A stretch of 64,000 nucleotides of DNA from an uncultured Gammaproteobacteria bacterium. Lineage in GTDB: Bacteria > Pseudomonadota > Gammaproteobacteria > Pseudomonadales > UBA5518. Below are positions 1 to 64,000 of this stretch, one piece after another (positions within the stretch are counted from its first letter, which is position 1; every line of letters begins with the position of its first letter). The stretch spans positions 13,613-77,612 of the forward strand of contig CAIYPF010000034.1 of the NCBI GenBank assembly GCA_903928015.1. Direction: 5' to 3'. Under the pieces are notes generated by a model, which did no database searches, was not told the origin of the DNA, and saw nothing but the letters and a program-made list of their open reading frames with translations. The translations under genes were made by a program, and so were the position numbers.

Positions 1-628
1 CCGCAACAGCCGTCAGCGCGAATACAAGCAGCAAACCGAAAGGCAGCAGGCGCGCACCGGCAACGAAGAGCATGGCGACGGCCGTGCCGGCAATCACGAC
101 CGTGGCCCCGAAGTCGGGCTCCGAAAGCAGCAACACCGCAGTGAGCAGCAGGATGATCGTGGGTGCCGCCATCCCGCTCAGCTTGTCCGCGATATCGCGG
201 GGACGGCGCTGGATGTAGCTCGCGAGGTAGACGACAAAACAGAGCTTCATGACTTCGGAAGGTTGCAGGTTGAGCGCACTGAAACCGATCCAGCGCGTGG
301 CTCCGTTGCGCTCCCGACCGATTCCCGGGATGAGCACGAGGATCAGCAGGAGCAGGCCCGCCACAAGGAGCGGCTGGCTCGCCCGGCTCCACACGGCGAG
401 CGGGACGCGCGCGGTGATCGCCATCACCGCAAGGCCGGCGGACACATAAATGCCGTGGCGGATCAGGTGGTAGAACGGGTCGCCGTACTTCTCGGCGGCG
501 AAGTCCATCGATGCAGAACTCATCATCACGATGCCCGCAGCGGTGAGCGCGACGATCAGTCCGAGCAGCATCTCGTCTAGTTCCAGCCAGGGCGCGGGCG
601 GAGCGGAATCACGGCGGGTGGCCTGCAT
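1..628 (-). CDS. ftsW: Cell division peptidoglycan polymerase FtsW (partial, 3' end runs off window)
   Basis: Manual translation from ATG at 628: MQATRRDSAPPAPWLELDEMLLGLIVALTAAGIVMMSSASMDFAAEKYGDPFYHL..., with RWI, LQPSEVMK and EPDFG SEDS motifs; directly after murD. Confidence 0.93.
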   Translation of the reverse strand, partial: MQATRRDSAPPAPWLELDEMLLGLIVALTAAGIVMMSSASMDFAAEKYGDPFYHLIRHGIYVSAGLAVMAITARVPLAVWSRASQPLLVAGLLLLILVLIPGIGRERNGATRWIGFSALNLQPSEVMKLCFVVYLASYIQRRPRDIADKLSGMAAPTIILLLTAVLLLSEPDFGATVVIAGTAVAMLFVAGARLLPFGLLLVFALTAVA

Positions 629-629
629 G

Positions 630-2009
630 TCAGATCGCCTCCGCGCCGTGAAGCCCGCGGGCAGCGGCCGCGAAGGCCTCTCCCCTGTGCTCGTAGTTGC
701 GGAACATGTCGAAGCTCGCACAGGCCGGCGAAAGCAGTACCACGTCGCCGCCCTGCGCCAGTTCCGCAGCTCTTGCCACAGCCGAGTCGAGGTCCGTGCA
801 ATGCTCCACCGGACAGCTGCCCGCGACACCCTCGCCGATCAGCGCAGCGTCGCGGCCGATCAGGAGCAATGCACGGGCGCAAGACGAGAGTTCCGCCGCC
901 AGCGACGTGAAGTCGTACTCCTTGGCAATCCCTCCGGCGATCAGCACGACACGTCCCGGCGCCACCGGAGCGAGGCCACGCAGCGCCGCCACGGTGGCCG
1001 CCACGTTGGTGCCCTTGGAGTCATCGATGTAATCGACGCCAGCCACGCGAGCTACGGGCTGGCAGCGATGCGCCAACCCCTTGTAACTGCGCAGGACCTG
1101 CAGGCAGGCCTCACGCGGGATGCCGCCGGATTCGGCGATGGCCAGCGCAGCGAGTGCATTGGCAAGGTTGTGACGCCCGCGCAGCCCCAGTTCGCGGGCA
1201 GGCATCAGGCACTCGCTCCCGCAGGCCAGCCATTCCTCGCCAGCACGGGAAAGCAGGCCGTAATCGCGCTCTGCGGGCGCATCCAGGCCGAATGACACCT
1301 GGCAGCCAACCGGCGTTGCAGGGAACGTCAGGGGATCTGCGCGGTTGGACACGGCGACGCGGCAGCCCCGGAAAATGCGCTGCTTGGAGGCCGCATAGGC
1401 TTCCATGCCGGCGTAGCGGTCGAGATGATCGGGAGCCAGATTGAGGATGGCTCCGACGTCTGCGCGGAAATCGAGAAGGATGTCGAGCTGGAAGCTCGAC
1501 AGCTCCAGCACGTAAAGCGCAGCGCCGGCATCAAGCAGATCAAGCGCCGGGATGCCGAGATTCCCGCCGCAGCCCCCGGGAATCCCGGCAGCATTGGCCA
1601 TGAGTCCGACCAGAGTGGTCACAGTGCTCTTGGCGTTGGTCCCCGTGATGGCGAGGATCGGCGCCTTCGCCTCGCGCCAGAACAGTTCGATGTCGCCGCA
1701 GACACGCGCTCCACGCGCCGCTGCAGCCGCGATCTGCGGCAGGGCAGGATCGACGCCGGGGCTGAGGAGCACTTCGTCGGCGCTCTCGAGGAGTTCACCC
1801 TCAAAACCACCGGTCTGCAGCAGATGTCCGGGAAACTCTTGCCGGAAAGCATCGGCGAACGGCGGCTCGGCGCGGCTGTCGACTGCGTCGAAGGCATGAC
1901 CATGGCGGGCAAGCCAGGAAGCCAGCGAGTAGCCGGTCTTGCCCATGCCCACGACGAGGCGTCGCACGGTTGCGCCCTCCTCTCGTGTGCTGATCGCTGC
2001 CGCTGACAT
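630..2009 (-). CDS. murD: UDP-N-acetylmuramoyl-L-alanine--D-glutamate ligase
   Basis: GMGKTG, ITGTNAKSTV, ELSSFQL, DDSKGTN, LLSPACASFD motifs; dcw position. Confidence 0.97.
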   Translation of the reverse strand: MSAAAISTREEGATVRRLVVGMGKTGYSLASWLARHGHAFDAVDSRAEPPFADAFRQEFPGHLLQTGGFEGELLESADEVLLSPGVDPALPQIAAAAARGARVCGDIELFWREAKAPILAITGTNAKSTVTTLVGLMANAAGIPGGCGGNLGIPALDLLDAGAALYVLELSSFQLDILLDFRADVGAILNLAPDHLDRYAGMEAYAASKQRIFRGCRVAVSNRADPLTFPATPVGCQVSFGLDAPAERDYGLLSRAGEEWLACGSECLMPARELGLRGRHNLANALAALAIAESGGIPREACLQVLRSYKGLAHRCQPVARVAGVDYIDDSKGTNVAATVAALRGLAPVAPGRVVLIAGGIAKEYDFTSLAAELSSCARALLLIGRDAALIGEGVAGSCPVEHCTDLDSAVARAAELAQGGDVVLLSPACASFDMFRNYEHRGEAFAAAARGLHGAEAI

Positions 2010-2019
2010 CGGTTTTTCC

Positions 2020-3102
2020 TCAGCGCAGCTTCAGGGTGGCGAGGCCGAACAGCACCAGCACCACCGTGATGATCCAGAAGCGCACGATCACGCGCGGCTC
2101 CGGCCAGCCCTTGAGCTCGAAATGGTGGTGGATAGGTGCCATGCGGAAGATGCGCTTGCCAGTCGCCTTGAAGGAGGCGACCTGCAGGACCACGGAGAGG
2201 GTCTCCATTACGAAGACACCGCTCATGATGAAGAACACGATTTCGTGACGGACGATGACGGCGATGACGCCGAGCGCGGCTCCGAGGGCCAGCGCACCGA
2301 CATCGCCCATGAACACCATCGCCGGATAGGTGTTGAACCAGAGGAAGCCGAGACCAGCCCCCGTGAGCGCACCGCAGAACACCACCAGTTCGCCTGCACC
2401 GGGGATGTAGGGAATATGCAGATAGGGCGCGAACTCGGCGTTCCCCGCCAGATAGGCGATGACGGCCAGGGCAGCGCCGATCAGCACGCTCGGCATGATC
2501 GCGAGACCGTCGAGACCGTCGGTCAGATTGACGGCATTGCTGGATCCGACGATGACGAAGTACGCGAGCGGCACATAAAGCGCACCAAGCGGAAAGGCAA
2601 CGCTCTTCAGGAAAGGCACGATCAGTTGCGTCTCGGCCGGCGTGATCGATCCGGCGTAAAGATAGAGCGCCGCCGCCAGACCAGCCACCGACTGCCAGAA
2701 GTACTTCCAGCGCGCCGGCAGTCCGCGCGGATTCTTCTCTATGACCTTGCGGTAGTCATCGACCCAGCCGATGGCGCCGAAGGCTGCCGTGACCAGCATC
2801 ACGACCCACACGTAGCGATTGGAGAGGTCCGCCCAGAGAAGGGTGCTCGCGAGGATGCCGACCAGGATCAGGGCGCCGCCCATCGTGGGCGTGCCGGCCT
2901 TGCTGAGATGCGATTGCGGCCCGTCGTCGCGCACGGCCTGCCCTATCTGGTTTTCGACCAGCAGGCGGATCATCACGGGGCCCACCATCAGCGTGATCGC
3001 AAGCGACGTGAGCACGCTCAGGATTCCGCGGAAGGTGAGGTACTTGAACACCCCGAAGGCGCTCGCCCACCCGCTAAGCCAGTCAGCCAGCCACAGCAGC
3101 AT
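2020..3102 (-). CDS. mraY: Phospho-N-acetylmuramoyl-pentapeptide transferase
   Basis: Start set at ATG 3102 (MLLWLADWL) overlapping the murF stop; [32 protein letters not shown] motifs; 360 aa. Confidence 0.97.
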
Positions 3103-4490
3103 CAGTGCGTTCCTGTACGGGCATGGCCCGGTGTTTTCAGAGTCAGCGCGTCGATCACGGCCTCCATGCCTGCGGAGCGCGAACCCTTCACGAGGATCAC
3201 GCTCTCCGGGGTGTCGCAACCGAGCAACGCTCCTGCGAGTTCCTCGCGGGAGCCATACACCTGCGCTTCGCAGCCGAAGCCCTCCGCAAGGTGAATGGCG
3301 TTAGGACCGGTGGCGAAGAGGCGGTTGATTCCCTGCTGCCGGGCGTGCTGACCCGTGCTGCGGTGAAGTGCAGCCGCGTCGGCGCCGAGCTCTGCCATGT
3401 TCCCGAGCACAAGCACGCGCAGGCCGCCGAATCCGGCCAGCGTGTCGATCGCCGCACGCACGGAACCGGGGTTGGCGTTGTAGGTGTCGTCGATAAGCAG
3501 TGCGCCGCCATCGCCCCGGCGACGCTGCATACGGCCCGCCGGCGCCTCGATGCCTGCCAGTGCATCGGCCATTTCCCGGGCTCGCAGCCCGAGCGCATGT
3601 CCCACTGCCGCGGCGGCCAGTGCATTGGCTACTTGCTGGACGCCGGGTATCGCGAGATGGATGTGCCGGGATTCGCCCGGCAACTCCAGGAGGAATTCAG
3701 CGCAGCCGTCGAGCAATCGGACATTGCTTGCGCGGACGTCCGCAGCGGGCGAGCCGCTTGCGCTGAAACGCAGCATGCGCCGCTGTCCGACGAGCTCCGC
3801 CCAGTAACCGGCGAAATCATCGTCGGCATTCAGCACTGCGACGCCATCACGCGGAAGCGCCTCGAAGATGGCACCCTTGGTGCGCGCCACTTCCTCGAGG
3901 CTGCCCAGCCGCTCGAGGTGCGCGGGCAATGCATTCGTAAGCAGCGCGACCTGAGGGCTCGCGATTCCTGCGAGGTATGCAATGTCCCCCGGTTTTCCCG
4001 CTCCCATCTCGATGACGGCGTAACGGTGCGACTGCTCGAGCCGGAACAGCGTGAGCGGCACGCCGATCTCGTTGTTCAGGTTGCCACGCGTGGCCAGCAC
4101 CGGGCCGGCGGTGCCGAGGATCGCGGCGATCATTTCCTTGGTGGTTGTCTTCCCCGCGCTGCCGGTGAGAGCCACCACCGAACCTGTGAAAAGACTACGG
4201 TGCAAGGCGCCGATGGCACCGAGCGCGAGTTCGGTGTCGGGTACATGCAGCGCCGGAACCGACGTCGGGACAGCGCGCGAGCACACCAGCGCGACGGCAC
4301 CGTGTCGCTCGGCCTCGACTACGTGGTCATGCGCATCGAAGCGCTCGCCGCGCAACGCGACGAACAATTCGCCAGACGACACCGTGCGCGAGTCCGTGGA
4401 GATTCCCGCAACCTGCACGCCGGCACAGGCATCGGGAACAGCCGCGCCGATCGCCCTGCCGATCTCTCCCAGCGACAGCGGGCGAATCAC
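3102..4490 (-). CDS. murF: UDP-MurNAc-tripeptide--D-Ala-D-Ala ligase
   Basis: [35 protein letters not shown] motifs. Confidence 0.97.
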
Positions 4491-5971
4491 GGAGCCCCCC
4501 TGCGCGCGGCAAGCGCCTCGCGCGCCACGGCGCTGTCACTGAAGGGGCTGCGCACCCCGGCGGTTTCCTGATAGTTCTCGTGTCCCTTTCCGGCGATCAG
4601 CACGCAATCGGCCGGAGCCGCATCGCGGATGGCGCTGAAAATGGCGGCACGCCGGTCAGCTTCCCGAATCACGCCCGGATCGGGAATCCCGGCGCAGATC
4701 CCCTCGATAATGGAGAGCGGATCCTCGCTGCGCGGGTTGTCGCTGGTGACGACGATCTCGTCGGCATGCTCCCGGGCGAGTCTGCCCATCAGCGGGCGTT
4801 TGCTGCGATCGCGATCACCGCCGCAACCGAAGACGCACCATAGCCGGCCGCGGCAGTGCAGCCTGAGCGCACGCAGGCTCTGCTCCAGCGCATCCGGCGT
4901 GTGCGCGTAGTCGACGATCACGAGCGGAGCGGCTCCGATGCGCTCCATGCGGCCGGCAACGGGAACCACTTTTGCGAGCGACGAGAGCGCCACGTCTAGC
5001 GGAATCTCCCGCGCCAGCAGCGCACCGATCACCGCGAGCGCGTTCTCCAGATTGAAGCGCCCGATCAGCGGAAGGAGCAAATCACCCTCTTCTCCACGCG
5101 CCAGGATACGGGCACGGATGCCCTCGGCGCGGAACTCGACGTCCGTCGCGCGGATGTCGGCAGGCCCCTGGCCCACGGTGTAGCCGATGCGCTCCACCGA
5201 TGCAGGGATCGATGCATGGATGTTGCGCCCGAAGGGGTCATCCAGATTCACCACGGCATGGCGCAGTCCCGCGTGGCTGAACAGTTTTGCCTTGGCCGCG
5301 CCGTAGGCCTCGATGCTGCCGTGGAAATCGAGATGGTCATGCGTGAGATTGGTGAATACGGCCGTGTCGACATGCAGTGACGCGATCCGATCCTGCGCGA
5401 GCGCGTGGGAGGAGACCTCCATCGCAACGGCGCTCGCACCCTCTTGCCGCAGCCCTGCGAGCAGCCGCTGCAGCGTCACGGCATCCGGTGTGGTGTGCGT
5501 GGTATCGCGGAGCTGGCCGGGGAATCCGGAGCCCAGCGTGCCGATGACGCCACAGTGCGTCCCGGCGAAGCCCAGCGCTTGCGCTATCAGTTGCGTGGTG
5601 GTTGTCTTGCCGTTGGTACCCGTGACGCCGATCAGCCCCATGGCGAGCGAGGGGTCACCGTAAAAAGCCGAGGCGATGGCGCCTGCCAGCGCCGCCAGTC
5701 CCTGCACCGGCACCAGCGGCAGCAGTGCCTCCGAAGGCAGCTCCCGGCCCGCCTCCACCAACACGGCGACCGCGCCCCGGGCACACACTTCGGCCAGATG
5801 ATCCAGCCCATCGTGGCGAGCCCCCCTGAGGGCGATGAACGCATCGCCCGGCTGCACTGCCCGGCTGTCGGAGCACACGCCGCCCACCTCAATACCCGCG
5901 AAAGCGTCAGCCACGTCGAGGAATGCGCCCAAAGTCAGACACGAGGGTCCGGTACAAGCCTGGGCGTTCAT
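4487..5971 (-). CDS. murE: UDP-MurNAc-L-Ala-D-Glu--meso-DAP ligase
   Basis: TGTNGKTT, MEVSSH, DYAHTPD, DNPR (mDAP specificity), AGKGHE. Confidence 0.97.
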   Translation of the reverse strand: MNAQACTGPSCLTLGAFLDVADAFAGIEVGGVCSDSRAVQPGDAFIALRGARHDGLDHLAEVCARGAVAVLVEAGRELPSEALLPLVPVQGLAALAGAIASAFYGDPSLAMGLIGVTGTNGKTTTTQLIAQALGFAGTHCGVIGTLGSGFPGQLRDTTHTTPDAVTLQRLLAGLRQEGASAVAMEVSSHALAQDRIASLHVDTAVFTNLTHDHLDFHGSIEAYGAAKAKLFSHAGLRHAVVNLDDPFGRNIHASIPASVERIGYTVGQGPADIRATDVEFRAEGIRARILARGEEGDLLLPLIGRFNLENALAVIGALLAREIPLDVALSSLAKVVPVAGRMERIGAAPLVIVDYAHTPDALEQSLRALRLHCRGRLWCVFGCGGDRDRSKRPLMGRLAREHADEIVVTSDNPRSEDPLSIIEGICAGIPDPGVIREADRRAAIFSAIRDAAPADCVLIAGKGHENYQETAGVRSPFSDSAVAREALAARRGAP

Positions 5972-7698
5972 GTGGGCGCTCCCGGCACTGCACGCTCAGC
6001 CACCTGGAGTTGCGGGAGATCGTCGGGAGGGACGTTCAGCAGCCGCAGCGCACCGCGGACCACCGAGGAGAAAACCGGGGCCGCGACAGCCCCGCCGTAG
6101 TAGACACCGCCGCGCGGATCGGTGATGACCACAACGCCGACAATGCGCGGATCCCTGGCGGGGGCAAAACCCGCGAAGAGCGACTGGTAGCGATCAGCTT
6201 TGTAGCCGTCCTTGCCACCAGAGCGGTGGACCGTGCCGGTTTTTCCGGCCACCCGGTATCCGGGAATGGCGGCTTTTAGCGCCGTGCCACCCTTCTGCGT
6301 AACGGTCTCCAGCATGGCGACAATCTGGGCGACACGATCAGCGGGAAACACCTGCGTGGCCGGCGGAACTTCCGTCACCTTAAGTATCTTCACGGGCCGT
6401 GATTTGCCCCCGTTCGCAAGCATCAGATAAGCGCGCGCAAGCTGCAGCGGCGTCACTGAAACCCCGTAGCCGAAGGCGAAGGTGGCGCGAGTGAGATCGT
6501 CCCAGCGCCGAGGCGAAGGAAATGTGCCCGAGACCTCTCCTTTCAGTCCTTCGCCCGCGATCCGGTCGAAACCGGCCCGGCGGAAATTTTCGTGTATGTC
6601 CTCGGGATTGAGGCTCAACGCGAGCTTGGTGGTTCCTACCTGGCTCGATTTGGTGATGATCGTGGTAACAGGGATCACGCCCAGGCTGTTGTGGTCCCTG
6701 AACGTCTTGCGCCCGACGCGGATGTAGCCGGGCGTGGTGTCGACAAGGGTTTCGGGGGTGTACTTCCCGCTCTCCAGCGCCGTCATGACGGTGAGCGGCT
6801 TCACCGTCGAGCCCGGTTCCGTGGTGTCCGTGACAACGCGGTTGCGCATGGCGTCGCGAACTGCCGCGCCGCGGTTGTTGGGGTTGTACGAGGGAAAGTT
6901 AGTCATGGCGAGGATCTCGCCCGTGCGGGAATCGAGCAGGACGATGCTCCCCGACTCTGCTCCGAGCGCCTCAACCGTCTTTTTCAGCTCCCGGTAGGCG
7001 AGATACTGGATGCGGAGGTCGATGCTGAGGTCGAGGGCTTGGCCGGGGCGCGCAGGCTCGAGTTCCTGGACGTCGCGTATCACATGGCTGTAGCGATCCT
7101 TGATTACCCGCTTGCGCCCGGGGACGCTTTTCAGCCAGCCCTCATATGTCGCTTCGATGCCTTCCTGGCCATGGTCATCGATATTGGTCAGGCCCACGAC
7201 ATGTGCAGCGACGGGGCCTGCAGGATAGAAGCGCTGGTATTCGCGCCTGCTGGTGATACCCGGGATCTTCAGGTCCATCACCTGCTTGGCGGCGTCGGGG
7301 TTCATGTGTCGGCGGAGATAGACGAATTGACGCGAGGAGTTCGCCGCCATCTTTTGCCTGAGCTCGTCCACGGGCGTTCCCAGCGCCTGCGCCAGGCGCA
7401 GCCAGTCAGCGTCCTTGATGACAAATTCCTGCGGATTGGCTGAAAGCGACTCCACCGGGGTGCTCACCGCAAGGGGTTCGCCGTTGCGATCGCTGATGAT
7501 TCCGCGATGCACGGGGATCAGCTCATCGCGCAGTGCCCTGGCGTCGCCCTGATCCTGCAGGAACTGGTAGCCGCGCTCGGTGTCGAGCAACTGCAGCGAT
7601 ACCAGCCGCCAGACGAGCAGCAGGGCCAAAGCGACGAGCAGAACCACCACCAGCATGAATCGCCAGTCGTGGAAGCTGGAGGTTTCTCGCGACTTCAC
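5968..7698 (-). CDS. ftsI: Penicillin-binding protein 3 (division transpeptidase)
   Basis: N-terminal TM; RGIISDRNG; SxxK (EPGSTVKP); KTG (AGKTGT); SxN position reads SSQ. Confidence 0.95.
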   Translation of the reverse strand: MKSRETSSFHDWRFMLVVVLLVALALLLVWRLVSLQLLDTERGYQFLQDQGDARALRDELIPVHRGIISDRNGEPLAVSTPVESLSANPQEFVIKDADWLRLAQALGTPVDELRQKMAANSSRQFVYLRRHMNPDAAKQVMDLKIPGITSRREYQRFYPAGPVAAHVVGLTNIDDHGQEGIEATYEGWLKSVPGRKRVIKDRYSHVIRDVQELEPARPGQALDLSIDLRIQYLAYRELKKTVEALGAESGSIVLLDSRTGEILAMTNFPSYNPNNRGAAVRDAMRNRVVTDTTEPGSTVKPLTVMTALESGKYTPETLVDTTPGYIRVGRKTFRDHNSLGVIPVTTIITKSSQVGTTKLALSLNPEDIHENFRRAGFDRIAGEGLKGEVSGTFPSPRRWDDLTRATFAFGYGVSVTPLQLARAYLMLANGGKSRPVKILKVTEVPPATQVFPADRVAQIVAMLETVTQKGGTALKAAIPGYRVAGKTGTVHRSGGKDGYKADRYQSLFAGFAPARDPRIVGVVVITDPRGGVYYGGAVAAPVFSSVVRGALRLLNVPPDDLPQLQVAERAVPGAPT

Positions 7699-8006
7699 TC
7701 GACCACCATCGGGTGCATGTCACCCTCGGGGAGCGTCATCTGCAGTTGCTGGTCGGCGATCTGCTCGACGCGTGCGTGGGACGAAAGCGTGCTGCGCTCG
7801 AGCAGCAACTGACGCCACTCGATCTGGATATCGTTCTGCTCGCCACGCGCCTGTTCCAATTCGCGGAACAGCTCCCTCGAACGGTGCGCCGTGTAGATGA
7901 CACCGATGGCGGAGACGATCACGACCACGAGCAGCGCAAGCGTGAAAAGCGGCGTCCGCGCGCCGCGCACGGAGTGAGGAGCAGACTCGGCCCTGCGATC
8001 AGCCAC
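7695..8006 (-). CDS. ftsL: Cell division protein FtsL
   Basis: Probable GTG start at 8006 overlapping the rsmH end; one TM then coiled coil (EWRQLLLERSTL...RVEQIA); between rsmH and ftsI. Confidence 0.9.
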   Translation of the reverse strand: MADRRAESAPHSVRGARTPLFTLALLVVVIVSAIGVIYTAHRSRELFRELEQARGEQNDIQIEWRQLLLERSTLSSHARVEQIADQQLQMTLPEGDMHPMVVE

Positions 8007-8928
8007 GGGACGCTCCACGCGAAGCCAGACGCTCGGCAACGCGCATGACGGCGCTGCGAGCGCGGGGGTTGTCATGCAGCTCTGCATCGCCTGCGCGGAT
8101 CGCCCTGCCGATTGCGCGTAACCGGGGCTGCATTGCCTCAGGCAGACCGGGAATGCCGGGCTCACGGGCGTTGTCGCGAATGAATCGTTTGACCAAGCGG
8201 TCTTCAAGCGAATGGAAGCTGATCACCACCAGACGACCACCGGGAAGCAAGGCATCACAAGCCTGCCGCAGCACGGCCGCCAGGGCATCGAGTTCGGAAT
8301 TGATAAAAATCCGGATGGCCTGGAACGGTCTGGTTGCGGGGTGCTTGTCTCGCTCCCAGGCGGGATTGGCCTGCGTGACTATGTCAGCGAGGCGCGCCGT
8401 GGTGTCGATAGGCGCGAGCTTGCGCTCGCGAACGATCGCTGCAGCCATGCGCCGGGCAAATCGCTCTTCCCCAAACTCCCGCAGGACATGCTCGATGTCC
8501 GCCTCTTTGGCGTGCGCCAGCCACTGGGCCGCACTCGGCCCGTTGCCCGGGTCCATGCGCATGTCGAGGGGGCCATCACGCAGAAAGCTGAACCCCCGGG
8601 CGGGATCGTCCAACTGGGGTGATGACACGCCGAGATCGAGCAGGATTCCGTGGACGCCACCGGAAAAACCGTGCTCGCCGAGTGCGCGCTCAAGGCAATC
8701 GAAGCGCGACTGTTCGAAGCAGATTCGGGCGTCAGCTGCAAAAGCAGCCTTGCCATGAGCGATCGCCTCGGGATCCCGGTCGATCGCCAGCAAGCGACCG
8801 CCGGCAGTGAGCCGCTCCAGCAGTGCGCCGGAGTGTCCGCCACGACCAAAGGTGGCATCAACGTATCGTCCCGCGGGATCGGTCACGAGATACTCCATGG
8901 CCTCCTGCAGCAAAACCGGCTTGTGCAT
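7999..8928 (-). CDS. rsmH: 16S rRNA m4C1402 methyltransferase
   Basis: HKPVLLQE, DATFGRGGHS, DLGVSSPQLD, ISFHSLEDR, NPRARSA. Confidence 0.97.
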   Translation of the reverse strand: MHKPVLLQEAMEYLVTDPAGRYVDATFGRGGHSGALLERLTAGGRLLAIDRDPEAIAHGKAAFAADARICFEQSRFDCLERALGEHGFSGGVHGILLDLGVSSPQLDDPARGFSFLRDGPLDMRMDPGNGPSAAQWLAHAKEADIEHVLREFGEERFARRMAAAIVRERKLAPIDTTARLADIVTQANPAWERDKHPATRPFQAIRIFINSELDALAAVLRQACDALLPGGRLVVISFHSLEDRLVKRFIRDNAREPGIPGLPEAMQPRLRAIGRAIRAGDAELHDNPRARSAVMRVAERLASRGASRG

Positions 8929-8955
8929 ATCGCCCCATTTGAGAGAGAGCTGCGC

Positions 8956-9411
8956 TCAGAGCGCCAGCCGCCGCATTTCCTCGGGCATCGCGCCATCCCC
9001 GGCAGCCAGTTCGAGCCACTTGTCGCGCTCGGCAAGCCAGGTGTCCTCGTCCCATAACTCCATCTTGTTTCCCTGGCCCACCAGCACAGCTCGCTTGTCG
9101 AGGTTCGCGTACTCGCGCAGGGCCGGCGGCACAAGCATCCGTCCGCTCGCATCACACTCCAGATCGCTGGCATAACCGATGAGCAGCCGCTGGAAGCGGC
9201 GCACCACGGGATCGAGGGTCGGTAACTGCTGGATCTGGGTCTGGAGTTCTTCCCAGACCGGCAGGGGGTAGAGCAGAAGGCAGCGGCTCTGGGTATCGAT
9301 CGTGGCCACGAGTTCACCGTCGCACTGCGACTGCAGCCGCTCGCGCTGACGAGCGGGCATGGCAAGACGCCCCTTGGCGTCGATGCTCAGATGATGGACA
9401 CCACGAAACAC
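8956..9411 (-). CDS. mraZ: Division/cell wall cluster transcriptional repressor MraZ
   Basis: MFRG..DAKGR and DASGR (two DxxxR motifs); first gene of the dcw cluster. Confidence 0.97.
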   Translation of the reverse strand: MFRGVHHLSIDAKGRLAMPARQRERLQSQCDGELVATIDTQSRCLLLYPLPVWEELQTQIQQLPTLDPVVRRFQRLLIGYASDLECDASGRMLVPPALREYANLDKRAVLVGQGNKMELWDEDTWLAERDKWLELAAGDGAMPEEMRRLAL

Positions 9412-9454
9412 GTTGGCTTGCTTCCCCAGAACTGGGATTTGGCGGCTTGATTAG

Positions 9455-9490
9455 CCACTTTTATCCACTTTGACCCACTTTTCGACACTA
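9455..9490 (-). promoter_or_regulatory. MraZ operator: phased direct repeats AAGTGG x3 plus a degenerate fourth
   Basis: CCACTT on + at 9455, 9465 and 9475 and ACACTA at 9485, an exact 10-bp period; matches known GTGG-type MraZ boxes. Confidence 0.85.
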
Positions 9491-9516
9491 TATGGATGCG
9501 GCAAACACAGTGTCAA
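9487..9516 (-). promoter_or_regulatory. Sigma70 promoter of the mraZ/dcw operon
   Basis: TTGACA (9516-9511), 18 nt, TATAGT (9492-9487). Confidence 0.75.
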
Positions 9517-9705
9517 GCCGCGGCAGCAGCCGATTTTGATTTATAAAACAATGAGATAGAGACTGCTCAGCGAGGGCGCACAATCCAGCCTGGCCACATG
9601 GCGACCCAGAACATGAGACTGCACGGAGAACTTAAAGTAAGTTGTGACTACCTAGAATATTTTGAGACTTGATGAAGCCTTATTTATTCTCAATAGTTAT
9701 AAAGT

Positions 9706-10057
<352 letters not shown>

Positions 10058-10069
10058 CCGCGGAGTATA

Positions 10070-10909
10070 TCAGTGCGGCTCCACCACATCTCGCAGCGCG
10101 AGCGCCTGCCTGTACAGGGCATTGCGGGGCAGGCCGCTGATTTCAACCGCACAATCCACGGCCTCGCTGAGCGACAACCGCGGCATCAATGACCGTAAAA
10201 GCCTGTCACTGTCGATGGCAGTGCGATCGGGAACTTCTTCGGCGCCATGGACCAGCACCACAATCTCCCCCAATTGCTGCTCAGGGTCAGCTGCTATGCG
10301 CGAGCGCAATTCGGCAATGCTGCCCGACAGCAAGGTCTCGTGGATTTTGGTGAGCTCGCGCGCAAGTACCGCCTGGCGGTCCGATCCGAACACAGCCTGC
10401 AGATCCTCGAACAGTGCGAGTACGCGACGCGGCGACTCATAAAACACGAGGGTGCGCTGCTCCGCGGACAGCGCCTCCAGGCGGGCTTTCCTTGCTGACT
10501 CCCGGGCCGGCAGAAACCCCTCGAAGGCGAAACGATCCGAGGGCAAGCCTGCGATGCTGAGGGCGGCAATCGCGGCGCAAGGACCAGGCACGCAGACCAC
10601 ATCCACACCCGCCTGCCTCGCCGCCCTGACAAGGCGGAATCCCGGATCGGAAATGAGAGGTGTGCCCGCATCCGCAACCAGCGCGACACTGCGTCCACGC
10701 TGCAGTTCAGCAAGAAGTTCGCACTCGCGACGATCGTCGCTGTGGTCATGATAGGCGAGCAAAGGCCTCGACAGTCCCAGATGACTTAGGAGCGCCCGGC
10801 AGCGGCGGGTATCCTCAGCCGCCACGATGTCCGCGCTCGCGAGCACGTCTATGGCGCGGCGAGTGATGTCACCGAGGTTACCGATCGGTGTTGCGACGAT
10901 GTAGAGCAT
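10070..10909 (-). CDS. rsmI: 16S rRNA Cm1402 2'-O-methyltransferase
   Basis: Start at MLYIVATPIGNLGDIT; AEDTR, DAGTPLISDPG, FYESPRR, ARELTKIHE. Confidence 0.96.
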   Translation of the reverse strand: MLYIVATPIGNLGDITRRAIDVLASADIVAAEDTRRCRALLSHLGLSRPLLAYHDHSDDRRECELLAELQRGRSVALVADAGTPLISDPGFRLVRAARQAGVDVVCVPGPCAAIAALSIAGLPSDRFAFEGFLPARESARKARLEALSAEQRTLVFYESPRRVLALFEDLQAVFGSDRQAVLARELTKIHETLLSGSIAELRSRIAADPEQQLGEIVVLVHGAEEVPDRTAIDSDRLLRSLMPRLSLSEAVDCAVEISGLPRNALYRQALALRDVVEPH

Positions 10910-10979
10910 GGGGCCTCCGGCAGAAGCGCAGCCCGCAGATCGTGTGCCGCAAGCCGGGTCAGGCGCTAGTATACGGACC

Positions 10980-12923
10980 ATGAAACATACGGCCGCACGA
11001 ACAGCGATCCTGTTTACCCTGATTGCGGTGGGTGGTTGCTCGTCACCTCCCGCCGAACAGCCTCGAGAGGCTGTGCCGCCCGTCGCTGTCGAAGACACTG
11101 CGCCCATCCCGGCAGATCCGGCAGATGCACTCCTGGTCCGCGCTGGGCGCGCAGAGCCCGGACAGCGCCTGGATCTTCTGCTCGATGCGGCAGGGGCGCT
11201 AGTCGATCGCAAGGATATTGCCCGGGCGAAGGCCGTTCTTGAAGACGCGGCCGCGCTTCCCGCGAGCCCGGAGCAGGACGCAAGGCGCGCCATACTTCTC
11301 TCGGACGTACTTGCAACAGCAGGCGACCCTGCTGGAGCACTTGCCGCCCTTCCCGAGCCCGGGGAAACTCCCGAGAAAGTGCTCCCACGTGCCCTTGAGG
11401 CGGGTTTGCTGGAGGCGCGGGCACGGGCCCTGTTCGGGCTCGGCAGATCGCTCGAGGCCGCGAGGCAGCGTGTAGCGCTTCAGCCATGGCTCCCTGACGA
11501 CAAAGACCGCATTGCCAATGCGCGCCACATCCTCGATTCCCTCGGACTCGTGTCACTCGGAGAACTCGACAAGACCGCTGCGTCAGCCGGCAGCGATGAT
11601 TGGCGGGGCTGGTTGGAACTGTCACTGATTGCGAGGGATATGCGCCGATCACCCCTCGCACAAAAGCAGCGCTTGCACGAGTGGGAGCAGACATACGCGG
11701 CCAATCCTGCCTTTGGCGACGGCATGCATGGCCTGATCGAAGGCCTGGCAGGTGCAATTGCAGAGCCTGCCCGGGTTGCTCTCCTGCTTCCCTTGACCGG
11801 CAGGGCCGGCGCCAGCGGACAGGCTGTTTTGCAGGGCTACCTGGCCGAACATTATCGGGAACTCGGGGCCGGGGAACCGGTCCCGCCCCTTGCCATCGTC
11901 GATACCGGAGGAACGGCAGAGGGATTTGCGGCGGCCTACCGTCGCACCACTGGCGACGGAGCCGATGTCGTGATCGGCCCTCTTCTGAAAGAAGAACTGG
12001 CCGCTTTCGGTTCAGGACTCCCGGCGAGCGTTCCCACGCTCGCACTCAATTTTCTCGACGCTCCTTCTGCCGCCATTCCTGGCGTGCACCAGTTCGGCGT
12101 AGACCCCTCGGACGAAGTCGCACAACTTGCCTCCGATTCCCGTAACGCAGGCATGTCGCGCGCTGTTGTTCTCGCCGATGCAGCGCCACGCTCACGCCGA
12201 CTGGTGGAGGACTTCGGATCACGCTGGCGCAATGCAGGCGGAGAGTTGATCGACACCCTTTATCTGGGAGATCTGAACGAATATCGCCTCAGCCTCGAGC
12301 GGACCTTGCATCTCGACCAGAGTCATCAGCGCTCTGTCGCTCTCGGGCAACTACTAGGGTTGGAACTGCAAACCGAGCCACGCCGCAGGGCCGACGTCGA
12401 CATGGTCGTTTTGCTGGCAGAACCGGCAGGAGCACGGTCAGTACGCGCCTTGCTGCCCTTCCTGTACTCCGGGGACGTCCCTGTCCGCGGGATCAGCATG
12501 AGCTACGCGGGGGGAGCAGGCCGGGAGGGCGACTTCGATCTCGAGACATTGAAGTTCGTTGATATGCCCTGGTTTTCCAACGCCGAGCAAAACCTGCGCG
12601 AGACAACGTCGCTCCAACATGGCGCGGTCGAGCGCCTGATTGCTCTTGGCGTTGATGCGCGCAGACTGCAGTCAAGGATCAATCTTCTCGATAAACCGGG
12701 CTCATGGAGGCTCGGTGGCGCAGCTGGCGAATTGAGCACAGGCACGGATGGCCGGGTGCACAGACGAGCTGTCTGGTACGTCATCGAAGGGGGGCAGGCC
12801 AAGGCAGAGTTGTCGCGCCAGTCCATAGAGAAACCGACATCCAGGGATGGAGTACAGGTATGGACACCAGGGGACGGAACACCCCCGCAAACATCGGGCG
12901 CGCCGCCGAAGACAGAGCCTTAG
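10980..12923 (+). CDS. lpoA: Penicillin-binding protein activator LpoA (LppC family lipoprotein)
   Basis: Lipobox VGGC; helical N-domain; VALLLPLTG, VIGPLLKE, PTLALN, EPRRRADVD; divergent from rsmI. Confidence 0.88.
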   Translation: MKHTAARTAILFTLIAVGGCSSPPAEQPREAVPPVAVEDTAPIPADPADALLVRAGRAEPGQRLDLLLDAAGALVDRKDIARAKAVLEDAAALPASPEQDARRAILLSDVLATAGDPAGALAALPEPGETPEKVLPRALEAGLLEARARALFGLGRSLEAARQRVALQPWLPDDKDRIANARHILDSLGLVSLGELDKTAASAGSDDWRGWLELSLIARDMRRSPLAQKQRLHEWEQTYAANPAFGDGMHGLIEGLAGAIAEPARVALLLPLTGRAGASGQAVLQGYLAEHYRELGAGEPVPPLAIVDTGGTAEGFAAAYRRTTGDGADVVIGPLLKEELAAFGSGLPASVPTLALNFLDAPSAAIPGVHQFGVDPSDEVAQLASDSRNAGMSRAVVLADAAPRSRRLVEDFGSRWRNAGGELIDTLYLGDLNEYRLSLERTLHLDQSHQRSVALGQLLGLELQTEPRRRADVDMVVLLAEPAGARSVRALLPFLYSGDVPVRGISMSYAGGAGREGDFDLETLKFVDMPWFSNAEQNLRETTSLQHGAVERLIALGVDARRLQSRINLLDKPGSWRLGGAAGELSTGTDGRVHRRAVWYVIEGGQAKAELSRQSIEKPTSRDGVQVWTPGDGTPPQTSGAPPKTEP

Positions 12924-13231
12924 TTTTTCTCGAAAAGGCCGGTCTCTGCCTGCTTGAGCGCAACTTCCGCTGCCGCGCAGGTGAAATCGATCTGATCATG
13001 CGCGAGGGCGGAATGATCGTTTTTGTCGAAGTCAGGCTGCGGCGCGTGAGCCGCTTTGGCACGGCGGCCGAAAGTGTAGGAAGTGCGAAACTTCGCCGGG
13101 TGCAATTCGCAGCAGAGCTTTGGCTTCGCCTCAGGGGCCGTGACAGCCCCGCGAGGATTGATGTGCTTACCTTGGACGGCGCCGAATGCGAAACCGCACG
13201 CATCGGCTGGATACGCGGCGCAAGCGTTTAG
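12860..13231 (+). CDS. yraN: YraN family (UPF0102) protein
   Basis: GRAAEDRA, ERNFRCRAGEIDLIM, FVEVR, RIDV; ATG at 12860 with GGAG upstream. Confidence 0.92.
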   Translation: MDTRGRNTPANIGRAAEDRALVFLEKAGLCLLERNFRCRAGEIDLIMREGGMIVFVEVRLRRVSRFGTAAESVGSAKLRRVQFAAELWLRLRGRDSPARIDVLTLDGAECETARIGWIRGASV

Positions 13232-13243
13232 GAGCAACCGCCA

Positions 13244-13834
13244 ATGGACGACCTGAACGATCCGGTGCAACTGTGGTTCACAAACCACGTCGATACCATC
13301 TACCGATCCCTTGACGCACTGCAACAGCCACTCGCACAAGCCGCAATGCGGATGCGGGACACGCTGCTCGGCGAAGGGAGGCTGCTTGTGGCTGGAAGCG
13401 GAACCGGTTGCGCTCTGGCGCAGCTGTTCAGCGCCGGCTTGCTCAGTAGACTTTCGATGGAGCGGCCCGCCCTGCCGGTGATCTGCATCGGCAATGATCC
13501 CGCAGTCCTGGGAGCAATTGCAGAGGGCTACGGCTACGCGGAGAGCCTTGCCCGCCAGATCCAGGCCATCGCGGCGCCGGGAGACACGGTTTTACTCGTT
13601 ACGGGCTCTAATGGCGGCGGCATATCCCATGCCGTCCGCGCAGCACAAGCTCGAGGAGCCAGAGTGATTTCGATCTGCGGGCTTGCCACGCAGGATCCGC
13701 ACCAGCTTGGGGAAGTGGACGACATCGAAATACGCATCCCGTCCGAGGAGCCATCACGGCTGACGGAGTGCCAGTTGCTGGTGCTCAATTGTCTGGTGGA
13801 ACTTGTCGAACGTGAGATTTTCGGCAGCTACTGA
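13244..13834 (+). CDS. SIS-domain GmhA/DiaA-family protein, catalytic residues degenerate (DiaA-like)
   Basis: ERPALP, PGD and IEIRIPS motifs, position after yraN; metal-ligand positions substituted. Confidence 0.75.
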   Translation: MDDLNDPVQLWFTNHVDTIYRSLDALQQPLAQAAMRMRDTLLGEGRLLVAGSGTGCALAQLFSAGLLSRLSMERPALPVICIGNDPAVLGAIAEGYGYAESLARQIQAIAAPGDTVLLVTGSNGGGISHAVRAAQARGARVISICGLATQDPHQLGEVDDIEIRIPSEEPSRLTECQLLVLNCLVELVEREIFGSY

Positions 13835-13843
13835 ACCGCAGGC

Positions 13844-14230
13844 TCACTTCACCACGCGAAGGCTGCGCTTTGCGGGCGCGGATGGGTTTCGCCGCCCGTC
13901 GTCATCAGATGGAGGAGGCGCACGCTCGGGCTCGAAGACCATGCCTTGGCCGTTCTCCCGGGCGTAGATGCCCAGCACTGCCCCGATAGGCGCGAGGATA
14001 TCAACTGCGATACCGCCGAAGCGGCCACGAAAGCTGATCCCGTCGTTCGTGATCAGCAGCTCTGAAACAGCCCCGGGCGACACGTTGAGAACTATCTGTC
14101 CGTCTTTCACATATTGCTGCGGAACTTCGACACCGGGAGCGTGGGCGTCGATCAGCACATATGGTGTGCAGCCGTTATCTACGATCCAGTCGTAGAGGGC
14201 GCGAACGAGGTAAGGACGACTGCTCTTCAT
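13844..14230 (-). CDS. sspB: ClpXP adaptor SspB
   Basis: SSRPYLVRALYDWIVDN, IYARENGQGM, C-terminal LRVVK ClpX-binding tail. Confidence 0.96.
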   Translation of the reverse strand: MKSSRPYLVRALYDWIVDNGCTPYVLIDAHAPGVEVPQQYVKDGQIVLNVSPGAVSELLITNDGISFRGRFGGIAVDILAPIGAVLGIYARENGQGMVFEPERAPPPSDDDGRRNPSAPAKRSLRVVK

Positions 14231-14260
14231 GATGGCTGGGGCTGCGCGATCCTGACGGGA

Positions 14261-14920
14261 TCAACGGCGACGCATCTCCTTTTCTGTCTGGGTAAGGCTC
14301 TCCAGAAAGGACTCGCGCGCGAAGAGGCGGATCATGTAGTCGTGCAGAGGCTTGGTCTGGCGCGTCACCGGAACATCGATTCCCAGCGCGGGCAGTCGCC
14401 ATAGAAACGCGACGAGGCAACAATCGAGCAGCGAGAAGTCATCGCTCATGAAGTAAGGTTTTTCACCGAAAACCGGCGAGACGGATACCAGCTCAGCGCC
14501 CAGCTCCGCGCGCACAATGGCGGCGGATTTCTCAGGCGTACGTCCACGCTGCAACAGATCGAGCTTTTGGCACCAGTCCTTTTCCAGCCGCTGGAGCAAC
14601 TGGCGACTCTTGGCTCTGGCAACCGGGTACAGCGGCATCAATGGCGGGTGCGGATAACGCTCGTCGAGGTACTCCATGATGGCCCTCGACTCGTACAGCA
14701 CGAGATCCCGATCGACCAGCACCGGCAAGCTGCAATAGGGGTTAAGTTCCGCGAGTTCCGCGGGATAGTCGCGGGCATCGATATCCAGAACCTGCGAGGT
14801 GATGCCTTTTTCGGCGAGCAGTATCCGGATGCGGTGGCTGTAGTGATCCGAGGAGTCAGAAAACAAGGTCATGACCGAGCGCTTGGACAGGATTGCCCGT
14901 ATGTCCCTGCGCTCAGCCAT
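14261..14920 (-). CDS. sspA: Stringent starvation protein A
   Basis: KRSVMTLFS, LNPY, EYLDERYPHPPLMP, GST fold; start could be slightly downstream. Confidence 0.94.
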   Translation of the reverse strand: MAERRDIRAILSKRSVMTLFSDSSDHYSHRIRILLAEKGITSQVLDIDARDYPAELAELNPYCSLPVLVDRDLVLYESRAIMEYLDERYPHPPLMPLYPVARAKSRQLLQRLEKDWCQKLDLLQRGRTPEKSAAIVRAELGAELVSVSPVFGEKPYFMSDDFSLLDCCLVAFLWRLPALGIDVPVTRQTKPLHDYMIRLFARESFLESLTQTEKEMRRR

Positions 14921-14954
14921 CGACTGCTCCCTCAGGCTCCCCGAAACAGGGAGT

Positions 14955-17015
14955 TCAGTGAACGTCCTTCCAGTATTCGCGGTTCAGGAGGAAGGTGAAC
15001 ACTCCGAACACCGCGATGAACAGCAAGACATAGCCACCAAGGCGCTGACGGTGCAGCGCCATGGGCTCTGCAACATAGGCCAGAAAGTTGGTGAGATCAC
15101 CCACTGCCGCGTCGAATTCCTCGGTGGTCATGAGGCCGGCTTTCTTGACCACAAGGCGACCACAAGGATCGTCAAGCATGTCCTCTCCGGTGAGAGGATC
15201 TCGCTTTACCCCGCCATTCTCCGCGAGGACCGGGCCAGGCGCGCACTCGGGAAGGCCCTGAAGTTCGAGCAGCGCGTGCGGCATGGCCACATCCTTGAAC
15301 GCCCTGTTGTTCACGCCCCAAGCGCGGGAAGGCGAATCGTCGCGATAGAAATTCCGCAGATAGGTGTAGATGTACTCCGGGGAGCGGGCCCTGGACATGA
15401 GCGTGAGGTCCGGAGGCGCGGCCCCAAACCATGTCTTGCCAAGTTTGGCAGGCATGGCGTTGTTCATCAGGTCGCCGATCTTGGTGTCATCGAAAATGAG
15501 GTTTTCCTGAGCAAGCGGCAGCGGAATTCCCAGATCGGTAGCAGTACGCTCGAACCGGGCGTACTTGAGCGAATGACACCCCATGCAGTAATTGACGAAA
15601 TACTTGGCGCCGCGTTGCAGTGATTCCTGATTGGCAAGATCAGGCACAAAGTGGTCGCAGTCGATAGTGCCACATGATTTTTCGGCCTCGGCGCCTACCG
15701 CCTTCAACGGCAACACCACCAGAAGCACCACCACCAGCAACGCACCCATCGACTTCCAGAAACCCATACCGCCATCCGTGGTCACGCGAGCAGGTTCGGG
15801 CTTGGTCTTTTCGATCGACGTGTAGATCGGCATGAGCAGGAAGAACGAGAAGTAGACCAGCGTGCAAATCTGGGCAAGCGCCGTACGCTCAGGAGTCGGA
15901 GGCTTGACTCCAAGCACACCAAGGATCACGAAGGAAGCGCTGAACAGAAGGATTGCCACCCTGCTGATCGCGCCCTTGTAGCGGATAGATTTGACGGGGC
16001 TGCGATCGAGCCACGGCACCACGAACAGGATCGCGATCGCGGACGCCATGGTCAGGAAGCCCAGGAACTTGGCCGTCAGCGGACCAATGTCCACTGTGAC
16101 CGCACGCAGCATCGAGTAGAACGGCGTGTAGTACCACGTCGGCGCGATGTGCAGCGGCGTCTTCAGGCCATTGGCCTCCTCGAAATTCGCGTGCTCGAGG
16201 AAATATCCCCCCATCTCGGGGAGGAAGAAGATGATCGTGCAGAACACGAAGAGGAATACAGAGATGCCCATGAGGTCATGGACCGTGTAGTAGGGATGGA
16301 AAGCCACACCATCGAGCGGCACACCATTGGCATCTTTCTTTTTCTTGATCTCGACGCCATCGGGATTGTTTGACCCGACCTCATGCAAGGCAAGCAGGTG
16401 CAAGACCACCAAACCAAGCAGGATAAGCGGCACCGCCACGACGTGGAGCGCGAAGAAGCGGTTCAGGGTAATTCCCGAGATGAGGTAATCGCCCCGGATC
16501 CACTGCACGATGTCGTCGCCCACAACCGGGATGGCCCCGAACAACGAGATGATTACCTGGGCGCCCCAATATGACATCTGGCCCCACGGGAGGACGTAGC
16601 CGAGGAAACCCTCTGCCATCAGCGCCAGATAAATGGCCATCCCGAATACCCAGATCAGTTCGCGGGGCTTGCGGTAGGAGCCGTAGAGCAGGCCGCGAAA
16701 CATGTGCAGGTAAACGACCGTGAAGAAAGCCGAAGCACCGGTGGAGTGCATGTACCGGATGATCCATCCGTACTCCACGTCACGCATGATGTATTCGACC
16801 GATGCGAAGGCACGCTCCGCCGAGGGTTCGAAACTCATCGTGAGCCAGATGCCCGTCAGAAGCTGGTTCACCAACACCAGCAGCGAGAGCACCCCGAAGA
16901 AGTACCAGAAGTTGAAATTCTTGGGCGCGTAGTACTTGCCCATGTGGGTGTTCCACGCACGCATGATCGGAAGGCGTGCATCGACCCAGTCCCGCAACGC
17001 GATAAGCCTGCTCAT
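14955..17015 (-). CDS. petBC: Fused cytochrome b / cytochrome c1 of the bc1 complex (FbcH-like)
   Basis: Single ORF with cyt b motifs (RYMHSTGAS, LPWGQMSYWG, FFALH) then a signal-like linker, CMGCH, PDL, AMPH and a C-terminal TM (REYWKDVH); ATG 17015 or GTG 17018. Confidence 0.93.
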   Translation of the reverse strand: MSRLIALRDWVDARLPIMRAWNTHMGKYYAPKNFNFWYFFGVLSLLVLVNQLLTGIWLTMSFEPSAERAFASVEYIMRDVEYGWIIRYMHSTGASAFFTVVYLHMFRGLLYGSYRKPRELIWVFGMAIYLALMAEGFLGYVLPWGQMSYWGAQVIISLFGAIPVVGDDIVQWIRGDYLISGITLNRFFALHVVAVPLILLGLVVLHLLALHEVGSNNPDGVEIKKKKDANGVPLDGVAFHPYYTVHDLMGISVFLFVFCTIIFFLPEMGGYFLEHANFEEANGLKTPLHIAPTWYYTPFYSMLRAVTVDIGPLTAKFLGFLTMASAIAILFVVPWLDRSPVKSIRYKGAISRVAILLFSASFVILGVLGVKPPTPERTALAQICTLVYFSFFLLMPIYTSIEKTKPEPARVTTDGGMGFWKSMGALLVVVLLVVLPLKAVGAEAEKSCGTIDCDHFVPDLANQESLQRGAKYFVNYCMGCHSLKYARFERTATDLGIPLPLAQENLIFDDTKIGDLMNNAMPAKLGKTWFGAAPPDLTLMSRARSPEYIYTYLRNFYRDDSPSRAWGVNNRAFKDVAMPHALLELQGLPECAPGPVLAENGGVKRDPLTGEDMLDDPCGRLVVKKAGLMTTEEFDAAVGDLTNFLAYVAEPMALHRQRLGGYVLLFIAVFGVFTFLLNREYWKDVH

Positions 17016-17611
17016 CACGCGGCCTCCTTGTCTACACCGATGACGAGGATGTTCTCGCCCTCGAAGGAATACGGCGGAACCTCAAGGTTGTACGGAGCGG
17101 GAACGCCCAGAAGCACCCGCCCCGCCAAGTCAAATTTGGATCCATGGCAAGGGCAGAAGAATCCACCCATCCAGGCAGCGCCGCCGAGGTCGGCAGCTCC
17201 CACCTCGGGGCGGTACTTCGGCGCGCAACCCAGGTGTGTGCAGAGGCCCAGCAGAACGAGAATTTCCGCCTTGATGGCGCGGTTCTGCTTGTCCACGTAA
17301 GCCGGCTGGACGGACTGCGCGGACTTCGGGTCACGCAACTTGTCGTCGTGGCCACCAAGCGCCTCGAGCGTCTCGGGAGTGCGCCGCACCACATACACAG
17401 GCTTGCCACGCCACTCGACCACAACCATCTGGCCTGGCTCGAGCTTGCTGATGTCGGCTTTGACCGGCGCCCCCGCGGCTTTCGCTTTCGCGCTGGGGTT
17501 CCAGGAACCGAGGAAGGGAGTGGCTATGCCTACGGCACCGGCGGCGCCAACGGCAGAGGTTGCGACGGTCAGGAACTGCCGCCTGCCCTTGTTCACGACT
17601 TGATTGCTCAC
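17015..17611 (-). CDS. petA: Rieske Fe-S subunit of the bc1 complex
   Basis: Tat motif GRRQFL; CTHLGC and CPCHGS. Confidence 0.97.
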   Translation of the reverse strand: MSNQVVNKGRRQFLTVATSAVGAAGAVGIATPFLGSWNPSAKAKAAGAPVKADISKLEPGQMVVVEWRGKPVYVVRRTPETLEALGGHDDKLRDPKSAQSVQPAYVDKQNRAIKAEILVLLGLCTHLGCAPKYRPEVGAADLGGAAWMGGFFCPCHGSKFDLAGRVLLGVPAPYNLEVPPYSFEGENILVIGVDKEAA

Positions 17612-17677
17612 GAAAGGGATTCTCCAGTCCGTAAAGGGATCGGTCGCAGCCCGGGGGCGCTGCTGGGAGCGCGGCGA

Positions 17678-17706
17678 ATGCTAAAGAATTTAGCAGGGAC
17701 TGACAA
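17678..17706 (-). promoter_or_regulatory. Putative sigma70 promoter of the pet operon with an overlapping palindrome
   Basis: TTGTCA, 17 nt, TAGCAT; TGCTAAA-GAA-TTTAGCA inverted repeat at 17679-17695. Confidence 0.55.
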
Positions 17707-17744
17707 GAAAAACGGACTCTGCAAAGGCCATCTCCGTCGCCCCG

Positions 17745-17784
17745 AAACGAAACGCCCGGCGATCCTTTCGGAGAGCCGGGCGTT
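17745..17784 (-). terminator. Intrinsic terminator after rpsI
   Basis: AACGCCCGGC...GCCGGGCGTT stem followed by a T-rich tail on the minus strand. Confidence 0.7.
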
Positions 17785-17819
17785 CGGAAGGCCGCGCCGC
17801 TGATGCGGAGCAAATAGCC

Positions 17820-18212
17820 TCAGCGCTTCGAGTACTGCGGACGCTTGCGAGCCTTGCGCAAACCGACTTTCTTACGCTCAACCTCGCGCGCGTCGCGGGT
17901 CACATAGCCTTCCTGACGCAGGCGGCTCTTGAGGGTCTCGTCATACTCAATAAGGGCGCGGGTTATCCCGTGACGGATCGCGCCCGCCTGCCCGAAACTG
18001 CCGCCGCCTTTGACGGAGACATTCACGTCGAATTTTTCGCCCATCCCCACCAATTCAAGCGGTTGGCGAACGATCATGCGAGCAACCTCACGACCGAAGT
18101 AACTCTCCAGCGGCTTGTGGTTGACCGAGATCGCGCCGCGACCTTGCGTGAGGAACACGCGCGCTGTGGCGGTCTTGCGGCGTCCGGTCCCGTAATACTG
18201 CGTGGCAGCCAT
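17820..18212 (-). CDS. rpsI: 30S ribosomal protein S9
   Basis: [25 protein letters not shown]. Confidence 0.99.
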
Positions 18213-18222
18213 GTGGTTTCCT

Positions 18223-18651
18223 TCAGATCTCGAGAGCTTGCGGCTGCTGGGCCGCGTGCGGATGTTCTGCGCCCGGGTACACCTTCAGTTTGCGCGCCAT
18301 GGCACGGCCGAGAGGGTTCTTGGGGAGCATGCCTTTTACTGCGCTTTCGATGGCACGGGTTGGCGCGCGCGCCACCAGCTTGTCGAAGGTGATGCTGCGC
18401 ATACCGCCGGGATGGCCGGTGTGGTGGTGATAAATCTTGTCTCTACCCTTGTTGCCGGTCACCTGGACCTTCTCGGCGTTGACGACGACGATGTAGTCGC
18501 CGGTATCAACGTGAGGGGTGAACTCGGGTTTGTGCTTGCCGCGCAGTCGCGAGGCGATCACGGTTGCGATGCGGCCAAGAGTCTTGCCGCTCGCGTCGAC
18601 GACGAACCATTGCTGTTCGACGCCGCCTGGTTTTGCCGAAAAGGTCTTCAT
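18223..18651 (-). CDS. rplM: 50S ribosomal protein L13
   Basis: [32 protein letters not shown]; 142 aa. Confidence 0.99.
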
Positions 18652-18700
18652 TGTTGCCAAGCCAGCCTGGAAGGGGGGAGTACCCCGTAAAAGGGTGCGA

Positions 18701-18730
18701 ATGGTACACCATGAATTTTACGAGCGGCAA
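18701..18730 (-). promoter_or_regulatory. Putative sigma70 promoter of rplM-rpsI
   Basis: TTGCCG, 18 nt, TACCAT. Confidence 0.45.
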
Positions 18731-18754
18731 CCGCCGCCCGGGAAAATTCACGGT

Positions 18755-19861
18755 TCATGGCCGGTGCGGCCGAGCGAGGTAGTCGTGCGACTGCATCTCT
18801 ATCAAACGACTTGCCGTGCGCTGGAACTCGAAGGCGAGCCTCGTACCCGTGTAAAGGCCCGATGGAGGGGCGGCCGCAGACACCACAAGCTTCACGCTAC
18901 GATCGTAGAACTCGTCAACCAGATTGACGAGACGGCGCGCGGCATCGTCGCGCGAGGAGTCGAGTACGGGCACATTCGCGAGCAGCACGGCAGTGAATTC
19001 GCGCGCGAGCCAGATGTAGTCGTGCTGGCTGCGAGGACCATCACAAAGCTCGCGGAAGTCGAACCATGCGACGTTCTCGGCGAGCTTGCGTACCCGGATC
19101 GGCCGCCCTTCCACCTCGATGACCGCATTCTCACGGCACGGATCCGGAGAAAGGCTGGCGAAACTGCGGGCAAGGCTCCGGTCAGCCTCATCATCGAGCG
19201 GCGAGTGGTAGAGCTCCGCCTGCTCCAACAGGCGCAGGCGATGATCGATGCCGCCGTCGACGTTGATCACCATGGTGTTGCGCTCCAGCAGGGCTATCGC
19301 AGGCATGAACCGCTGGCGCTGCAACCCGTCCTTGTAGAGGTTGCAGGGCTCGACATTGGATGTCGCGACGAGAGTCACCCCACGGGCAAAGAGCTCCTCC
19401 AACAAGCCGGAAAGTAGCATCGCATCCGTGATGTCAGAGACGAAGAACTCGTCGAAGCAAAGAACGCGCACCCGGGCTGCGATTCTCTCGCCGACGATCT
19501 TGAGGGGGTTCTTGTGCCCCGTGAGTTCGCGCAACTGGTGGTGGACCTGTTGCATGAACCGATGAAAGTGCGTCCGCTGCCGCGTGTCTGGAGGCAGGCT
19601 CTCGAAGAACAGGTCCATCATGTGCGTCTTGCCGCGCCCGACGCCGCCCCAGAGGTAGAGACCGCGCACAGGCTCGAGCCCGGCACTGACATCACCCCTT
19701 ACTGACGCGGCGAGCCTGCGCAAAAATCCGGGCTCGGACCGAGTGACAAGGCTTTCCCAGAGCCGCTGCAGCTCGAGGATCGCACGCTCCTGCGCCGGAT
19801 CGAAGGCAAAGCCTGGCCGCTCGAGCTCCGCGCGGTAGCGTTCGAGAGGGCTTATTTGCAT
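18755..19861 (-). CDS. zapE: Cell division ATPase ZapE (AFG1 family)
   Basis: GLYLWGGVGRGKT, HFHRFM, CFDEFFV, FQRTASRLIEMQS; start set at MQISPLERY. Confidence 0.95.
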   Translation of the reverse strand: MQISPLERYRAELERPGFAFDPAQERAILELQRLWESLVTRSEPGFLRRLAASVRGDVSAGLEPVRGLYLWGGVGRGKTHMMDLFFESLPPDTRQRTHFHRFMQQVHHQLRELTGHKNPLKIVGERIAARVRVLCFDEFFVSDITDAMLLSGLLEELFARGVTLVATSNVEPCNLYKDGLQRQRFMPAIALLERNTMVINVDGGIDHRLRLLEQAELYHSPLDDEADRSLARSFASLSPDPCRENAVIEVEGRPIRVRKLAENVAWFDFRELCDGPRSQHDYIWLAREFTAVLLANVPVLDSSRDDAARRLVNLVDEFYDRSVKLVVSAAAPPSGLYTGTRLAFEFQRTASRLIEMQSHDYLARPHRP

Positions 19862-20008
19862 GAACGGAGGGTCCGGCAGAAACGGCGCGAGACTGTAGCC
19901 AGCGCGAATGGGGGGTCGCAACCGCAATATGCCGCAGCCAACCCATCGTTAACAGCGCCACGATGCGAGTGGTTATACTTCCGCCGACTCCACGTCGAGG
20001 ATACGCCT

Positions 20009-20434
20009 GTGTTCAGTGCGTTCGCTTTCTGGCTCAGCGCCATCGGATGTCTGGCAGCGGGCGTCGCGGGGGGCTGGCTGTTGCGCATCATGCTCGACCC
20101 CTCTGAACAGAAATTGCGGGATGCCGAAACGCGGATCCGGGCAAGCGAGGCGGCCCTGGATGACTACCGTCGACAGGTGACGGAACACTTCCGCGGCACG
20201 GCAGACCGTGTCAACAAACTCACTGATGACTACCGCGAACTGCACTCCCACCTCGCGCAAGGGGCGATGGGCCTCTGCAATCCGTCAGCAACCGAGGCTC
20301 CTCTGCTTACCAGTCTCTCCGGGGGCGGAGTGCGCGCCATCTCCGGCTCTTCCGTTAATCCGCCGCTCGACTATGCCCCGCCAATGCCGGAAGACGGCGG
20401 GCCGGACGATCTGGGCCGGCTGAGAGAAGTCTGA
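20009..20434 (+). CDS. zapG: ZapG/YhcB (DUF1043) family membrane protein
   Basis: GTG start with GAGG upstream; N-terminal TM, coiled coil, VTEHF, LHSHLAQGA, PPLDYA; divergent from zapE. Confidence 0.85.
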   Translation: MFSAFAFWLSAIGCLAAGVAGGWLLRIMLDPSEQKLRDAETRIRASEAALDDYRRQVTEHFRGTADRVNKLTDDYRELHSHLAQGAMGLCNPSATEAPLLTSLSGGGVRAISGSSVNPPLDYAPPMPEDGGPDDLGRLREV

Positions 20435-20435
20435 A

Positions 20436-21515
20436 GTGCGCTGGCAAACGCTGGGCTGGCCCGTCGCCGCGGGACTGCTGGCTGCGCTGCTGTTCCTGGA
20501 ACTTTCCCCGCAGAGCAGCGAACGAGCAGCGCCTGCTCCGTCTTCATGGGCTGAGGCAGTACGTCGCGCGTCGCCTGCGGTCGTCAACATCTACACCAGC
20601 AAGGTGGTGCGCCGCCCCTACCACCCGCTGATGGACGACCCGCTATACCAGCAATTCTTCCGGCGCAGCCCCGCCCCCCAGCGCGAGCGCATCGAGCGCA
20701 GCCTTGGATCCGGCGTCATCATGTCTGCAGACGGTTACTTGCTCACCAACAACCACGTTATCGCCGGCGCCACGGAGATTCTCGTGCTGCTGTCGGATGG
20801 GCGGGAATCACTGGCCGCCGTCATCGGATCCGACCCCGGGACGGACCTCGCGGTCCTGCGGATCGAACTGCCGGATCTCAAGCCGATAACAGTGGGCAAC
20901 CCCTCGGGTGCACAGGTAGGCGATGTAGTGCTGGCCATAGGCAATCCCTACGGTTTCGAGCAGAGCGTCTCGCAGGGCATCATCAGCGCTGTTGGCAGGT
21001 TCGGCCTGCAGTTGAACGCCTACGAGAATTTCATCCAGACCGATGCCGCCATCAACCCGGGCAACTCCGGTGGTGCGCTCATAGATGCCGAAGGGAACCT
21101 GCTTGGCATCAACACCGCCATCTACTCCCGTTCGGGTGGCTCACAGGGCATAGGGTTGGCGATTCCTGCAGACTCGGCCGCCAAGGTGCTCCAGGACATC
21201 GTCCAGCACGGCGAGGTCATTCGAGGTTGGTTGGGAGTGTCAGTGCAAGGCATGCCGGCACGACTGAGCCTTGCTGAGGGGGAACGTAGTGGCCTCGTTG
21301 TGAGCGATGTGGATACCGGCAGCCCTGCAGCGCACGCGGGCCTGCAACCTGGGGATCTCCTGATAGCGATCAACGGCCAACCCGCAGACCAGGGCCGCAG
21401 CACCATGCTGCGGATTGGCCTGATGGCCCCTGGCGACGCCTTCAGCCTTGACGTCTTGCGCGGAGAGAAGCGCCTGAAACTCGACGGTGTCGTGGGTCAA
21501 CGCCCCTCGCACTGA
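20436..21515 (+). CDS. degS: DegS/AlgW-type HtrA serine protease with one PDZ domain
   Basis: LTNNHV, DLAVL, TDAAINPGNSGG catalytic triad; single PDZ; N-terminal anchor. Confidence 0.88.
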   Translation: MRWQTLGWPVAAGLLAALLFLELSPQSSERAAPAPSSWAEAVRRASPAVVNIYTSKVVRRPYHPLMDDPLYQQFFRRSPAPQRERIERSLGSGVIMSADGYLLTNNHVIAGATEILVLLSDGRESLAAVIGSDPGTDLAVLRIELPDLKPITVGNPSGAQVGDVVLAIGNPYGFEQSVSQGIISAVGRFGLQLNAYENFIQTDAAINPGNSGGALIDAEGNLLGINTAIYSRSGGSQGIGLAIPADSAAKVLQDIVQHGEVIRGWLGVSVQGMPARLSLAEGERSGLVVSDVDTGSPAAHAGLQPGDLLIAINGQPADQGRSTMLRIGLMAPGDAFSLDVLRGEKRLKLDGVVGQRPSH

Positions 21516-21522
21516 CAACGCC

Positions 21523-22626
21523 TCAGCCTGCAGTCTCCTGAAGCGCCGCATCCAGAGCCGAGAGCATTTTTTCGTTCTCTCCTGACGTCCCGACACCAAG
21601 TCGCAGACAGCCGGCAAGGCGTGGGTTCCCGCCGTCCAGACACTTGACCAGCACCCCGTGGCGGATCATCGCTGCATGCACATCCTTCGCTCGTCCATCC
21701 AGAAGCCGAACGAGCAGGAAGTTGGCCTCACCGGGCCACAGATGCATACGGGCATCCGAGCCGATAATCCCCGCAAGCCGGGCACGCTCCGAGACGATCT
21801 GCCTTGTTTGCATGCGCAGCACGTCGAAATTCTCGAGCGCCACTTCCGCTGCAATCTGGTGCAGGACGCCAACGTTATACGGAAGCCGGACCTTGTCGAA
21901 TTCCCCGATCCACGCGGGATCACCCACCAGAAAACCGAGTCGCAGACCGGCAAGCCCGAGCTTCGAGAGCGTACGCATGATCACCAGGTTGGGGTGGCGA
22001 TCGAGCCAGTCGAGGTGATCGCGGGAGCTGAAAGCCCAATAGGCCTCGTCGATCACGACGAGCGCGCCTGCTGCGGCCTCCAGCACGCGCTCAAGGGCGG
22101 GCGCGTCGAAAAGATTGCCCGTGGGATTGTTCGGGCAGGCAAGAAACACTATCCGAGGCCGGTGTTCGCGTAACGCGGCGCACATCGCGTCAGCGTCAAG
22201 ACCGAAATCATCGGCGAGCGGCACCTCGTCGTAGGCCATCCCGGCCCAGCCCGCCAGCACGCGGAACATGACGAAGGTGGGTGCGGGCGCCATGACGCGC
22301 GCACCCGGCACCGAGAGCGCGGTCATCATGATCTGGATGAGTTCGTCTGAGCCGTTACCCAGCATCAGGCTCCATCGCGAAGGTATGCCGAAGGCCTCGC
22401 GCAGGCGCTTCTGAACGCCGAGTGCGTGAGGGTCCGGATAGCGGTTCATCTGTGCGGCTGACAGCCGTTCCGAGAGCGTTCCCTGCAGTTCAGCCGGCCA
22501 ACCGAAAGGGCTTTCCATCTGGTCGAGGCGGATGAGACCGCGGGAATCCTGAACGTGATACGCAGAGGCGGCACGCACGTCTTCACGCACCAGGAGACGG
22601 GACAGGGATTCGGCGGAGCCGCTCAT
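21523..22626 (-). CDS. hisC: Histidinol-phosphate aminotransferase
   Basis: NRYPD, GNGSDE, PNNPTG, DEAY, RTLSK..LAGLRLG. Confidence 0.95.
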
Positions 22627-23929
22627 GCCTTCACCGCCATCACGCCCGGCCGTGCCGAGGCAGACTCGGCGTGCGCCTGAAGTCCCTCGGCCAAGGCAAG
22701 CTCGCGCGATATGGCGCCAAGCACGGCCGCACCGCGAGGCGAGCAACCGATGAGTGAACTGCGCTTCTGGAAATCAGCGACACCGAGCGGCGAGGAAAAC
22801 CGCGCCGTGCCGGAGGTCGGCAACACGTGACTGGGGCCTGCGCAGTAATCGCCTATGGCCTCCGCGGTATGCCGCCCCAGGAACACAGCACCCGCATGGC
22901 GGATGGAGGCGAGCAACGCCTCGGGATCCTCCACCGACAACTCGAGATGCTCCGGGGCCAGGCGATTGCAGATGTCCGCAGACTGGGCGAGGTCGCGCAC
23001 CAGCACCAACGCACCGCGCGACGCCAGCGATGTGGCAATGATGCCCCGTCTTTCCATGGTGGGCAGCAGCCGCCCTATCGATGCCGCTACCGCATCGAGG
23101 AAGGCTGAATCGGGGCTGATCAACACAGCCTGAGCATCTTCGTCGTGCTCGGCCTGGGAAAAGAGGTCGAGTGCGATCCAGTCAGGCTCCGTGCGCCCGT
23201 CGCAGATAACGACAATCTCGGAGGGGCCCGCGATCATGTCGATGCCCACCTGGCCGAAGACCTGCCGCTTGGCCTCGGCAACCCAGGCATTGCCCGGACC
23301 GACGATCTTGTCGACGCGCGGAACCACCGTGCTGCCGAAGGCAAGCGCAGCAACGGCCTGCGCGCCGCCGACGGTAAAGACGCGGTCGACGCCGGCGATA
23401 TGCGCGGCAGCGAGCACAGCGTCGCTCAGCTCGCCTTCCGGCGCGGGGACGGTCATCACCAACTGACCCACACCCGCGACACGGGCAGGCAGGCAATTCA
23501 TCAGGACAGACGAGGGATAGCTGGCTTTGCCGCCCGGGACGTAGACGCCCACGCTGTCCAGAGCTGTGATGCGCTGACCCAGAAGGGTGCCGTCTTCATC
23601 CCGGTATTGCCAGGAGTCCTGGCGCTGCCGCAGGTGATAGGACTCGATGCGCTTCGCCGCAGACTCAAGCGCCGCGCGCAGCGTGGACGGGAGTCGCGCG
23701 CACGCCTCGGCAAGGGCAGCAGCAGGCACCTCAAGCGAGGCCGCATCCACAACGCTGCGACGGTCGAAACGGTTGGTGTATTCAACGAGCGCGGCATCTC
23801 CACGCGAACGGATGTCAGCGACAATTGCCGCAACCGTCTGCGCGATATTGCCATCGGCGCCACCAGGGGGCGCTCGCAGGGCCGCGAAATCGCGCTCGAA
23901 ACCAGGCGCGCTGGCGTCGAGCCGGCGTA

Positions 23930-23933
<4 letters not shown>
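22623..23933 (-). CDS. hisD: Histidinol dehydrogenase
   Basis: [39 protein letters not shown]. Confidence 0.97.
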
Positions 23934-26119
<2,186 letters not shown>

Positions 26120-26304
26120 GCAAGGAATCTCCGGGAGTTCATCGGCAAGCGGCAGCCCCGTGGCGCGTCAGGCGTGCCCGTCGAGACAAGGTTTCCGCGA
26201 GCGGGCTATGATAGCCGCGCGCCGGAATAAGGGTGAACACCCCCGCGCATGACATAAGCCCGCCCTGCATGCGGGCACCCACTGACAGACCGGCCCCGGG
26301 AAAC

Positions 26305-27276
26305 ATGACAACAACGGCCTTCCTGGCATCCGCACTTCGCACCGTCACCCTCGAGATCGAGGCCGTCGCCCGCCTCAAGGACCGCATCGGAGAGAACTTC
26401 GAGCGCGCCTGCACGATGATGCTCGCCTGCGATGGCAGGGTCGTCGTCACCGGCATGGGCAAGTCCGGACACATCGCCAACAAGATCGCGGCCACGCTGG
26501 CCAGCACCGGAACCCCGGCGTTCTTCGTGCATCCGGGCGAAGCAAGCCACGGAGACCTCGGCATGATCACCGGCAAGGACGTGGTGCTCGCGCTCTCCAA
26601 TTCGGGCACCACACCCGAGATCCTCACCATCGTCCCGCTGATCAAGCGGATGGGCGCGGGTCTCATCTCCATGACCGGCAAGCCGGAATCCACGCTGGCC
26701 CGCCTCGCCGACGTCAACCTCGACGCCGGCGTCGAGACCGAGGCCTGCCCGCTGGATCTCGCGCCCACCTCCAGCACCACCGTTGCGCTGGTGCTGGGAG
26801 ATGCCCTGGCGATAGCGCTCCTCGAGGCGCGCGGCTTTTCGGCCGAGGATTTCGCCTTCTCGCACCCGGGTGGAGCTCTGGGACGCAAACTTCTGATGAC
26901 CGTCGGCGACATCATGCACCAGGGCCTAGAGGTGCCGCGGGTCTCACCCGAGACCCGGATCCGGGAAGCGCTCCTCGAGATGACCGCCAAGGGTTTCGGC
27001 ATGACCACCATCACGGACACCGAAGGCCGCCTGCTTGGCGTCTTCACCGATGGCGACCTGCGTCGCGCCCTGGACCATGACGTGGACTTCCACGATGCGG
27101 CCATCGGCGAGCACATGACCACGCGCTGCAAGACCGTCACCCGCGGGATTCTCGCCGCCGCCGCCCTGCACGCCATGGAGGAGCGCAAGATCAGCTCCCT
27201 GGTCATCGTCGACGATGCAAACCGCCCCACGGGCCTCATTCACCTCCACGACCTGCTGCGCGCAGGCATTGCCTGA
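26305..27276 (+). CDS. kdsD: Arabinose-5-phosphate isomerase (KpsF/GutQ)
   Basis: TGMGKSGHI, EASHGDLG, EACPLDLAPTSS, HPGGALG and a CBS pair. Confidence 0.96.
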   Translation: MTTTAFLASALRTVTLEIEAVARLKDRIGENFERACTMMLACDGRVVVTGMGKSGHIANKIAATLASTGTPAFFVHPGEASHGDLGMITGKDVVLALSNSGTTPEILTIVPLIKRMGAGLISMTGKPESTLARLADVNLDAGVETEACPLDLAPTSSTTVALVLGDALAIALLEARGFSAEDFAFSHPGGALGRKLLMTVGDIMHQGLEVPRVSPETRIREALLEMTAKGFGMTTITDTEGRLLGVFTDGDLRRALDHDVDFHDAAIGEHMTTRCKTVTRGILAAAALHAMEERKISSLVIVDDANRPTGLIHLHDLLRAGIA

Positions 27277-27284
27277 GACCTGCC

Positions 27285-27836
27285 GTGAGCACACCTGCAC
27301 CGGAACTCGAGGCACGCGCACGCCGCATACGGCTGCTCGCGCTGGACGTCGATGGCGTTCTCACTGACGGCCGCATCCACTACACGAGCGCGGGCGAGGA
27401 AATGAAATCCTTCTCGATCCTCGACGGCCTCGGCATCAAAATGCTGCGTCGAGCGGGAATAGAAGTCGCAGTGATCACCGCACGCCGCTCGCCGATGGTC
27501 GAACGCAGGGTGGCAGAACTCGGCATCGAGCACTGCCTTCAAGGCAGGGAAGACAAACTCGAGGCCCTGCGTGAACTCGTCACGCCGCTGGGTATAGCCT
27601 TGGAGGAAGTCGCCTACATGGGCGATGACCTCCCGGATCTCCGGGCGATCCTCTCCGTGGGCCTCGGGATGACCGTGGCCAATGCCAGCAGCGAGGTGGC
27701 GAAGCGCGCCCCCTGGCGCGCGGCCGCGCGCGGCGGCGACGGCGCCGTACGCGAAGCCTGCGAGATGCTCCTGCGCGCACGCGGCGCCTGGGAGGAGGCG
27801 ATCGGGCGCTATCTTCCGGAAACGGGTGGTCTATGA
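27285..27836 (+). CDS. kdsC: KDO 8-phosphate phosphatase
   Basis: DVDGVLTDG, DGLGI, GDDLPD, GGDGAVRE. Confidence 0.96.
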   Translation: MSTPAPELEARARRIRLLALDVDGVLTDGRIHYTSAGEEMKSFSILDGLGIKMLRRAGIEVAVITARRSPMVERRVAELGIEHCLQGREDKLEALRELVTPLGIALEEVAYMGDDLPDLRAILSVGLGMTVANASSEVAKRAPWRAAARGGDGAVREACEMLLRARGAWEEAIGRYLPETGGL

Positions 27837-27887
27837 TCGGCAATGGCCGTGGGCAGAGGTAACAGGCAGGTGAGAAGATCCGATCCG

Positions 27888-28454
27888 ATGTCACGCGTAC
27901 CCGCGTGCCTCCCCGCAGCGGCAGCGCTGTTCATGGCCGTGCTGTCTGCCGCGCTGCAAGCCCTGCCCGACGACCGCGACCAGCCGATCTACATATCGTC
28001 CGATCGCGCCGAACGCGACGAGCGCAAGGGCACCACGGTCTACACCGGTGACGTCGAGATCGACCAGGGCAGCCTGCATATCTCCGCATCCAGCGTCACG
28101 ATCCGTGAGAGCGGCGATACCGTGAACGAGATCCTTGCCACGGGTGATCCGGCCAAGATGCGCCAGAAACCGGCCGAAGACCGGGAGCCCGTCTACGCCC
28201 GCGCCCGCTCGATCCAGTACAACGTTACCGGGGAGGTGCTCACCCTGGTGGATGATGCCTCGGTCACCCAGGAAGGCACGACGGTCACCGGCGACCACAT
28301 CGTCTATTACATCGAGGAGCAACGCGTGAAGGCGAGCGGCGGCGGCAACGCCTCCGGCAAGGAACGCGTGAAGGTGGTTATCCCCCCGCGCCGCTCGGGC
28401 ACACGACCCGCGACGCCGGCAACGCCTGAAGGGAAGTCCGATGCCCCGTCTTGA
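27888..28454 (+). CDS. lptA: LPS transport periplasmic protein LptA
   Basis: Signal peptide then [32 protein letters not shown]; alternative ATG at 27843. Confidence 0.92.
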
Positions 28455-29166
28455 GGCCCTGCATCTCGCGAAGTCCTATCGCGGCCGGGAAGTGGTGCGG
28501 GACGTGTCACTGCAGATGCAGAGCGGCGAGATCGTCGGGCTTCTGGGGCCCAACGGTGCAGGCAAGACCACCTGCTTCTACATGATCCTCGGCATCATCC
28601 CGGCAGACCGCGGCCAAGTGATGCTGGACGGCGAGGACCTCACGCATTTGCCCATGCACGGCCGGGCCAATCGAGGCATAGGCTATCTGCCGCAGGAGGC
28701 CTCGGTGTTCCGGCGCCTTAGCGTCGAAGACAACATCCTCGCCATCCTCGAGACGCGCCCGGCGACCACACGGGCACGCATGCTCGAGAAGCTCGAGGAA
28801 CTGCTGCAGGAATTCAGCCTCACGCACCTGCGCAGTCAGCGCGGGATGTCGCTCTCCGGAGGCGAACGCCGGCGTGTCGAGATCGCCAGGGCACTCGCCA
28901 GCGATCCGGCCTTCATCCTGCTCGACGAACCCTTCGCGGGCGTCGACCCGATTTCTGTGCACGACATCAAGGAAATCATCCGTCACCTGCAGCGCCGCGG
29001 CATCGGGGTGCTGATCACGGACCACAACGTGCGCGAGACCCTCGATATCTGCGAGCGCGCCTACATCGTGGGCGAGGGCCGCATCATCACTGACGGCGCG
29101 CCCGCCGATATCCTCGCCCACGAGAAGGTGCGTGAGGTCTATCTGGGACAGCAGTTCAGAATGTAA
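28441..29166 (+). CDS. lptB: LPS export ABC ATPase LptB
   Basis: [43 protein letters not shown]. Confidence 0.97.
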
Positions 29167-29177
29167 GCCGCGCGCTC

Positions 29178-29217
29178 TGGCGCGTGCGTTGCATGGTACC
29201 CATGCGGGGTCTACACT
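29178..29217 (+). promoter_or_regulatory. rpoN upstream region: sigma54 -24/-12 site overlapping a sigma70 promoter
   Basis: TGGCGC-N5-TTGCA at 29178-29193 (GG-N10-GC); TTGCAT, 17 nt, TACACT at 29189-29217. Confidence 0.6.
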
Positions 29218-29278
29218 CGAACCGAGGGCAGCCCCCGGCAGCCCGGCCAGTTTCCACACCACGGCCAAGCGGTAATCG

Positions 29279-30757
29279 ATGAAGCAGTCGCTACAGCTCA
29301 AAATGGGTCAGCATCTGACGATGACCCCGCAGCTGCAGCAGGCGATCCGTCTACTCCAGCTCTCCACACTCGAGTTGCAGCAGGAAATCCAGGAGCAGCT
29401 CGACAGCAACCCACTGCTCGAGATGACCGAGAACACCGGCGATGGCGCGGGCCCTGATGCCGCAGCGGACGACCGGGATTACACCGACGCTCCGGAGCCT
29501 CAGGAAGCCGCATCCTCCACCGCCGAGACGCCGGTATCGGCCGACGCCGAATCCATACCGCCAGAGCTTGCCGTCGACAGCACCTGGGAGGACATCTACG
29601 ACTCGGTGCTGCCTTCAGGCAGTGGTGGGGACTCCGAAGAAAGCCGCGACTTCGAAAGCTATACCGCAGAGGCTGCGACGCTGGGCGATCACCTGCGCTG
29701 GCAGCTCAACCTCACGCCGATGTCGGACACCGATCGCCTCATCGCCGAATCCATCATCGATGCAATCGACGCCGACGGCATGCTGACCGTGGGCGTTGCG
29801 GAGCTCACCGAGAGCTTTGCCCCGGAACTCGGCATCGAGGAAGACGAGGTGCTCGCCGTGCTGAGGCGCGTTCAGCACTTCGACCCGCTGGGCGTTGGCT
29901 CCCGGGACCTGCGGGAATGCCTGTCGATCCAGCTGCGGCAACTTGACGACACCGACCCCGCCGTCCGCAATGCGCGCGCCATCGTCGACAAGCACCTGGA
30001 GCTTCTGGGATCGCGCGACTACACCACGCTGATGCGGAAGCTGCGCCTCGACGAGACCGAACTGCGCGCCGCCATCGCCTGCATCCAGCAACTCAATCCG
30101 CGTCCGGGCGGCGTGATAAACCCGGAACCACCCGAATACGTGGTGCCGGATGTGCTGGTCACACGCCGCAACAACCGCTGGCATGTAGAGCTGAACCCGG
30201 AGATCGCGCCGAAGCTGCGCGTCAATTCCTTCTACGCGGGGCTCATACGCCGCGCCGACAACTCCGCCGACAATGTGTTCCTGCGCGACAACCTGCAAGA
30301 GGCCAAGTGGTTCATCAAGAGCCTGCAGAGCCGCAACGACACGCTGCTCAAGGTGGCCCGGTGCATCGTCGAACGGCAGCAGGGCTTCCTCGAGCACGGC
30401 GAGGAGGCGATGCGCCCGATGATCCTCCACGACGTCGCCACCGCCGTGAACATGCACGAGTCCACCATCTCCCGGGTGACCACGCAGAAGTACATGCACA
30501 CGCCCGGCGGGATCTTCGAACTCAAGTATTTTTTCTCGAGCCATGTGAGCACAGCCGCCGGTGGCGAGTGTTCCTCGGTGGCGATTCGCGCCATCATCAA
30601 GAAGCTGGTGGCAGCAGAGAACGTGCGCAAGCCGTTGAGCGACAGCAAGATCGCCTCGATCCTGGAGGATCAGGGCATCAACGTGGCACGGCGCACCATC
30701 GCCAAATACCGCGAGGCGCTGGGCATCGTGCCATCGAACGAGCGCAAGCAGCTGTGA
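29279..30757 (+). CDS. rpoN: RNA polymerase sigma-54 factor
   Basis: [21 protein letters not shown], RpoN box [10 protein letters not shown]. Confidence 0.98.
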
Positions 30758-30816
30758 CCGGGCCGCAGGCACGGGCTGCCAGGCAGGCAACAACCGCGGA
30801 CTGACAGGAGGGAATC

Positions 30817-31107
30817 ATGCAGATCAACATCAGTGGACATCACGTAGAACTCACCGAGGCCTTGCGCAACTACGTCGGCAGCAAACTCGGGCGCCTCGAG
30901 CGCCACGCGGAAAACATCACGCATATAGACGTGGTGCTGAACGTCGAGAAACTGCGCCAGAAGGTCGAGGCGACGATGCGCATGGCCGGCGCCGAGCTCT
31001 TCGCGGCGGCAGAGGACGAGGACATGTACGCCGCCATCGATGCGCTGGCAGACAAACTCGACCGCCAACTCGAGAAGCACAAGGGCAAGAGAACCAGCCA
31101 CCACTAA
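30817..31107 (+). CDS. hpf: Ribosome hibernation promoting factor (short)
   Basis: MQINISGHHVELTEAL, DMYAAID; after rpoN. Confidence 0.96.
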   Translation: MQINISGHHVELTEALRNYVGSKLGRLERHAENITHIDVVLNVEKLRQKVEATMRMAGAELFAAAEDEDMYAAIDALADKLDRQLEKHKGKRTSHH

Positions 31108-31156
31108 CGCGCGACCCGGGCTCGGGTCGCCAGCGCCAGGGCGCCGGGGAGCAGGA

Positions 31157-32044
31157 ATGGACCGCAACGTCGCGCCCGTCGCCAAGCTGGTGGTTGTCAG
31201 CGGACGCTCCGGCTCGGGCAAGAGCACCGCGCTCCACGTGCTGGAGGACGCGGGCTTTTATTGCATCGACAACATCCCGGCAGTGCTGCTGCCGCAGTTG
31301 CTGGAGCAGTGCGCGGGCGAGGCTTCTCTCGCCCGCACCGCGGTCAGCATCGACGCGCGGAACATGCCGGGCTCGCTGTCGCGCTTTGGCGAGATCATCG
31401 CCGGGCTCCCGCCGGAATTCGCGGTCGAGGTGATCTACCTCGACGCCGATGACGCCACGCTCATCAAACGCTTCAGCGAAACGCGCCGCCGCCACCCGCT
31501 CAGCAACGAGGGCATGCCGCTTGCCGAGGCACTGGCAGCCGAACGGGCCCTTCTCGCCCCGATCGCCGCGCGCGCCGCGAGGACAATCGACACGCGCAGC
31601 ATGTCGTTGCACGACCTGCGCGACCTCATCACCAAGACAGTGCTCGCGCAACCCTCGAGCGGGATGGCAGTGCTGTTCGAGTCCTTCGGATTCAAGAGCG
31701 GTATTCCGCTGGACGCGGATCTGGTCTTCGATCTGCGCAGCCTGCCGAACCCGCACTGGCTTCCGGAGCTGCGCCACTTGAGCGGCCGCGACACACCGGT
31801 GGCCGAGTTCCTCGCCGCGAGCACCGAGGTGGGCGAAATGCTCGGAGACATCGGTACCTTCCTGGATCGCTGGCTGCCACGATACGCCGCCAGCAACCGC
31901 AGCTACACCACCGTGGCGCTGGGCTGCACAGGCGGACGCCATCGCTCCGTCTACGCCGCCGAGCGGCTGCTCGAGCGATTTGCCACACAGTTCCCGGGCG
32001 CGCGGCTGCGTCACCGTGAACTCGGACCGGAGTCATCGTCATGA
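31157..32044 (+). CDS. rapZ: RNase adapter RapZ
   Basis: SGRSGSGKS, FSETRRRHPL, SFGFK, LPNPHW, GCTGGRHRSV. Confidence 0.96.
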   Translation: MDRNVAPVAKLVVVSGRSGSGKSTALHVLEDAGFYCIDNIPAVLLPQLLEQCAGEASLARTAVSIDARNMPGSLSRFGEIIAGLPPEFAVEVIYLDADDATLIKRFSETRRRHPLSNEGMPLAEALAAERALLAPIAARAARTIDTRSMSLHDLRDLITKTVLAQPSSGMAVLFESFGFKSGIPLDADLVFDLRSLPNPHWLPELRHLSGRDTPVAEFLAASTEVGEMLGDIGTFLDRWLPRYAASNRSYTTVALGCTGGRHRSVYAAERLLERFATQFPGARLRHRELGPESSS

Positions 32045-32310
32045 TCAGCCGTGAACTGGACGTCATAAACCGACTTGGCCTGCACGCGCGGGCAGCCGCG
32101 AAACTGGTCGGTACCGCAACACGCTTCGCCAGCGCGCTCACGCTGACGCGGGAGGGTCGCAACGCAGACGCCAAGAGCATCATGGCAGTGATGATGCTGG
32201 CCGCGACCCGCGGCCACACTGTCACGCTCTCGGCCGACGGGCCCGACGAGTCAGAGGCGCTCGAAGCCGTGACACAACTCATTGCCGACAGGTTCGGCGA
32301 AGATGAGTGA
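32041..32310 (+). CDS. ptsO: Phosphocarrier NPr (HPr family)
   Basis: GLHARAAAKLV, AKSIMAVM, FGEDE; in the rpoN operon. Confidence 0.93.
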   Translation: MISRELDVINRLGLHARAAAKLVGTATRFASALTLTREGRNADAKSIMAVMMLAATRGHTVTLSADGPDESEALEAVTQLIADRFGEDE

Positions 32311-32797
32311 ACCCGTGGAGGATTGGGGCCCCAGCAAATCCAGCCGCAAACGCGAACACCGCGAGTTGCAGACGCTGGCCGAGTCGCTAGCGGCCCTGCC
32401 GGAGCCCCGTTTCCGCAAGCTCCCGCTCTCCGAGCGCACCCGGGACGCGCTGGAAGCAGCGCGCCGCATGCCGCGCAGTGGCAGTCGCAACCGGCAGATC
32501 AGGCTGATCGCGCAACTGTTGCTGGAAGAAGACCTCGAGGCCCTGGCAAAGCCCCCGCAGGAACTGGCATCCAAAGCCCGCGAGGAGGCAGCGCGGCACC
32601 ATGCCGCCGAGAAACTCCGCGAACGGATGCTGGAGACAGGCGAGCCCGCACTGGAGGGCACCGCTGCCACGCCGGAGCAACGCGAACGCGCCCGCTCCCT
32701 GCTGCACGACGCGTCGCCCCGTGCGCCCACCTCGCGCAGCGTGCCGGCACGGCGCGCGCTATACCGCCTGGCCCTGGAGATCCTCGCCCCTGACTGA
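32303..32797 (+). CDS. darP: Ribosome biogenesis factor DarP/YjgA (DUF615)
   Basis: PSKSSRKRE..LQ, RQIRLIAQLL; C-terminal half divergent. Confidence 0.8.
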   Translation: MSEPVEDWGPSKSSRKREHRELQTLAESLAALPEPRFRKLPLSERTRDALEAARRMPRSGSRNRQIRLIAQLLLEEDLEALAKPPQELASKAREEAARHHAAEKLRERMLETGEPALEGTAATPEQRERARSLLHDASPRAPTSRSVPARRALYRLALEILAPD

Positions 32798-33628
32798 GCC
32801 GCCGGGGTCCGGCACATGCAGCCTCTGGTGGACTCCCACCGGCAGTCGCCGCTGCAGGTCTTCGCGCACGGCCCGATCGGCCTCGGCAAGCAGCACCGCC
32901 TCGCCGGTCGCGGCGCTTGCGAGCACCCTGCCCCATGGATCGATGATCACAGAACCGCCGTAGCACTCTCGCGTGGGCGTCTGCCGCCCTCCCTGGTTCG
33001 GCGCCACTACCCAGCACTGGTTTTCGATGGCGCGCGCCCGGAGCAGTACGTGCCAGTGCGCTTCTCCCGTGACGCGGGTGAAGGCCGAGGGCAATACAAG
33101 CACGCTCATGCCGCGCTGGAACTGAACCCGGAACATCTCCGGGAAGCGCAGGTCGTAGCACACCGCCAGGCCCAGCACGCCGAAAGGGGTGTCAGCAGTA
33201 ACGATGCTCTCGCCCGGCGACATCCGGGCCGATTCGCGGTAGCTCTGCTGGGCGTCCGGCAGGTCCACATCGAAAAGATGCATCTTGTCGTAGCGGGCGC
33301 GCTCGATGCCCTCGGGGTCGATCAGCAGGCAGGCAGCGCGCGGGCGCTCGCCGGCATCGGAAACCGGTATGGTTCCGCCGACCAACCAGATCCCGTGGGT
33401 CTTCGCCAGATCCGCGAGAAATCTGCGCAATGGCCCCTGCGAGTCGCGCTCCGCCGCTCCCAGCGCCAATGTGCGGGCAGGATCGGCGCAGGCGAAAGCC
33501 TCGGGCAGTACCACCAGGCCCGCGCCGCGGCCAGCGGACTCGGCGACCAGGCGCTCGGCTGCGCGCAGGTTGGCCTCCAGATCAACCGTGCTCACCATCT
33601 GCACTGCTGCGAGTGCGGTTCCCTTCAT
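32759..33628 (-). CDS. Carbon-nitrogen hydrolase (Nit1 / deaminated glutathione amidase-like)
   Basis: VLPE, YDKMHLFDV, VCYDLRFPE, ARAIEN (E-K-C triad); downstream of yhdP. Confidence 0.92.
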   Translation of the reverse strand: MKGTALAAVQMVSTVDLEANLRAAERLVAESAGRGAGLVVLPEAFACADPARTLALGAAERDSQGPLRRFLADLAKTHGIWLVGGTIPVSDAGERPRAACLLIDPEGIERARYDKMHLFDVDLPDAQQSYRESARMSPGESIVTADTPFGVLGLAVCYDLRFPEMFRVQFQRGMSVLVLPSAFTRVTGEAHWHVLLRARAIENQCWVVAPNQGGRQTPTRECYGGSVIIDPWGRVLASAATGEAVLLAEADRAVREDLQRRLPVGVHQRLHVPDPGGSVRGEDLQGQAV

Positions 33629-36600
33629 GGATGGGCCTCCGGCGCTGGCAACTCCGGCGCGGCCGGGGTGGCCGGGGTGGCCGGGGTGGCCGGGGATCCT
33701 GAGGGCGGAGAGGGCGGCGCGGCAGTGGATGGTGCGGTCGGTTTACCCGAATGGGTTGTCGGTTCCATATCGAACACCTTCACGAATTCGAGCTTCGGAT
33801 CCTCCAGCGAGCCGGTCACCGTGTAAACGGCGCTGGAAAACTTGCCCAGTTCGTCCTCGAAGATGCGGCTCGCCAGATAGGCGCCGGCCACTGCGGGCAA
33901 TCCGCCCGCCAAAACGGCGACCCACGGAAGGTTGCTGCCGAGCGGAAGCGATACCACGAGATCGGCGTCGATCAGGTTGCGGCGCAGATCGCTCTGACCG
34001 CTGAGACGCATGCGTGCAGTGGGGCCGCGGAGTTCCATCGGCTCGCTGGTGCGGGCGATGCCATCGGCGACGTCGATCACCGCCTCGAAGCTGTCGAAGG
34101 CCAGCCCGCTCTGGTAGAGGTCCTTGAAGTCGAGCTTGAGGCGCCGCAGCAGCTCGTCAAATCGCAGCACGCCGAATGCACGCATCAACGGATTGTTGCC
34201 GCCGCCGCGGAGCAACCGGCCGTTGTTGAACCCGAAATCGAGCAGGCCGCGGGCATCGGCCATGTGCAGGGCGAGCGGATTCCCCGGCCAGCTGAGCGAC
34301 ACATCAGCGCGTCCGTTGTTGCCCTCCAGCACCGGGTCGTAGCCCCAGTTGCGGAAGAACGCACCGGGGTTGTCGAAGCGCAGCCCGGCCGAGAGCTCCG
34401 TGCGCGGCACGCCGGCGATCCAGCGCATGCGAACGCTGGCGCCCGGCGCATCACCGGTACCCCCTACGTGCAGACCCGGCAAGGCGCCGGTGGCCGAACT
34501 GAGCGCGAGCGCATCGGTCTCCGAGGCGATGCGGAAGCGCCAGTTGCCCATGTCGCGAGGCCCATTGCGCAACGAGGCAATGCTGACGTCGATGGGTGGG
34601 ACATGGGCATCGGCCAGCACGTTCCAGGGGTCAGGGCCGGGATCAGGCGGCGCGGCGGTGTCGGGGGCCTGCGGCACGGGCGCGTCGGCAGGTGGCGGCG
34701 CGGGAAGGAACGGGGCCAGTTCAAGACGCTCCACTGCCAACCCGAAAGGCTGCGAGTGGTCGGTGGGAATGCGGAAATCCCCCGCCAGCAGATCGGCGTT
34801 GAAACCCAGCACGAAGGCACCGTCCTCGCGCCGCGAACGAAGCTCCAGCCCGGCAAGATCAGGACGCAAAAGCCGCGCAGACGCCGCGCGCAAACCGTCG
34901 ATCCGGAAACCACCGCCGCCACCGTCCATGCCCGCGTTCAGCGATACGAGACGGCTGACCGCCACAATCCAACCCGCAGCATCGGCGTGAGCGACCTCGC
35001 CCCGCAGGGCAAGACCGGCGCCACCGGCCTCAGGCGGCGCTCCCTTGCCAAGCACGATCTCACCGGCCGGCGCGGCACCTGCATTGCGAAGCAGCGCGAG
35101 CGCACCGAGGCCCTCGATCGTGGCGTCGATCCTGGCGCCATCGCCGCCCGGCTCCCAATCGAGGCTGAAGGGCAAGGCTGCGTCCGTCTGCTTGCCAAGT
35201 GGCTCGGGCAGATGGCTTTCCACGCCGAGCAGATCGCTGCGCAACAGCGTGGCGAAGCCCGCTTCGCGCTGCTCCAGCCGCAGGCTGAAGGGGGTTTCTC
35301 CGCCCAGCATTCCACCGGTCGAGACACCGAGCCAGCGCTCCACATCCGGCACCGCGGCAACGCCATTGGCCTGGATCAGCATGCGCCCGGGCGCGTTTTC
35401 CAGTGGCCCGATAAGGGCCGTGAACGGCCGCTCCCAGAGCGCCCCCGACAGCCCGCCGCTCTGCAGACCGCCATCAAGCGAATAATCGAGCGGGCCGGAG
35501 AGTTGCGAGACCTCGAGGCCGATGCCGCCAAGCCGCAGCGTTGCGCCGCCAAGCACGGCGTGCACGCCGATGCGGGCGTTGTCGGGCTGGATGCGCGCGC
35601 CGATGGGAATGTCGAGGTCGAGATCGACGGCCGTGGCACCAGTGCCGCGCCAGTCCCGCAGCGCGCCCTTCGTCATCGCCGCGATAGGGGAGCCATTCAC
35701 CAGTTGCAGTGCCTGGGAAAGGTCGGCCTCGACACTGCCCTTCACGCGGACACGACGGGCGTCACCGCCCATATCGACCTCGACCAGGGCCTCGCGCAGG
35801 CGGGCCCCGAGCACTTCACCCGCGTCCGCCTGCACGCGGGTGTGGGTGCCATCAACATTCACCAGTGCGTGGACGCCCTCCACCGGCGGCCAGTCGGGGT
35901 GGTAATCCACCGTGGCGTCATTCACATCCAGCGCGAGCTGTACCAAATTGCTGCGACTGCCATCAGCCCGCCCGAATGCGCTGCGGTAGGCGAAGCCACC
36001 CGCATCGACATGCCCGCCTTTCACCGCGCCCTCAAGCCAGTGCCGCAGGCCCTTGTCGACCACGTAGGGCACCAGGCGCTCGTGCAGGGAAACGTCGGCA
36101 TTGCGCACGCTGGCGGCGAGCGTGAATTCGTCATCGAGCACAGGGTCCCGGTTCAGGTGCAAGCCGAAGCGGGCGCTGAAGGCCGTCTGGTCCTGGCGCA
36201 GCTCGAGCAACTCGCTGCCCACCTCGAGTCCCTCCTCGTCACGCGTCCAGCGGACACGCCCGCGCAACGCGCTGAAATCGAGATCCTCGTGGTAGAGCCG
36301 GGGAAATTCGAGGGTGATCGCTTGCGTGTCCAGGTCGACGAAGCCGCCTGCACGGTTCAACTCGAGGTAACCACGCGCATTGCGCACCCCGGGTGCGCTG
36401 CGCCAGGGCGAGACAGAGACGTCCTCGAGACGCCCGCGCAGCCGGAATTCCGCGGGTTCGCCCGTGCGGTGCCGGAGGTCCATGTGCGCGTTGGCCAGCC
36501 CGCCGTAGGGCGACAGCTCTGCCAGCGCATCGGCCCACGGGCCCTCGATGAGCCCCGATCCCGTCGCGATACCCGCCAGCGCGCCCACGTCGAGATACTC

Positions 36601-37641
36601 CGCCGCAAGGGCGTCATCAACGCCGCCGGACGCGGGACTGCGCTCGAGCCGCAGGTGCCGTATGTCGAGGTCCTGCGCGTACCAGTTGGCGGAGAGATGA
36701 TCGATATCGAGGGTGCTGTGCCCGGCCTCATGACGCAGGGAAAAGCGCGTATCAAGCCCGCGCACGGGCTCCAGGTTGCGGCCGGACGGCAGGGGGGCGA
36801 TCTCGATCGTCGGCGTGCGCAGGTCCCCGCGCAGAGTCCACGCGCCAGCCGCATCGAGGGAAGCCCACAGCTCACCGCTCAATGCCGTGCGCGGCAGCCG
36901 GAAGGCCGCGCCCGCCAGCGGCTGCAGGCGGGCGAGCCTTGCATCCTCGAGCCGCAGCCACGCACGGGCATCGAACTCGCCGTGGCGGCGCGGATCACCA
37001 TGGCTCTCGAGCAGCAGGTCGAGCTTGCCGCCCGTGGCGTCATCACGCAGGCGGGCATCGAGCCGGCGCATGCGCCGGTAGTTCTGCATCTTCAGCGTGG
37101 CGTCCTGGGTTTCGATCTGCCCGCCGTGCGCGGGGCTCAGCACGATCCGCGTGCGATCGAGGGCGATTTCCTCGATGGCGAGGAAGAAATCAAGGATGGC
37201 GTCACGATCCGCGGGCGTACGCGAGACGCCTATGCCCGCGAGGTGCCACTGGCCGTCGGCATCCTCGCGGAAACCCAGCTGCACGTCGGCGGCGGAAATG
37301 CTGCGGATGCGCGGCGCCCGGGCAAGCAGCGAGCGCACGATGTCGATGCGAAGATCGGAGCTGCTCGAGGAAAGAATGGTGATCGCGGGCTCCTCACGCG
37401 CGAAAAGGCGCAAGCCCTGCACATGGAAGGTGGGCGCGAGGCCGGTCCACTCCGCGTGAAGACCCGCCACCTCCATGCCGAAAGGCAGGCGCTCGGCGGC
37501 CTGGCGGACCAGTTCCGCGCGGTACTGGTCGAGGTAGGGAAAGTAGTACTGGCCCAGGCTCACCAGAACGGCGCACAGCACCACGACGGCCGCGGCGAGA
37601 TACCACAGCCAGCGCGCGAAAGTGCCCAACAAGCGCCTCAT
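33625..37641 (-). CDS. yhdP: YhdP (AsmA-like phospholipid bridge protein)
   Basis: 1338 aa, N-terminal TM, WTGLAP, HPDWP, SDLLGVESHLPEPLGK, RRLKLDFKDL, YTVTGSLEDP; after rng. Confidence 0.9.
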   Translation of the reverse strand: MRRLLGTFARWLWYLAAAVVVLCAVLVSLGQYYFPYLDQYRAELVRQAAERLPFGMEVAGLHAEWTGLAPTFHVQGLRLFAREEPAITILSSSSSDLRIDIVRSLLARAPRIRSISAADVQLGFREDADGQWHLAGIGVSRTPADRDAILDFFLAIEEIALDRTRIVLSPAHGGQIETQDATLKMQNYRRMRRLDARLRDDATGGKLDLLLESHGDPRRHGEFDARAWLRLEDARLARLQPLAGAAFRLPRTALSGELWASLDAAGAWTLRGDLRTPTIEIAPLPSGRNLEPVRGLDTRFSLRHEAGHSTLDIDHLSANWYAQDLDIRHLRLERSPASGGVDDALAAEYLDVGALAGIATGSGLIEGPWADALAELSPYGGLANAHMDLRHRTGEPAEFRLRGRLEDVSVSPWRSAPGVRNARGYLELNRAGGFVDLDTQAITLEFPRLYHEDLDFSALRGRVRWTRDEEGLEVGSELLELRQDQTAFSARFGLHLNRDPVLDDEFTLAASVRNADVSLHERLVPYVVDKGLRHWLEGAVKGGHVDAGGFAYRSAFGRADGSRSNLVQLALDVNDATVDYHPDWPPVEGVHALVNVDGTHTRVQADAGEVLGARLREALVEVDMGGDARRVRVKGSVEADLSQALQLVNGSPIAAMTKGALRDWRGTGATAVDLDLDIPIGARIQPDNARIGVHAVLGGATLRLGGIGLEVSQLSGPLDYSLDGGLQSGGLSGALWERPFTALIGPLENAPGRMLIQANGVAAVPDVERWLGVSTGGMLGGETPFSLRLEQREAGFATLLRSDLLGVESHLPEPLGKQTDAALPFSLDWEPGGDGARIDATIEGLGALALLRNAGAAPAGEIVLGKGAPPEAGGAGLALRGEVAHADAAGWIVAVSRLVSLNAGMDGGGGGFRIDGLRAASARLLRPDLAGLELRSRREDGAFVLGFNADLLAGDFRIPTDHSQPFGLAVERLELAPFLPAPPPADAPVPQAPDTAAPPDPGPDPWNVLADAHVPPIDVSIASLRNGPRDMGNWRFRIASETDALALSSATGALPGLHVGGTGDAPGASVRMRWIAGVPRTELSAGLRFDNPGAFFRNWGYDPVLEGNNGRADVSLSWPGNPLALHMADARGLLDFGFNNGRLLRGGGNNPLMRAFGVLRFDELLRRLKLDFKDLYQSGLAFDSFEAVIDVADGIARTSEPMELRGPTARMRLSGQSDLRRNLIDADLVVSLPLGSNLPWVAVLAGGLPAVAGAYLASRIFEDELGKFSSAVYTVTGSLEDPKLEFVKVFDMEPTTHSGKPTAPSTAAPPSPPSGSPATPATPATPAAPELPAPEAHP
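33661..33695. repeat. 9-bp tandem repeat GGCCGGGGT (about 3.9 copies) encoding a PAT repeat in the YhdP tail
   Basis: Read directly. Confidence 0.85.
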
Positions 37642-37653
37642 GCGTTCATCGCC

Positions 37654-39132
37654 TCACAGCAGCACGACGTCGTACTGCTCCTGTGTGTAGATGCCCTCGA
37701 CCCGGAAGCGGATCGTCTTGCCGATCTGTTCCTCCATGTCCGCGACACTGCCCGACTCCTCGTCGAGCAGGCGATCGACCACCGACTGCGAGGCGAGCAC
37801 CAGCAGCGTGTCGTTGTCGTAGGAGCGCGCATCACGCAGGATTTCGCGGAAGATCTCGTAGCACACAGTCTCGGCCGATTTGACTGTGCCACGCCCCTGG
37901 CAGGTGGCGCAGGTCTCGCAAAGCGTGCGCTCCAGACTCTCGCGGGTGCGCTTGCGGGTCATCTGCACCAGCCCCAGATCCGAGAGCGGACTGATCGCCG
38001 TGCGGGCGTGATCGCGCTCCAGCGCGCGCTCGAGACTGCGCAGGACCTGCCGGCGGTGCTCGAGGTCCTTCATGTCGATGAAGTCGATGATGATGATCCC
38101 CCCGAGGTTGCGCACGCGCAGCTGGCGCGCAAGCGCGGCTGCAGCCTCGAGGTTGGTCTTGAGGATGGTTTCATCGAGGTTGCGGCTGCCCACAAAGGCG
38201 CCCGTGTTCACGTCGATGGTGGTCATCGCCTCGGTCTGGTCGATGATCAGGTAACCGCCGGACTTGAGCTGCACGCGCTTGCCGAGCGCCTTCTCGATCT
38301 CTTCCTCGACGCCGTAGAGATCAAAGAGCGGCCGGTCCCCGGCGAAGTGCTCGATACGCCCCGCCACCTCGGGCACGAATTGCGCGGCGAAGCGCGAGAG
38401 CCGCTCGGCCACATCGGGGGAATCGACGCGCACTTTCTCGATGTTGCCGCGCACCTCGTCGCGCAAGGTGCGCATGGTCAGGGGAAGGTCCTCGTACACC
38501 AGCGACGGTGCGCTCGCATGCCGCACGGATTCGGCCACTGATTCCCAGAGCCGGAGCAGGATGCGTACATCGTCTTCGATGCCCTGACGGGAGACGCCCT
38601 CCGCGGCGGTGCGCACGATGAATCCGCCGGGATTGGGAGTGCCGCTCGAGGCCTGCACCGCCTGTACCAGCGCGCGCAGTCGCTCGCGCTCTTCCTCGGC
38701 CTCGATGCGCTGGGAAATCCCGATGTGGCGGCTGTGCGGCATGTACACCAGATAGCGCGAGGAAAGCGAGAGATGCGTGGTCAGCCGCGCGCCCTTGCTG
38801 CCGAGCGGGTCTTTCACCACCTGCACGACCACCGTCTGGCCCTCGGTGACGATGGAGCGGATCTCGCGCTCGGTCTCGCTGCGCACCTCTATGCCGTTCT
38901 CGTCGAGGCTGACCAGATCACTCGCGTGCAGGAAGCTCGCGCGCTCGAGTCCGATGTCGACGAATGCGGCCTGCATGCCCGGCAGTACCCGCATCACCTT
39001 GCCGAGGTAGATGTTGCCCACCAGCCCCTTGTGGGAGCGGCGCTCGACCCAGACCTCCTGCAGCACACCGCTCTCTACCAGCGCGACGCGCGTCTGTACC
39101 GGTGTGGCGTTGATCAGGATTTCGTCGCTCAT
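37654..39132 (-). CDS. rng: Ribonuclease G
   Basis: GNIYLGKV, PGMQAAFVDIG, KGARLT, IDVNTG, IIIDFIDM, CATCQGRG. Confidence 0.97.
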   Translation of the reverse strand: MSDEILINATPVQTRVALVESGVLQEVWVERRSHKGLVGNIYLGKVMRVLPGMQAAFVDIGLERASFLHASDLVSLDENGIEVRSETEREIRSIVTEGQTVVVQVVKDPLGSKGARLTTHLSLSSRYLVYMPHSRHIGISQRIEAEEERERLRALVQAVQASSGTPNPGGFIVRTAAEGVSRQGIEDDVRILLRLWESVAESVRHASAPSLVYEDLPLTMRTLRDEVRGNIEKVRVDSPDVAERLSRFAAQFVPEVAGRIEHFAGDRPLFDLYGVEEEIEKALGKRVQLKSGGYLIIDQTEAMTTIDVNTGAFVGSRNLDETILKTNLEAAAALARQLRVRNLGGIIIIDFIDMKDLEHRRQVLRSLERALERDHARTAISPLSDLGLVQMTRKRTRESLERTLCETCATCQGRGTVKSAETVCYEIFREILRDARSYDNDTLLVLASQSVVDRLLDEESGSVADMEEQIGKTIRFRVEGIYTQEQYDVVLL

Positions 39133-39743
39133 GCACCGCCCCCGGATTCCCGCAGCCAGCCCTCTATGCCGAAGTCGCGCAGCAGCGCCGCGGTCTCGAA
39201 GAGCGGCAATCCCACCACTCCCGTGTAGCTGCCCTCGATGCGTTGGACGAAGGCGGCAGCAAGACCCTGGATGGCATAGGCACCGGCCTTGTCGCACGGC
39301 TCGCCGCTGGCCCAGTAGGCATCGATCTCGGCGGCCTCCAGTTCGCGCAGGCTGACCAGGGTGCGCGAGAGGACAACGCGTTCGCGCAGGCCGTCGGTTA
39401 CCGCCACCGCGCAGAGCACCTGATGCGTACGCCCCGAAAGTTGCCGCAGCATTGCGATGCCGTCTTCCCGGGAAGAAGGCTTGCCCAGCACGCGATCGCC
39501 GAGCAGTACCTCGGTGTCCGCACCCAGCACGGGGCGTATGTCGCCAGCCTCGCGCGCAGCGAGCCCCGCTAGCGCTTTTTCCCGCGCAACCCGGAGCACG
39601 TATTCCTCACCCGACTCCCCTGCGCCCTGGACTTCCTCGATTCCCGCCTGCAGCAGCGCAAAGCGGTAGCCAAGTTGCGCAAGCAGCTCGCGCCGGCGCG
39701 GCGAGGCCGAGGCAAGGTGGAAATCGGACTCAGGCGCTGCCAT
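39129..39743 (-). CDS. maf: Maf/YhdE nucleoside triphosphate pyrophosphatase
   Basis: LASASPRR, GADT, LGKP, DKAGAYAIQG, VVGLP. Confidence 0.95.
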   Translation of the reverse strand: MAAPESDFHLASASPRRRELLAQLGYRFALLQAGIEEVQGAGESGEEYVLRVAREKALAGLAAREAGDIRPVLGADTEVLLGDRVLGKPSSREDGIAMLRQLSGRTHQVLCAVAVTDGLRERVVLSRTLVSLRELEAAEIDAYWASGEPCDKAGAYAIQGLAAAFVQRIEGSYTGVVGLPLFETAALLRDFGIEGWLRESGGGA

Positions 39744-40227
39744 GCCAGTTCTCCATGCGCCCTCGGGCACCAACCCACATGCCGATGAGCGGCCAGCAGA
39801 ATGCTGCCGTCAGGCTGCCCATGAAGAGCCCTGCGCCCATCTGGGCGTGACCGGTAAAACCCTGCGCCCAGCGCAGCAGCAACTGCGCGAGAGCGCTCAG
39901 CGCAAAGACCGTGAGCATCTGCTGTGGCAGGGAATGGTGGAGGATCCGTGCCCGCAGCACCACCACCACATAAGCGACCACCGAGAGCGCAAGCGCGCGC
40001 GGCCCGAGCAGTCCGCCGCACAGTGCATCAGCGGCAAGCCCGGCAATCCACGCGAGCCCGAAGCCGGCGCTGCCGGAGTCACGCAGCACCCAATAGAACA
40101 CCAGCAAGCTCAGCCAGTCCGGACGGGCCGGAGCCACCCACGCGGGCAGCGGCATGACGACGAGAAGCAGCGCCAGGACTACGGAGCCCCAGAGGGTGAA
40201 AGGCGAAACACCGGAGCGCGGCCTCAT
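39730..40227 (-). CDS. mreD: Rod shape-determining protein MreD
   Basis: RPDW..YW, multiple TM helices; after mreC. Confidence 0.92.
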   Translation of the reverse strand: MRPRSGVSPFTLWGSVVLALLLVVMPLPAWVAPARPDWLSLLVFYWVLRDSGSAGFGLAWIAGLAADALCGGLLGPRALALSVVAYVVVVLRARILHHSLPQQMLTVFALSALAQLLLRWAQGFTGHAQMGAGLFMGSLTAAFCWPLIGMWVGARGRMENWHGSA

Positions 40228-41126
40228 GGTGCAGGCTCGCTCGCTGGCGCTGCGACCGGGTCTGCGGCAGCACCCGCCGGCGCGAGCACCCTGGGGTCGG
40301 GGCCTGGCGCCGGATCGGTGAGCACCAGCACGTGGCGGCTGCGGTCGAGCTGCGCGCTGGGCCGAGCGACCACCACCGAGAATGGTTCGCCGGGATCGTT
40401 TGTGACGGACTCGACCACACCCACCGGATAGCCTCCCGGAAAGCGCTGGCCCAGCCCCGAGCTGACCAGCAGATCACCGGGGCGCACGTCCATGGTGGGC
40501 GCGACGTAATCGACGTCGAGGCTATCGATGCGCCCGTTGCCCTCGACCACCACCCGCACGCCGTTGCGCAGCACTTGCGCCGGAACCGCGTGCGTGGAAT
40601 CACTGACCAGCAGCACCCTGCTGCTGACGATACCGGACTCGATCACCTGCCCGAAAAGCCCCGAAGCGTCGATCACGGCCTGACCGGGCAACACGCCGCT
40701 CGAGCGGCCCTTGTCGATCACCGCGACCTGCAGGCCCGGATCGGGCGAGATGCCGATGATCTCGGAAACCAGCACGTTTTCTTCGAGCAGCGCGGTGGAG
40801 TTCAGGAGTTCGCGCAGGCGGAGGTTCTCGGCGGAGAGGGCAGCGAGCCGCTGGGCCCGGGCACGCAGCACCAGGGCCTCGGCACGCAGCGCGCGGTTCT
40901 CTGCCGCCAGATCCTCGCGCGAGGCGAAGGTCTCGCCCAGCCAGCCCGCCATACGGCCCGGAAGCGAGCTCACCCAGTAGAACGGGACAGAGATGTCGGA
41001 GAGCAGGGCCCTGCCCGGGCCGAGCAGCCCCAGCCGCGAATCTGCCAGCATGATCAGCGCTGCGGCGAGGACCAGACCGACCAGGCCCAGGCTGGCCGAG
41101 GCTTCGCTGCGGAAAATCGGCTTGAT
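40224..41126 (-). CDS. mreC: Rod shape-determining protein MreC, probable non-canonical ATC start
   Basis: ENLRLRELL, IDKG, SSGLGQRFPGGYPVG; in-frame IKPIF plus a TM upstream of the first ATG (41051); SD GGGGAGGG 6 nt before the ATC at 41126. Confidence 0.92.
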   Translation of the reverse strand: MKPIFRSEASASLGLVGLVLAAALIMLADSRLGLLGPGRALLSDISVPFYWVSSLPGRMAGWLGETFASREDLAAENRALRAEALVLRARAQRLAALSAENLRLRELLNSTALLEENVLVSEIIGISPDPGLQVAVIDKGRSSGVLPGQAVIDASGLFGQVIESGIVSSRVLLVSDSTHAVPAQVLRNGVRVVVEGNGRIDSLDVDYVAPTMDVRPGDLLVSSGLGQRFPGGYPVGVVESVTNDPGEPFSVVVARPSAQLDRSRHVLVLTDPAPGPDPRVLAPAGAAADPVAAPASEPAP

Positions 41127-41163
41127 GACGCGCCCTCCCCTGTGCGGCCCCCGGGCCTTGCGC

Positions 41164-42284
<1,121 letters not shown>

Positions 42285-42354
42285 GAAGCGGTTGTGCTAG
42301 TTTACGCTCTCCTGCGCCCGCCAAGGCGCGTTTTTCAGCATCAGCACACAACTC

Positions 42355-42642
42355 ATGACGATCAGCGAACAGGAACTCGCGCGAGTCGCGGAACTCGCCC
42401 GCATCCGCCTCGACCCGGACACCGTGACCGATGTCACGCGCCGCATCGGCAACATCCTCGGGATGATTGACCGGATGCAGGCCGTCGACACCAGCGCCGT
42501 GAGCCCGATGGCCCACCCCCTCGACACCGTCCAGCGCCTGCGGCCGGACGAGGTCACCGAGACCGACAGGCGGGAAGACTTCCTGGCCATCGCCCCGGTA
42601 TCCGAGGCAGGCCTGTACCTCGTCCCCCGCGTCATCGAGTAG
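42355..42642 (+). CDS. gatC: Asp/Glu-tRNA amidotransferase subunit C
   Basis: [28 protein letters not shown]. Confidence 0.96.
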
Positions 42643-42676
42643 GGCCCCGCGCCCGGTACCCCAGGAAACGCCCCGC

Positions 42677-44131
42677 ATGCATGACATCGCTCTCGAGGCC
42701 ATCGCCGGCGCGCTGGAGCGGCGCGAGTTCTCCTCCGTCGAGATCACCTCGCACCTGCTCGAGCGCATCGAACGCGCCAACGGCACGCTGAACGCCTTCA
42801 TCACCATCGATCGCGAGGGCGCGTTGCGCTCTGCCGCGGCCGCCGACGCGGCCCGGGCGGGAGGCGCCACCGGCCCGCTCCTCGGCGTACCCATCGCCCA
42901 CAAGGACCTCTTCTGCACTGCAGGGCTGCGCACCACCTGCGGCTCGCGCATGCTGGGCGAATTCGTGCCGCCCTACAGCGCCACCGTGGTCGAGCGCATG
43001 GCTGCGGCGGGCTGTGTGACGCTCGGCAAGACCAACATGGACGAGTTCGCCATGGGCTCGTCCAACGAGACCAGCTGGTTCGGACCCGTGCGCAATCCCT
43101 GGGATACCGCCCGGGTTCCGGGTGGATCATCGGGGGGTTCTGCTGCAGCGGTGGCCGCACGCCTCGCGCCCGGCGCTACCGCCACCGACACCGGCGGCTC
43201 CATCCGCCAGCCCGCCTCGCTCTGCGGACTCACCGGGCTCAAAGCCACCTACGGGCGCGTCTCGCGCCACGGCATGATCGCTTTCGCCTCCAGTCTGGAC
43301 CAGGCCGGACCCATCGCCCGCTCGGCGGCCGATTGTGCGCTGATGCTCCAGGCCATCGCGGGCTTCGACCCGCGCGACTCGACGTCCATCGAGGCGCCAG
43401 TGCCGGACTACGTATCCCAGCTCGATCGCCCTCTCGCGGGCCTGCGGATCGGGGTGCCGAAGGAATACTTCGATCCGGGCCTGCACCCCGGCACCGAGGC
43501 CGCAGTGCGTCAGGGCCTCGCCGAACTGGAAGCGCAGGGCGCAAAACTGGTCGACGTCAGCCTGCCGCATTCGCCCCTTTCGGTACCCGCCTACTACGTG
43601 ATCGCGCCCGCGGAATGTTCGGCGAACCTCTCGCGTTACGACGGCGTGCGATACGGCTATCGCTGCAAAGACCCGGTGGATCTGCGCGATCTCTACGAGC
43701 GCAGCCGATCGGAGGGCTTCGGCGAGGAGGTCAAGCGCCGCATCATCGTCGGCACCTACGCGCTCTCCGCCGGCTACTACGACGCGTACTACCGCAAGGC
43801 CCAGCAGATCCGCCGCCTGATCGCCGAAGACTTCCGCCAGGCCTTCGAGGTGGCGGACGTGATCGCCGGCCCTTCGGCACCGGCCACCGCTTTCCGCTTC
43901 GGCGAGAAGAGCAGCGACCCGATCACGATGTACCTCGAGGACATCTACACCATCGCCGCGAACCTTGCCGGCCTGCCGGCCATGTCGATGCCGGGCGGTC
44001 TGGTCGATGGCCTGCCCGTGGGCATACAGCTGATCGGCAACCATCTGCAGGAGGGGCTGCTGCTGAACGTCGCGCACCGCTTCCAGCAGGCCACCGACTG
44101 GCACCGGCGCTCGCCGGGCTTCACGGCCTGA
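42677..44131 (+). CDS. gatA: Asp/Glu-tRNA amidotransferase subunit A
   Basis: [45 protein letters not shown]. Confidence 0.97.
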
Positions 44132-44148
44132 ACCCGGAGACGACACAG

Positions 44149-45603
44149 ATGCTTTCAGACTGGGAAACCGTGATCGGGCTCGAGGTGCACGTGCAGCTCG
44201 CCACCCGCAGCAAGATCTTCTCGGGTGCCGCGACCCGCTTTGGCGCGGAGCCCAACACCCAGGCCTGCGCCGTCGACCTCGCGATGCCCGGCACGCTGCC
44301 GGTACTGAACCGCGAAGCCGTGCGCATGGCCGTGAAGTTCGGCCTCGCCATAGGCGCCGAGATCGCGTCAGTCTCGGTCTTCGACCGCAAGAACTACTTC
44401 TATCCGGATCTGCCCAAGGGCTACCAGATCAGCCAGCTCGACCACCCTGTCGTCGGCTGCGGTTCGGTGACAGTGGAGCTGCCTGACGGCAGCTCGAAGT
44501 GCATCGGAGTTACCCGCGCGCACCTCGAAGAAGACGCGGGCAAGTCGCTGCACGAGGACTTCCACGGCCTGACCGGCATCGATCTGAACCGTGCCGGTAC
44601 GCCGCTGCTCGAGATCGTCTCCGAGCCCGAGATACGCAGCGCCCAGGAGGCCGTGGCGTATCTGCGCCAGATCCACTCGATCATCCGTTACCTGGGGATT
44701 TCCGACGGCAACATGGCCGAGGGCTCGATGCGCTGCGACGTCAACCTCTCGTTGCGCCGTCATGGCCAGAGCGAGTTCGGCACCCGCTGCGAGATCAAGA
44801 ACGTCAACTCCTTCCGCTTCGTCGAGAAGGCCATCGAGTGCGAGCGCGAGCGCCAGGCAGACATCCTGGAAGGCGGCGGCAAGATCAAACAGGAGACGCG
44901 CCTCTACGACGCCGAGCGCAACGAGACCCGCTCCATGCGCAGCAAAGAAGTGGCGCACGACTACCGGTACTTCCCGGAGCCCGACCTGCTGCCGGTGCAT
45001 GTGAGTGAGGAATTCATCGCCTCCGTCCGCGCCGAACTGCCCGAACTCCCTGCGCAGAAAGTGCAGCGCTTCCGCACGCAGTTCGGGCTGGGCGCCTACG
45101 ATGCCGCGCAACTTGCTGCGAGCCGTGAACTGGCAGACTACTTCGAGGAGACCGCCGGCGCGACGGGCGACGCCAAGACAGCCGCCAACTGGGTGCTCTC
45201 GGAACTGCTGGCGCGGCTGAACCGCGACGGTTTCGACGTGTCAGCCTCGCCGGTGCCTGCCGCATCGCTGGGCGCGCTGATCGCGCGCATCCACGACAAC
45301 ACGATCTCGGGCAAGATCGCCAAGACCGTCTTCGAGGCCATGTGGGCCGGCGAAGGCGAGCCCGACGCCATCATCGACGCCCGCGGCCTGCGCCAGGTAG
45401 CCGATTCCGGCGCCATCGCGCAGTTGGTGGATGCGGCGCTGGCGGCGAACGCCGGGCAGGTAGAGCAGTACCGCGCCACGCCAGCCGACAAGCGCCAGCG
45501 CATGTTCGGCTTCTTCGTGGGCCAGGTCATGAAGGCAAGCCAGGGCAAAGCCAATCCGCAGCAGGTGAACGACCTGCTGCGCGAGCGTCTCGACGGGGAG
45601 TAA
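44149..45603 (+). CDS. gatB: Asp/Glu-tRNA amidotransferase subunit B
   Basis: [44 protein letters not shown]; ATG 44149. Confidence 0.97.
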
Positions 45604-45607
45604 AACG

Positions 45608-45901
45608 ATGTTGCCTGCACGCAAAGACAAGAAGAAAGTCGTCGACGAGGTCTGGACCCCGGAACGGGTCCGCAGCTTCCTGGACCTTGAGCCGCCGGCA
45701 GGCATCGACGCCGACTTCCACCGCTTGCGTCGCGCCTACCAGAGCATGCGGGTGGAGGATTTCGAGGACTTCGTCGAAATGTTCTCGGCGGCGGGTGGAA
45801 AGTTCGACACGCGCGGCCCCGAGGGGAAGACGCTGGTCGAGGAGCTTCGCACCCACGCCCATGGCGCGTCTTTCGCGTCAGTGATCGAAAGCCTGGGCTG
45901 A
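45608..45901 (+). CDS. PA4642-like conserved small protein
   Basis: RKDKKKVVDEVW..F, DFHRL..AY..MR pattern recalled from the Pseudomonas PA4642 family. Confidence 0.7.
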   Translation: MLPARKDKKKVVDEVWTPERVRSFLDLEPPAGIDADFHRLRRAYQSMRVEDFEDFVEMFSAAGGKFDTRGPEGKTLVEELRTHAHGASFASVIESLG

Positions 45902-45953
45902 ACGCGCCCGTTACCTGAGGCCAGCGCCGATCAGCGCGCCGGCACGCAAGCGC

Positions 45954-47162
45954 TCAACGGCGGTGTTCGAGCATCTCCGGTCCGGGCTGGATGCAGGGCA
46001 GTTTCTGGCCGAGCAGTTGCTCGATGGGGCCCAGAAGAAAGGCATCGTCCTCACACGCGAAGCTGATGGACGTGCCAGAGGCCCCTGCGCGGCCGGTTCG
46101 GCCGATGCGGTGGACGTAGTCGTCAGGGTCTTCCGGCAGGGTGAAGTTGATGACGTGCGTCACGCCGTCGACGTGGATGCCACGCCCGGCCACGTCGGTG
46201 GCAACAAGCACGCGGTAGGCGCCACTGCGGAAGGCCTCCAGAGTCTTCAGCCGCTTCTGCTGCGGCACCTCGCCCGAGAGGATTCCGCAACTCACGCCCG
46301 CACGCTCAAGACGCTCGTGCAGACGCCGGACCTGATCGCGACGGTTGGCGAATACCATCACGCTCACCGCCTCGGGGCTGCGCAGCACGTTCAGCAGCAG
46401 GTCGAGTTTCTTGCGCGACTCGACGATATAGACGATCTGGTCAACGTCCTTCGCGGCCACGCTCTGCGGCTCGATCTCGACGCGCACGGGCTCGTGGGTC
46501 CACTGGTCGGAGAGCCGAACCACCTCCTCCGTGAAGGTGGCGCTGAAAAACATGGTCTGGCGGTGCGTTCTCGCGGGGGTCGCGCGGATGATGCGGCGTA
46601 CCTGCGGGATGAAGCCCATGTCGAGCATGCGGTCGGCTTCGTCGATAACCAGCATTTCGATGCGGTCGAGGTGGATCTCGCGCTGGCTGTGGAAGTCCAT
46701 GAGCCGGCCCGGCGTCGCGACCAGAATGTCGACGAAGCGGCGCGCAAGATCCTGCCGCTGGCGGTCGTAGTCCATGCCACCGATCAGCGTCACCACGTGG
46801 AAGCCGGTGTACTTGGCGAGGTCCTCGGCATCCTTGGCGATCTGCAGCACCAGTTCGCGCGTCGGCGCGATCACCAGCGCCCGCGGCTCGCCAGCATAGC
46901 GCGGCTCCTCGGGGGGATTGTTCAGCAGGTCGGTGAGGATGGTGAGCAGGAACGCGGCCGTTTTGCCCGTGCCGGTCTGTGCCTTGCCGATGCAGTCGTT
47001 GCCCGCCAGGGTGTAGGGCAGGACCTCCTGCTGGATGGGCGTGCAATGCGTGAAGCCAAGATCGTCGATCGCGCGGAGCAGAGGCTCGGGAAGGCCAAGC
47101 TGGCGAAAGCCCATGCGGGGGGGCTCGGTGGCCGGGCCGGTATCGGAAGGAATATCCTGCAT
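45954..47162 (-). CDS. rhlB: DEAD-box RNA helicase RhlB (Pseudomonas type)
   Basis: [41 protein letters not shown]. Confidence 0.88.
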
Positions 47163-47337
47163 CAATGCGTGCGTCCGTCGCGTTATAAGCGCCGCAGCTT
47201 ATCCGCTGTGGGTACTCACGGCAAATAAAGGCAGCAAGCACTGCCCGGCACATGTGGCCAAGGCCCCACTCGTCCCCCTAGAATTCCCCGGAGTCAGCGG
47301 GCCCAGACCCACAACGGTCCCCGCCCACAGGGAAGCC

Positions 47338-50220
47338 ATGGCAGCCCCCACCCCACGACCGCGCAGCCGAGTGCTGCTGCTTTGCGAAGACCCGGTGCTG
47401 GTACAGCTCCTGCGCGGGCTGCTGCGTGCCCTGCCCGAGCCCTGGCCAGAGGCCGTCGTTCCCGAGCGCATCCCCGACGATATCCCGCTGGCCGCCGCCG
47501 GCTGCTCGCTGTGCTTGCTGGAGCCGGGCGCAGGTGGTGTCACGGTACCGAGGCTGCTGTCGCGGTTGCGGGCGGCAGCGCCGGGTTTGCGCGTGGCCGG
47601 CGTGTTGGGCGAATCGAGCCGGCACGGTGACCGTGCCGAGGTCATGCAATGGCTGCGCGACGGCATGAGCGATCTGCTCGTCGCACGGGAGCTCTCGGCA
47701 AACACTCTCGCCACCCTGCTTGGCCACGCCGCTCCGGCTCTTGTAGCGGCACTGCCGCAGGCCACCGCGATCAACCCGCTCGCAGCACCCGCCGCCGCGC
47801 AAGGCTCCTGGCGCATCGCGCTAGTGGAGCAGCGCGCGAGCTTCGACGCCGACACGCTGGAGCGCCTCGGCTTCGGGCCCGGCGACATCGGCAACACCAT
47901 CGGCGACTGGAAATCCCTGCTGCACCACTCGGACCTCGATGTGCTGGTGAGCGCAGTGCAGTCTGCGCTGGACGGCAACACAGCCGCGGCACTCGAATAC
48001 CGCCTGCGCCGGCGCACCGGTGGCTGGGTCGAGGTGCGGAGCACGGGCATCACCGTGGAAGCAGACACACACGGAGCACCGGTAGCGGTGACCGGGCGCT
48101 TCACCGACTGCGTCGCCGCGACCGATGCTTGGCAGCCCCAGTCACCTCTGGACACCGCGCCCGCCCGGGCCAGCGCAACGGAGCAGCCTGCCACGTCACC
48201 GGCGGCCAGCCAAAGCCCGGCAACCAGCAAAAGCCCTGCAGCCGAACCGGCTGCCCCTCTCGATACAGCGGCGGCGTCAGTTCCCCTCGCTGCGGACCAC
48301 TCGCCGCCCGAGCCCCCACACGAAACAACCGCTCTCGCCAACCACGCACAAACCGCGATGCTGCGCTGCAGCCCGGACGCGGGCGGCGTGTTCCGTGTGC
48401 TGTGGCGCAACGCTTCCGCGGCGGGCGACACCGCCACCGCGGAGGCAACGTCGAGCAGGGCTTCGGACGTACTGCCAGCCTGCGACAACTTCCGCCTCGA
48501 GGATGCCCTCACCCGGGTTCACGGCACCGGCATACCGGAACAGCACGATGCCTTGCTGCTGGAGCGCGCGGACCCTCCCGCCTGGCGCCGCTTCCAGCTG
48601 TGCCGCCTGCCCGATGGCGATGTGCTGCTCGAGGTGCAGGACATCAGCGAGCTGGTGCGCAGCCAGTCGGCGCGGCGCAGCCAGGACGAGCTCACCGGCG
48701 CGATCGTGCGCTCCTTGCCCGTTACCACACTGCTCGTCGATGAACGCGGCATGATCGAATACTGCATCTCTGCCTCGGGCGGGGTGCTGGCCGAGGCCAC
48801 TCCCGGCATCGACGGCCGCCCGCTGGCGGCACTGCTCGGTGTGCGGGCGGGCGATGACTGCCTGCACCAGGTGACGCGGACGCTGAACACCAGCCGTCCT
48901 GGTCTGGTCACCCTGGAACTGGACACGCCCGGCGAACACCACTGGATCGAATGCCGCAGCACCCTGCTGCGCGGACGCCCTGGCACAGCACCGCGCGTGG
49001 TCCTTGCCTTGATCGACGTGAGCACGCGCGTGCAGGAAAGCCGTGAGGCACGGGCATCGAGCAGCCAGTTCAGGGCGGCGCTGCGCAGTCTTCCGGTTCC
49101 GCTCTACCTGAAAGACGTCGAGGGTCGCTACGCCGCACTGAACGGTGCCTTCGAACGGCTGCTCGGCGTGGAAGAGGGCATGCTCCTCGGCAAGACCGAT
49201 GTCGAAGTGTTCCCCGATGAACTCGCCACCGAACTGCACGACAACGAACGCAGGCTGCAGTCAAGCGAGCAGGGATTTACCGAGTTGCGCACCGTCGGCG
49301 TGGGCGCGGCCCGCGCGCGGCGCTGGTGCTTCGAATTCCCGGTCCGCGCGAGCGACGGCAGCCAGCAGGGCTGGGGCGGCTTGTGGCTCTCGTCTGGTGA
49401 CCTCCCGGCCGACTCGGGCGCTCCCGTGGTGGCAACACCCGAGCCCGAGTCCCTTCGCGCGCGCCGCCAGAAGGACCTCGACTCCGCCACCGCCTCGGTG
49501 ATCAATCGCGTCGAGGACGCGCTCACGGATTCCGGCGACTACGCCGACGTGCTGCGGCAACTGGAACAGCTTGTCGAGACCACCATGCAGGCGCAGGCCC
49601 TGATCCACCAGGTGGCGGGCCACGGCGAGGCCGCGAGCGCAAGGCCGCTGGTGGCCCTGGCGCCGCTCGCCCAGGAGATCATGGAGCTCGAGCGCATCCT
49701 CCTGCCCGCCTCCGCGCACTTCCAGAACGAGGTCGAACAGGGCCTGCCGCCGGCGCAGTGCGAGCCGGTGGCCTTCCACCAGATCCTCCTGCGCGGGATC
49801 CGTCACGCGCGCCGCGCACTGGGCGCCGAAGGCACGCTCTGCATCCGCCTGCGCCGCGCGAGCGGCGTGCGCCGCGCCTGCATCGCCTGCAGGGATGGAT
49901 TCGAAGGTGCTTTCGTCGAGTTGGTGATAGAGGACTCGGACACGCAACTCGACGACGACGCTCTCGCCTTCCTCACCACGCCAGGCGCACAGCGTCCGTC
50001 GGGAGGTGGCATCGATGACCTCGCAGAGGTGCTCGCGCTTTCGCACATACAGGGCGGCCACCTGCAGGTGCATCGCCTGGTACCCGGAGGCATCAGCCTG
50101 CATGTGTTCTTCCGGGCCGGTGATGCAACGGGCCTTGAAGGCCCCGGTGCGCGGGGGCGCTCCACCGTGATGCCCTTCCCGCTGGGGCGCAGCCAGATCC
50201 GCGGAACCCCCGCCGACTAG
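47338..50220 (+). CDS. Multi-PAS signalling protein with a degenerate N-terminal receiver and a degenerate histidine-kinase-like C-terminus
   Basis: REC-like fold pattern; four PAS-like segments (LEYRLRRRTGGW, EVQDISE, LIDVS, YLKDVEGRY..N..F..LLGKTD); HATPase-like tail (VELVIED, GGHLQV); start uncertain. Confidence 0.72.
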   Translation: MAAPTPRPRSRVLLLCEDPVLVQLLRGLLRALPEPWPEAVVPERIPDDIPLAAAGCSLCLLEPGAGGVTVPRLLSRLRAAAPGLRVAGVLGESSRHGDRAEVMQWLRDGMSDLLVARELSANTLATLLGHAAPALVAALPQATAINPLAAPAAAQGSWRIALVEQRASFDADTLERLGFGPGDIGNTIGDWKSLLHHSDLDVLVSAVQSALDGNTAAALEYRLRRRTGGWVEVRSTGITVEADTHGAPVAVTGRFTDCVAATDAWQPQSPLDTAPARASATEQPATSPAASQSPATSKSPAAEPAAPLDTAAASVPLAADHSPPEPPHETTALANHAQTAMLRCSPDAGGVFRVLWRNASAAGDTATAEATSSRASDVLPACDNFRLEDALTRVHGTGIPEQHDALLLERADPPAWRRFQLCRLPDGDVLLEVQDISELVRSQSARRSQDELTGAIVRSLPVTTLLVDERGMIEYCISASGGVLAEATPGIDGRPLAALLGVRAGDDCLHQVTRTLNTSRPGLVTLELDTPGEHHWIECRSTLLRGRPGTAPRVVLALIDVSTRVQESREARASSSQFRAALRSLPVPLYLKDVEGRYAALNGAFERLLGVEEGMLLGKTDVEVFPDELATELHDNERRLQSSEQGFTELRTVGVGAARARRWCFEFPVRASDGSQQGWGGLWLSSGDLPADSGAPVVATPEPESLRARRQKDLDSATASVINRVEDALTDSGDYADVLRQLEQLVETTMQAQALIHQVAGHGEAASARPLVALAPLAQEIMELERILLPASAHFQNEVEQGLPPAQCEPVAFHQILLRGIRHARRALGAEGTLCIRLRRASGVRRACIACRDGFEGAFVELVIEDSDTQLDDDALAFLTTPGAQRPSGGGIDDLAEVLALSHIQGGHLQVHRLVPGGISLHVFFRAGDATGLEGPGARGRSTVMPFPLGRSQIRGTPAD
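48199..48234. repeat. Imperfect 18-bp tandem duplication in a Pro/Ala/Ser linker
   Basis: CCGGCGGCCAGCCAAAGC / CCGGCAACCAGCAAAAGC. Confidence 0.6.
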
Positions 50221-50223
50221 GGC

Positions 50224-51021
50224 CTAGCCGAAGAGCTCGCGCAGACGCTCGCCGGGATCCGGCGAGCGCATCAGGCTCTCTCCCACAAGAAAGGCATTCA
50301 CACCGTGCGCGCGCATGGCCGCCACATCTTGTGCAGCCCCGATGCCGCTCTCGGTGATCACCAGACGCCCGGCAGGGATGCGGGGAAGCAGCGAGAACGT
50401 GGTGTCCAGCGTGGTCGCGAAGCTGCGCAGATCGCGGTTGTTGATGCCGAGCAGTGCATCCGGGACGTCCAGCGCGAGTTCCAGTTCGGCCGCGTCGTGC
50501 ACCTCGACCAGCACGTCCATGCCAAGCTCCCGGGCGAGCGCGGCGAGTTCGAGCATCAGCGCCTGCTGACCCACGAAGGCCGCCACGATCAGCAGTATGC
50601 AATCCGCACCCAGCACCCGCGCCTCGACGACCTGGTAGGCATCGATGGTGAAGTCCTTGCGCAGCACCGGCAGCGACACGGCTTCGCGGGCAGCCTGCAG
50701 GTAGGCATCAGCGCCCTGGAAGAAATCGATATCCGTGAGCACCGACAGGCAGGCCGCACCGCCGGCCGCATAGCTGCGCGCGAGCGACGGCGGATCGAAA
50801 TCCGCGCGGATGAGCCCTTTGCTGGGCGAGGCCTTCTTGATCTCGGCGATCACGGCACTGCGCCCCTCGGCAAGGCACGTCGAAAGCGCGCGGCCGAATC
50901 CGCGCGGTGCGGGCGCCGCAGCGCAGGCGGCGAGCAACTCGCTCTGGCTGCGCAAGGCACTGCGCACGGAAATCTCCTCGCGCTTGCGGGCAAGAATGCG
51001 GTCAAGGATTGTGCCGCTCAT
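50224..51021 (-). CDS. trpC: Indole-3-glycerol phosphate synthase
   Basis: [38 protein letters not shown]. Confidence 0.97.
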
Positions 51022-52064
51022 GAGGATGGCTCCAGGCATGCGGTGAAGGCCGCAAGCGCCTCGATACGCTCTGCGGCGAGCCCCGCGTGGATGATGTCCG
51101 ACGCCAGGGCGACGCCCTCGCGAGGGCTTGCAGCGATGCCCGCGACATAGAGCGCGCAGCCCGCGTTCAGGGCAATCATGTCGGCGGCCTTGGACGCATG
51201 CGGCCCACGGCGCTTGCCCAGGGCATCACGGATCAAGGCGGCCGATTCCGCCGCCGAGGCAACCTCGAGCCCGATCAGGCCCTGGCTGCTGATACCAAGG
51301 TCCTCCGGCACGAGGGTGTACTCGCGAATCCCGCCGTCACGCAGTTCCACCACGTGGGTACGCGTGGCGAGACTGATCTCGTCCAGCCCGTCCTCCGCAT
51401 GCACCACCATCACGCGCTCGGCTCCGAGCCGGGCGAGCACCTCGGCCATGGGCCGGCACAGGCGAGCGTTGAACACGCCCACCAGCAGACGTCGCGCGGC
51501 GGCAGGATTGGTGAGCGGGCCGAGTATGTTGAACAGCGTGCGCAAGCCGAGTTCGCGGCGCACGCCGACCGCATGACGCATAGCGCCGTGATGCGCGGGA
51601 GCGAACATGAAGCCGATGCCAAGATCCCGGACGCCGCGCGCGACGGCATCGGCGGGAATGCCGATACGCACGCCGAGCTGCTCGAGTACGTCCGCGCTGC
51701 CGCTCGCGCTGGAGACGCCGCGGTTGCCATGCTTCGCCACGTAGCCGCCGGCTGCCGCCACCACGAAGGCCGCGGCTGTCGAGACGTTGAACAGGTTGGC
51801 CCCGTCACCGCCCGTACCAACCACATCCACCAGCGGCTCCACATCGAGCACGACGGCAGTGGCGAGCTCACGCATCACTTCGGCGGCGGCCGTGATCTCG
51901 TCGATGGACTCGCCTTTCATGCGCAGCCCCACCAGGAAGCCGCCGATCTGCGCTTCGGTGCACTGCCCCGTCATGATCGCGTGCATCACCTCGCGCATCT
52001 CTGCTCTCTCGAGGTCGATGCGCATCACCACCCGCTCGAGCGCCTCGCGTATGTCCAACGCCAT
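51018..52064 (-). CDS. trpD: Anthranilate phosphoribosyltransferase
   Basis: GTGGDG, NVST, KHGNR, GPLTNPA, DGLDE. Confidence 0.97.
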
Positions 52065-52068
52065 GGAA

Positions 52069-52671
52069 TCAGGCCTCCGCGATTGCCCGGCGCCGCACGC
52101 CGAGAAAGTTGGCGAGCAGCTCGTGACCGTGCTCGGTGAGTATGGATTCGGGATGGAACTGGACGCCTTCGATGTCGAGTTCGCGATGGCGCACGCCCAT
52201 GATCTCGTCCATGGTGCCGTCCTCGTTCTCGGTCCAGGCGGTGATCTCGAGGCAGTCGGGGCAACTTGCGCGTTCGATCACGAGCGAGTGGTAGCGCGTG
52301 GCCGTGAAAGGGTTGGCGAGGCCGCTGAAGACGCCGGTGCCGTTGTGGTGGATGGGGGATGTCTTGCCATGCATCACCTGACGCGCGCGCAGCACACGAC
52401 CACCAAAAGCCTGCCCTATGCACTGGTGGCCGAGGCACACACCGAGCAACGGAATGCGTCCGGCGAGCTGGCGGATGAGTTCCATCGATATGCCCGCCTC
52501 GTTCGGCGTGCACGGTCCCGGCGATATGACGACTCTGGAGGGTGCGAGGCGCAGCACGTCGTCGACGGAGATCTCGTCGTTACGGAACACACGCACTTCT
52601 TCGCCCAGTTCCCCGAGGTACTGCACCAGGTTCCAGGTGAAGGAGTCGTAGTTGTCGAGCATCAGGAGCAT
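52069..52671 (-). CDS. trpG: Anthranilate synthase component II (glutamine amidotransferase)
   Basis: DNYDSFT, SPGP, GVCLGHQ, RYHSL, QFHPES. Confidence 0.96.
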
Positions 52672-52804
52672 GGGAATACCGCGGGGCGGGCCTCAGGCGC
52701 CGCATTATGCCCGTCCCTGCCCGGTTTTTGCGCTGTTCGACATTCGGCCCGATGGTATGGGGCTATACTCGCCCCGCCCGCACCGCCCTCTGACAGGATG
52801 CCGG

Positions 52805-54469
52805 ATGGACTTCTTCCGCCAATTCCGCACGCACTTCCTCTATGCGGGGCTGTTCAGCTTCGTCATCAACCTCATCCTGCTGGTGCCGCCGCTCTACATG
52901 ATCCAGGTCTTCGACCGGGTCCTCGTAAGCCGCAGCGAAGAAACCCTCGTCATGCTGACGATGGGCGCCGTCGGTATGCTGGTGATGCTCTTTTTCCTCG
53001 ACTCGCTACGCTCGGTACTGCTGCTGAGCGCTGGCGGCATGGTCGACCGTATGCTCGGCGAGCGCGTGATTTCGGCGCTCATCCAGAACGCAGGAAAAGT
53101 GAACCGCGCCGAGCAGGTACATGGCCTGCGCGATGTCTCGCTGCTGCGCAACTTCCTCGGCGGCGCGAGCATCATCGCGCTCTTCGACCTCCCCTGGGGC
53201 CTGTTCTTCGTCCTCTTCACGTTCTTCTTCCACGTCGTGCTCGGCGTGATCGCGTTACTCAGCGTGGGCGCGCTCTTCGCCCTCACCTGGAGCAACGAGA
53301 AAATGAACCGCACCAGCCTCGAGAAGGTGCAGGTGGACGGGCGCCGCGCAGGGCAGTTCATCGACCAGGGCTTGCGCAACGCCGACGTGCTGAACGCGCT
53401 GGGGATGCGCCGCGGTTTCGTCAGCCGCTGGGAGAGGCTGAACGCGCCAGTACTCGAGGGGCAGGAGCAAACCGGCCAACGCCTGAGCCGCATCAACAGC
53501 CTGAGCAAGGCGCTGCGACAACTGGTGCAGATCATCATGATGGGAGCCGGCGCCTGGCTGGTGGTGGCCGACAACATGACCTCCGGTGTGATGCTCGCCT
53601 CCACCGTCATCCTGGGCCGCGCGCTGGCACCCTTCGAGAGCCTGCTGGCGAACTGGAACAACCTGGTCGGCGCACGCGCCGCATATGCCCGCTTGCGGCC
53701 CCACCTCGAACCGAGACTCCTGCCTCCCGAAGTCCGCCTTCCCGCGCCGGAAGGGCGTATTTCCGTCGAGCGCGTGACCCTGGCGGGCGCCACGCCGGAC
53801 CGCCCCATCATCCGGGGCGTGGCCTTCGAACTCGCGGCCGGCGAGTCTCTGGCAGTGATCGGTCCCAGCGCATCGGGCAAGTCGAGCCTCGCCCGGCTGA
53901 TCGTCGGCGTGTGGACACCCACCACCGGTGCCGTGCGCCTCGACGGCGCGGAGATAGCAAAACTCGACCGCGACCATCTGGGGCCTTATCTCGGCTACCT
54001 GCCACAGGACGTGGAACTCTTCCCGGGCACCGTGGCAGAGAACATCGCCCGTCTGGGCGAACTCGACAGCGATGCCGTGGTGAAAGCAGCGCAGTACGCG
54101 CAGGCGCACGACTTCATCCTGCGTCTGCCGCAGGGCTACGACACGCAGATAGGCGGCGGCAGCTTCACGCTCTCCGGCGGCCAGATGCAGCGCATCGGCC
54201 TGGCGCGCGCGCTCTACGGACAACCGAAACTCGTGGTGCTCGATGAGCCCAACGCCAACCTCGACGCCGAGGGCGAGGCGAGTCTGCAGCACGTGGTGCG
54301 CCGGCTGCGTCAGGACAAGATCACGCTGGTACTGGTCACGCACAGGCCCGCGCTGCTCGACCAGATCGACAAGGTGCTGGTGATGCGCGAAGGCGCGCAG
54401 GAGGCCTTCGGCCCCCGTGAGGAGGTCCTCGCCAAGGTACTCCCCATGCGCCAGGCACGCAGCAGCTGA
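52805..54469 (+). CDS. Type I secretion ABC permease/ATPase (PrtD/AprD type, no C39 domain)
   Basis: PLYMIQVFDRVLVSRSEETL, Walker A GPSASGKS, GYLPQDVELF, LSGGQ, LDEPNANLD. Confidence 0.93.
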   Translation: MDFFRQFRTHFLYAGLFSFVINLILLVPPLYMIQVFDRVLVSRSEETLVMLTMGAVGMLVMLFFLDSLRSVLLLSAGGMVDRMLGERVISALIQNAGKVNRAEQVHGLRDVSLLRNFLGGASIIALFDLPWGLFFVLFTFFFHVVLGVIALLSVGALFALTWSNEKMNRTSLEKVQVDGRRAGQFIDQGLRNADVLNALGMRRGFVSRWERLNAPVLEGQEQTGQRLSRINSLSKALRQLVQIIMMGAGAWLVVADNMTSGVMLASTVILGRALAPFESLLANWNNLVGARAAYARLRPHLEPRLLPPEVRLPAPEGRISVERVTLAGATPDRPIIRGVAFELAAGESLAVIGPSASGKSSLARLIVGVWTPTTGAVRLDGAEIAKLDRDHLGPYLGYLPQDVELFPGTVAENIARLGELDSDAVVKAAQYAQAHDFILRLPQGYDTQIGGGSFTLSGGQMQRIGLARALYGQPKLVVLDEPNANLDAEGEASLQHVVRRLRQDKITLVLVTHRPALLDQIDKVLVMREGAQEAFGPREEVLAKVLPMRQARSS

Positions 54470-54479
54470 GCACATACCC

Positions 54480-55763
54480 ATGGCCATAAACGTCAAGCGC
54501 GTCACGCGCACCGGTCTCGCCATCATCGTCGTGGGTTTCGGCGGCCTGCTGCTGTGGGGCTCCACCGCCCCGCTGCACGGCGCCGTGATGATGGGCGGCA
54601 TGGTCAAGGTCGAGGGCAGCCGCAAGACCATCCAGCACAACGAGGGCGGGATCGTCAAAACCATCTTCGTCGGGGACGGCGACCGTGTGGAGCGGGGCCA
54701 GACACTGATCCAGCTCGAGGATGCGAGCGTGGCAGCGCAGTACGGCATCGTGCGCAGCGCCCTCGATGCGGAACTCGCGCGTCTCGCCCGGCTCACGGCC
54801 GAGGCCACGCTTGCGCAGGCGCCGGTGTTCGGCGTCGAGCTGATGCACCGCGCGTCGGAGGCAACAGTGCGCGAACTTCAGGAGCGGGAGCTGGGGCTCT
54901 TCACATCGCGTCGCCACGCCCTGCTCGAACAGCAACGGCTTATCCGGGACCAGATCGGAGAGATCCGCCAGGAGATCGCCGCCCTGGGCGCACAACGCAA
55001 GGCCGAGATGGAAGCGCTTTCGCTCGCCGACAAGGAGCTCGACAGCTACGAGGCGCTGGAAGGGAAGGCCTACGTAGCGGAGGTGCGGGTGCTCGCACAG
55101 CGGCGAATGGTCTCGGAGTACCAGTCGCGCGCCGAGGAGCGCTCGGCGGAATCCGCGCGCGCGGCACAGCGCATCACCGAACTCGAGATCCGCATTGCCG
55201 GCCTGAGCAACGAATACGCCAGCAGGGCTGCGGAAGAACTCAAGGAAAACAGCTCCAAGATCCAGGAGCTGCGTGAACGCCTGCAACCCTCGGAAGACGC
55301 CATGCGCCGCCAGGCCATCATCACGCCGGTAGCCGGCCGTGTGATCGGCCTGCGGGTGCATACAGAAGGCGCCACCGTCGGCGCCCGCGAGCCGCTGATG
55401 GATATCGTGCCCGACAGCCAGGACGTGCAGATCGAGGCGCAGGCGCCGCTCGATTCCATCAAACAGCTGCACATAGGGCAGTTCGCGGAAATCCGCTTCA
55501 CGGCACTGCCCTACCGCACCACGCCGATGGTCGTGGGAGAGGTGACGTACATATCTCCCGACGCGCTCGCCGACAAGGACGGTCGCCCGTTCTTCCAGGT
55601 CCACATACGTCCGGACGCGCAATCGCTGCTGGATGCGAAGATCAGCTCGCTGGACCCCGGCATGGCCGCCGAGGTCTACATCCAGACGCAATCACGCACC
55701 GCGCTGCAATACATCATGCGGCCGATCGCCGATTCCGTGCGTCGCTCATTCCGCGAAAGCTGA
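54480..55763 (+). CDS. HlyD/PrtE-family type I secretion membrane fusion protein
   Basis: N-terminal TM, APLHGAV, KTIQHNEGGIV, long coiled coil, PGMAAEV, RTALQY, FRE C-terminus. Confidence 0.93.
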   Translation: MAINVKRVTRTGLAIIVVGFGGLLLWGSTAPLHGAVMMGGMVKVEGSRKTIQHNEGGIVKTIFVGDGDRVERGQTLIQLEDASVAAQYGIVRSALDAELARLARLTAEATLAQAPVFGVELMHRASEATVRELQERELGLFTSRRHALLEQQRLIRDQIGEIRQEIAALGAQRKAEMEALSLADKELDSYEALEGKAYVAEVRVLAQRRMVSEYQSRAEERSAESARAAQRITELEIRIAGLSNEYASRAAEELKENSSKIQELRERLQPSEDAMRRQAIITPVAGRVIGLRVHTEGATVGAREPLMDIVPDSQDVQIEAQAPLDSIKQLHIGQFAEIRFTALPYRTTPMVVGEVTYISPDALADKDGRPFFQVHIRPDAQSLLDAKISSLDPGMAAEVYIQTQSRTALQYIMRPIADSVRRSFRES

Positions 55764-55783
55764 AGCTCGGGGTGGCCACCCGG

Positions 55784-57844
55784 ATGCCCCGCATTCCACG
55801 ACCCGAACGGGAGGCACTGCGCCTCGGGCTCGCCTGCACGCTGGCGGGCTGGGCGCTCGGTTGCGCGCTGCTCTGGCTGCCGCTCTGGCAGGTACTGGAG
55901 TCGAAGGTCTTCGACCTCCTCAGCATCTACACCGCTCCCTTCAGGACCGAGATGCCGATCACCATCGTCGGCATAGACGAGGCCTCCTCGACGCAACTGA
56001 ACCAGGGCTGGCCTTTCCCGCGGAGCCTGCATGCCCAACTCATAGAAAAACTGAACGCCGCGGGCGCCGCAGTCGTGGCCTTCGACGTGCAGTTCTCCGA
56101 ACCCTCGACGCCTGAAGAGGACCAGCGCCTCGCCGAGGCCATCGCCAACGCGGGCAATGTGGTGCTCGCTTCCAAGTACGAGTATCACGAGACCGCCGCC
56201 ACGCGGATCTTCATGCGCATGGACCCCATCCCGATCTTCACCGAGGCGGGCGCGAGCGTGGGCCTCACGGACATGGAACTGGCCGGTGACCAGGTGCCGC
56301 GGCACATGGCTCTGGGGGAAGACGCGTTCTGGCGCGTGGCGATCCGCAAGCTCGTGGAAGTGATGCCCGATGCCGGGCTCACGGAGCCCGGGGTGCCGGA
56401 TGGCGCGATGATCCGCTACCTCGGCCCGCGCAATACCTTTCCCGTCGTCTCGTACTATCAGGTGATCAACGAAGATCCTGATGTACAGGAGGCGCTCTCG
56501 GGCGCGGTGGTGCTGGTGGGCCGTGACGCCGGGGCCAGCGCCGACATCAACCTGGCGCAAGCGGATTCCTTTCCCACGCCCTTCACCCTCACCACGGGGA
56601 TGCTGTCATCGGGCGTGGAGATCCACGCCACGCAGATGGAAGACGCACTGCTGAACGCGATGCTCGAGCCGGCGGGCAGGATGCAGAACCTCATCGTCCT
56701 GAGCGTCGCCATGCTGCTTACGCTGCCCTGGCTGGTGTGGTGGCATCCGCTGCGCAGCAGCCTGCTGGTGTTCGCCTGCATCGGCGCAACCCTGGGCGCC
56801 GCCTTCCTGCTGTTCGGCCGGGGCATCTGCGACACGGGCAGCTTCGCGGGGCTTTTCAGCGAGGATTGCAGCGCGGATGGCGGCGCACTTCGCCACATAT
56901 GGATTGCCTGCGCAGCGCCCGTGACGGGCATGGCCGCTGCCTGCCTGGGTACGGGCACCGGCTCCTTTCTCACGGAGCGACGCCGCGCTGGCCGCATACG
57001 TAACGCCTTCGCGATGTATGTCTCGGGCGACGTGGTGCAAGAGATGATCGCGCACCCCGAGAAATTGCGTCTCGGTGGCGAAAGACGCGAAATCAGCGTG
57101 CTGTTCACCGACCTCGCGGGGTTCACCAGCCTGTCGGAGAAACTCGAACCCGACGCCGTCGCGCTGGTGGTGAACACCTACCTGAACGCCATGACGCAGG
57201 TGATCATGCGCAATGGCGGAACAGTGGACAAATTCATCGGCGACGCCGTGATGGCTTTCTGGGGCGCGCCGCTCGACGACGCAGAGCACGCGCGGCACGC
57301 CCTGCAGTCGGCGCTGGAAATGCAGCAGGCCATGAGCGACTTGCAGCCACGCTTCGCGGAGCTGGGCGCGGAGGGGCTCGCGCTGCGCATCGGGATCAAT
57401 GCGGGCCCCGCCATCGTGGGCAACATGGGCTCGGACCTGCGGTTCGACTACACCGCGCTCGGCGACACCGTGAATCTCGCCTCCCGTCTGGAAGGTGCCA
57501 ACAAGGCCTATGACACTCCGATACTCGTGGCCGAGACAATCGCGCAGCAGGCGCGCCCTGCCTTCCCGATGCGGCAGGTCGACCGGATACGCGTGAAAGG
57601 GAAAGCTCAGGCCGTGAACGTTTTCACGCCGTGCAGCGACGCCTCTCTCGTGACGCTCACGGAACAGGCCTGGCAGGCTTATCTCGGGAGGGACTGGGCG
57701 AAGGCGAGAGCCGCGCTGCAGGAACTGCGCGGTATCGCGCCGGAAGACCGGATGGCGCTGATGATGGAAGAGCGCATCGGCGACTGCGAAAGGCAGGAGC
57801 CCGCGCCGGATTGGGACGGCTCCGTGGGCCTCGACAAGCTCTAG
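55784..57844 (+). CDS. CHASE2-domain class III adenylate cyclase
   Basis: IVGIDE..WPFPR, FDVQF, GVEIHA (CHASE2); TM helices; FTDLAGFT, DKFIGDAVM, YTALGDTVNLASRLE; helical C-tail; GTG 55772 is an alternative start. Confidence 0.92.
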   Translation: MPRIPRPEREALRLGLACTLAGWALGCALLWLPLWQVLESKVFDLLSIYTAPFRTEMPITIVGIDEASSTQLNQGWPFPRSLHAQLIEKLNAAGAAVVAFDVQFSEPSTPEEDQRLAEAIANAGNVVLASKYEYHETAATRIFMRMDPIPIFTEAGASVGLTDMELAGDQVPRHMALGEDAFWRVAIRKLVEVMPDAGLTEPGVPDGAMIRYLGPRNTFPVVSYYQVINEDPDVQEALSGAVVLVGRDAGASADINLAQADSFPTPFTLTTGMLSSGVEIHATQMEDALLNAMLEPAGRMQNLIVLSVAMLLTLPWLVWWHPLRSSLLVFACIGATLGAAFLLFGRGICDTGSFAGLFSEDCSADGGALRHIWIACAAPVTGMAAACLGTGTGSFLTERRRAGRIRNAFAMYVSGDVVQEMIAHPEKLRLGGERREISVLFTDLAGFTSLSEKLEPDAVALVVNTYLNAMTQVIMRNGGTVDKFIGDAVMAFWGAPLDDAEHARHALQSALEMQQAMSDLQPRFAELGAEGLALRIGINAGPAIVGNMGSDLRFDYTALGDTVNLASRLEGANKAYDTPILVAETIAQQARPAFPMRQVDRIRVKGKAQAVNVFTPCSDASLVTLTEQAWQAYLGRDWAKARAALQELRGIAPEDRMALMMEERIGDCERQEPAPDWDGSVGLDKL

Positions 57845-59073
57845 ACGCTCCCGGGCAAGAGCTCGCGCAGCATCCCGAGGTACGCCGGCAGGCTGTGCTC
57901 CCGGAACGAGAACCTGCCTTCGATCATCTCCCGCGCGGCGCGCACCACCGGCGTGACATCGGCCTCGAGGATGCGCACGGCCTGCTCCACCAGTTGCCCG
58001 CGATCGAAGAAATCGAAGAGGTAGCCGTTCTCGCCGTCCTGGATCATCTCCTGCACGGGCGGCGTGGAAGAACCCAGCACCGGCGCACCGCAGGCCATCG
58101 CCTCCAGCATCGACCACGACAGCACGAAGGGATAACTGAAGTAGATGTGGAGCCTGCTCAGCTGCAGCAGCTTCAGGTAATCGCCATAGGGAATGCGCCC
58201 CACGAAATGCGTGCGGCTCATGTCGAGCTGCGCGCCCACCTCGGCGAGCAGCATCTCGCGGTAGCAGGCGTGGGGTTTGGGCGGCGCCGCGCCGTAGCTC
58301 ACGCCGTCGGCACCGACCAGCACGAACTGCGCGCCGGGCAAGCGGCGCTGCAATTCGGGCAGTGCGCGCATGAAGACGTGGAAGCCGCGATAGGGCTCGA
58401 GCTGGCGGCTGACGAAGGTCACGACCTGCTGCTCGCGGGAGAGCACCCGGCCATCGGGCAGCCGGAAGCGCGCAGCAGGATCCGGCGCGACCGTTTGCAG
58501 GTCGAGGCCCTCGTGGATCACGCGGATGCGGGGCTTTTCGCGCTCGGGATAGGTGGATCTCTGCCAGGCGATGGGGCTGATGCCGGCGTCCGCCTCGGAA
58601 AGTGCGTGCAACTGCGTGCTGTTGCGGATGCGGAGCTTGAAGGTGGTGTCGATGGTGGAGGGAAACTCCGGATCGAAGCCTACGTCCGCGCCCACGGCGC
58701 GATAGAAAAACTCGAAGTAGGACACGATGCGCGCGTCGGGGAAGACGTCACGCAGGAAGAGCATCTCGCCCCATGCCGGGTGACCTATCACCACATCAGG
58801 CACGAAGCCCTTGCTGCGCAGATCGATGAAGACGCGCGTGGCGTCCTGGCCGCGCCTCACCGCGCCCTCGAAGGATCGCAGGTAATGGTGCGTGCCTTCG
58901 CCCGCGGCCCCGCGTCCCTTGTAGGCAATCACGGGGAAGCCGAAGCCGGCCGTGCGCGCGCCAAGGTTGGCGGCATCGCCCATCCCGACCACCTCGTGTC
59001 CCTGGGCTACCAGCCAGGGCGCGAGGTGCTTGAACTGCCCGGGGAAATTCTGGTGCACGAAGAGCACGCGCAT
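57841..59073 (-). CDS. GT4 glycosyltransferase, ExpC-like subfamily
   Basis: MRVLFVHQNFPGQF, HPAWGE, LEPYRG, YPFVLSWSMLEAM. Confidence 0.88.
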   Translation of the reverse strand: MRVLFVHQNFPGQFKHLAPWLVAQGHEVVGMGDAANLGARTAGFGFPVIAYKGRGAAGEGTHHYLRSFEGAVRRGQDATRVFIDLRSKGFVPDVVIGHPAWGEMLFLRDVFPDARIVSYFEFFYRAVGADVGFDPEFPSTIDTTFKLRIRNSTQLHALSEADAGISPIAWQRSTYPEREKPRIRVIHEGLDLQTVAPDPAARFRLPDGRVLSREQQVVTFVSRQLEPYRGFHVFMRALPELQRRLPGAQFVLVGADGVSYGAAPPKPHACYREMLLAEVGAQLDMSRTHFVGRIPYGDYLKLLQLSRLHIYFSYPFVLSWSMLEAMACGAPVLGSSTPPVQEMIQDGENGYLFDFFDRGQLVEQAVRILEADVTPVVRAAREMIEGRFSFREHSLPAYLGMLRELLPGSV

Positions 59074-59257
59074 GCGCTGGGAAAACCTCGTCGGGTACGG
59101 ATGTTCCGAAGGCCGGACCGGAAAGGCCTTCCGCGCCGGAGTATACATCCCGGGAGCAGCGCAGCAGGCAGGGGTGACAGGAGGCCTCCGTTGGCCCGAG
59201 AATCCGGCCCGAGCGTATGCATCGGCCACCGGTCCGCGAAGCTCGGAGATCCCTCAC

Positions 59258-60004
59258 GTGCAGACCCACGCCTACAGCCGCCCCTGGCGCAGCCCTTTCC
59301 ACCCCGCGAACCGCATGCGTCCGCTGGTGGCTCTGCGCGCCGTACGGGCGCTGCTGGAGGACCCGCAGTCAACGGGCGAGGTCTTCAAGGTGATCGAGGC
59401 CCTCAAGGGCGGCAGCCTGCGCCAGGCGGTGATGCGGATGGCCTCATCCGAGGCTGGCCGATCGCTGCTCCACGCCAAGCCCTCGATAATCGCGAGTCTC
59501 TCGGATCGCACCTCGCTGGCCGCCATGCCCGAGGGAAGCCTCGGCCGCGCCTATCTCGACTTCGTCCTCGCCGGCAACCTGAGCGCCGACGGCCTGGTGC
59601 AGGCAAGTGAAGAGGCGCCACGCGACGCCGCCACCAGCTACCTCGATCCCGAGGAACTCTGGCTCGCCGACCGCCTGAGGGATTTCCACGACATCCAGCA
59701 CGTTCTCACCGGCTACGGCCGCGACGAGCTCGGCGAGCTCTGCCTGCTCTCCTTCATGACCACCCAGACCTACAACCGCGGCATCTCCTTCATCGTGTTC
59801 ATGGGGCGGCGCGAATACCGCCGCGGCATGCCGCAGATCGACGTGGATGCGCTGGTGAACGAAGGGCGCGACATCGCGCGAGCCGCAGCCTGGCTGCCGG
59901 AAGTCCGGTGGGAAGAACGACTGGGCGAACCGCTCGCCGCACTGCGCGAGGAACTCGGACTGCGTCCGCCCCTGCGTTATCTTGCTGCCTCTGGCGCCGC
60001 CTGA
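59258..60004 (+). CDS. Coq4-family protein
   Basis: PEGSLGRAY, and HDxxH-x11-E as HDIQHVLTGYGRDELGE; GTG 59258 with GGAG upstream, or ATG 59315. Confidence 0.82.
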   Translation: MQTHAYSRPWRSPFHPANRMRPLVALRAVRALLEDPQSTGEVFKVIEALKGGSLRQAVMRMASSEAGRSLLHAKPSIIASLSDRTSLAAMPEGSLGRAYLDFVLAGNLSADGLVQASEEAPRDAATSYLDPEELWLADRLRDFHDIQHVLTGYGRDELGELCLLSFMTTQTYNRGISFIVFMGRREYRRGMPQIDVDALVNEGRDIARAAAWLPEVRWEERLGEPLAALREELGLRPPLRYLAASGAA

Positions 60005-60040
60005 ACCCGACACCCGACACACCATGCCGGAGACATACCC

Positions 60041-61054
60041 ATGCGCGCATTGTTCTGTGTCGTAGCGCTCTTCCTGATGCAGGCCACGGCCTTCGCCGAC
60101 ACACCCATCCGGCTCGTGATCCACGGCGGAGCGGGCACCATCGATCGCAGCAAGATCACGCCCGAACTCGAGCAGCAATACAACGCCGCGCTCGCTCAGG
60201 CGCTGCGCGCGGGTCACGCCGTGCTGCTGCGTGGCGGCCCGCCCGTAGACGCAGTGGTAGCGGCCATCACCGTGATGGAGGACTCGCCGCTCTTCAACGC
60301 GGGCAAGGGAGCGGTCTTCACGCACGAGGGCCGCAACGAACTCGATTCCTCGATCATGGACGGCAGCAACCGCGCGGCCGGGGCGGTGGCAGCCGTCACC
60401 ACCATCCGCAATCCCATTCTCGCAGCTCGCGCCGTGATGCAGCGCTCGCCCCACGTGATGCTGATGGGTGCCGGCGCCGAGGCCTTCGCCAAAGAAGCCG
60501 GGCTGGAGCTGGTGGACCCGTCCTACTTCCGCACCGAGATGCGCTGGAAGCAACTCCAGAATGCGATCAAGGAACAGAAAATCCTGCTCGACCACGACGG
60601 CCCGGCGCAGCCCAAAGACGAAAAACGCGGCACGGTGGGCGCAGTGGCGCTGGACGCCAAAGGCAACCTGGCGGCAGGCACATCGACCGGCGGCATGACC
60701 AACAAGCGCTGGGGCCGTGTGGGTGATTCGCCGATCATCGGGGCCGGCACCTGGGCCGACAACCGCTCGGTTGCTGTCTCGGCCACCGGGACCGGCGAGA
60801 TGTTCATCCGCAGCGCGGCCGCACACCAGGTGGCTGCGCGCGTCATGTACGCCGGCGAGACACCGGCCGCAGCTGCCACGCACACGCTGGAAGAGATCGC
60901 CGCCATCGCGGGTGACGGCGGGATGATCGTGATGGATGCCAAGGGCAACTACGCGATGAAGTTCAATACCGAAGGCATGTACCGCGGCACCATCGGCGCC
61001 GATGGCAAGCCCTGGGTGGGCATCTACGGCGAGCCCGAAAAACCCGTCCCCTGA
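60041..61054 (+). CDS. iaaA: Isoaspartyl peptidase / plant-type L-asparaginase (Ntn hydrolase) with signal peptide
   Basis: IHGGAG, FNAGKG, G|TVGAV nucleophile Thr, TSTGG, GRVGDSP, ATGTGE; N-terminal MR-hydrophobic-AFA. Confidence 0.9.
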   Translation: MRALFCVVALFLMQATAFADTPIRLVIHGGAGTIDRSKITPELEQQYNAALAQALRAGHAVLLRGGPPVDAVVAAITVMEDSPLFNAGKGAVFTHEGRNELDSSIMDGSNRAAGAVAAVTTIRNPILAARAVMQRSPHVMLMGAGAEAFAKEAGLELVDPSYFRTEMRWKQLQNAIKEQKILLDHDGPAQPKDEKRGTVGAVALDAKGNLAAGTSTGGMTNKRWGRVGDSPIIGAGTWADNRSVAVSATGTGEMFIRSAAAHQVAARVMYAGETPAAAATHTLEEIAAIAGDGGMIVMDAKGNYAMKFNTEGMYRGTIGADGKPWVGIYGEPEKPVP

Positions 61055-61060
61055 CTGGGC

Positions 61061-62548
61061 TCAGCCGCCGCTCATGGCGGCTGCGCGCATCATTGCCCGG
61101 GCCTTGCTGAGGGTTTCTTCCCACTCGAGTTCGGGCACCGAATCCGCCACCACTCCCGCACCGGCCTGCACGTGCAGCAGGCCGTCCTTGATGACCGCGG
61201 TGCGGATGGCGATGGCAGTGTCCATCTCGCCCTGCCACGACACATAACCCACCGCGCCGCCATAGATCCCGCGCCGCGAAGGCTCGATGGAATCGATGAT
61301 TTCCATCGCCCGGATCTTGGGCGCCCCGGAGAGCGTGCCCGCCGGCAGCGTGGCGCGCAGCACGTCCATGGGTCCGAGACCCGCCCGCAACTGCCCCGTC
61401 ACGTTCGAGACGATATGCATCACGTGCGAGTAGCGCTCCACGATCATCTTCTCGGTGACGCGCACGCTGCCCGTCTCGGCAACACGGCCCACGTCGTTCC
61501 GGCCGAGATCGATCAGCATCAGGTGCTCAGCGATCTCCTTCGGGTCGGCGAGCAGTTCCGCCTCGAGCGCGGCGTCTTCCTCCGGCGTGGCGCCGCGCCG
61601 GCGGGTACCGGCGATGGGCCGCACGGTCACCTCGCCGCCGGCAAGCCGCACGAGGATCTCGGGAGAAGAGCCCACGATCTGGAACTCGCCCAGATCAAGG
61701 AAGAAAAGATAAGGCGAGGGGTTGAGGTGCCGGAGCGCGCGGTAGAGATCGACAGGATCTCCGGCGAAGGGCGCGCTCAGGCGCTGCGAGGGCACCACCT
61801 GCATCACGTCGCCGGCGAGGATGTACTCGCGGATGCCACGCACAGCATCGAGGAAGCGCTCGCGCCCGAATTCGGACACGAAGGACGCCTCCACGGCGCG
61901 GGCACGCGGACTGTCAGAGGCGGCAGCGGCCAGATCGATGCTGCCCTGGCGCGGCGCGGGCTCTTCGAGTCGTCGCTGCATGACATCGAGGCGCGCCATG
62001 CCTGCGGCCTCGGCGCCAGCCTCGCGGGGATCGACCATGCACACCAGCAGGATCGCGCCGGCGAGATTGTCGAAGATCAGGAATTCCTCGCAGGCCAGCA
62101 GCAGGATGTCGGGCGTTCCCAGCCGGTCAGGCGGCGCGCCTGCAGCGAGCCGGCGCTCGACGTATCGCGCGCAGTCGTAGCCGAAGAAACCCACCAGTCC
62201 GCCGGCGAACATGCCGAGCGACGGGTGCGTGTAGACCCGTTCGCGGTGCACGTAGTCATCGACGAAGGCGAGAGGGTCGATGCCCTCGTGACGCTCTGTC
62301 TCTTCGCCCGCGAGCAGCACGCGCACCGTGTGGCCGCGGGCCTCGATGCGGCGCGCACAGGGCAGGCCGATGATCGAGTAACGGCCCCATTTCTCGCCGC
62401 CCTGCACTGATTCGAGCAGGAAGCTGCCTGCTCCGGCAAATCGCAGATAGGCGCCGAGCGGGGTGTCGAGGTCGGCGAGCAAGCGGCGCACCAGAGGCAC
62501 CCGCGTGTAGCCCTCTGCGGCCAGTGTCGCGAGAGTTGGCGTCGTCAC
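61061..62548 (-). CDS. trpE: Anthranilate synthase component I
   Basis: [48 protein letters not shown]. Confidence 0.97.
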
Positions 62549-62585
62549 GCGGCGACGTCCCTGCGCTCGAAGGGCGGGCGGGATC

Positions 62586-63266
62586 TCACGGGGATTTCAC
62601 GGCTATCGCGAGCTGCTCGCGCATGGCCGATATCACCTCGGCGTAATCAGGCGCGCCGTAGATCGCCGAACCTGCCACGAACGTGTCGGCGCCGGCTTCT
62701 GCAATCGCGCGGATGTTGCCCGTGCCCACGCCGCCGTCGATCTCGAGGCGGATGGGCAGGCCGCTCTCGTCGATCATCCTCCGCGCCTCGCGGAGCTTCG
62801 GCAATGTCGAGGGAATGAACTTCTGCCCGCCGAAACCCGGGTTCACCGACATCAGCAGCATGAAGTCGAGCTTGTCCATCACATAGCGCGCCGCCTCGAG
62901 GCTGGTGGCGGGATTGAAGACCAGCCCCGCCTTGCAGCCGCGCTCACGGATAAGCGAGAGCGTGCGGTCCACGTGGGTGCTCGCCTCGGGGTGGAAGCTG
63001 ATCCAGCTGGCTCCCGCGTCGGCGAAAGCGATCGCGAGTTCATCGACCGGAGTGACCATGAGGTGGACGTCGATGGGCGCGGTGACGCCGTGATGGCGCA
63101 GCGCGCGGCAGACCATCGGCCCGATGGTGAGATTGGGTACGTAGTGGTTGTCCATGACGTCGAAGTGGATCACGTCGGCGCCGGCGCGCAGCACGGCGTT
63201 CACCTCGTCACCGAGCCGTGCGAAGTCGGCGGAGAGGATCGAAGGCGCGATCAGATAACCGGACAT
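62586..63266 (-). CDS. rpe: Ribulose-phosphate 3-epimerase
   Basis: [34 protein letters not shown]. Confidence 0.98.
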
Positions 63267-63354
63267 GGGGCGATCCTGTGAGTCATTCGGGACAGCCGCG
63301 ATTGTAGTGGCTGCGACGAGTCTGGCGCGACCGCACCGCGGCTATACTCCCGGC

Positions 63355-64000
63355 ATGATCGCAAGCAAGTCACACCTGACAGGGCTACGGGGCCGCGCAA
63401 CTGCGGCCCTGCTGGCATTGTGTTTTTCCGCCATGATGCAGGCAGCGGACCCTCCGGCCGCACCGCCCCCCGCGGAGCCCGGCGCAGCGCCTGCGCCCGA
63501 GGCCCCCGCCGACACCGCGCCGGCAACCATCCCTTCGGATCTCGATCGCCTTGCCGAGGCGCTGCCTGCAGAACACCGCATGCTGCAGGCCGATGGCGCG
63601 GATTTCGATGTCTTCGTCAACGCCATCACGGGCGGCCCTCCAAAGGGCGCACTGGTGCTGATCCCCGGTGACGGTGGCCTGCCGCCCACCTCCGACGGTC
63701 TCACTGCGCTGCGCAGGGATTTGCCCGCGCATGGCTGGTCCACCTGGCTGATAAGCCTGCTGCGGCCGCCGCGTGTGCAGTCGGTCAGCGATACGCCTGA
63801 CGCCGCAGCACCCGCCGCAACCACCCAAAGTCCCGACGCCGGCAGCACCGCGCCGGCCGAGCCCGCAGAAGCCAAACCCGCCGCACAGCAGGAAGCGGAT
63901 TTCCCCGAGCCCGCAGCCGCACCCGGGCTCGATGCCCGCATCACGGCGCAGATGCAGGACTGGATCACCGCCAACCAGCCGCGCATCGCTGCTGCCGTCG
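63355..64000 (+). CDS. Exported DUF3530-like (alpha/beta-hydrolase-like) protein, partial
   Basis: Manual translation from ATG 63355: signal-like N-terminus, Pro/Ala linker, KGALVLIPG, LRRDLPAHGWSTWLISL; runs off the window. Confidence 0.65.
   Translation, partial: MIASKSHLTGLRGRATAALLALCFSAMMQAADPPAAPPPAEPGAAPAPEAPADTAPATIPSDLDRLAEALPAEHRMLQADGADFDVFVNAITGGPPKGALVLIPGDGGLPPTSDGLTALRRDLPAHGWSTWLISLLRPPRVQSVSDTPDAAAPAATTQSPDAGSTAPAEPAEAKPAAQQEADFPEPAAAPGLDARITAQMQDWITANQPRIAAAV

Follow-up and report, generated by a model that had tools for sequence, protein, structure and literature searches.

The locus described here consists of two layers and is not one system. The first layer is a trio of genes for a PrtD-class ABC protein, an HlyD adaptor and a PF12000 glycosyltransferase (GT4), which by sequence comparison is homologous to ExpD1, ExpD2 and ExpC of Sinorhizobium and which was inserted into the trp operon within the genus. 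The second layer is the gene of a CHASE2 adenylate cyclase, a late, clade-specific insertion between the adaptor and GT4 genes in one sub-clade. We propose that the exporter of the trio may secrete RTX proteins, and that the cyclase and a FecR-TPR protein encoded elsewhere in the genome may form a split sensor that reports on or tunes this secretion via cAMP. Judged from the sequences, we give this explanation as a whole about an even chance of being correct.

The window, i.e., the whole stretch of 64,000 nucleotides that was analyzed, contains the following features, given with their coordinates and strands.

52069..52671, minus strand: trpG, left edge of the inserted block, with trpD and trpC next to it
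52672..52804, no strand: 133 bp of intergenic sequence, read directly, between the divergent trpG and ABC genes; presumed to hold the promoter of the exporter operon
52805..54469, plus strand: PrtD-type type I secretion ABC permease/ATPase, 554 aa (TIGR01842)
54480..55763, plus strand: HlyD-family type I periplasmic adaptor (MFP), 427 aa (TIGR01843)
55772..57844, plus strand: class III adenylate cyclase with a CHASE2 sensor, NsrA/CyaK-associated subfamily, 690 aa when read from the GTG start (Pfam, alignment)
57841..59073, minus strand: ExpC-like GT4 glycosyltransferase (PF12000 and GT1 domains), 410 aa, convergent with the cyclase gene (Pfam)
59315..60004, plus strand: Coq4-family gene (Pfam PF05019, 75.9 bits), part of the inserted block and outside the proposed system
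60041..61054, plus strand: Asparaginase_2 gene, member of the inserted block
61061..62548, minus strand: trpE, right edge of the inserted block

Open reading frame calls and family searches reproduced the four genes, positions, co-orientation and spacing that an earlier note on this DNA had given. The ABC and adaptor genes are separated by 10 bp, and the adaptor and cyclase genes by 8 bp (GTG start at 55772) or 20 bp (ATG start at 55784), while the stop codons of the cyclase and GT4 genes overlap at 57841-57844. No consensus sigma-70 site was called in the intergenic region 52672..52804, and scanning for promoters and terminators at the window locus and at its counterpart in a second species (G006) gave nothing informative between the genes. 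The trio is flanked in the window by the trp genes, the Coq4-like gene and the asparaginase gene. A whole-genome family search placed neither a TolC/OEP gene nor a cNMP-binding gene on the window's part of its contig (C34), and none of the 150 listed HemolysinCabind matches, out of 160, was located on C34. Six-frame translation of the window contained two isolated GGxGxDxUx matches, compared to 388 in the whole genome. The reported lack of TolC, RTX cargo, FecR/barrel partner and CRP-like genes thus holds within the window.

The ABC gene reached 636.6 bits with the PrtD-type model TIGR01842 (cut-off 510.15) and is the sole gene of the genome above this cut-off; the protein carries no N-terminal C39 or C39-like domain. 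The adjoining adaptor gene reached 330.8 bits with TIGR01843 (cut-off 208.65). A second ABC gene, HlyB/LssB-like, was found on contig C43 by genome search (341 bits). RTX-repeat genes are spread over at least 19 contigs, with 160 HemolysinCabind matches in total, and four OEP genes are located outside the window (on C110, C100, C143 and C86), the one on C86 adjoining an RTX gene. The description of the exporter as cargo-less fits the window, but not the genome, which is RTX-rich and holds this one PrtD-class exporter. Together with a TolC-family protein encoded elsewhere, the exporter could secrete RTX proteins.

The relationship of the trio to the exp locus on Sinorhizobium meliloti pSymB was apparent from 41% identity for the ABC protein, 30% for the adaptor and 43% for the GT4, which matched PF12000 at 195 bits and has an additional GT1 domain. 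Since the pSymB record is unannotated, the names ExpC, ExpD1 and ExpD2 for these reading frames are our assumption, guided in part by a review (PMC1403797). The association is not restricted to these two genomes. Full ABC and adaptor genes were located within 9 kb of the GT4 gene in 19 out of 80 unrelated GT4 loci, and three more loci were cut at contig ends. An exporter with an ExpC-like GT4 is hence a recurrent unit, as had been anticipated.

The same cannot be said for the four genes together. The cyclase was found in five of 16 genomes of the genus that were searched, and the gene order of the window is also present in four other species (G002, G006, G009 and G013). Two sister species, G005 and G011, have the trio but lack the cyclase. 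In G003 and in outgroups trpE adjoins trpG, and in some sister species the asparaginase gene alone stands between them. In G011 the site between the adaptor and GT4 genes is a 25-bp convergent junction. The corresponding spacer of G005 holds a SIS_2 gene, and a search for a cyclase remnant in it by tblastn (E up to 10) and blastn found none. Where present, the cyclase gene runs in the same direction as the exporter genes and follows the adaptor gene by 8 bp in three of the five species; the spacer measures about 132-170 bp in G006 and G009, so co-transcription may not be conserved. Any match to a cyclase domain was found in one of the 80 GT4 loci. Conversely, among 80 loci of the cyclase family none had a type I ABC gene with an adaptor gene, and one had a GT4 gene. 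The earlier idea of a single four-gene system is not supported by these counts or by the sister species with the trio only; of the gene linkage it relied on, the trio recurs.

The cyclase gene is intact and encodes a full predicted catalytic set. The protein matches CHASE2 (PF05226, 136 bits) and Guanylate_cyc (89 bits). Hydropathy analysis indicated hydrophobic segments at about residues 16-38, 304-325 and 327-353 and a weaker fourth near 376-397, with the CHASE2 sensor standing between membrane segments and N-terminal to the cyclase domain (residues 439-614), beyond which lies a conserved C-terminal tail. Class III cyclases use two metal-binding Asp residues, Lys and Thr for substrate binding, and Asn and Arg for transition-state stabilization. 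Alignment with Pseudomonas aeruginosa CyaB (PDB 3r5g) confirmed the complete set noted previously, as D447, K487, D491, T561, N568 and R572 are identical in both proteins. Five of the six are invariant among 14 members of the subfamily, K487 being the one that varies. The dN/dS ratio of the gene is 0.17-0.26. It evolves faster than its neighbors, with 71-73% identity between species of the genus versus 79-89% for the adjacent genes. Cyclases with 56-65% identity also exist (P0128-P0131; 63-65% for P0129 and P0130), as does a GT4 match with 77% identity (P0006).

By its sequence, the cyclase belongs to a subfamily whose members elsewhere adjoin a gene for a FecR-TPR-beta-barrel outer-membrane protein, of the kind of NsrA with CyaK/CyaD. 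Within the 80 cyclase loci, a FecR-TPR gene was adjacent in all four of the closest metagenome relatives (39-49% identity) and in none of the 76 more distant loci. We observed this adjacency at loci L125-L128, L216, L252, L214 and L215; two of the loci with the adjacent pair are rhizobial (Rhizobium sp. BG4 and pSymB of S. meliloti). The absence of a FecR/beta-barrel partner, which the earlier note had stated for the window, does not extend to the genome. The genome encodes a single homolog with FecR and TPR domains (Pfam) on contig C51 (38169-41732; E = 6.5e-115 to the protein of L126), so that partner and cyclase lie on separate contigs and are not adjacent. The partner gene is positioned back to back with an RTX gene (RTX2), 143 bp away. 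In G006, G009 and G002 it is likewise divergent from the RTX2 ortholog, and the other flanking genes differ. Among 41 genomes, the partner was detected in the same five as the cyclase (G000, G002, G006, G009 and G013); these five form one clade, and the co-occurrence therefore counts as a single event. Structure prediction of a complex between partner residues 36-560 and CHASE2 residues 40-312 gave a median score of 0.26 (mark 0.32) and weighs neither way.

A connection of the cyclase to RTX biology is suggested by the location of its partner beside RTX genes on C51 and by an unrelated metagenome contig (L125), on which the order is RTX, GT4, FecR-TPR, cyclase (49% identity), RTX. This agrees with part of what had been expected from the sequence. 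Overall, the tie to RTX genes was seen in two of eight independent sensor-pair lineages with readable flanks. We regard a link between cAMP sensing and RTX secretion as plausible but lineage-specific, with the balance at about the midpoint. The outer-membrane partner would relay a cue from outside the cytoplasm, probably a protein, to CHASE2, and the cAMP made by the cyclase would be read by a Crp/Vfr-type regulator. Because each half of the split pair adjoins genes for secretion or for RTX proteins, the sensor is likely to be expressed along with RTX secretion and to report on or adjust it. The genome has three Crp-family genes. The two examined as candidates for a regulator confined to cyclase-bearing species (on C122 and C20) are both present across the genus and the order. 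To our knowledge, the cues of CHASE2 cyclases and NsrA-like partners have not been established outside rhizobia, and cAMP signaling has not been tied to type I export; full-text searching found no literature that joins such export with CHASE2 and adenylate cyclase. The locus offers a concrete, testable pairing, with the cyclase gene placed in the sole PrtD-class exporter operon of a genome rich in RTX genes, and the partner gene next to RTX genes.

Less likely, in our view, is that the cyclase and its FecR-TPR partner are an ordinary environmental sensor, that the cyclase gene landed in a permissive convergent spot, and that the sensor responds to a cue without relation to secretion and supplies cAMP to the general cAMP-Crp pool. 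Such an origin would agree with the surroundings of most lineages of the pair: a class-wide sample of more distant FecR-TPR homologs (31 loci) showed no RTX, GT4 or T1SS neighbors, and neither did L126, L127, L216, L252 and the two rhizobial loci (L214 and L215). The 25-bp junction of G011, together with the different gene at the same place in G005, points to an insertion hot spot, and the long spacer before the cyclase gene in G006 and G009 fits as well. RTX genes are, moreover, so numerous in this genome that an RTX neighbor becomes less surprising. However, a sensor without any relation to secretion does not readily explain why both halves of a normally adjacent pair ended up beside secretion-related genes, or why the pairing of the FecR-TPR gene with RTX2 was kept in four species while the other flanks differ. 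In addition, L125 independently unites the pair, RTX genes and the same GT4 family, and in three of five species the gap of 8 bp is too short to hold a promoter. We prefer a sensor that reports on or tunes RTX secretion.

The role of the GT4 bears on two further proposals. RTX-like genes were found near the GT4 gene in 27 of the 80 GT4 loci (tblastn), and Pfam confirmed RTX genes in seven of 20 T1SS-linked GT4 loci that were scanned. Taken together, 35-37 of the 80 loci (about 45%), in Proteobacteria and Planctomycetota, combine the PF12000 GT4 gene with T1SS and/or RTX genes. This points to a widespread role of such enzymes in RTX biology, for a family whose ExpC-like members have so far been investigated only within the galactoglucan cluster of S. 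meliloti. In our preferred explanation, the GT4 would make or modify a glycan that accompanies RTX proteins, by analogy with ExpC, ExpE1 and galactoglucan. In comparisons with solved structures, it matched only generic GT4 enzymes (BshA, PimA, MshA), over the C-terminal half, which does not point to an acceptor.

In its fuller form, the earlier note had the GT4 glycosylate a surface protein secreted by the type I system, with cAMP from the CHASE2 cyclase reporting on or controlling the export of this protein. The frequent linkage to T1SS and RTX genes speaks for this, as do GT41-TPR (O-GlcNAc-transferase-like) genes in two of the linked loci and the GT4 gene of L125, which directly follows a small RTX gene. 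On the other hand, ExpC, the only case studied, has been placed in galactoglucan synthesis and not in protein glycosylation in an excerpt of the review (PMC1403797), and several trio loci contain polysaccharide genes (rmlA/C, Wzy, UDP-glucose dehydrogenase, sugar transferase). Full-text searches with superficial screening found no literature on glycosylated type I substrates with the PF12000 family, and texts naming PF12000 were on unrelated topics only. We consider the glycoprotein proposal unlikely. We would be similarly hesitant about an autocrine loop, in which the FecR-TPR-barrel protein would recognize the cell's own secreted RTX protein, maybe bearing or bound to a glycan through the GT4, so that CHASE2-derived cAMP would gauge the RTX protein at the surface and feed back, and in which PF12000 enzymes would be general accessories of RTX proteins and T1SS.

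That the ABC-adaptor pair exports a polysaccharide or glycolipid made by the GT4, with RTX proteins using another exporter, is highly improbable: expD mutations block EPS II production in S. meliloti according to part of PMC1403797, some trio loci lie within polysaccharide clusters and the second ABC gene on C43 would be at hand, but the window ABC scores well above the cut-off of a protein-exporter model, the S. meliloti pair secretes the protein ExpE1 (same source) and many trio loci have RTX genes alongside.

The preferred reading, RTX secretion with a split cAMP sensor, can be compared with four known systems. The sensor pair on pSymB, which we take to be NsrA-CyaK, resembles the one described here: the window cyclase is 36% identical to the pSymB CHASE2 cyclase, the FecR-TPR-barrel partner shows 24-33% identity over three segments to the pSymB protein, and Crp-family regulators are present here too, as in the NsrA/CyaK/CyaD1/CyaD2/Clr system. 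Here, however, the genes are split, with the cyclase in a secretion operon and the partner beside RTX genes, and the host is a free-living freshwater-type bacterium rather than a symbiont. The CyaB catalytic domain aligns with that of the window cyclase (E = 3.4e-35) with identical metal, substrate and transition-state residues, whereas the sensor parts differ, CHASE2 here and presumably a MASE2 domain in P. aeruginosa CyaB. With the PrtDEF, AprDEF and RsaDEF exporters of RTX proteases, lipases and S-layer proteins, the locus has in common an ABC and an adaptor protein above the TIGR01842 and TIGR01843 cut-offs, an ABC protein without a C39-like domain and an RTX-rich genome, but its operon contains a glycosyltransferase and a cyclase instead of an outer-membrane or substrate gene. 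In S. meliloti, CHASE2 cyclases sense a protein through NsrA (excerpt of PMC13001267), cAMP-Clr controls surface polysaccharide genes (excerpt of PMC5498481), and the ExpD exporter pair secretes ExpE1, with ExpC acting in galactoglucan synthesis (excerpt of PMC1403797). The exp locus is similar in that three of the window genes have side-by-side homologs on pSymB, including the PrtD-class ABC and the PF12000 GT4. The pSymB trio is located amid a 244-aa RTX gene, a MarR gene and many polysaccharide genes, whereas the window trio stands alone in the trp operon, with no ExpE1-like RTX or exopolysaccharide genes in the window, a convergent GT4 gene and an inserted cyclase.

Between trpE and trpGDC, an inserted block (52672-61060) carries genes for an ABC transporter, an adaptor, a CHASE2 adenylate cyclase, a GT4 glycosyltransferase, a Coq4-like protein and an asparaginase. 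Among the outgroups compared that show both genes, trpE lies directly against trpG in most. Gene calls and family models placed the first four genes where the earlier note had them, and the remaining window genes are housekeeping (mur/mra, RNase P RNA, petABC, his, lpt, rpoN, mreBCD):

52805-54469, + strand, ABC transporter of the PrtD type (TIGR01842, 636.6 bits; cut-off 510)
54480-55763, + strand, adaptor, MFP (TIGR01843, 330.8 bits; cut-off 208.65)
55772-57844, + strand, cyclase (CHASE2 and Guanylate_cyc domains)
57841-59073, - strand, GT4 (PF12000 and GT1)
9704-10055, - strand, RNase P RNA, class A (339 bits), upstream of mraZ

The spacing described earlier was confirmed on the sequence, with 10 bp between ABC and adaptor genes, 8 bp between adaptor and cyclase genes (20 bp counted from an alternative ATG), and overlapping stop codons of the convergent cyclase and GT4 genes. 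The G+C content of the window is high (about 0.63-0.71, profile over 44000-64000). The bacterial Coq4-family gene (PF05019, 75.9 bits; 59315-60004, + strand) lies between GT4 and the asparaginase gene, within the trp-operon insertion. Additionally, a 1061-aa multi-PAS protein without a recognised output domain (47035-50220, + strand) adjoins trpC, and a 1596-aa ORF (33751-38538, + strand) between a CN-hydrolase gene and maf-mreDCB had no match in Pfam at E <= 1e-5; its position suggests a possible YhdP/AsmA-like envelope protein.

The gene order of the window was also found in four other species of the genus (G002, G006, G009 and G013), with identities of 71-73% for the cyclase, 85-89% for the ABC transporter, 79-85% for the adaptor and 82-88% for GT4. 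Adaptor and cyclase genes are 8 bp apart in the window's genome (G000), G002 and G013, whereas G006 and G009 have a longer spacer of about 132-170 bp. In G009, the stop codons of cyclase and GT4 are separated by a spacer that contains about three copies of a short tandem repeat (unit CTTGCGGATAA; L022, about 2900-2950), which is absent from the window. Two congeners carry ABC, adaptor and GT4 (the trio) and lack the cyclase: G005, with the order trpG-ABC-adaptor-[SIS_2 gene]-GT4-asparaginase-trpE, and G011, where GT4 is faced by ABC-adaptor with 25 bp between aligned ends. No cyclase remnant was found in the adaptor-GT4 spacer of G005. In G003 trpE adjoins trpG, and in G015 and G007 the asparaginase gene alone separates them. 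We therefore conclude that the cyclase was added to a trio already in place, which does not support the single four-gene system of the earlier note. The phosphoheptose-isomerase-like SIS_2 gene of G005 (L027, 4942-5889, - strand) takes the cyclase's place in the same orientation as GT4; it identifies the adaptor/GT4 junction as a hot spot for insertions and may hint at the sugar donor pathway of GT4. The dN/dS values of the cyclase (0.17-0.26, versus 0.08-0.17 for neighbouring genes) indicate that purifying selection acts on it.

Cyclase residues D447, K487, D491, T561, N568 and R572 are all conserved in the alignment with P. aeruginosa CyaB (PDB 3r5g), as expected from the full catalytic set recognised earlier, and the enzyme is predicted to be active. 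Their roles presumably follow those in class III cyclases. The whole architecture is common to subfamily members at 42-77% identity. Among 14 aligned proteins, only the window cyclase and its two closest homologues have a 23-residue insertion with two cysteines (residues about 358-380) in the loop preceding the final membrane segment; this loop would face the periplasm provided that the fourth segment crosses the membrane. A second CHASE2 cyclase encoded by the genome (contig C79, 4314-6353; L208, 680 aa) falls into a different subfamily, and its gene precedes one for a Peptidase_M48 protein, as at metagenome locus L142. Three Crp-family proteins in the genome are candidate cAMP readers. One, a 219-aa protein (contig C20, 28152-28808), shows 66-97% identity over most of the order and 49% to its counterpart in the most remote genome compared, and is taken as a Vfr-type regulator because of this conservation. 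In most relatives (G011, G005, G003, G007, G001, G010, G018, G022 and G019), its gene is no more than about 2 kb away from trpD, towards trpC; in G000 it is on a separate contig, and the multi-PAS gene adjoins trpC in its stead.

Recurrent linkage of cyclase and exporter was not borne out: 0 of 80 metagenome loci of cyclase relatives had a T1SS ABC and adaptor, and one had GT4. A large FecR-TPR(-TonB-like barrel) gene adjoins the cyclase in all four closest relatives (L125-L128, 39-49% identity) and in none of the remaining 76 loci. Rhizobium sp. BG4 and S. meliloti pSymB also carry the cyclase/FecR-TPR pair side by side (cyclase 36-37% identity), which we take to be NsrA-CyaK. According to passages of the respective reports, S. 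meliloti CHASE2 cyclases answer a protein signal via NsrA (PMC13001267), and cAMP-Clr controls genes for succinoglycan and other surface polysaccharides (PMC5498481).

The absence of a FecR/beta-barrel partner claimed previously holds within the window but not for the genome, which has exactly one homologue (FecR and TPR, E 6.5e-115), on contig C51, 143 bp from two large RTX genes and divergent from them. Across 41 genomes, the partner was found only in G000, G002, G006, G009 and G013, the same five with the cyclase; as they form one clade, this co-occurrence represents one event. In G006, G009 and G002, too, the partner gene and an orthologue (53-58% identity) of the second C51 RTX gene are arranged divergently, and the other C51 flanking genes were not found at these loci. 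We conclude with good confidence that the window cyclase is an intact NsrA/CyaK-type sensor and that its partner is the C51 protein.

The order on L125, an unrelated metagenome contig, is RTX, PF12000 GT4, FecR-TPR, cyclase, RTX. Within the closer subfamily, a tie to secretion was seen in two of eight independent lineages with readable flanks (the window's clade and L125; the L128 contig was too short to be counted), and not at L126, L127, L216, L252 or the two rhizobial loci. In a class-wide sample of 399 other genomes, 28 encoded FecR-TPR homologues, a tally that counts G079, from which none of the 31 loci examined derives. A cyclase lay beside the homologue at 16 of these loci, and RTX, GT4 or T1SS matches lay near it at none of the 31. 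One further genome in an order-wide sample, G619, has the pair without RTX, GT4 or T1SS neighbours. The tie between sensor and secretion is not general. We consider the chance that the sensor would be functionally wired to RTX secretion to be about even, because two genes that are normally adjacent have been split, each now neighbouring secretion or RTX genes, and because the pair has neighbours of this kind on L125 as well.

Whole-genome family searches placed no TolC, cNMP-binding or FecR-barrel gene in the window, and GGxGxDxUx matches numbered two stray ones in the window versus 388 in the genome. "Cargo-less" and lacking TolC thus describes the window but not the RTX-rich genome, in which the proposed scan revealed 160 HemolysinCabind matches, at least five GGxGxDxUx motifs on each of 19 contigs, and four OEP genes, one adjoining an RTX gene on C86. 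The window ABC is the genome's sole gene over the PrtD cut-off (runner-up on C43, 341 bits), and the window exporter is probably its main RTX exporter. Across 21 genomes, RTX matches numbered 18-119 where GT4 was present versus 0-28 where it was absent, a trend rather than a test since the genomes are kin.

The GT4 family is large and strongly conserved (7,999 of 8,000 scored candidates at E <= 1e-20; 50-57% identity across phyla). In the neighbourhoods of the best 80 GT4 loci, one genome per species, a full-length ABC and adaptor lay within 9 kb at 19 loci (3 more were cut by contig ends); RTX-like genes occurred at 27 and either T1SS or RTX at 35-37, all floors because many loci are short contigs. 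A cyclase-domain match of any kind occurred at only one, so that the trio recurs but its linkage to the cyclase does not. Pfam confirmed RTX proteins at seven of 20 T1SS-linked loci scanned, which also held OEP genes, polysaccharide genes and, in two, GT41-TPR genes. Some of the linked exporters belong to the C39-like HlyB type instead of the PrtD type. The TPR-GT41 (O-GlcNAc-transferase-like) genes beside the exporter at L063 (Sulfuritalea MAG, 13535-15769) and L088 (Planctomycetota MAG, 5164-6918) would agree with protein glycosylation in certain variants of the module.

The trio is a known, widespread unit, and we assign the window locus with high confidence to the ExpD1/ExpD2/ExpC type. 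The comparison with ExpC and ExpD1/D2 made earlier was upheld, as the homologues stand side by side on pSymB, with GT4 (43%) about 1 kb from ABC (41%) and adaptor (30%). GT4 is separated from ABC/adaptor by a MarR gene, and a gene for a 244-aa RTX protein follows. Passages of PMC1403797 describe the Exp exporter as secreting the calcium-binding protein ExpE1 and as being required for galactoglucan, and give the order expC, expG, expD1, expD2, expE1, with which the pSymB arrangement found here agrees.
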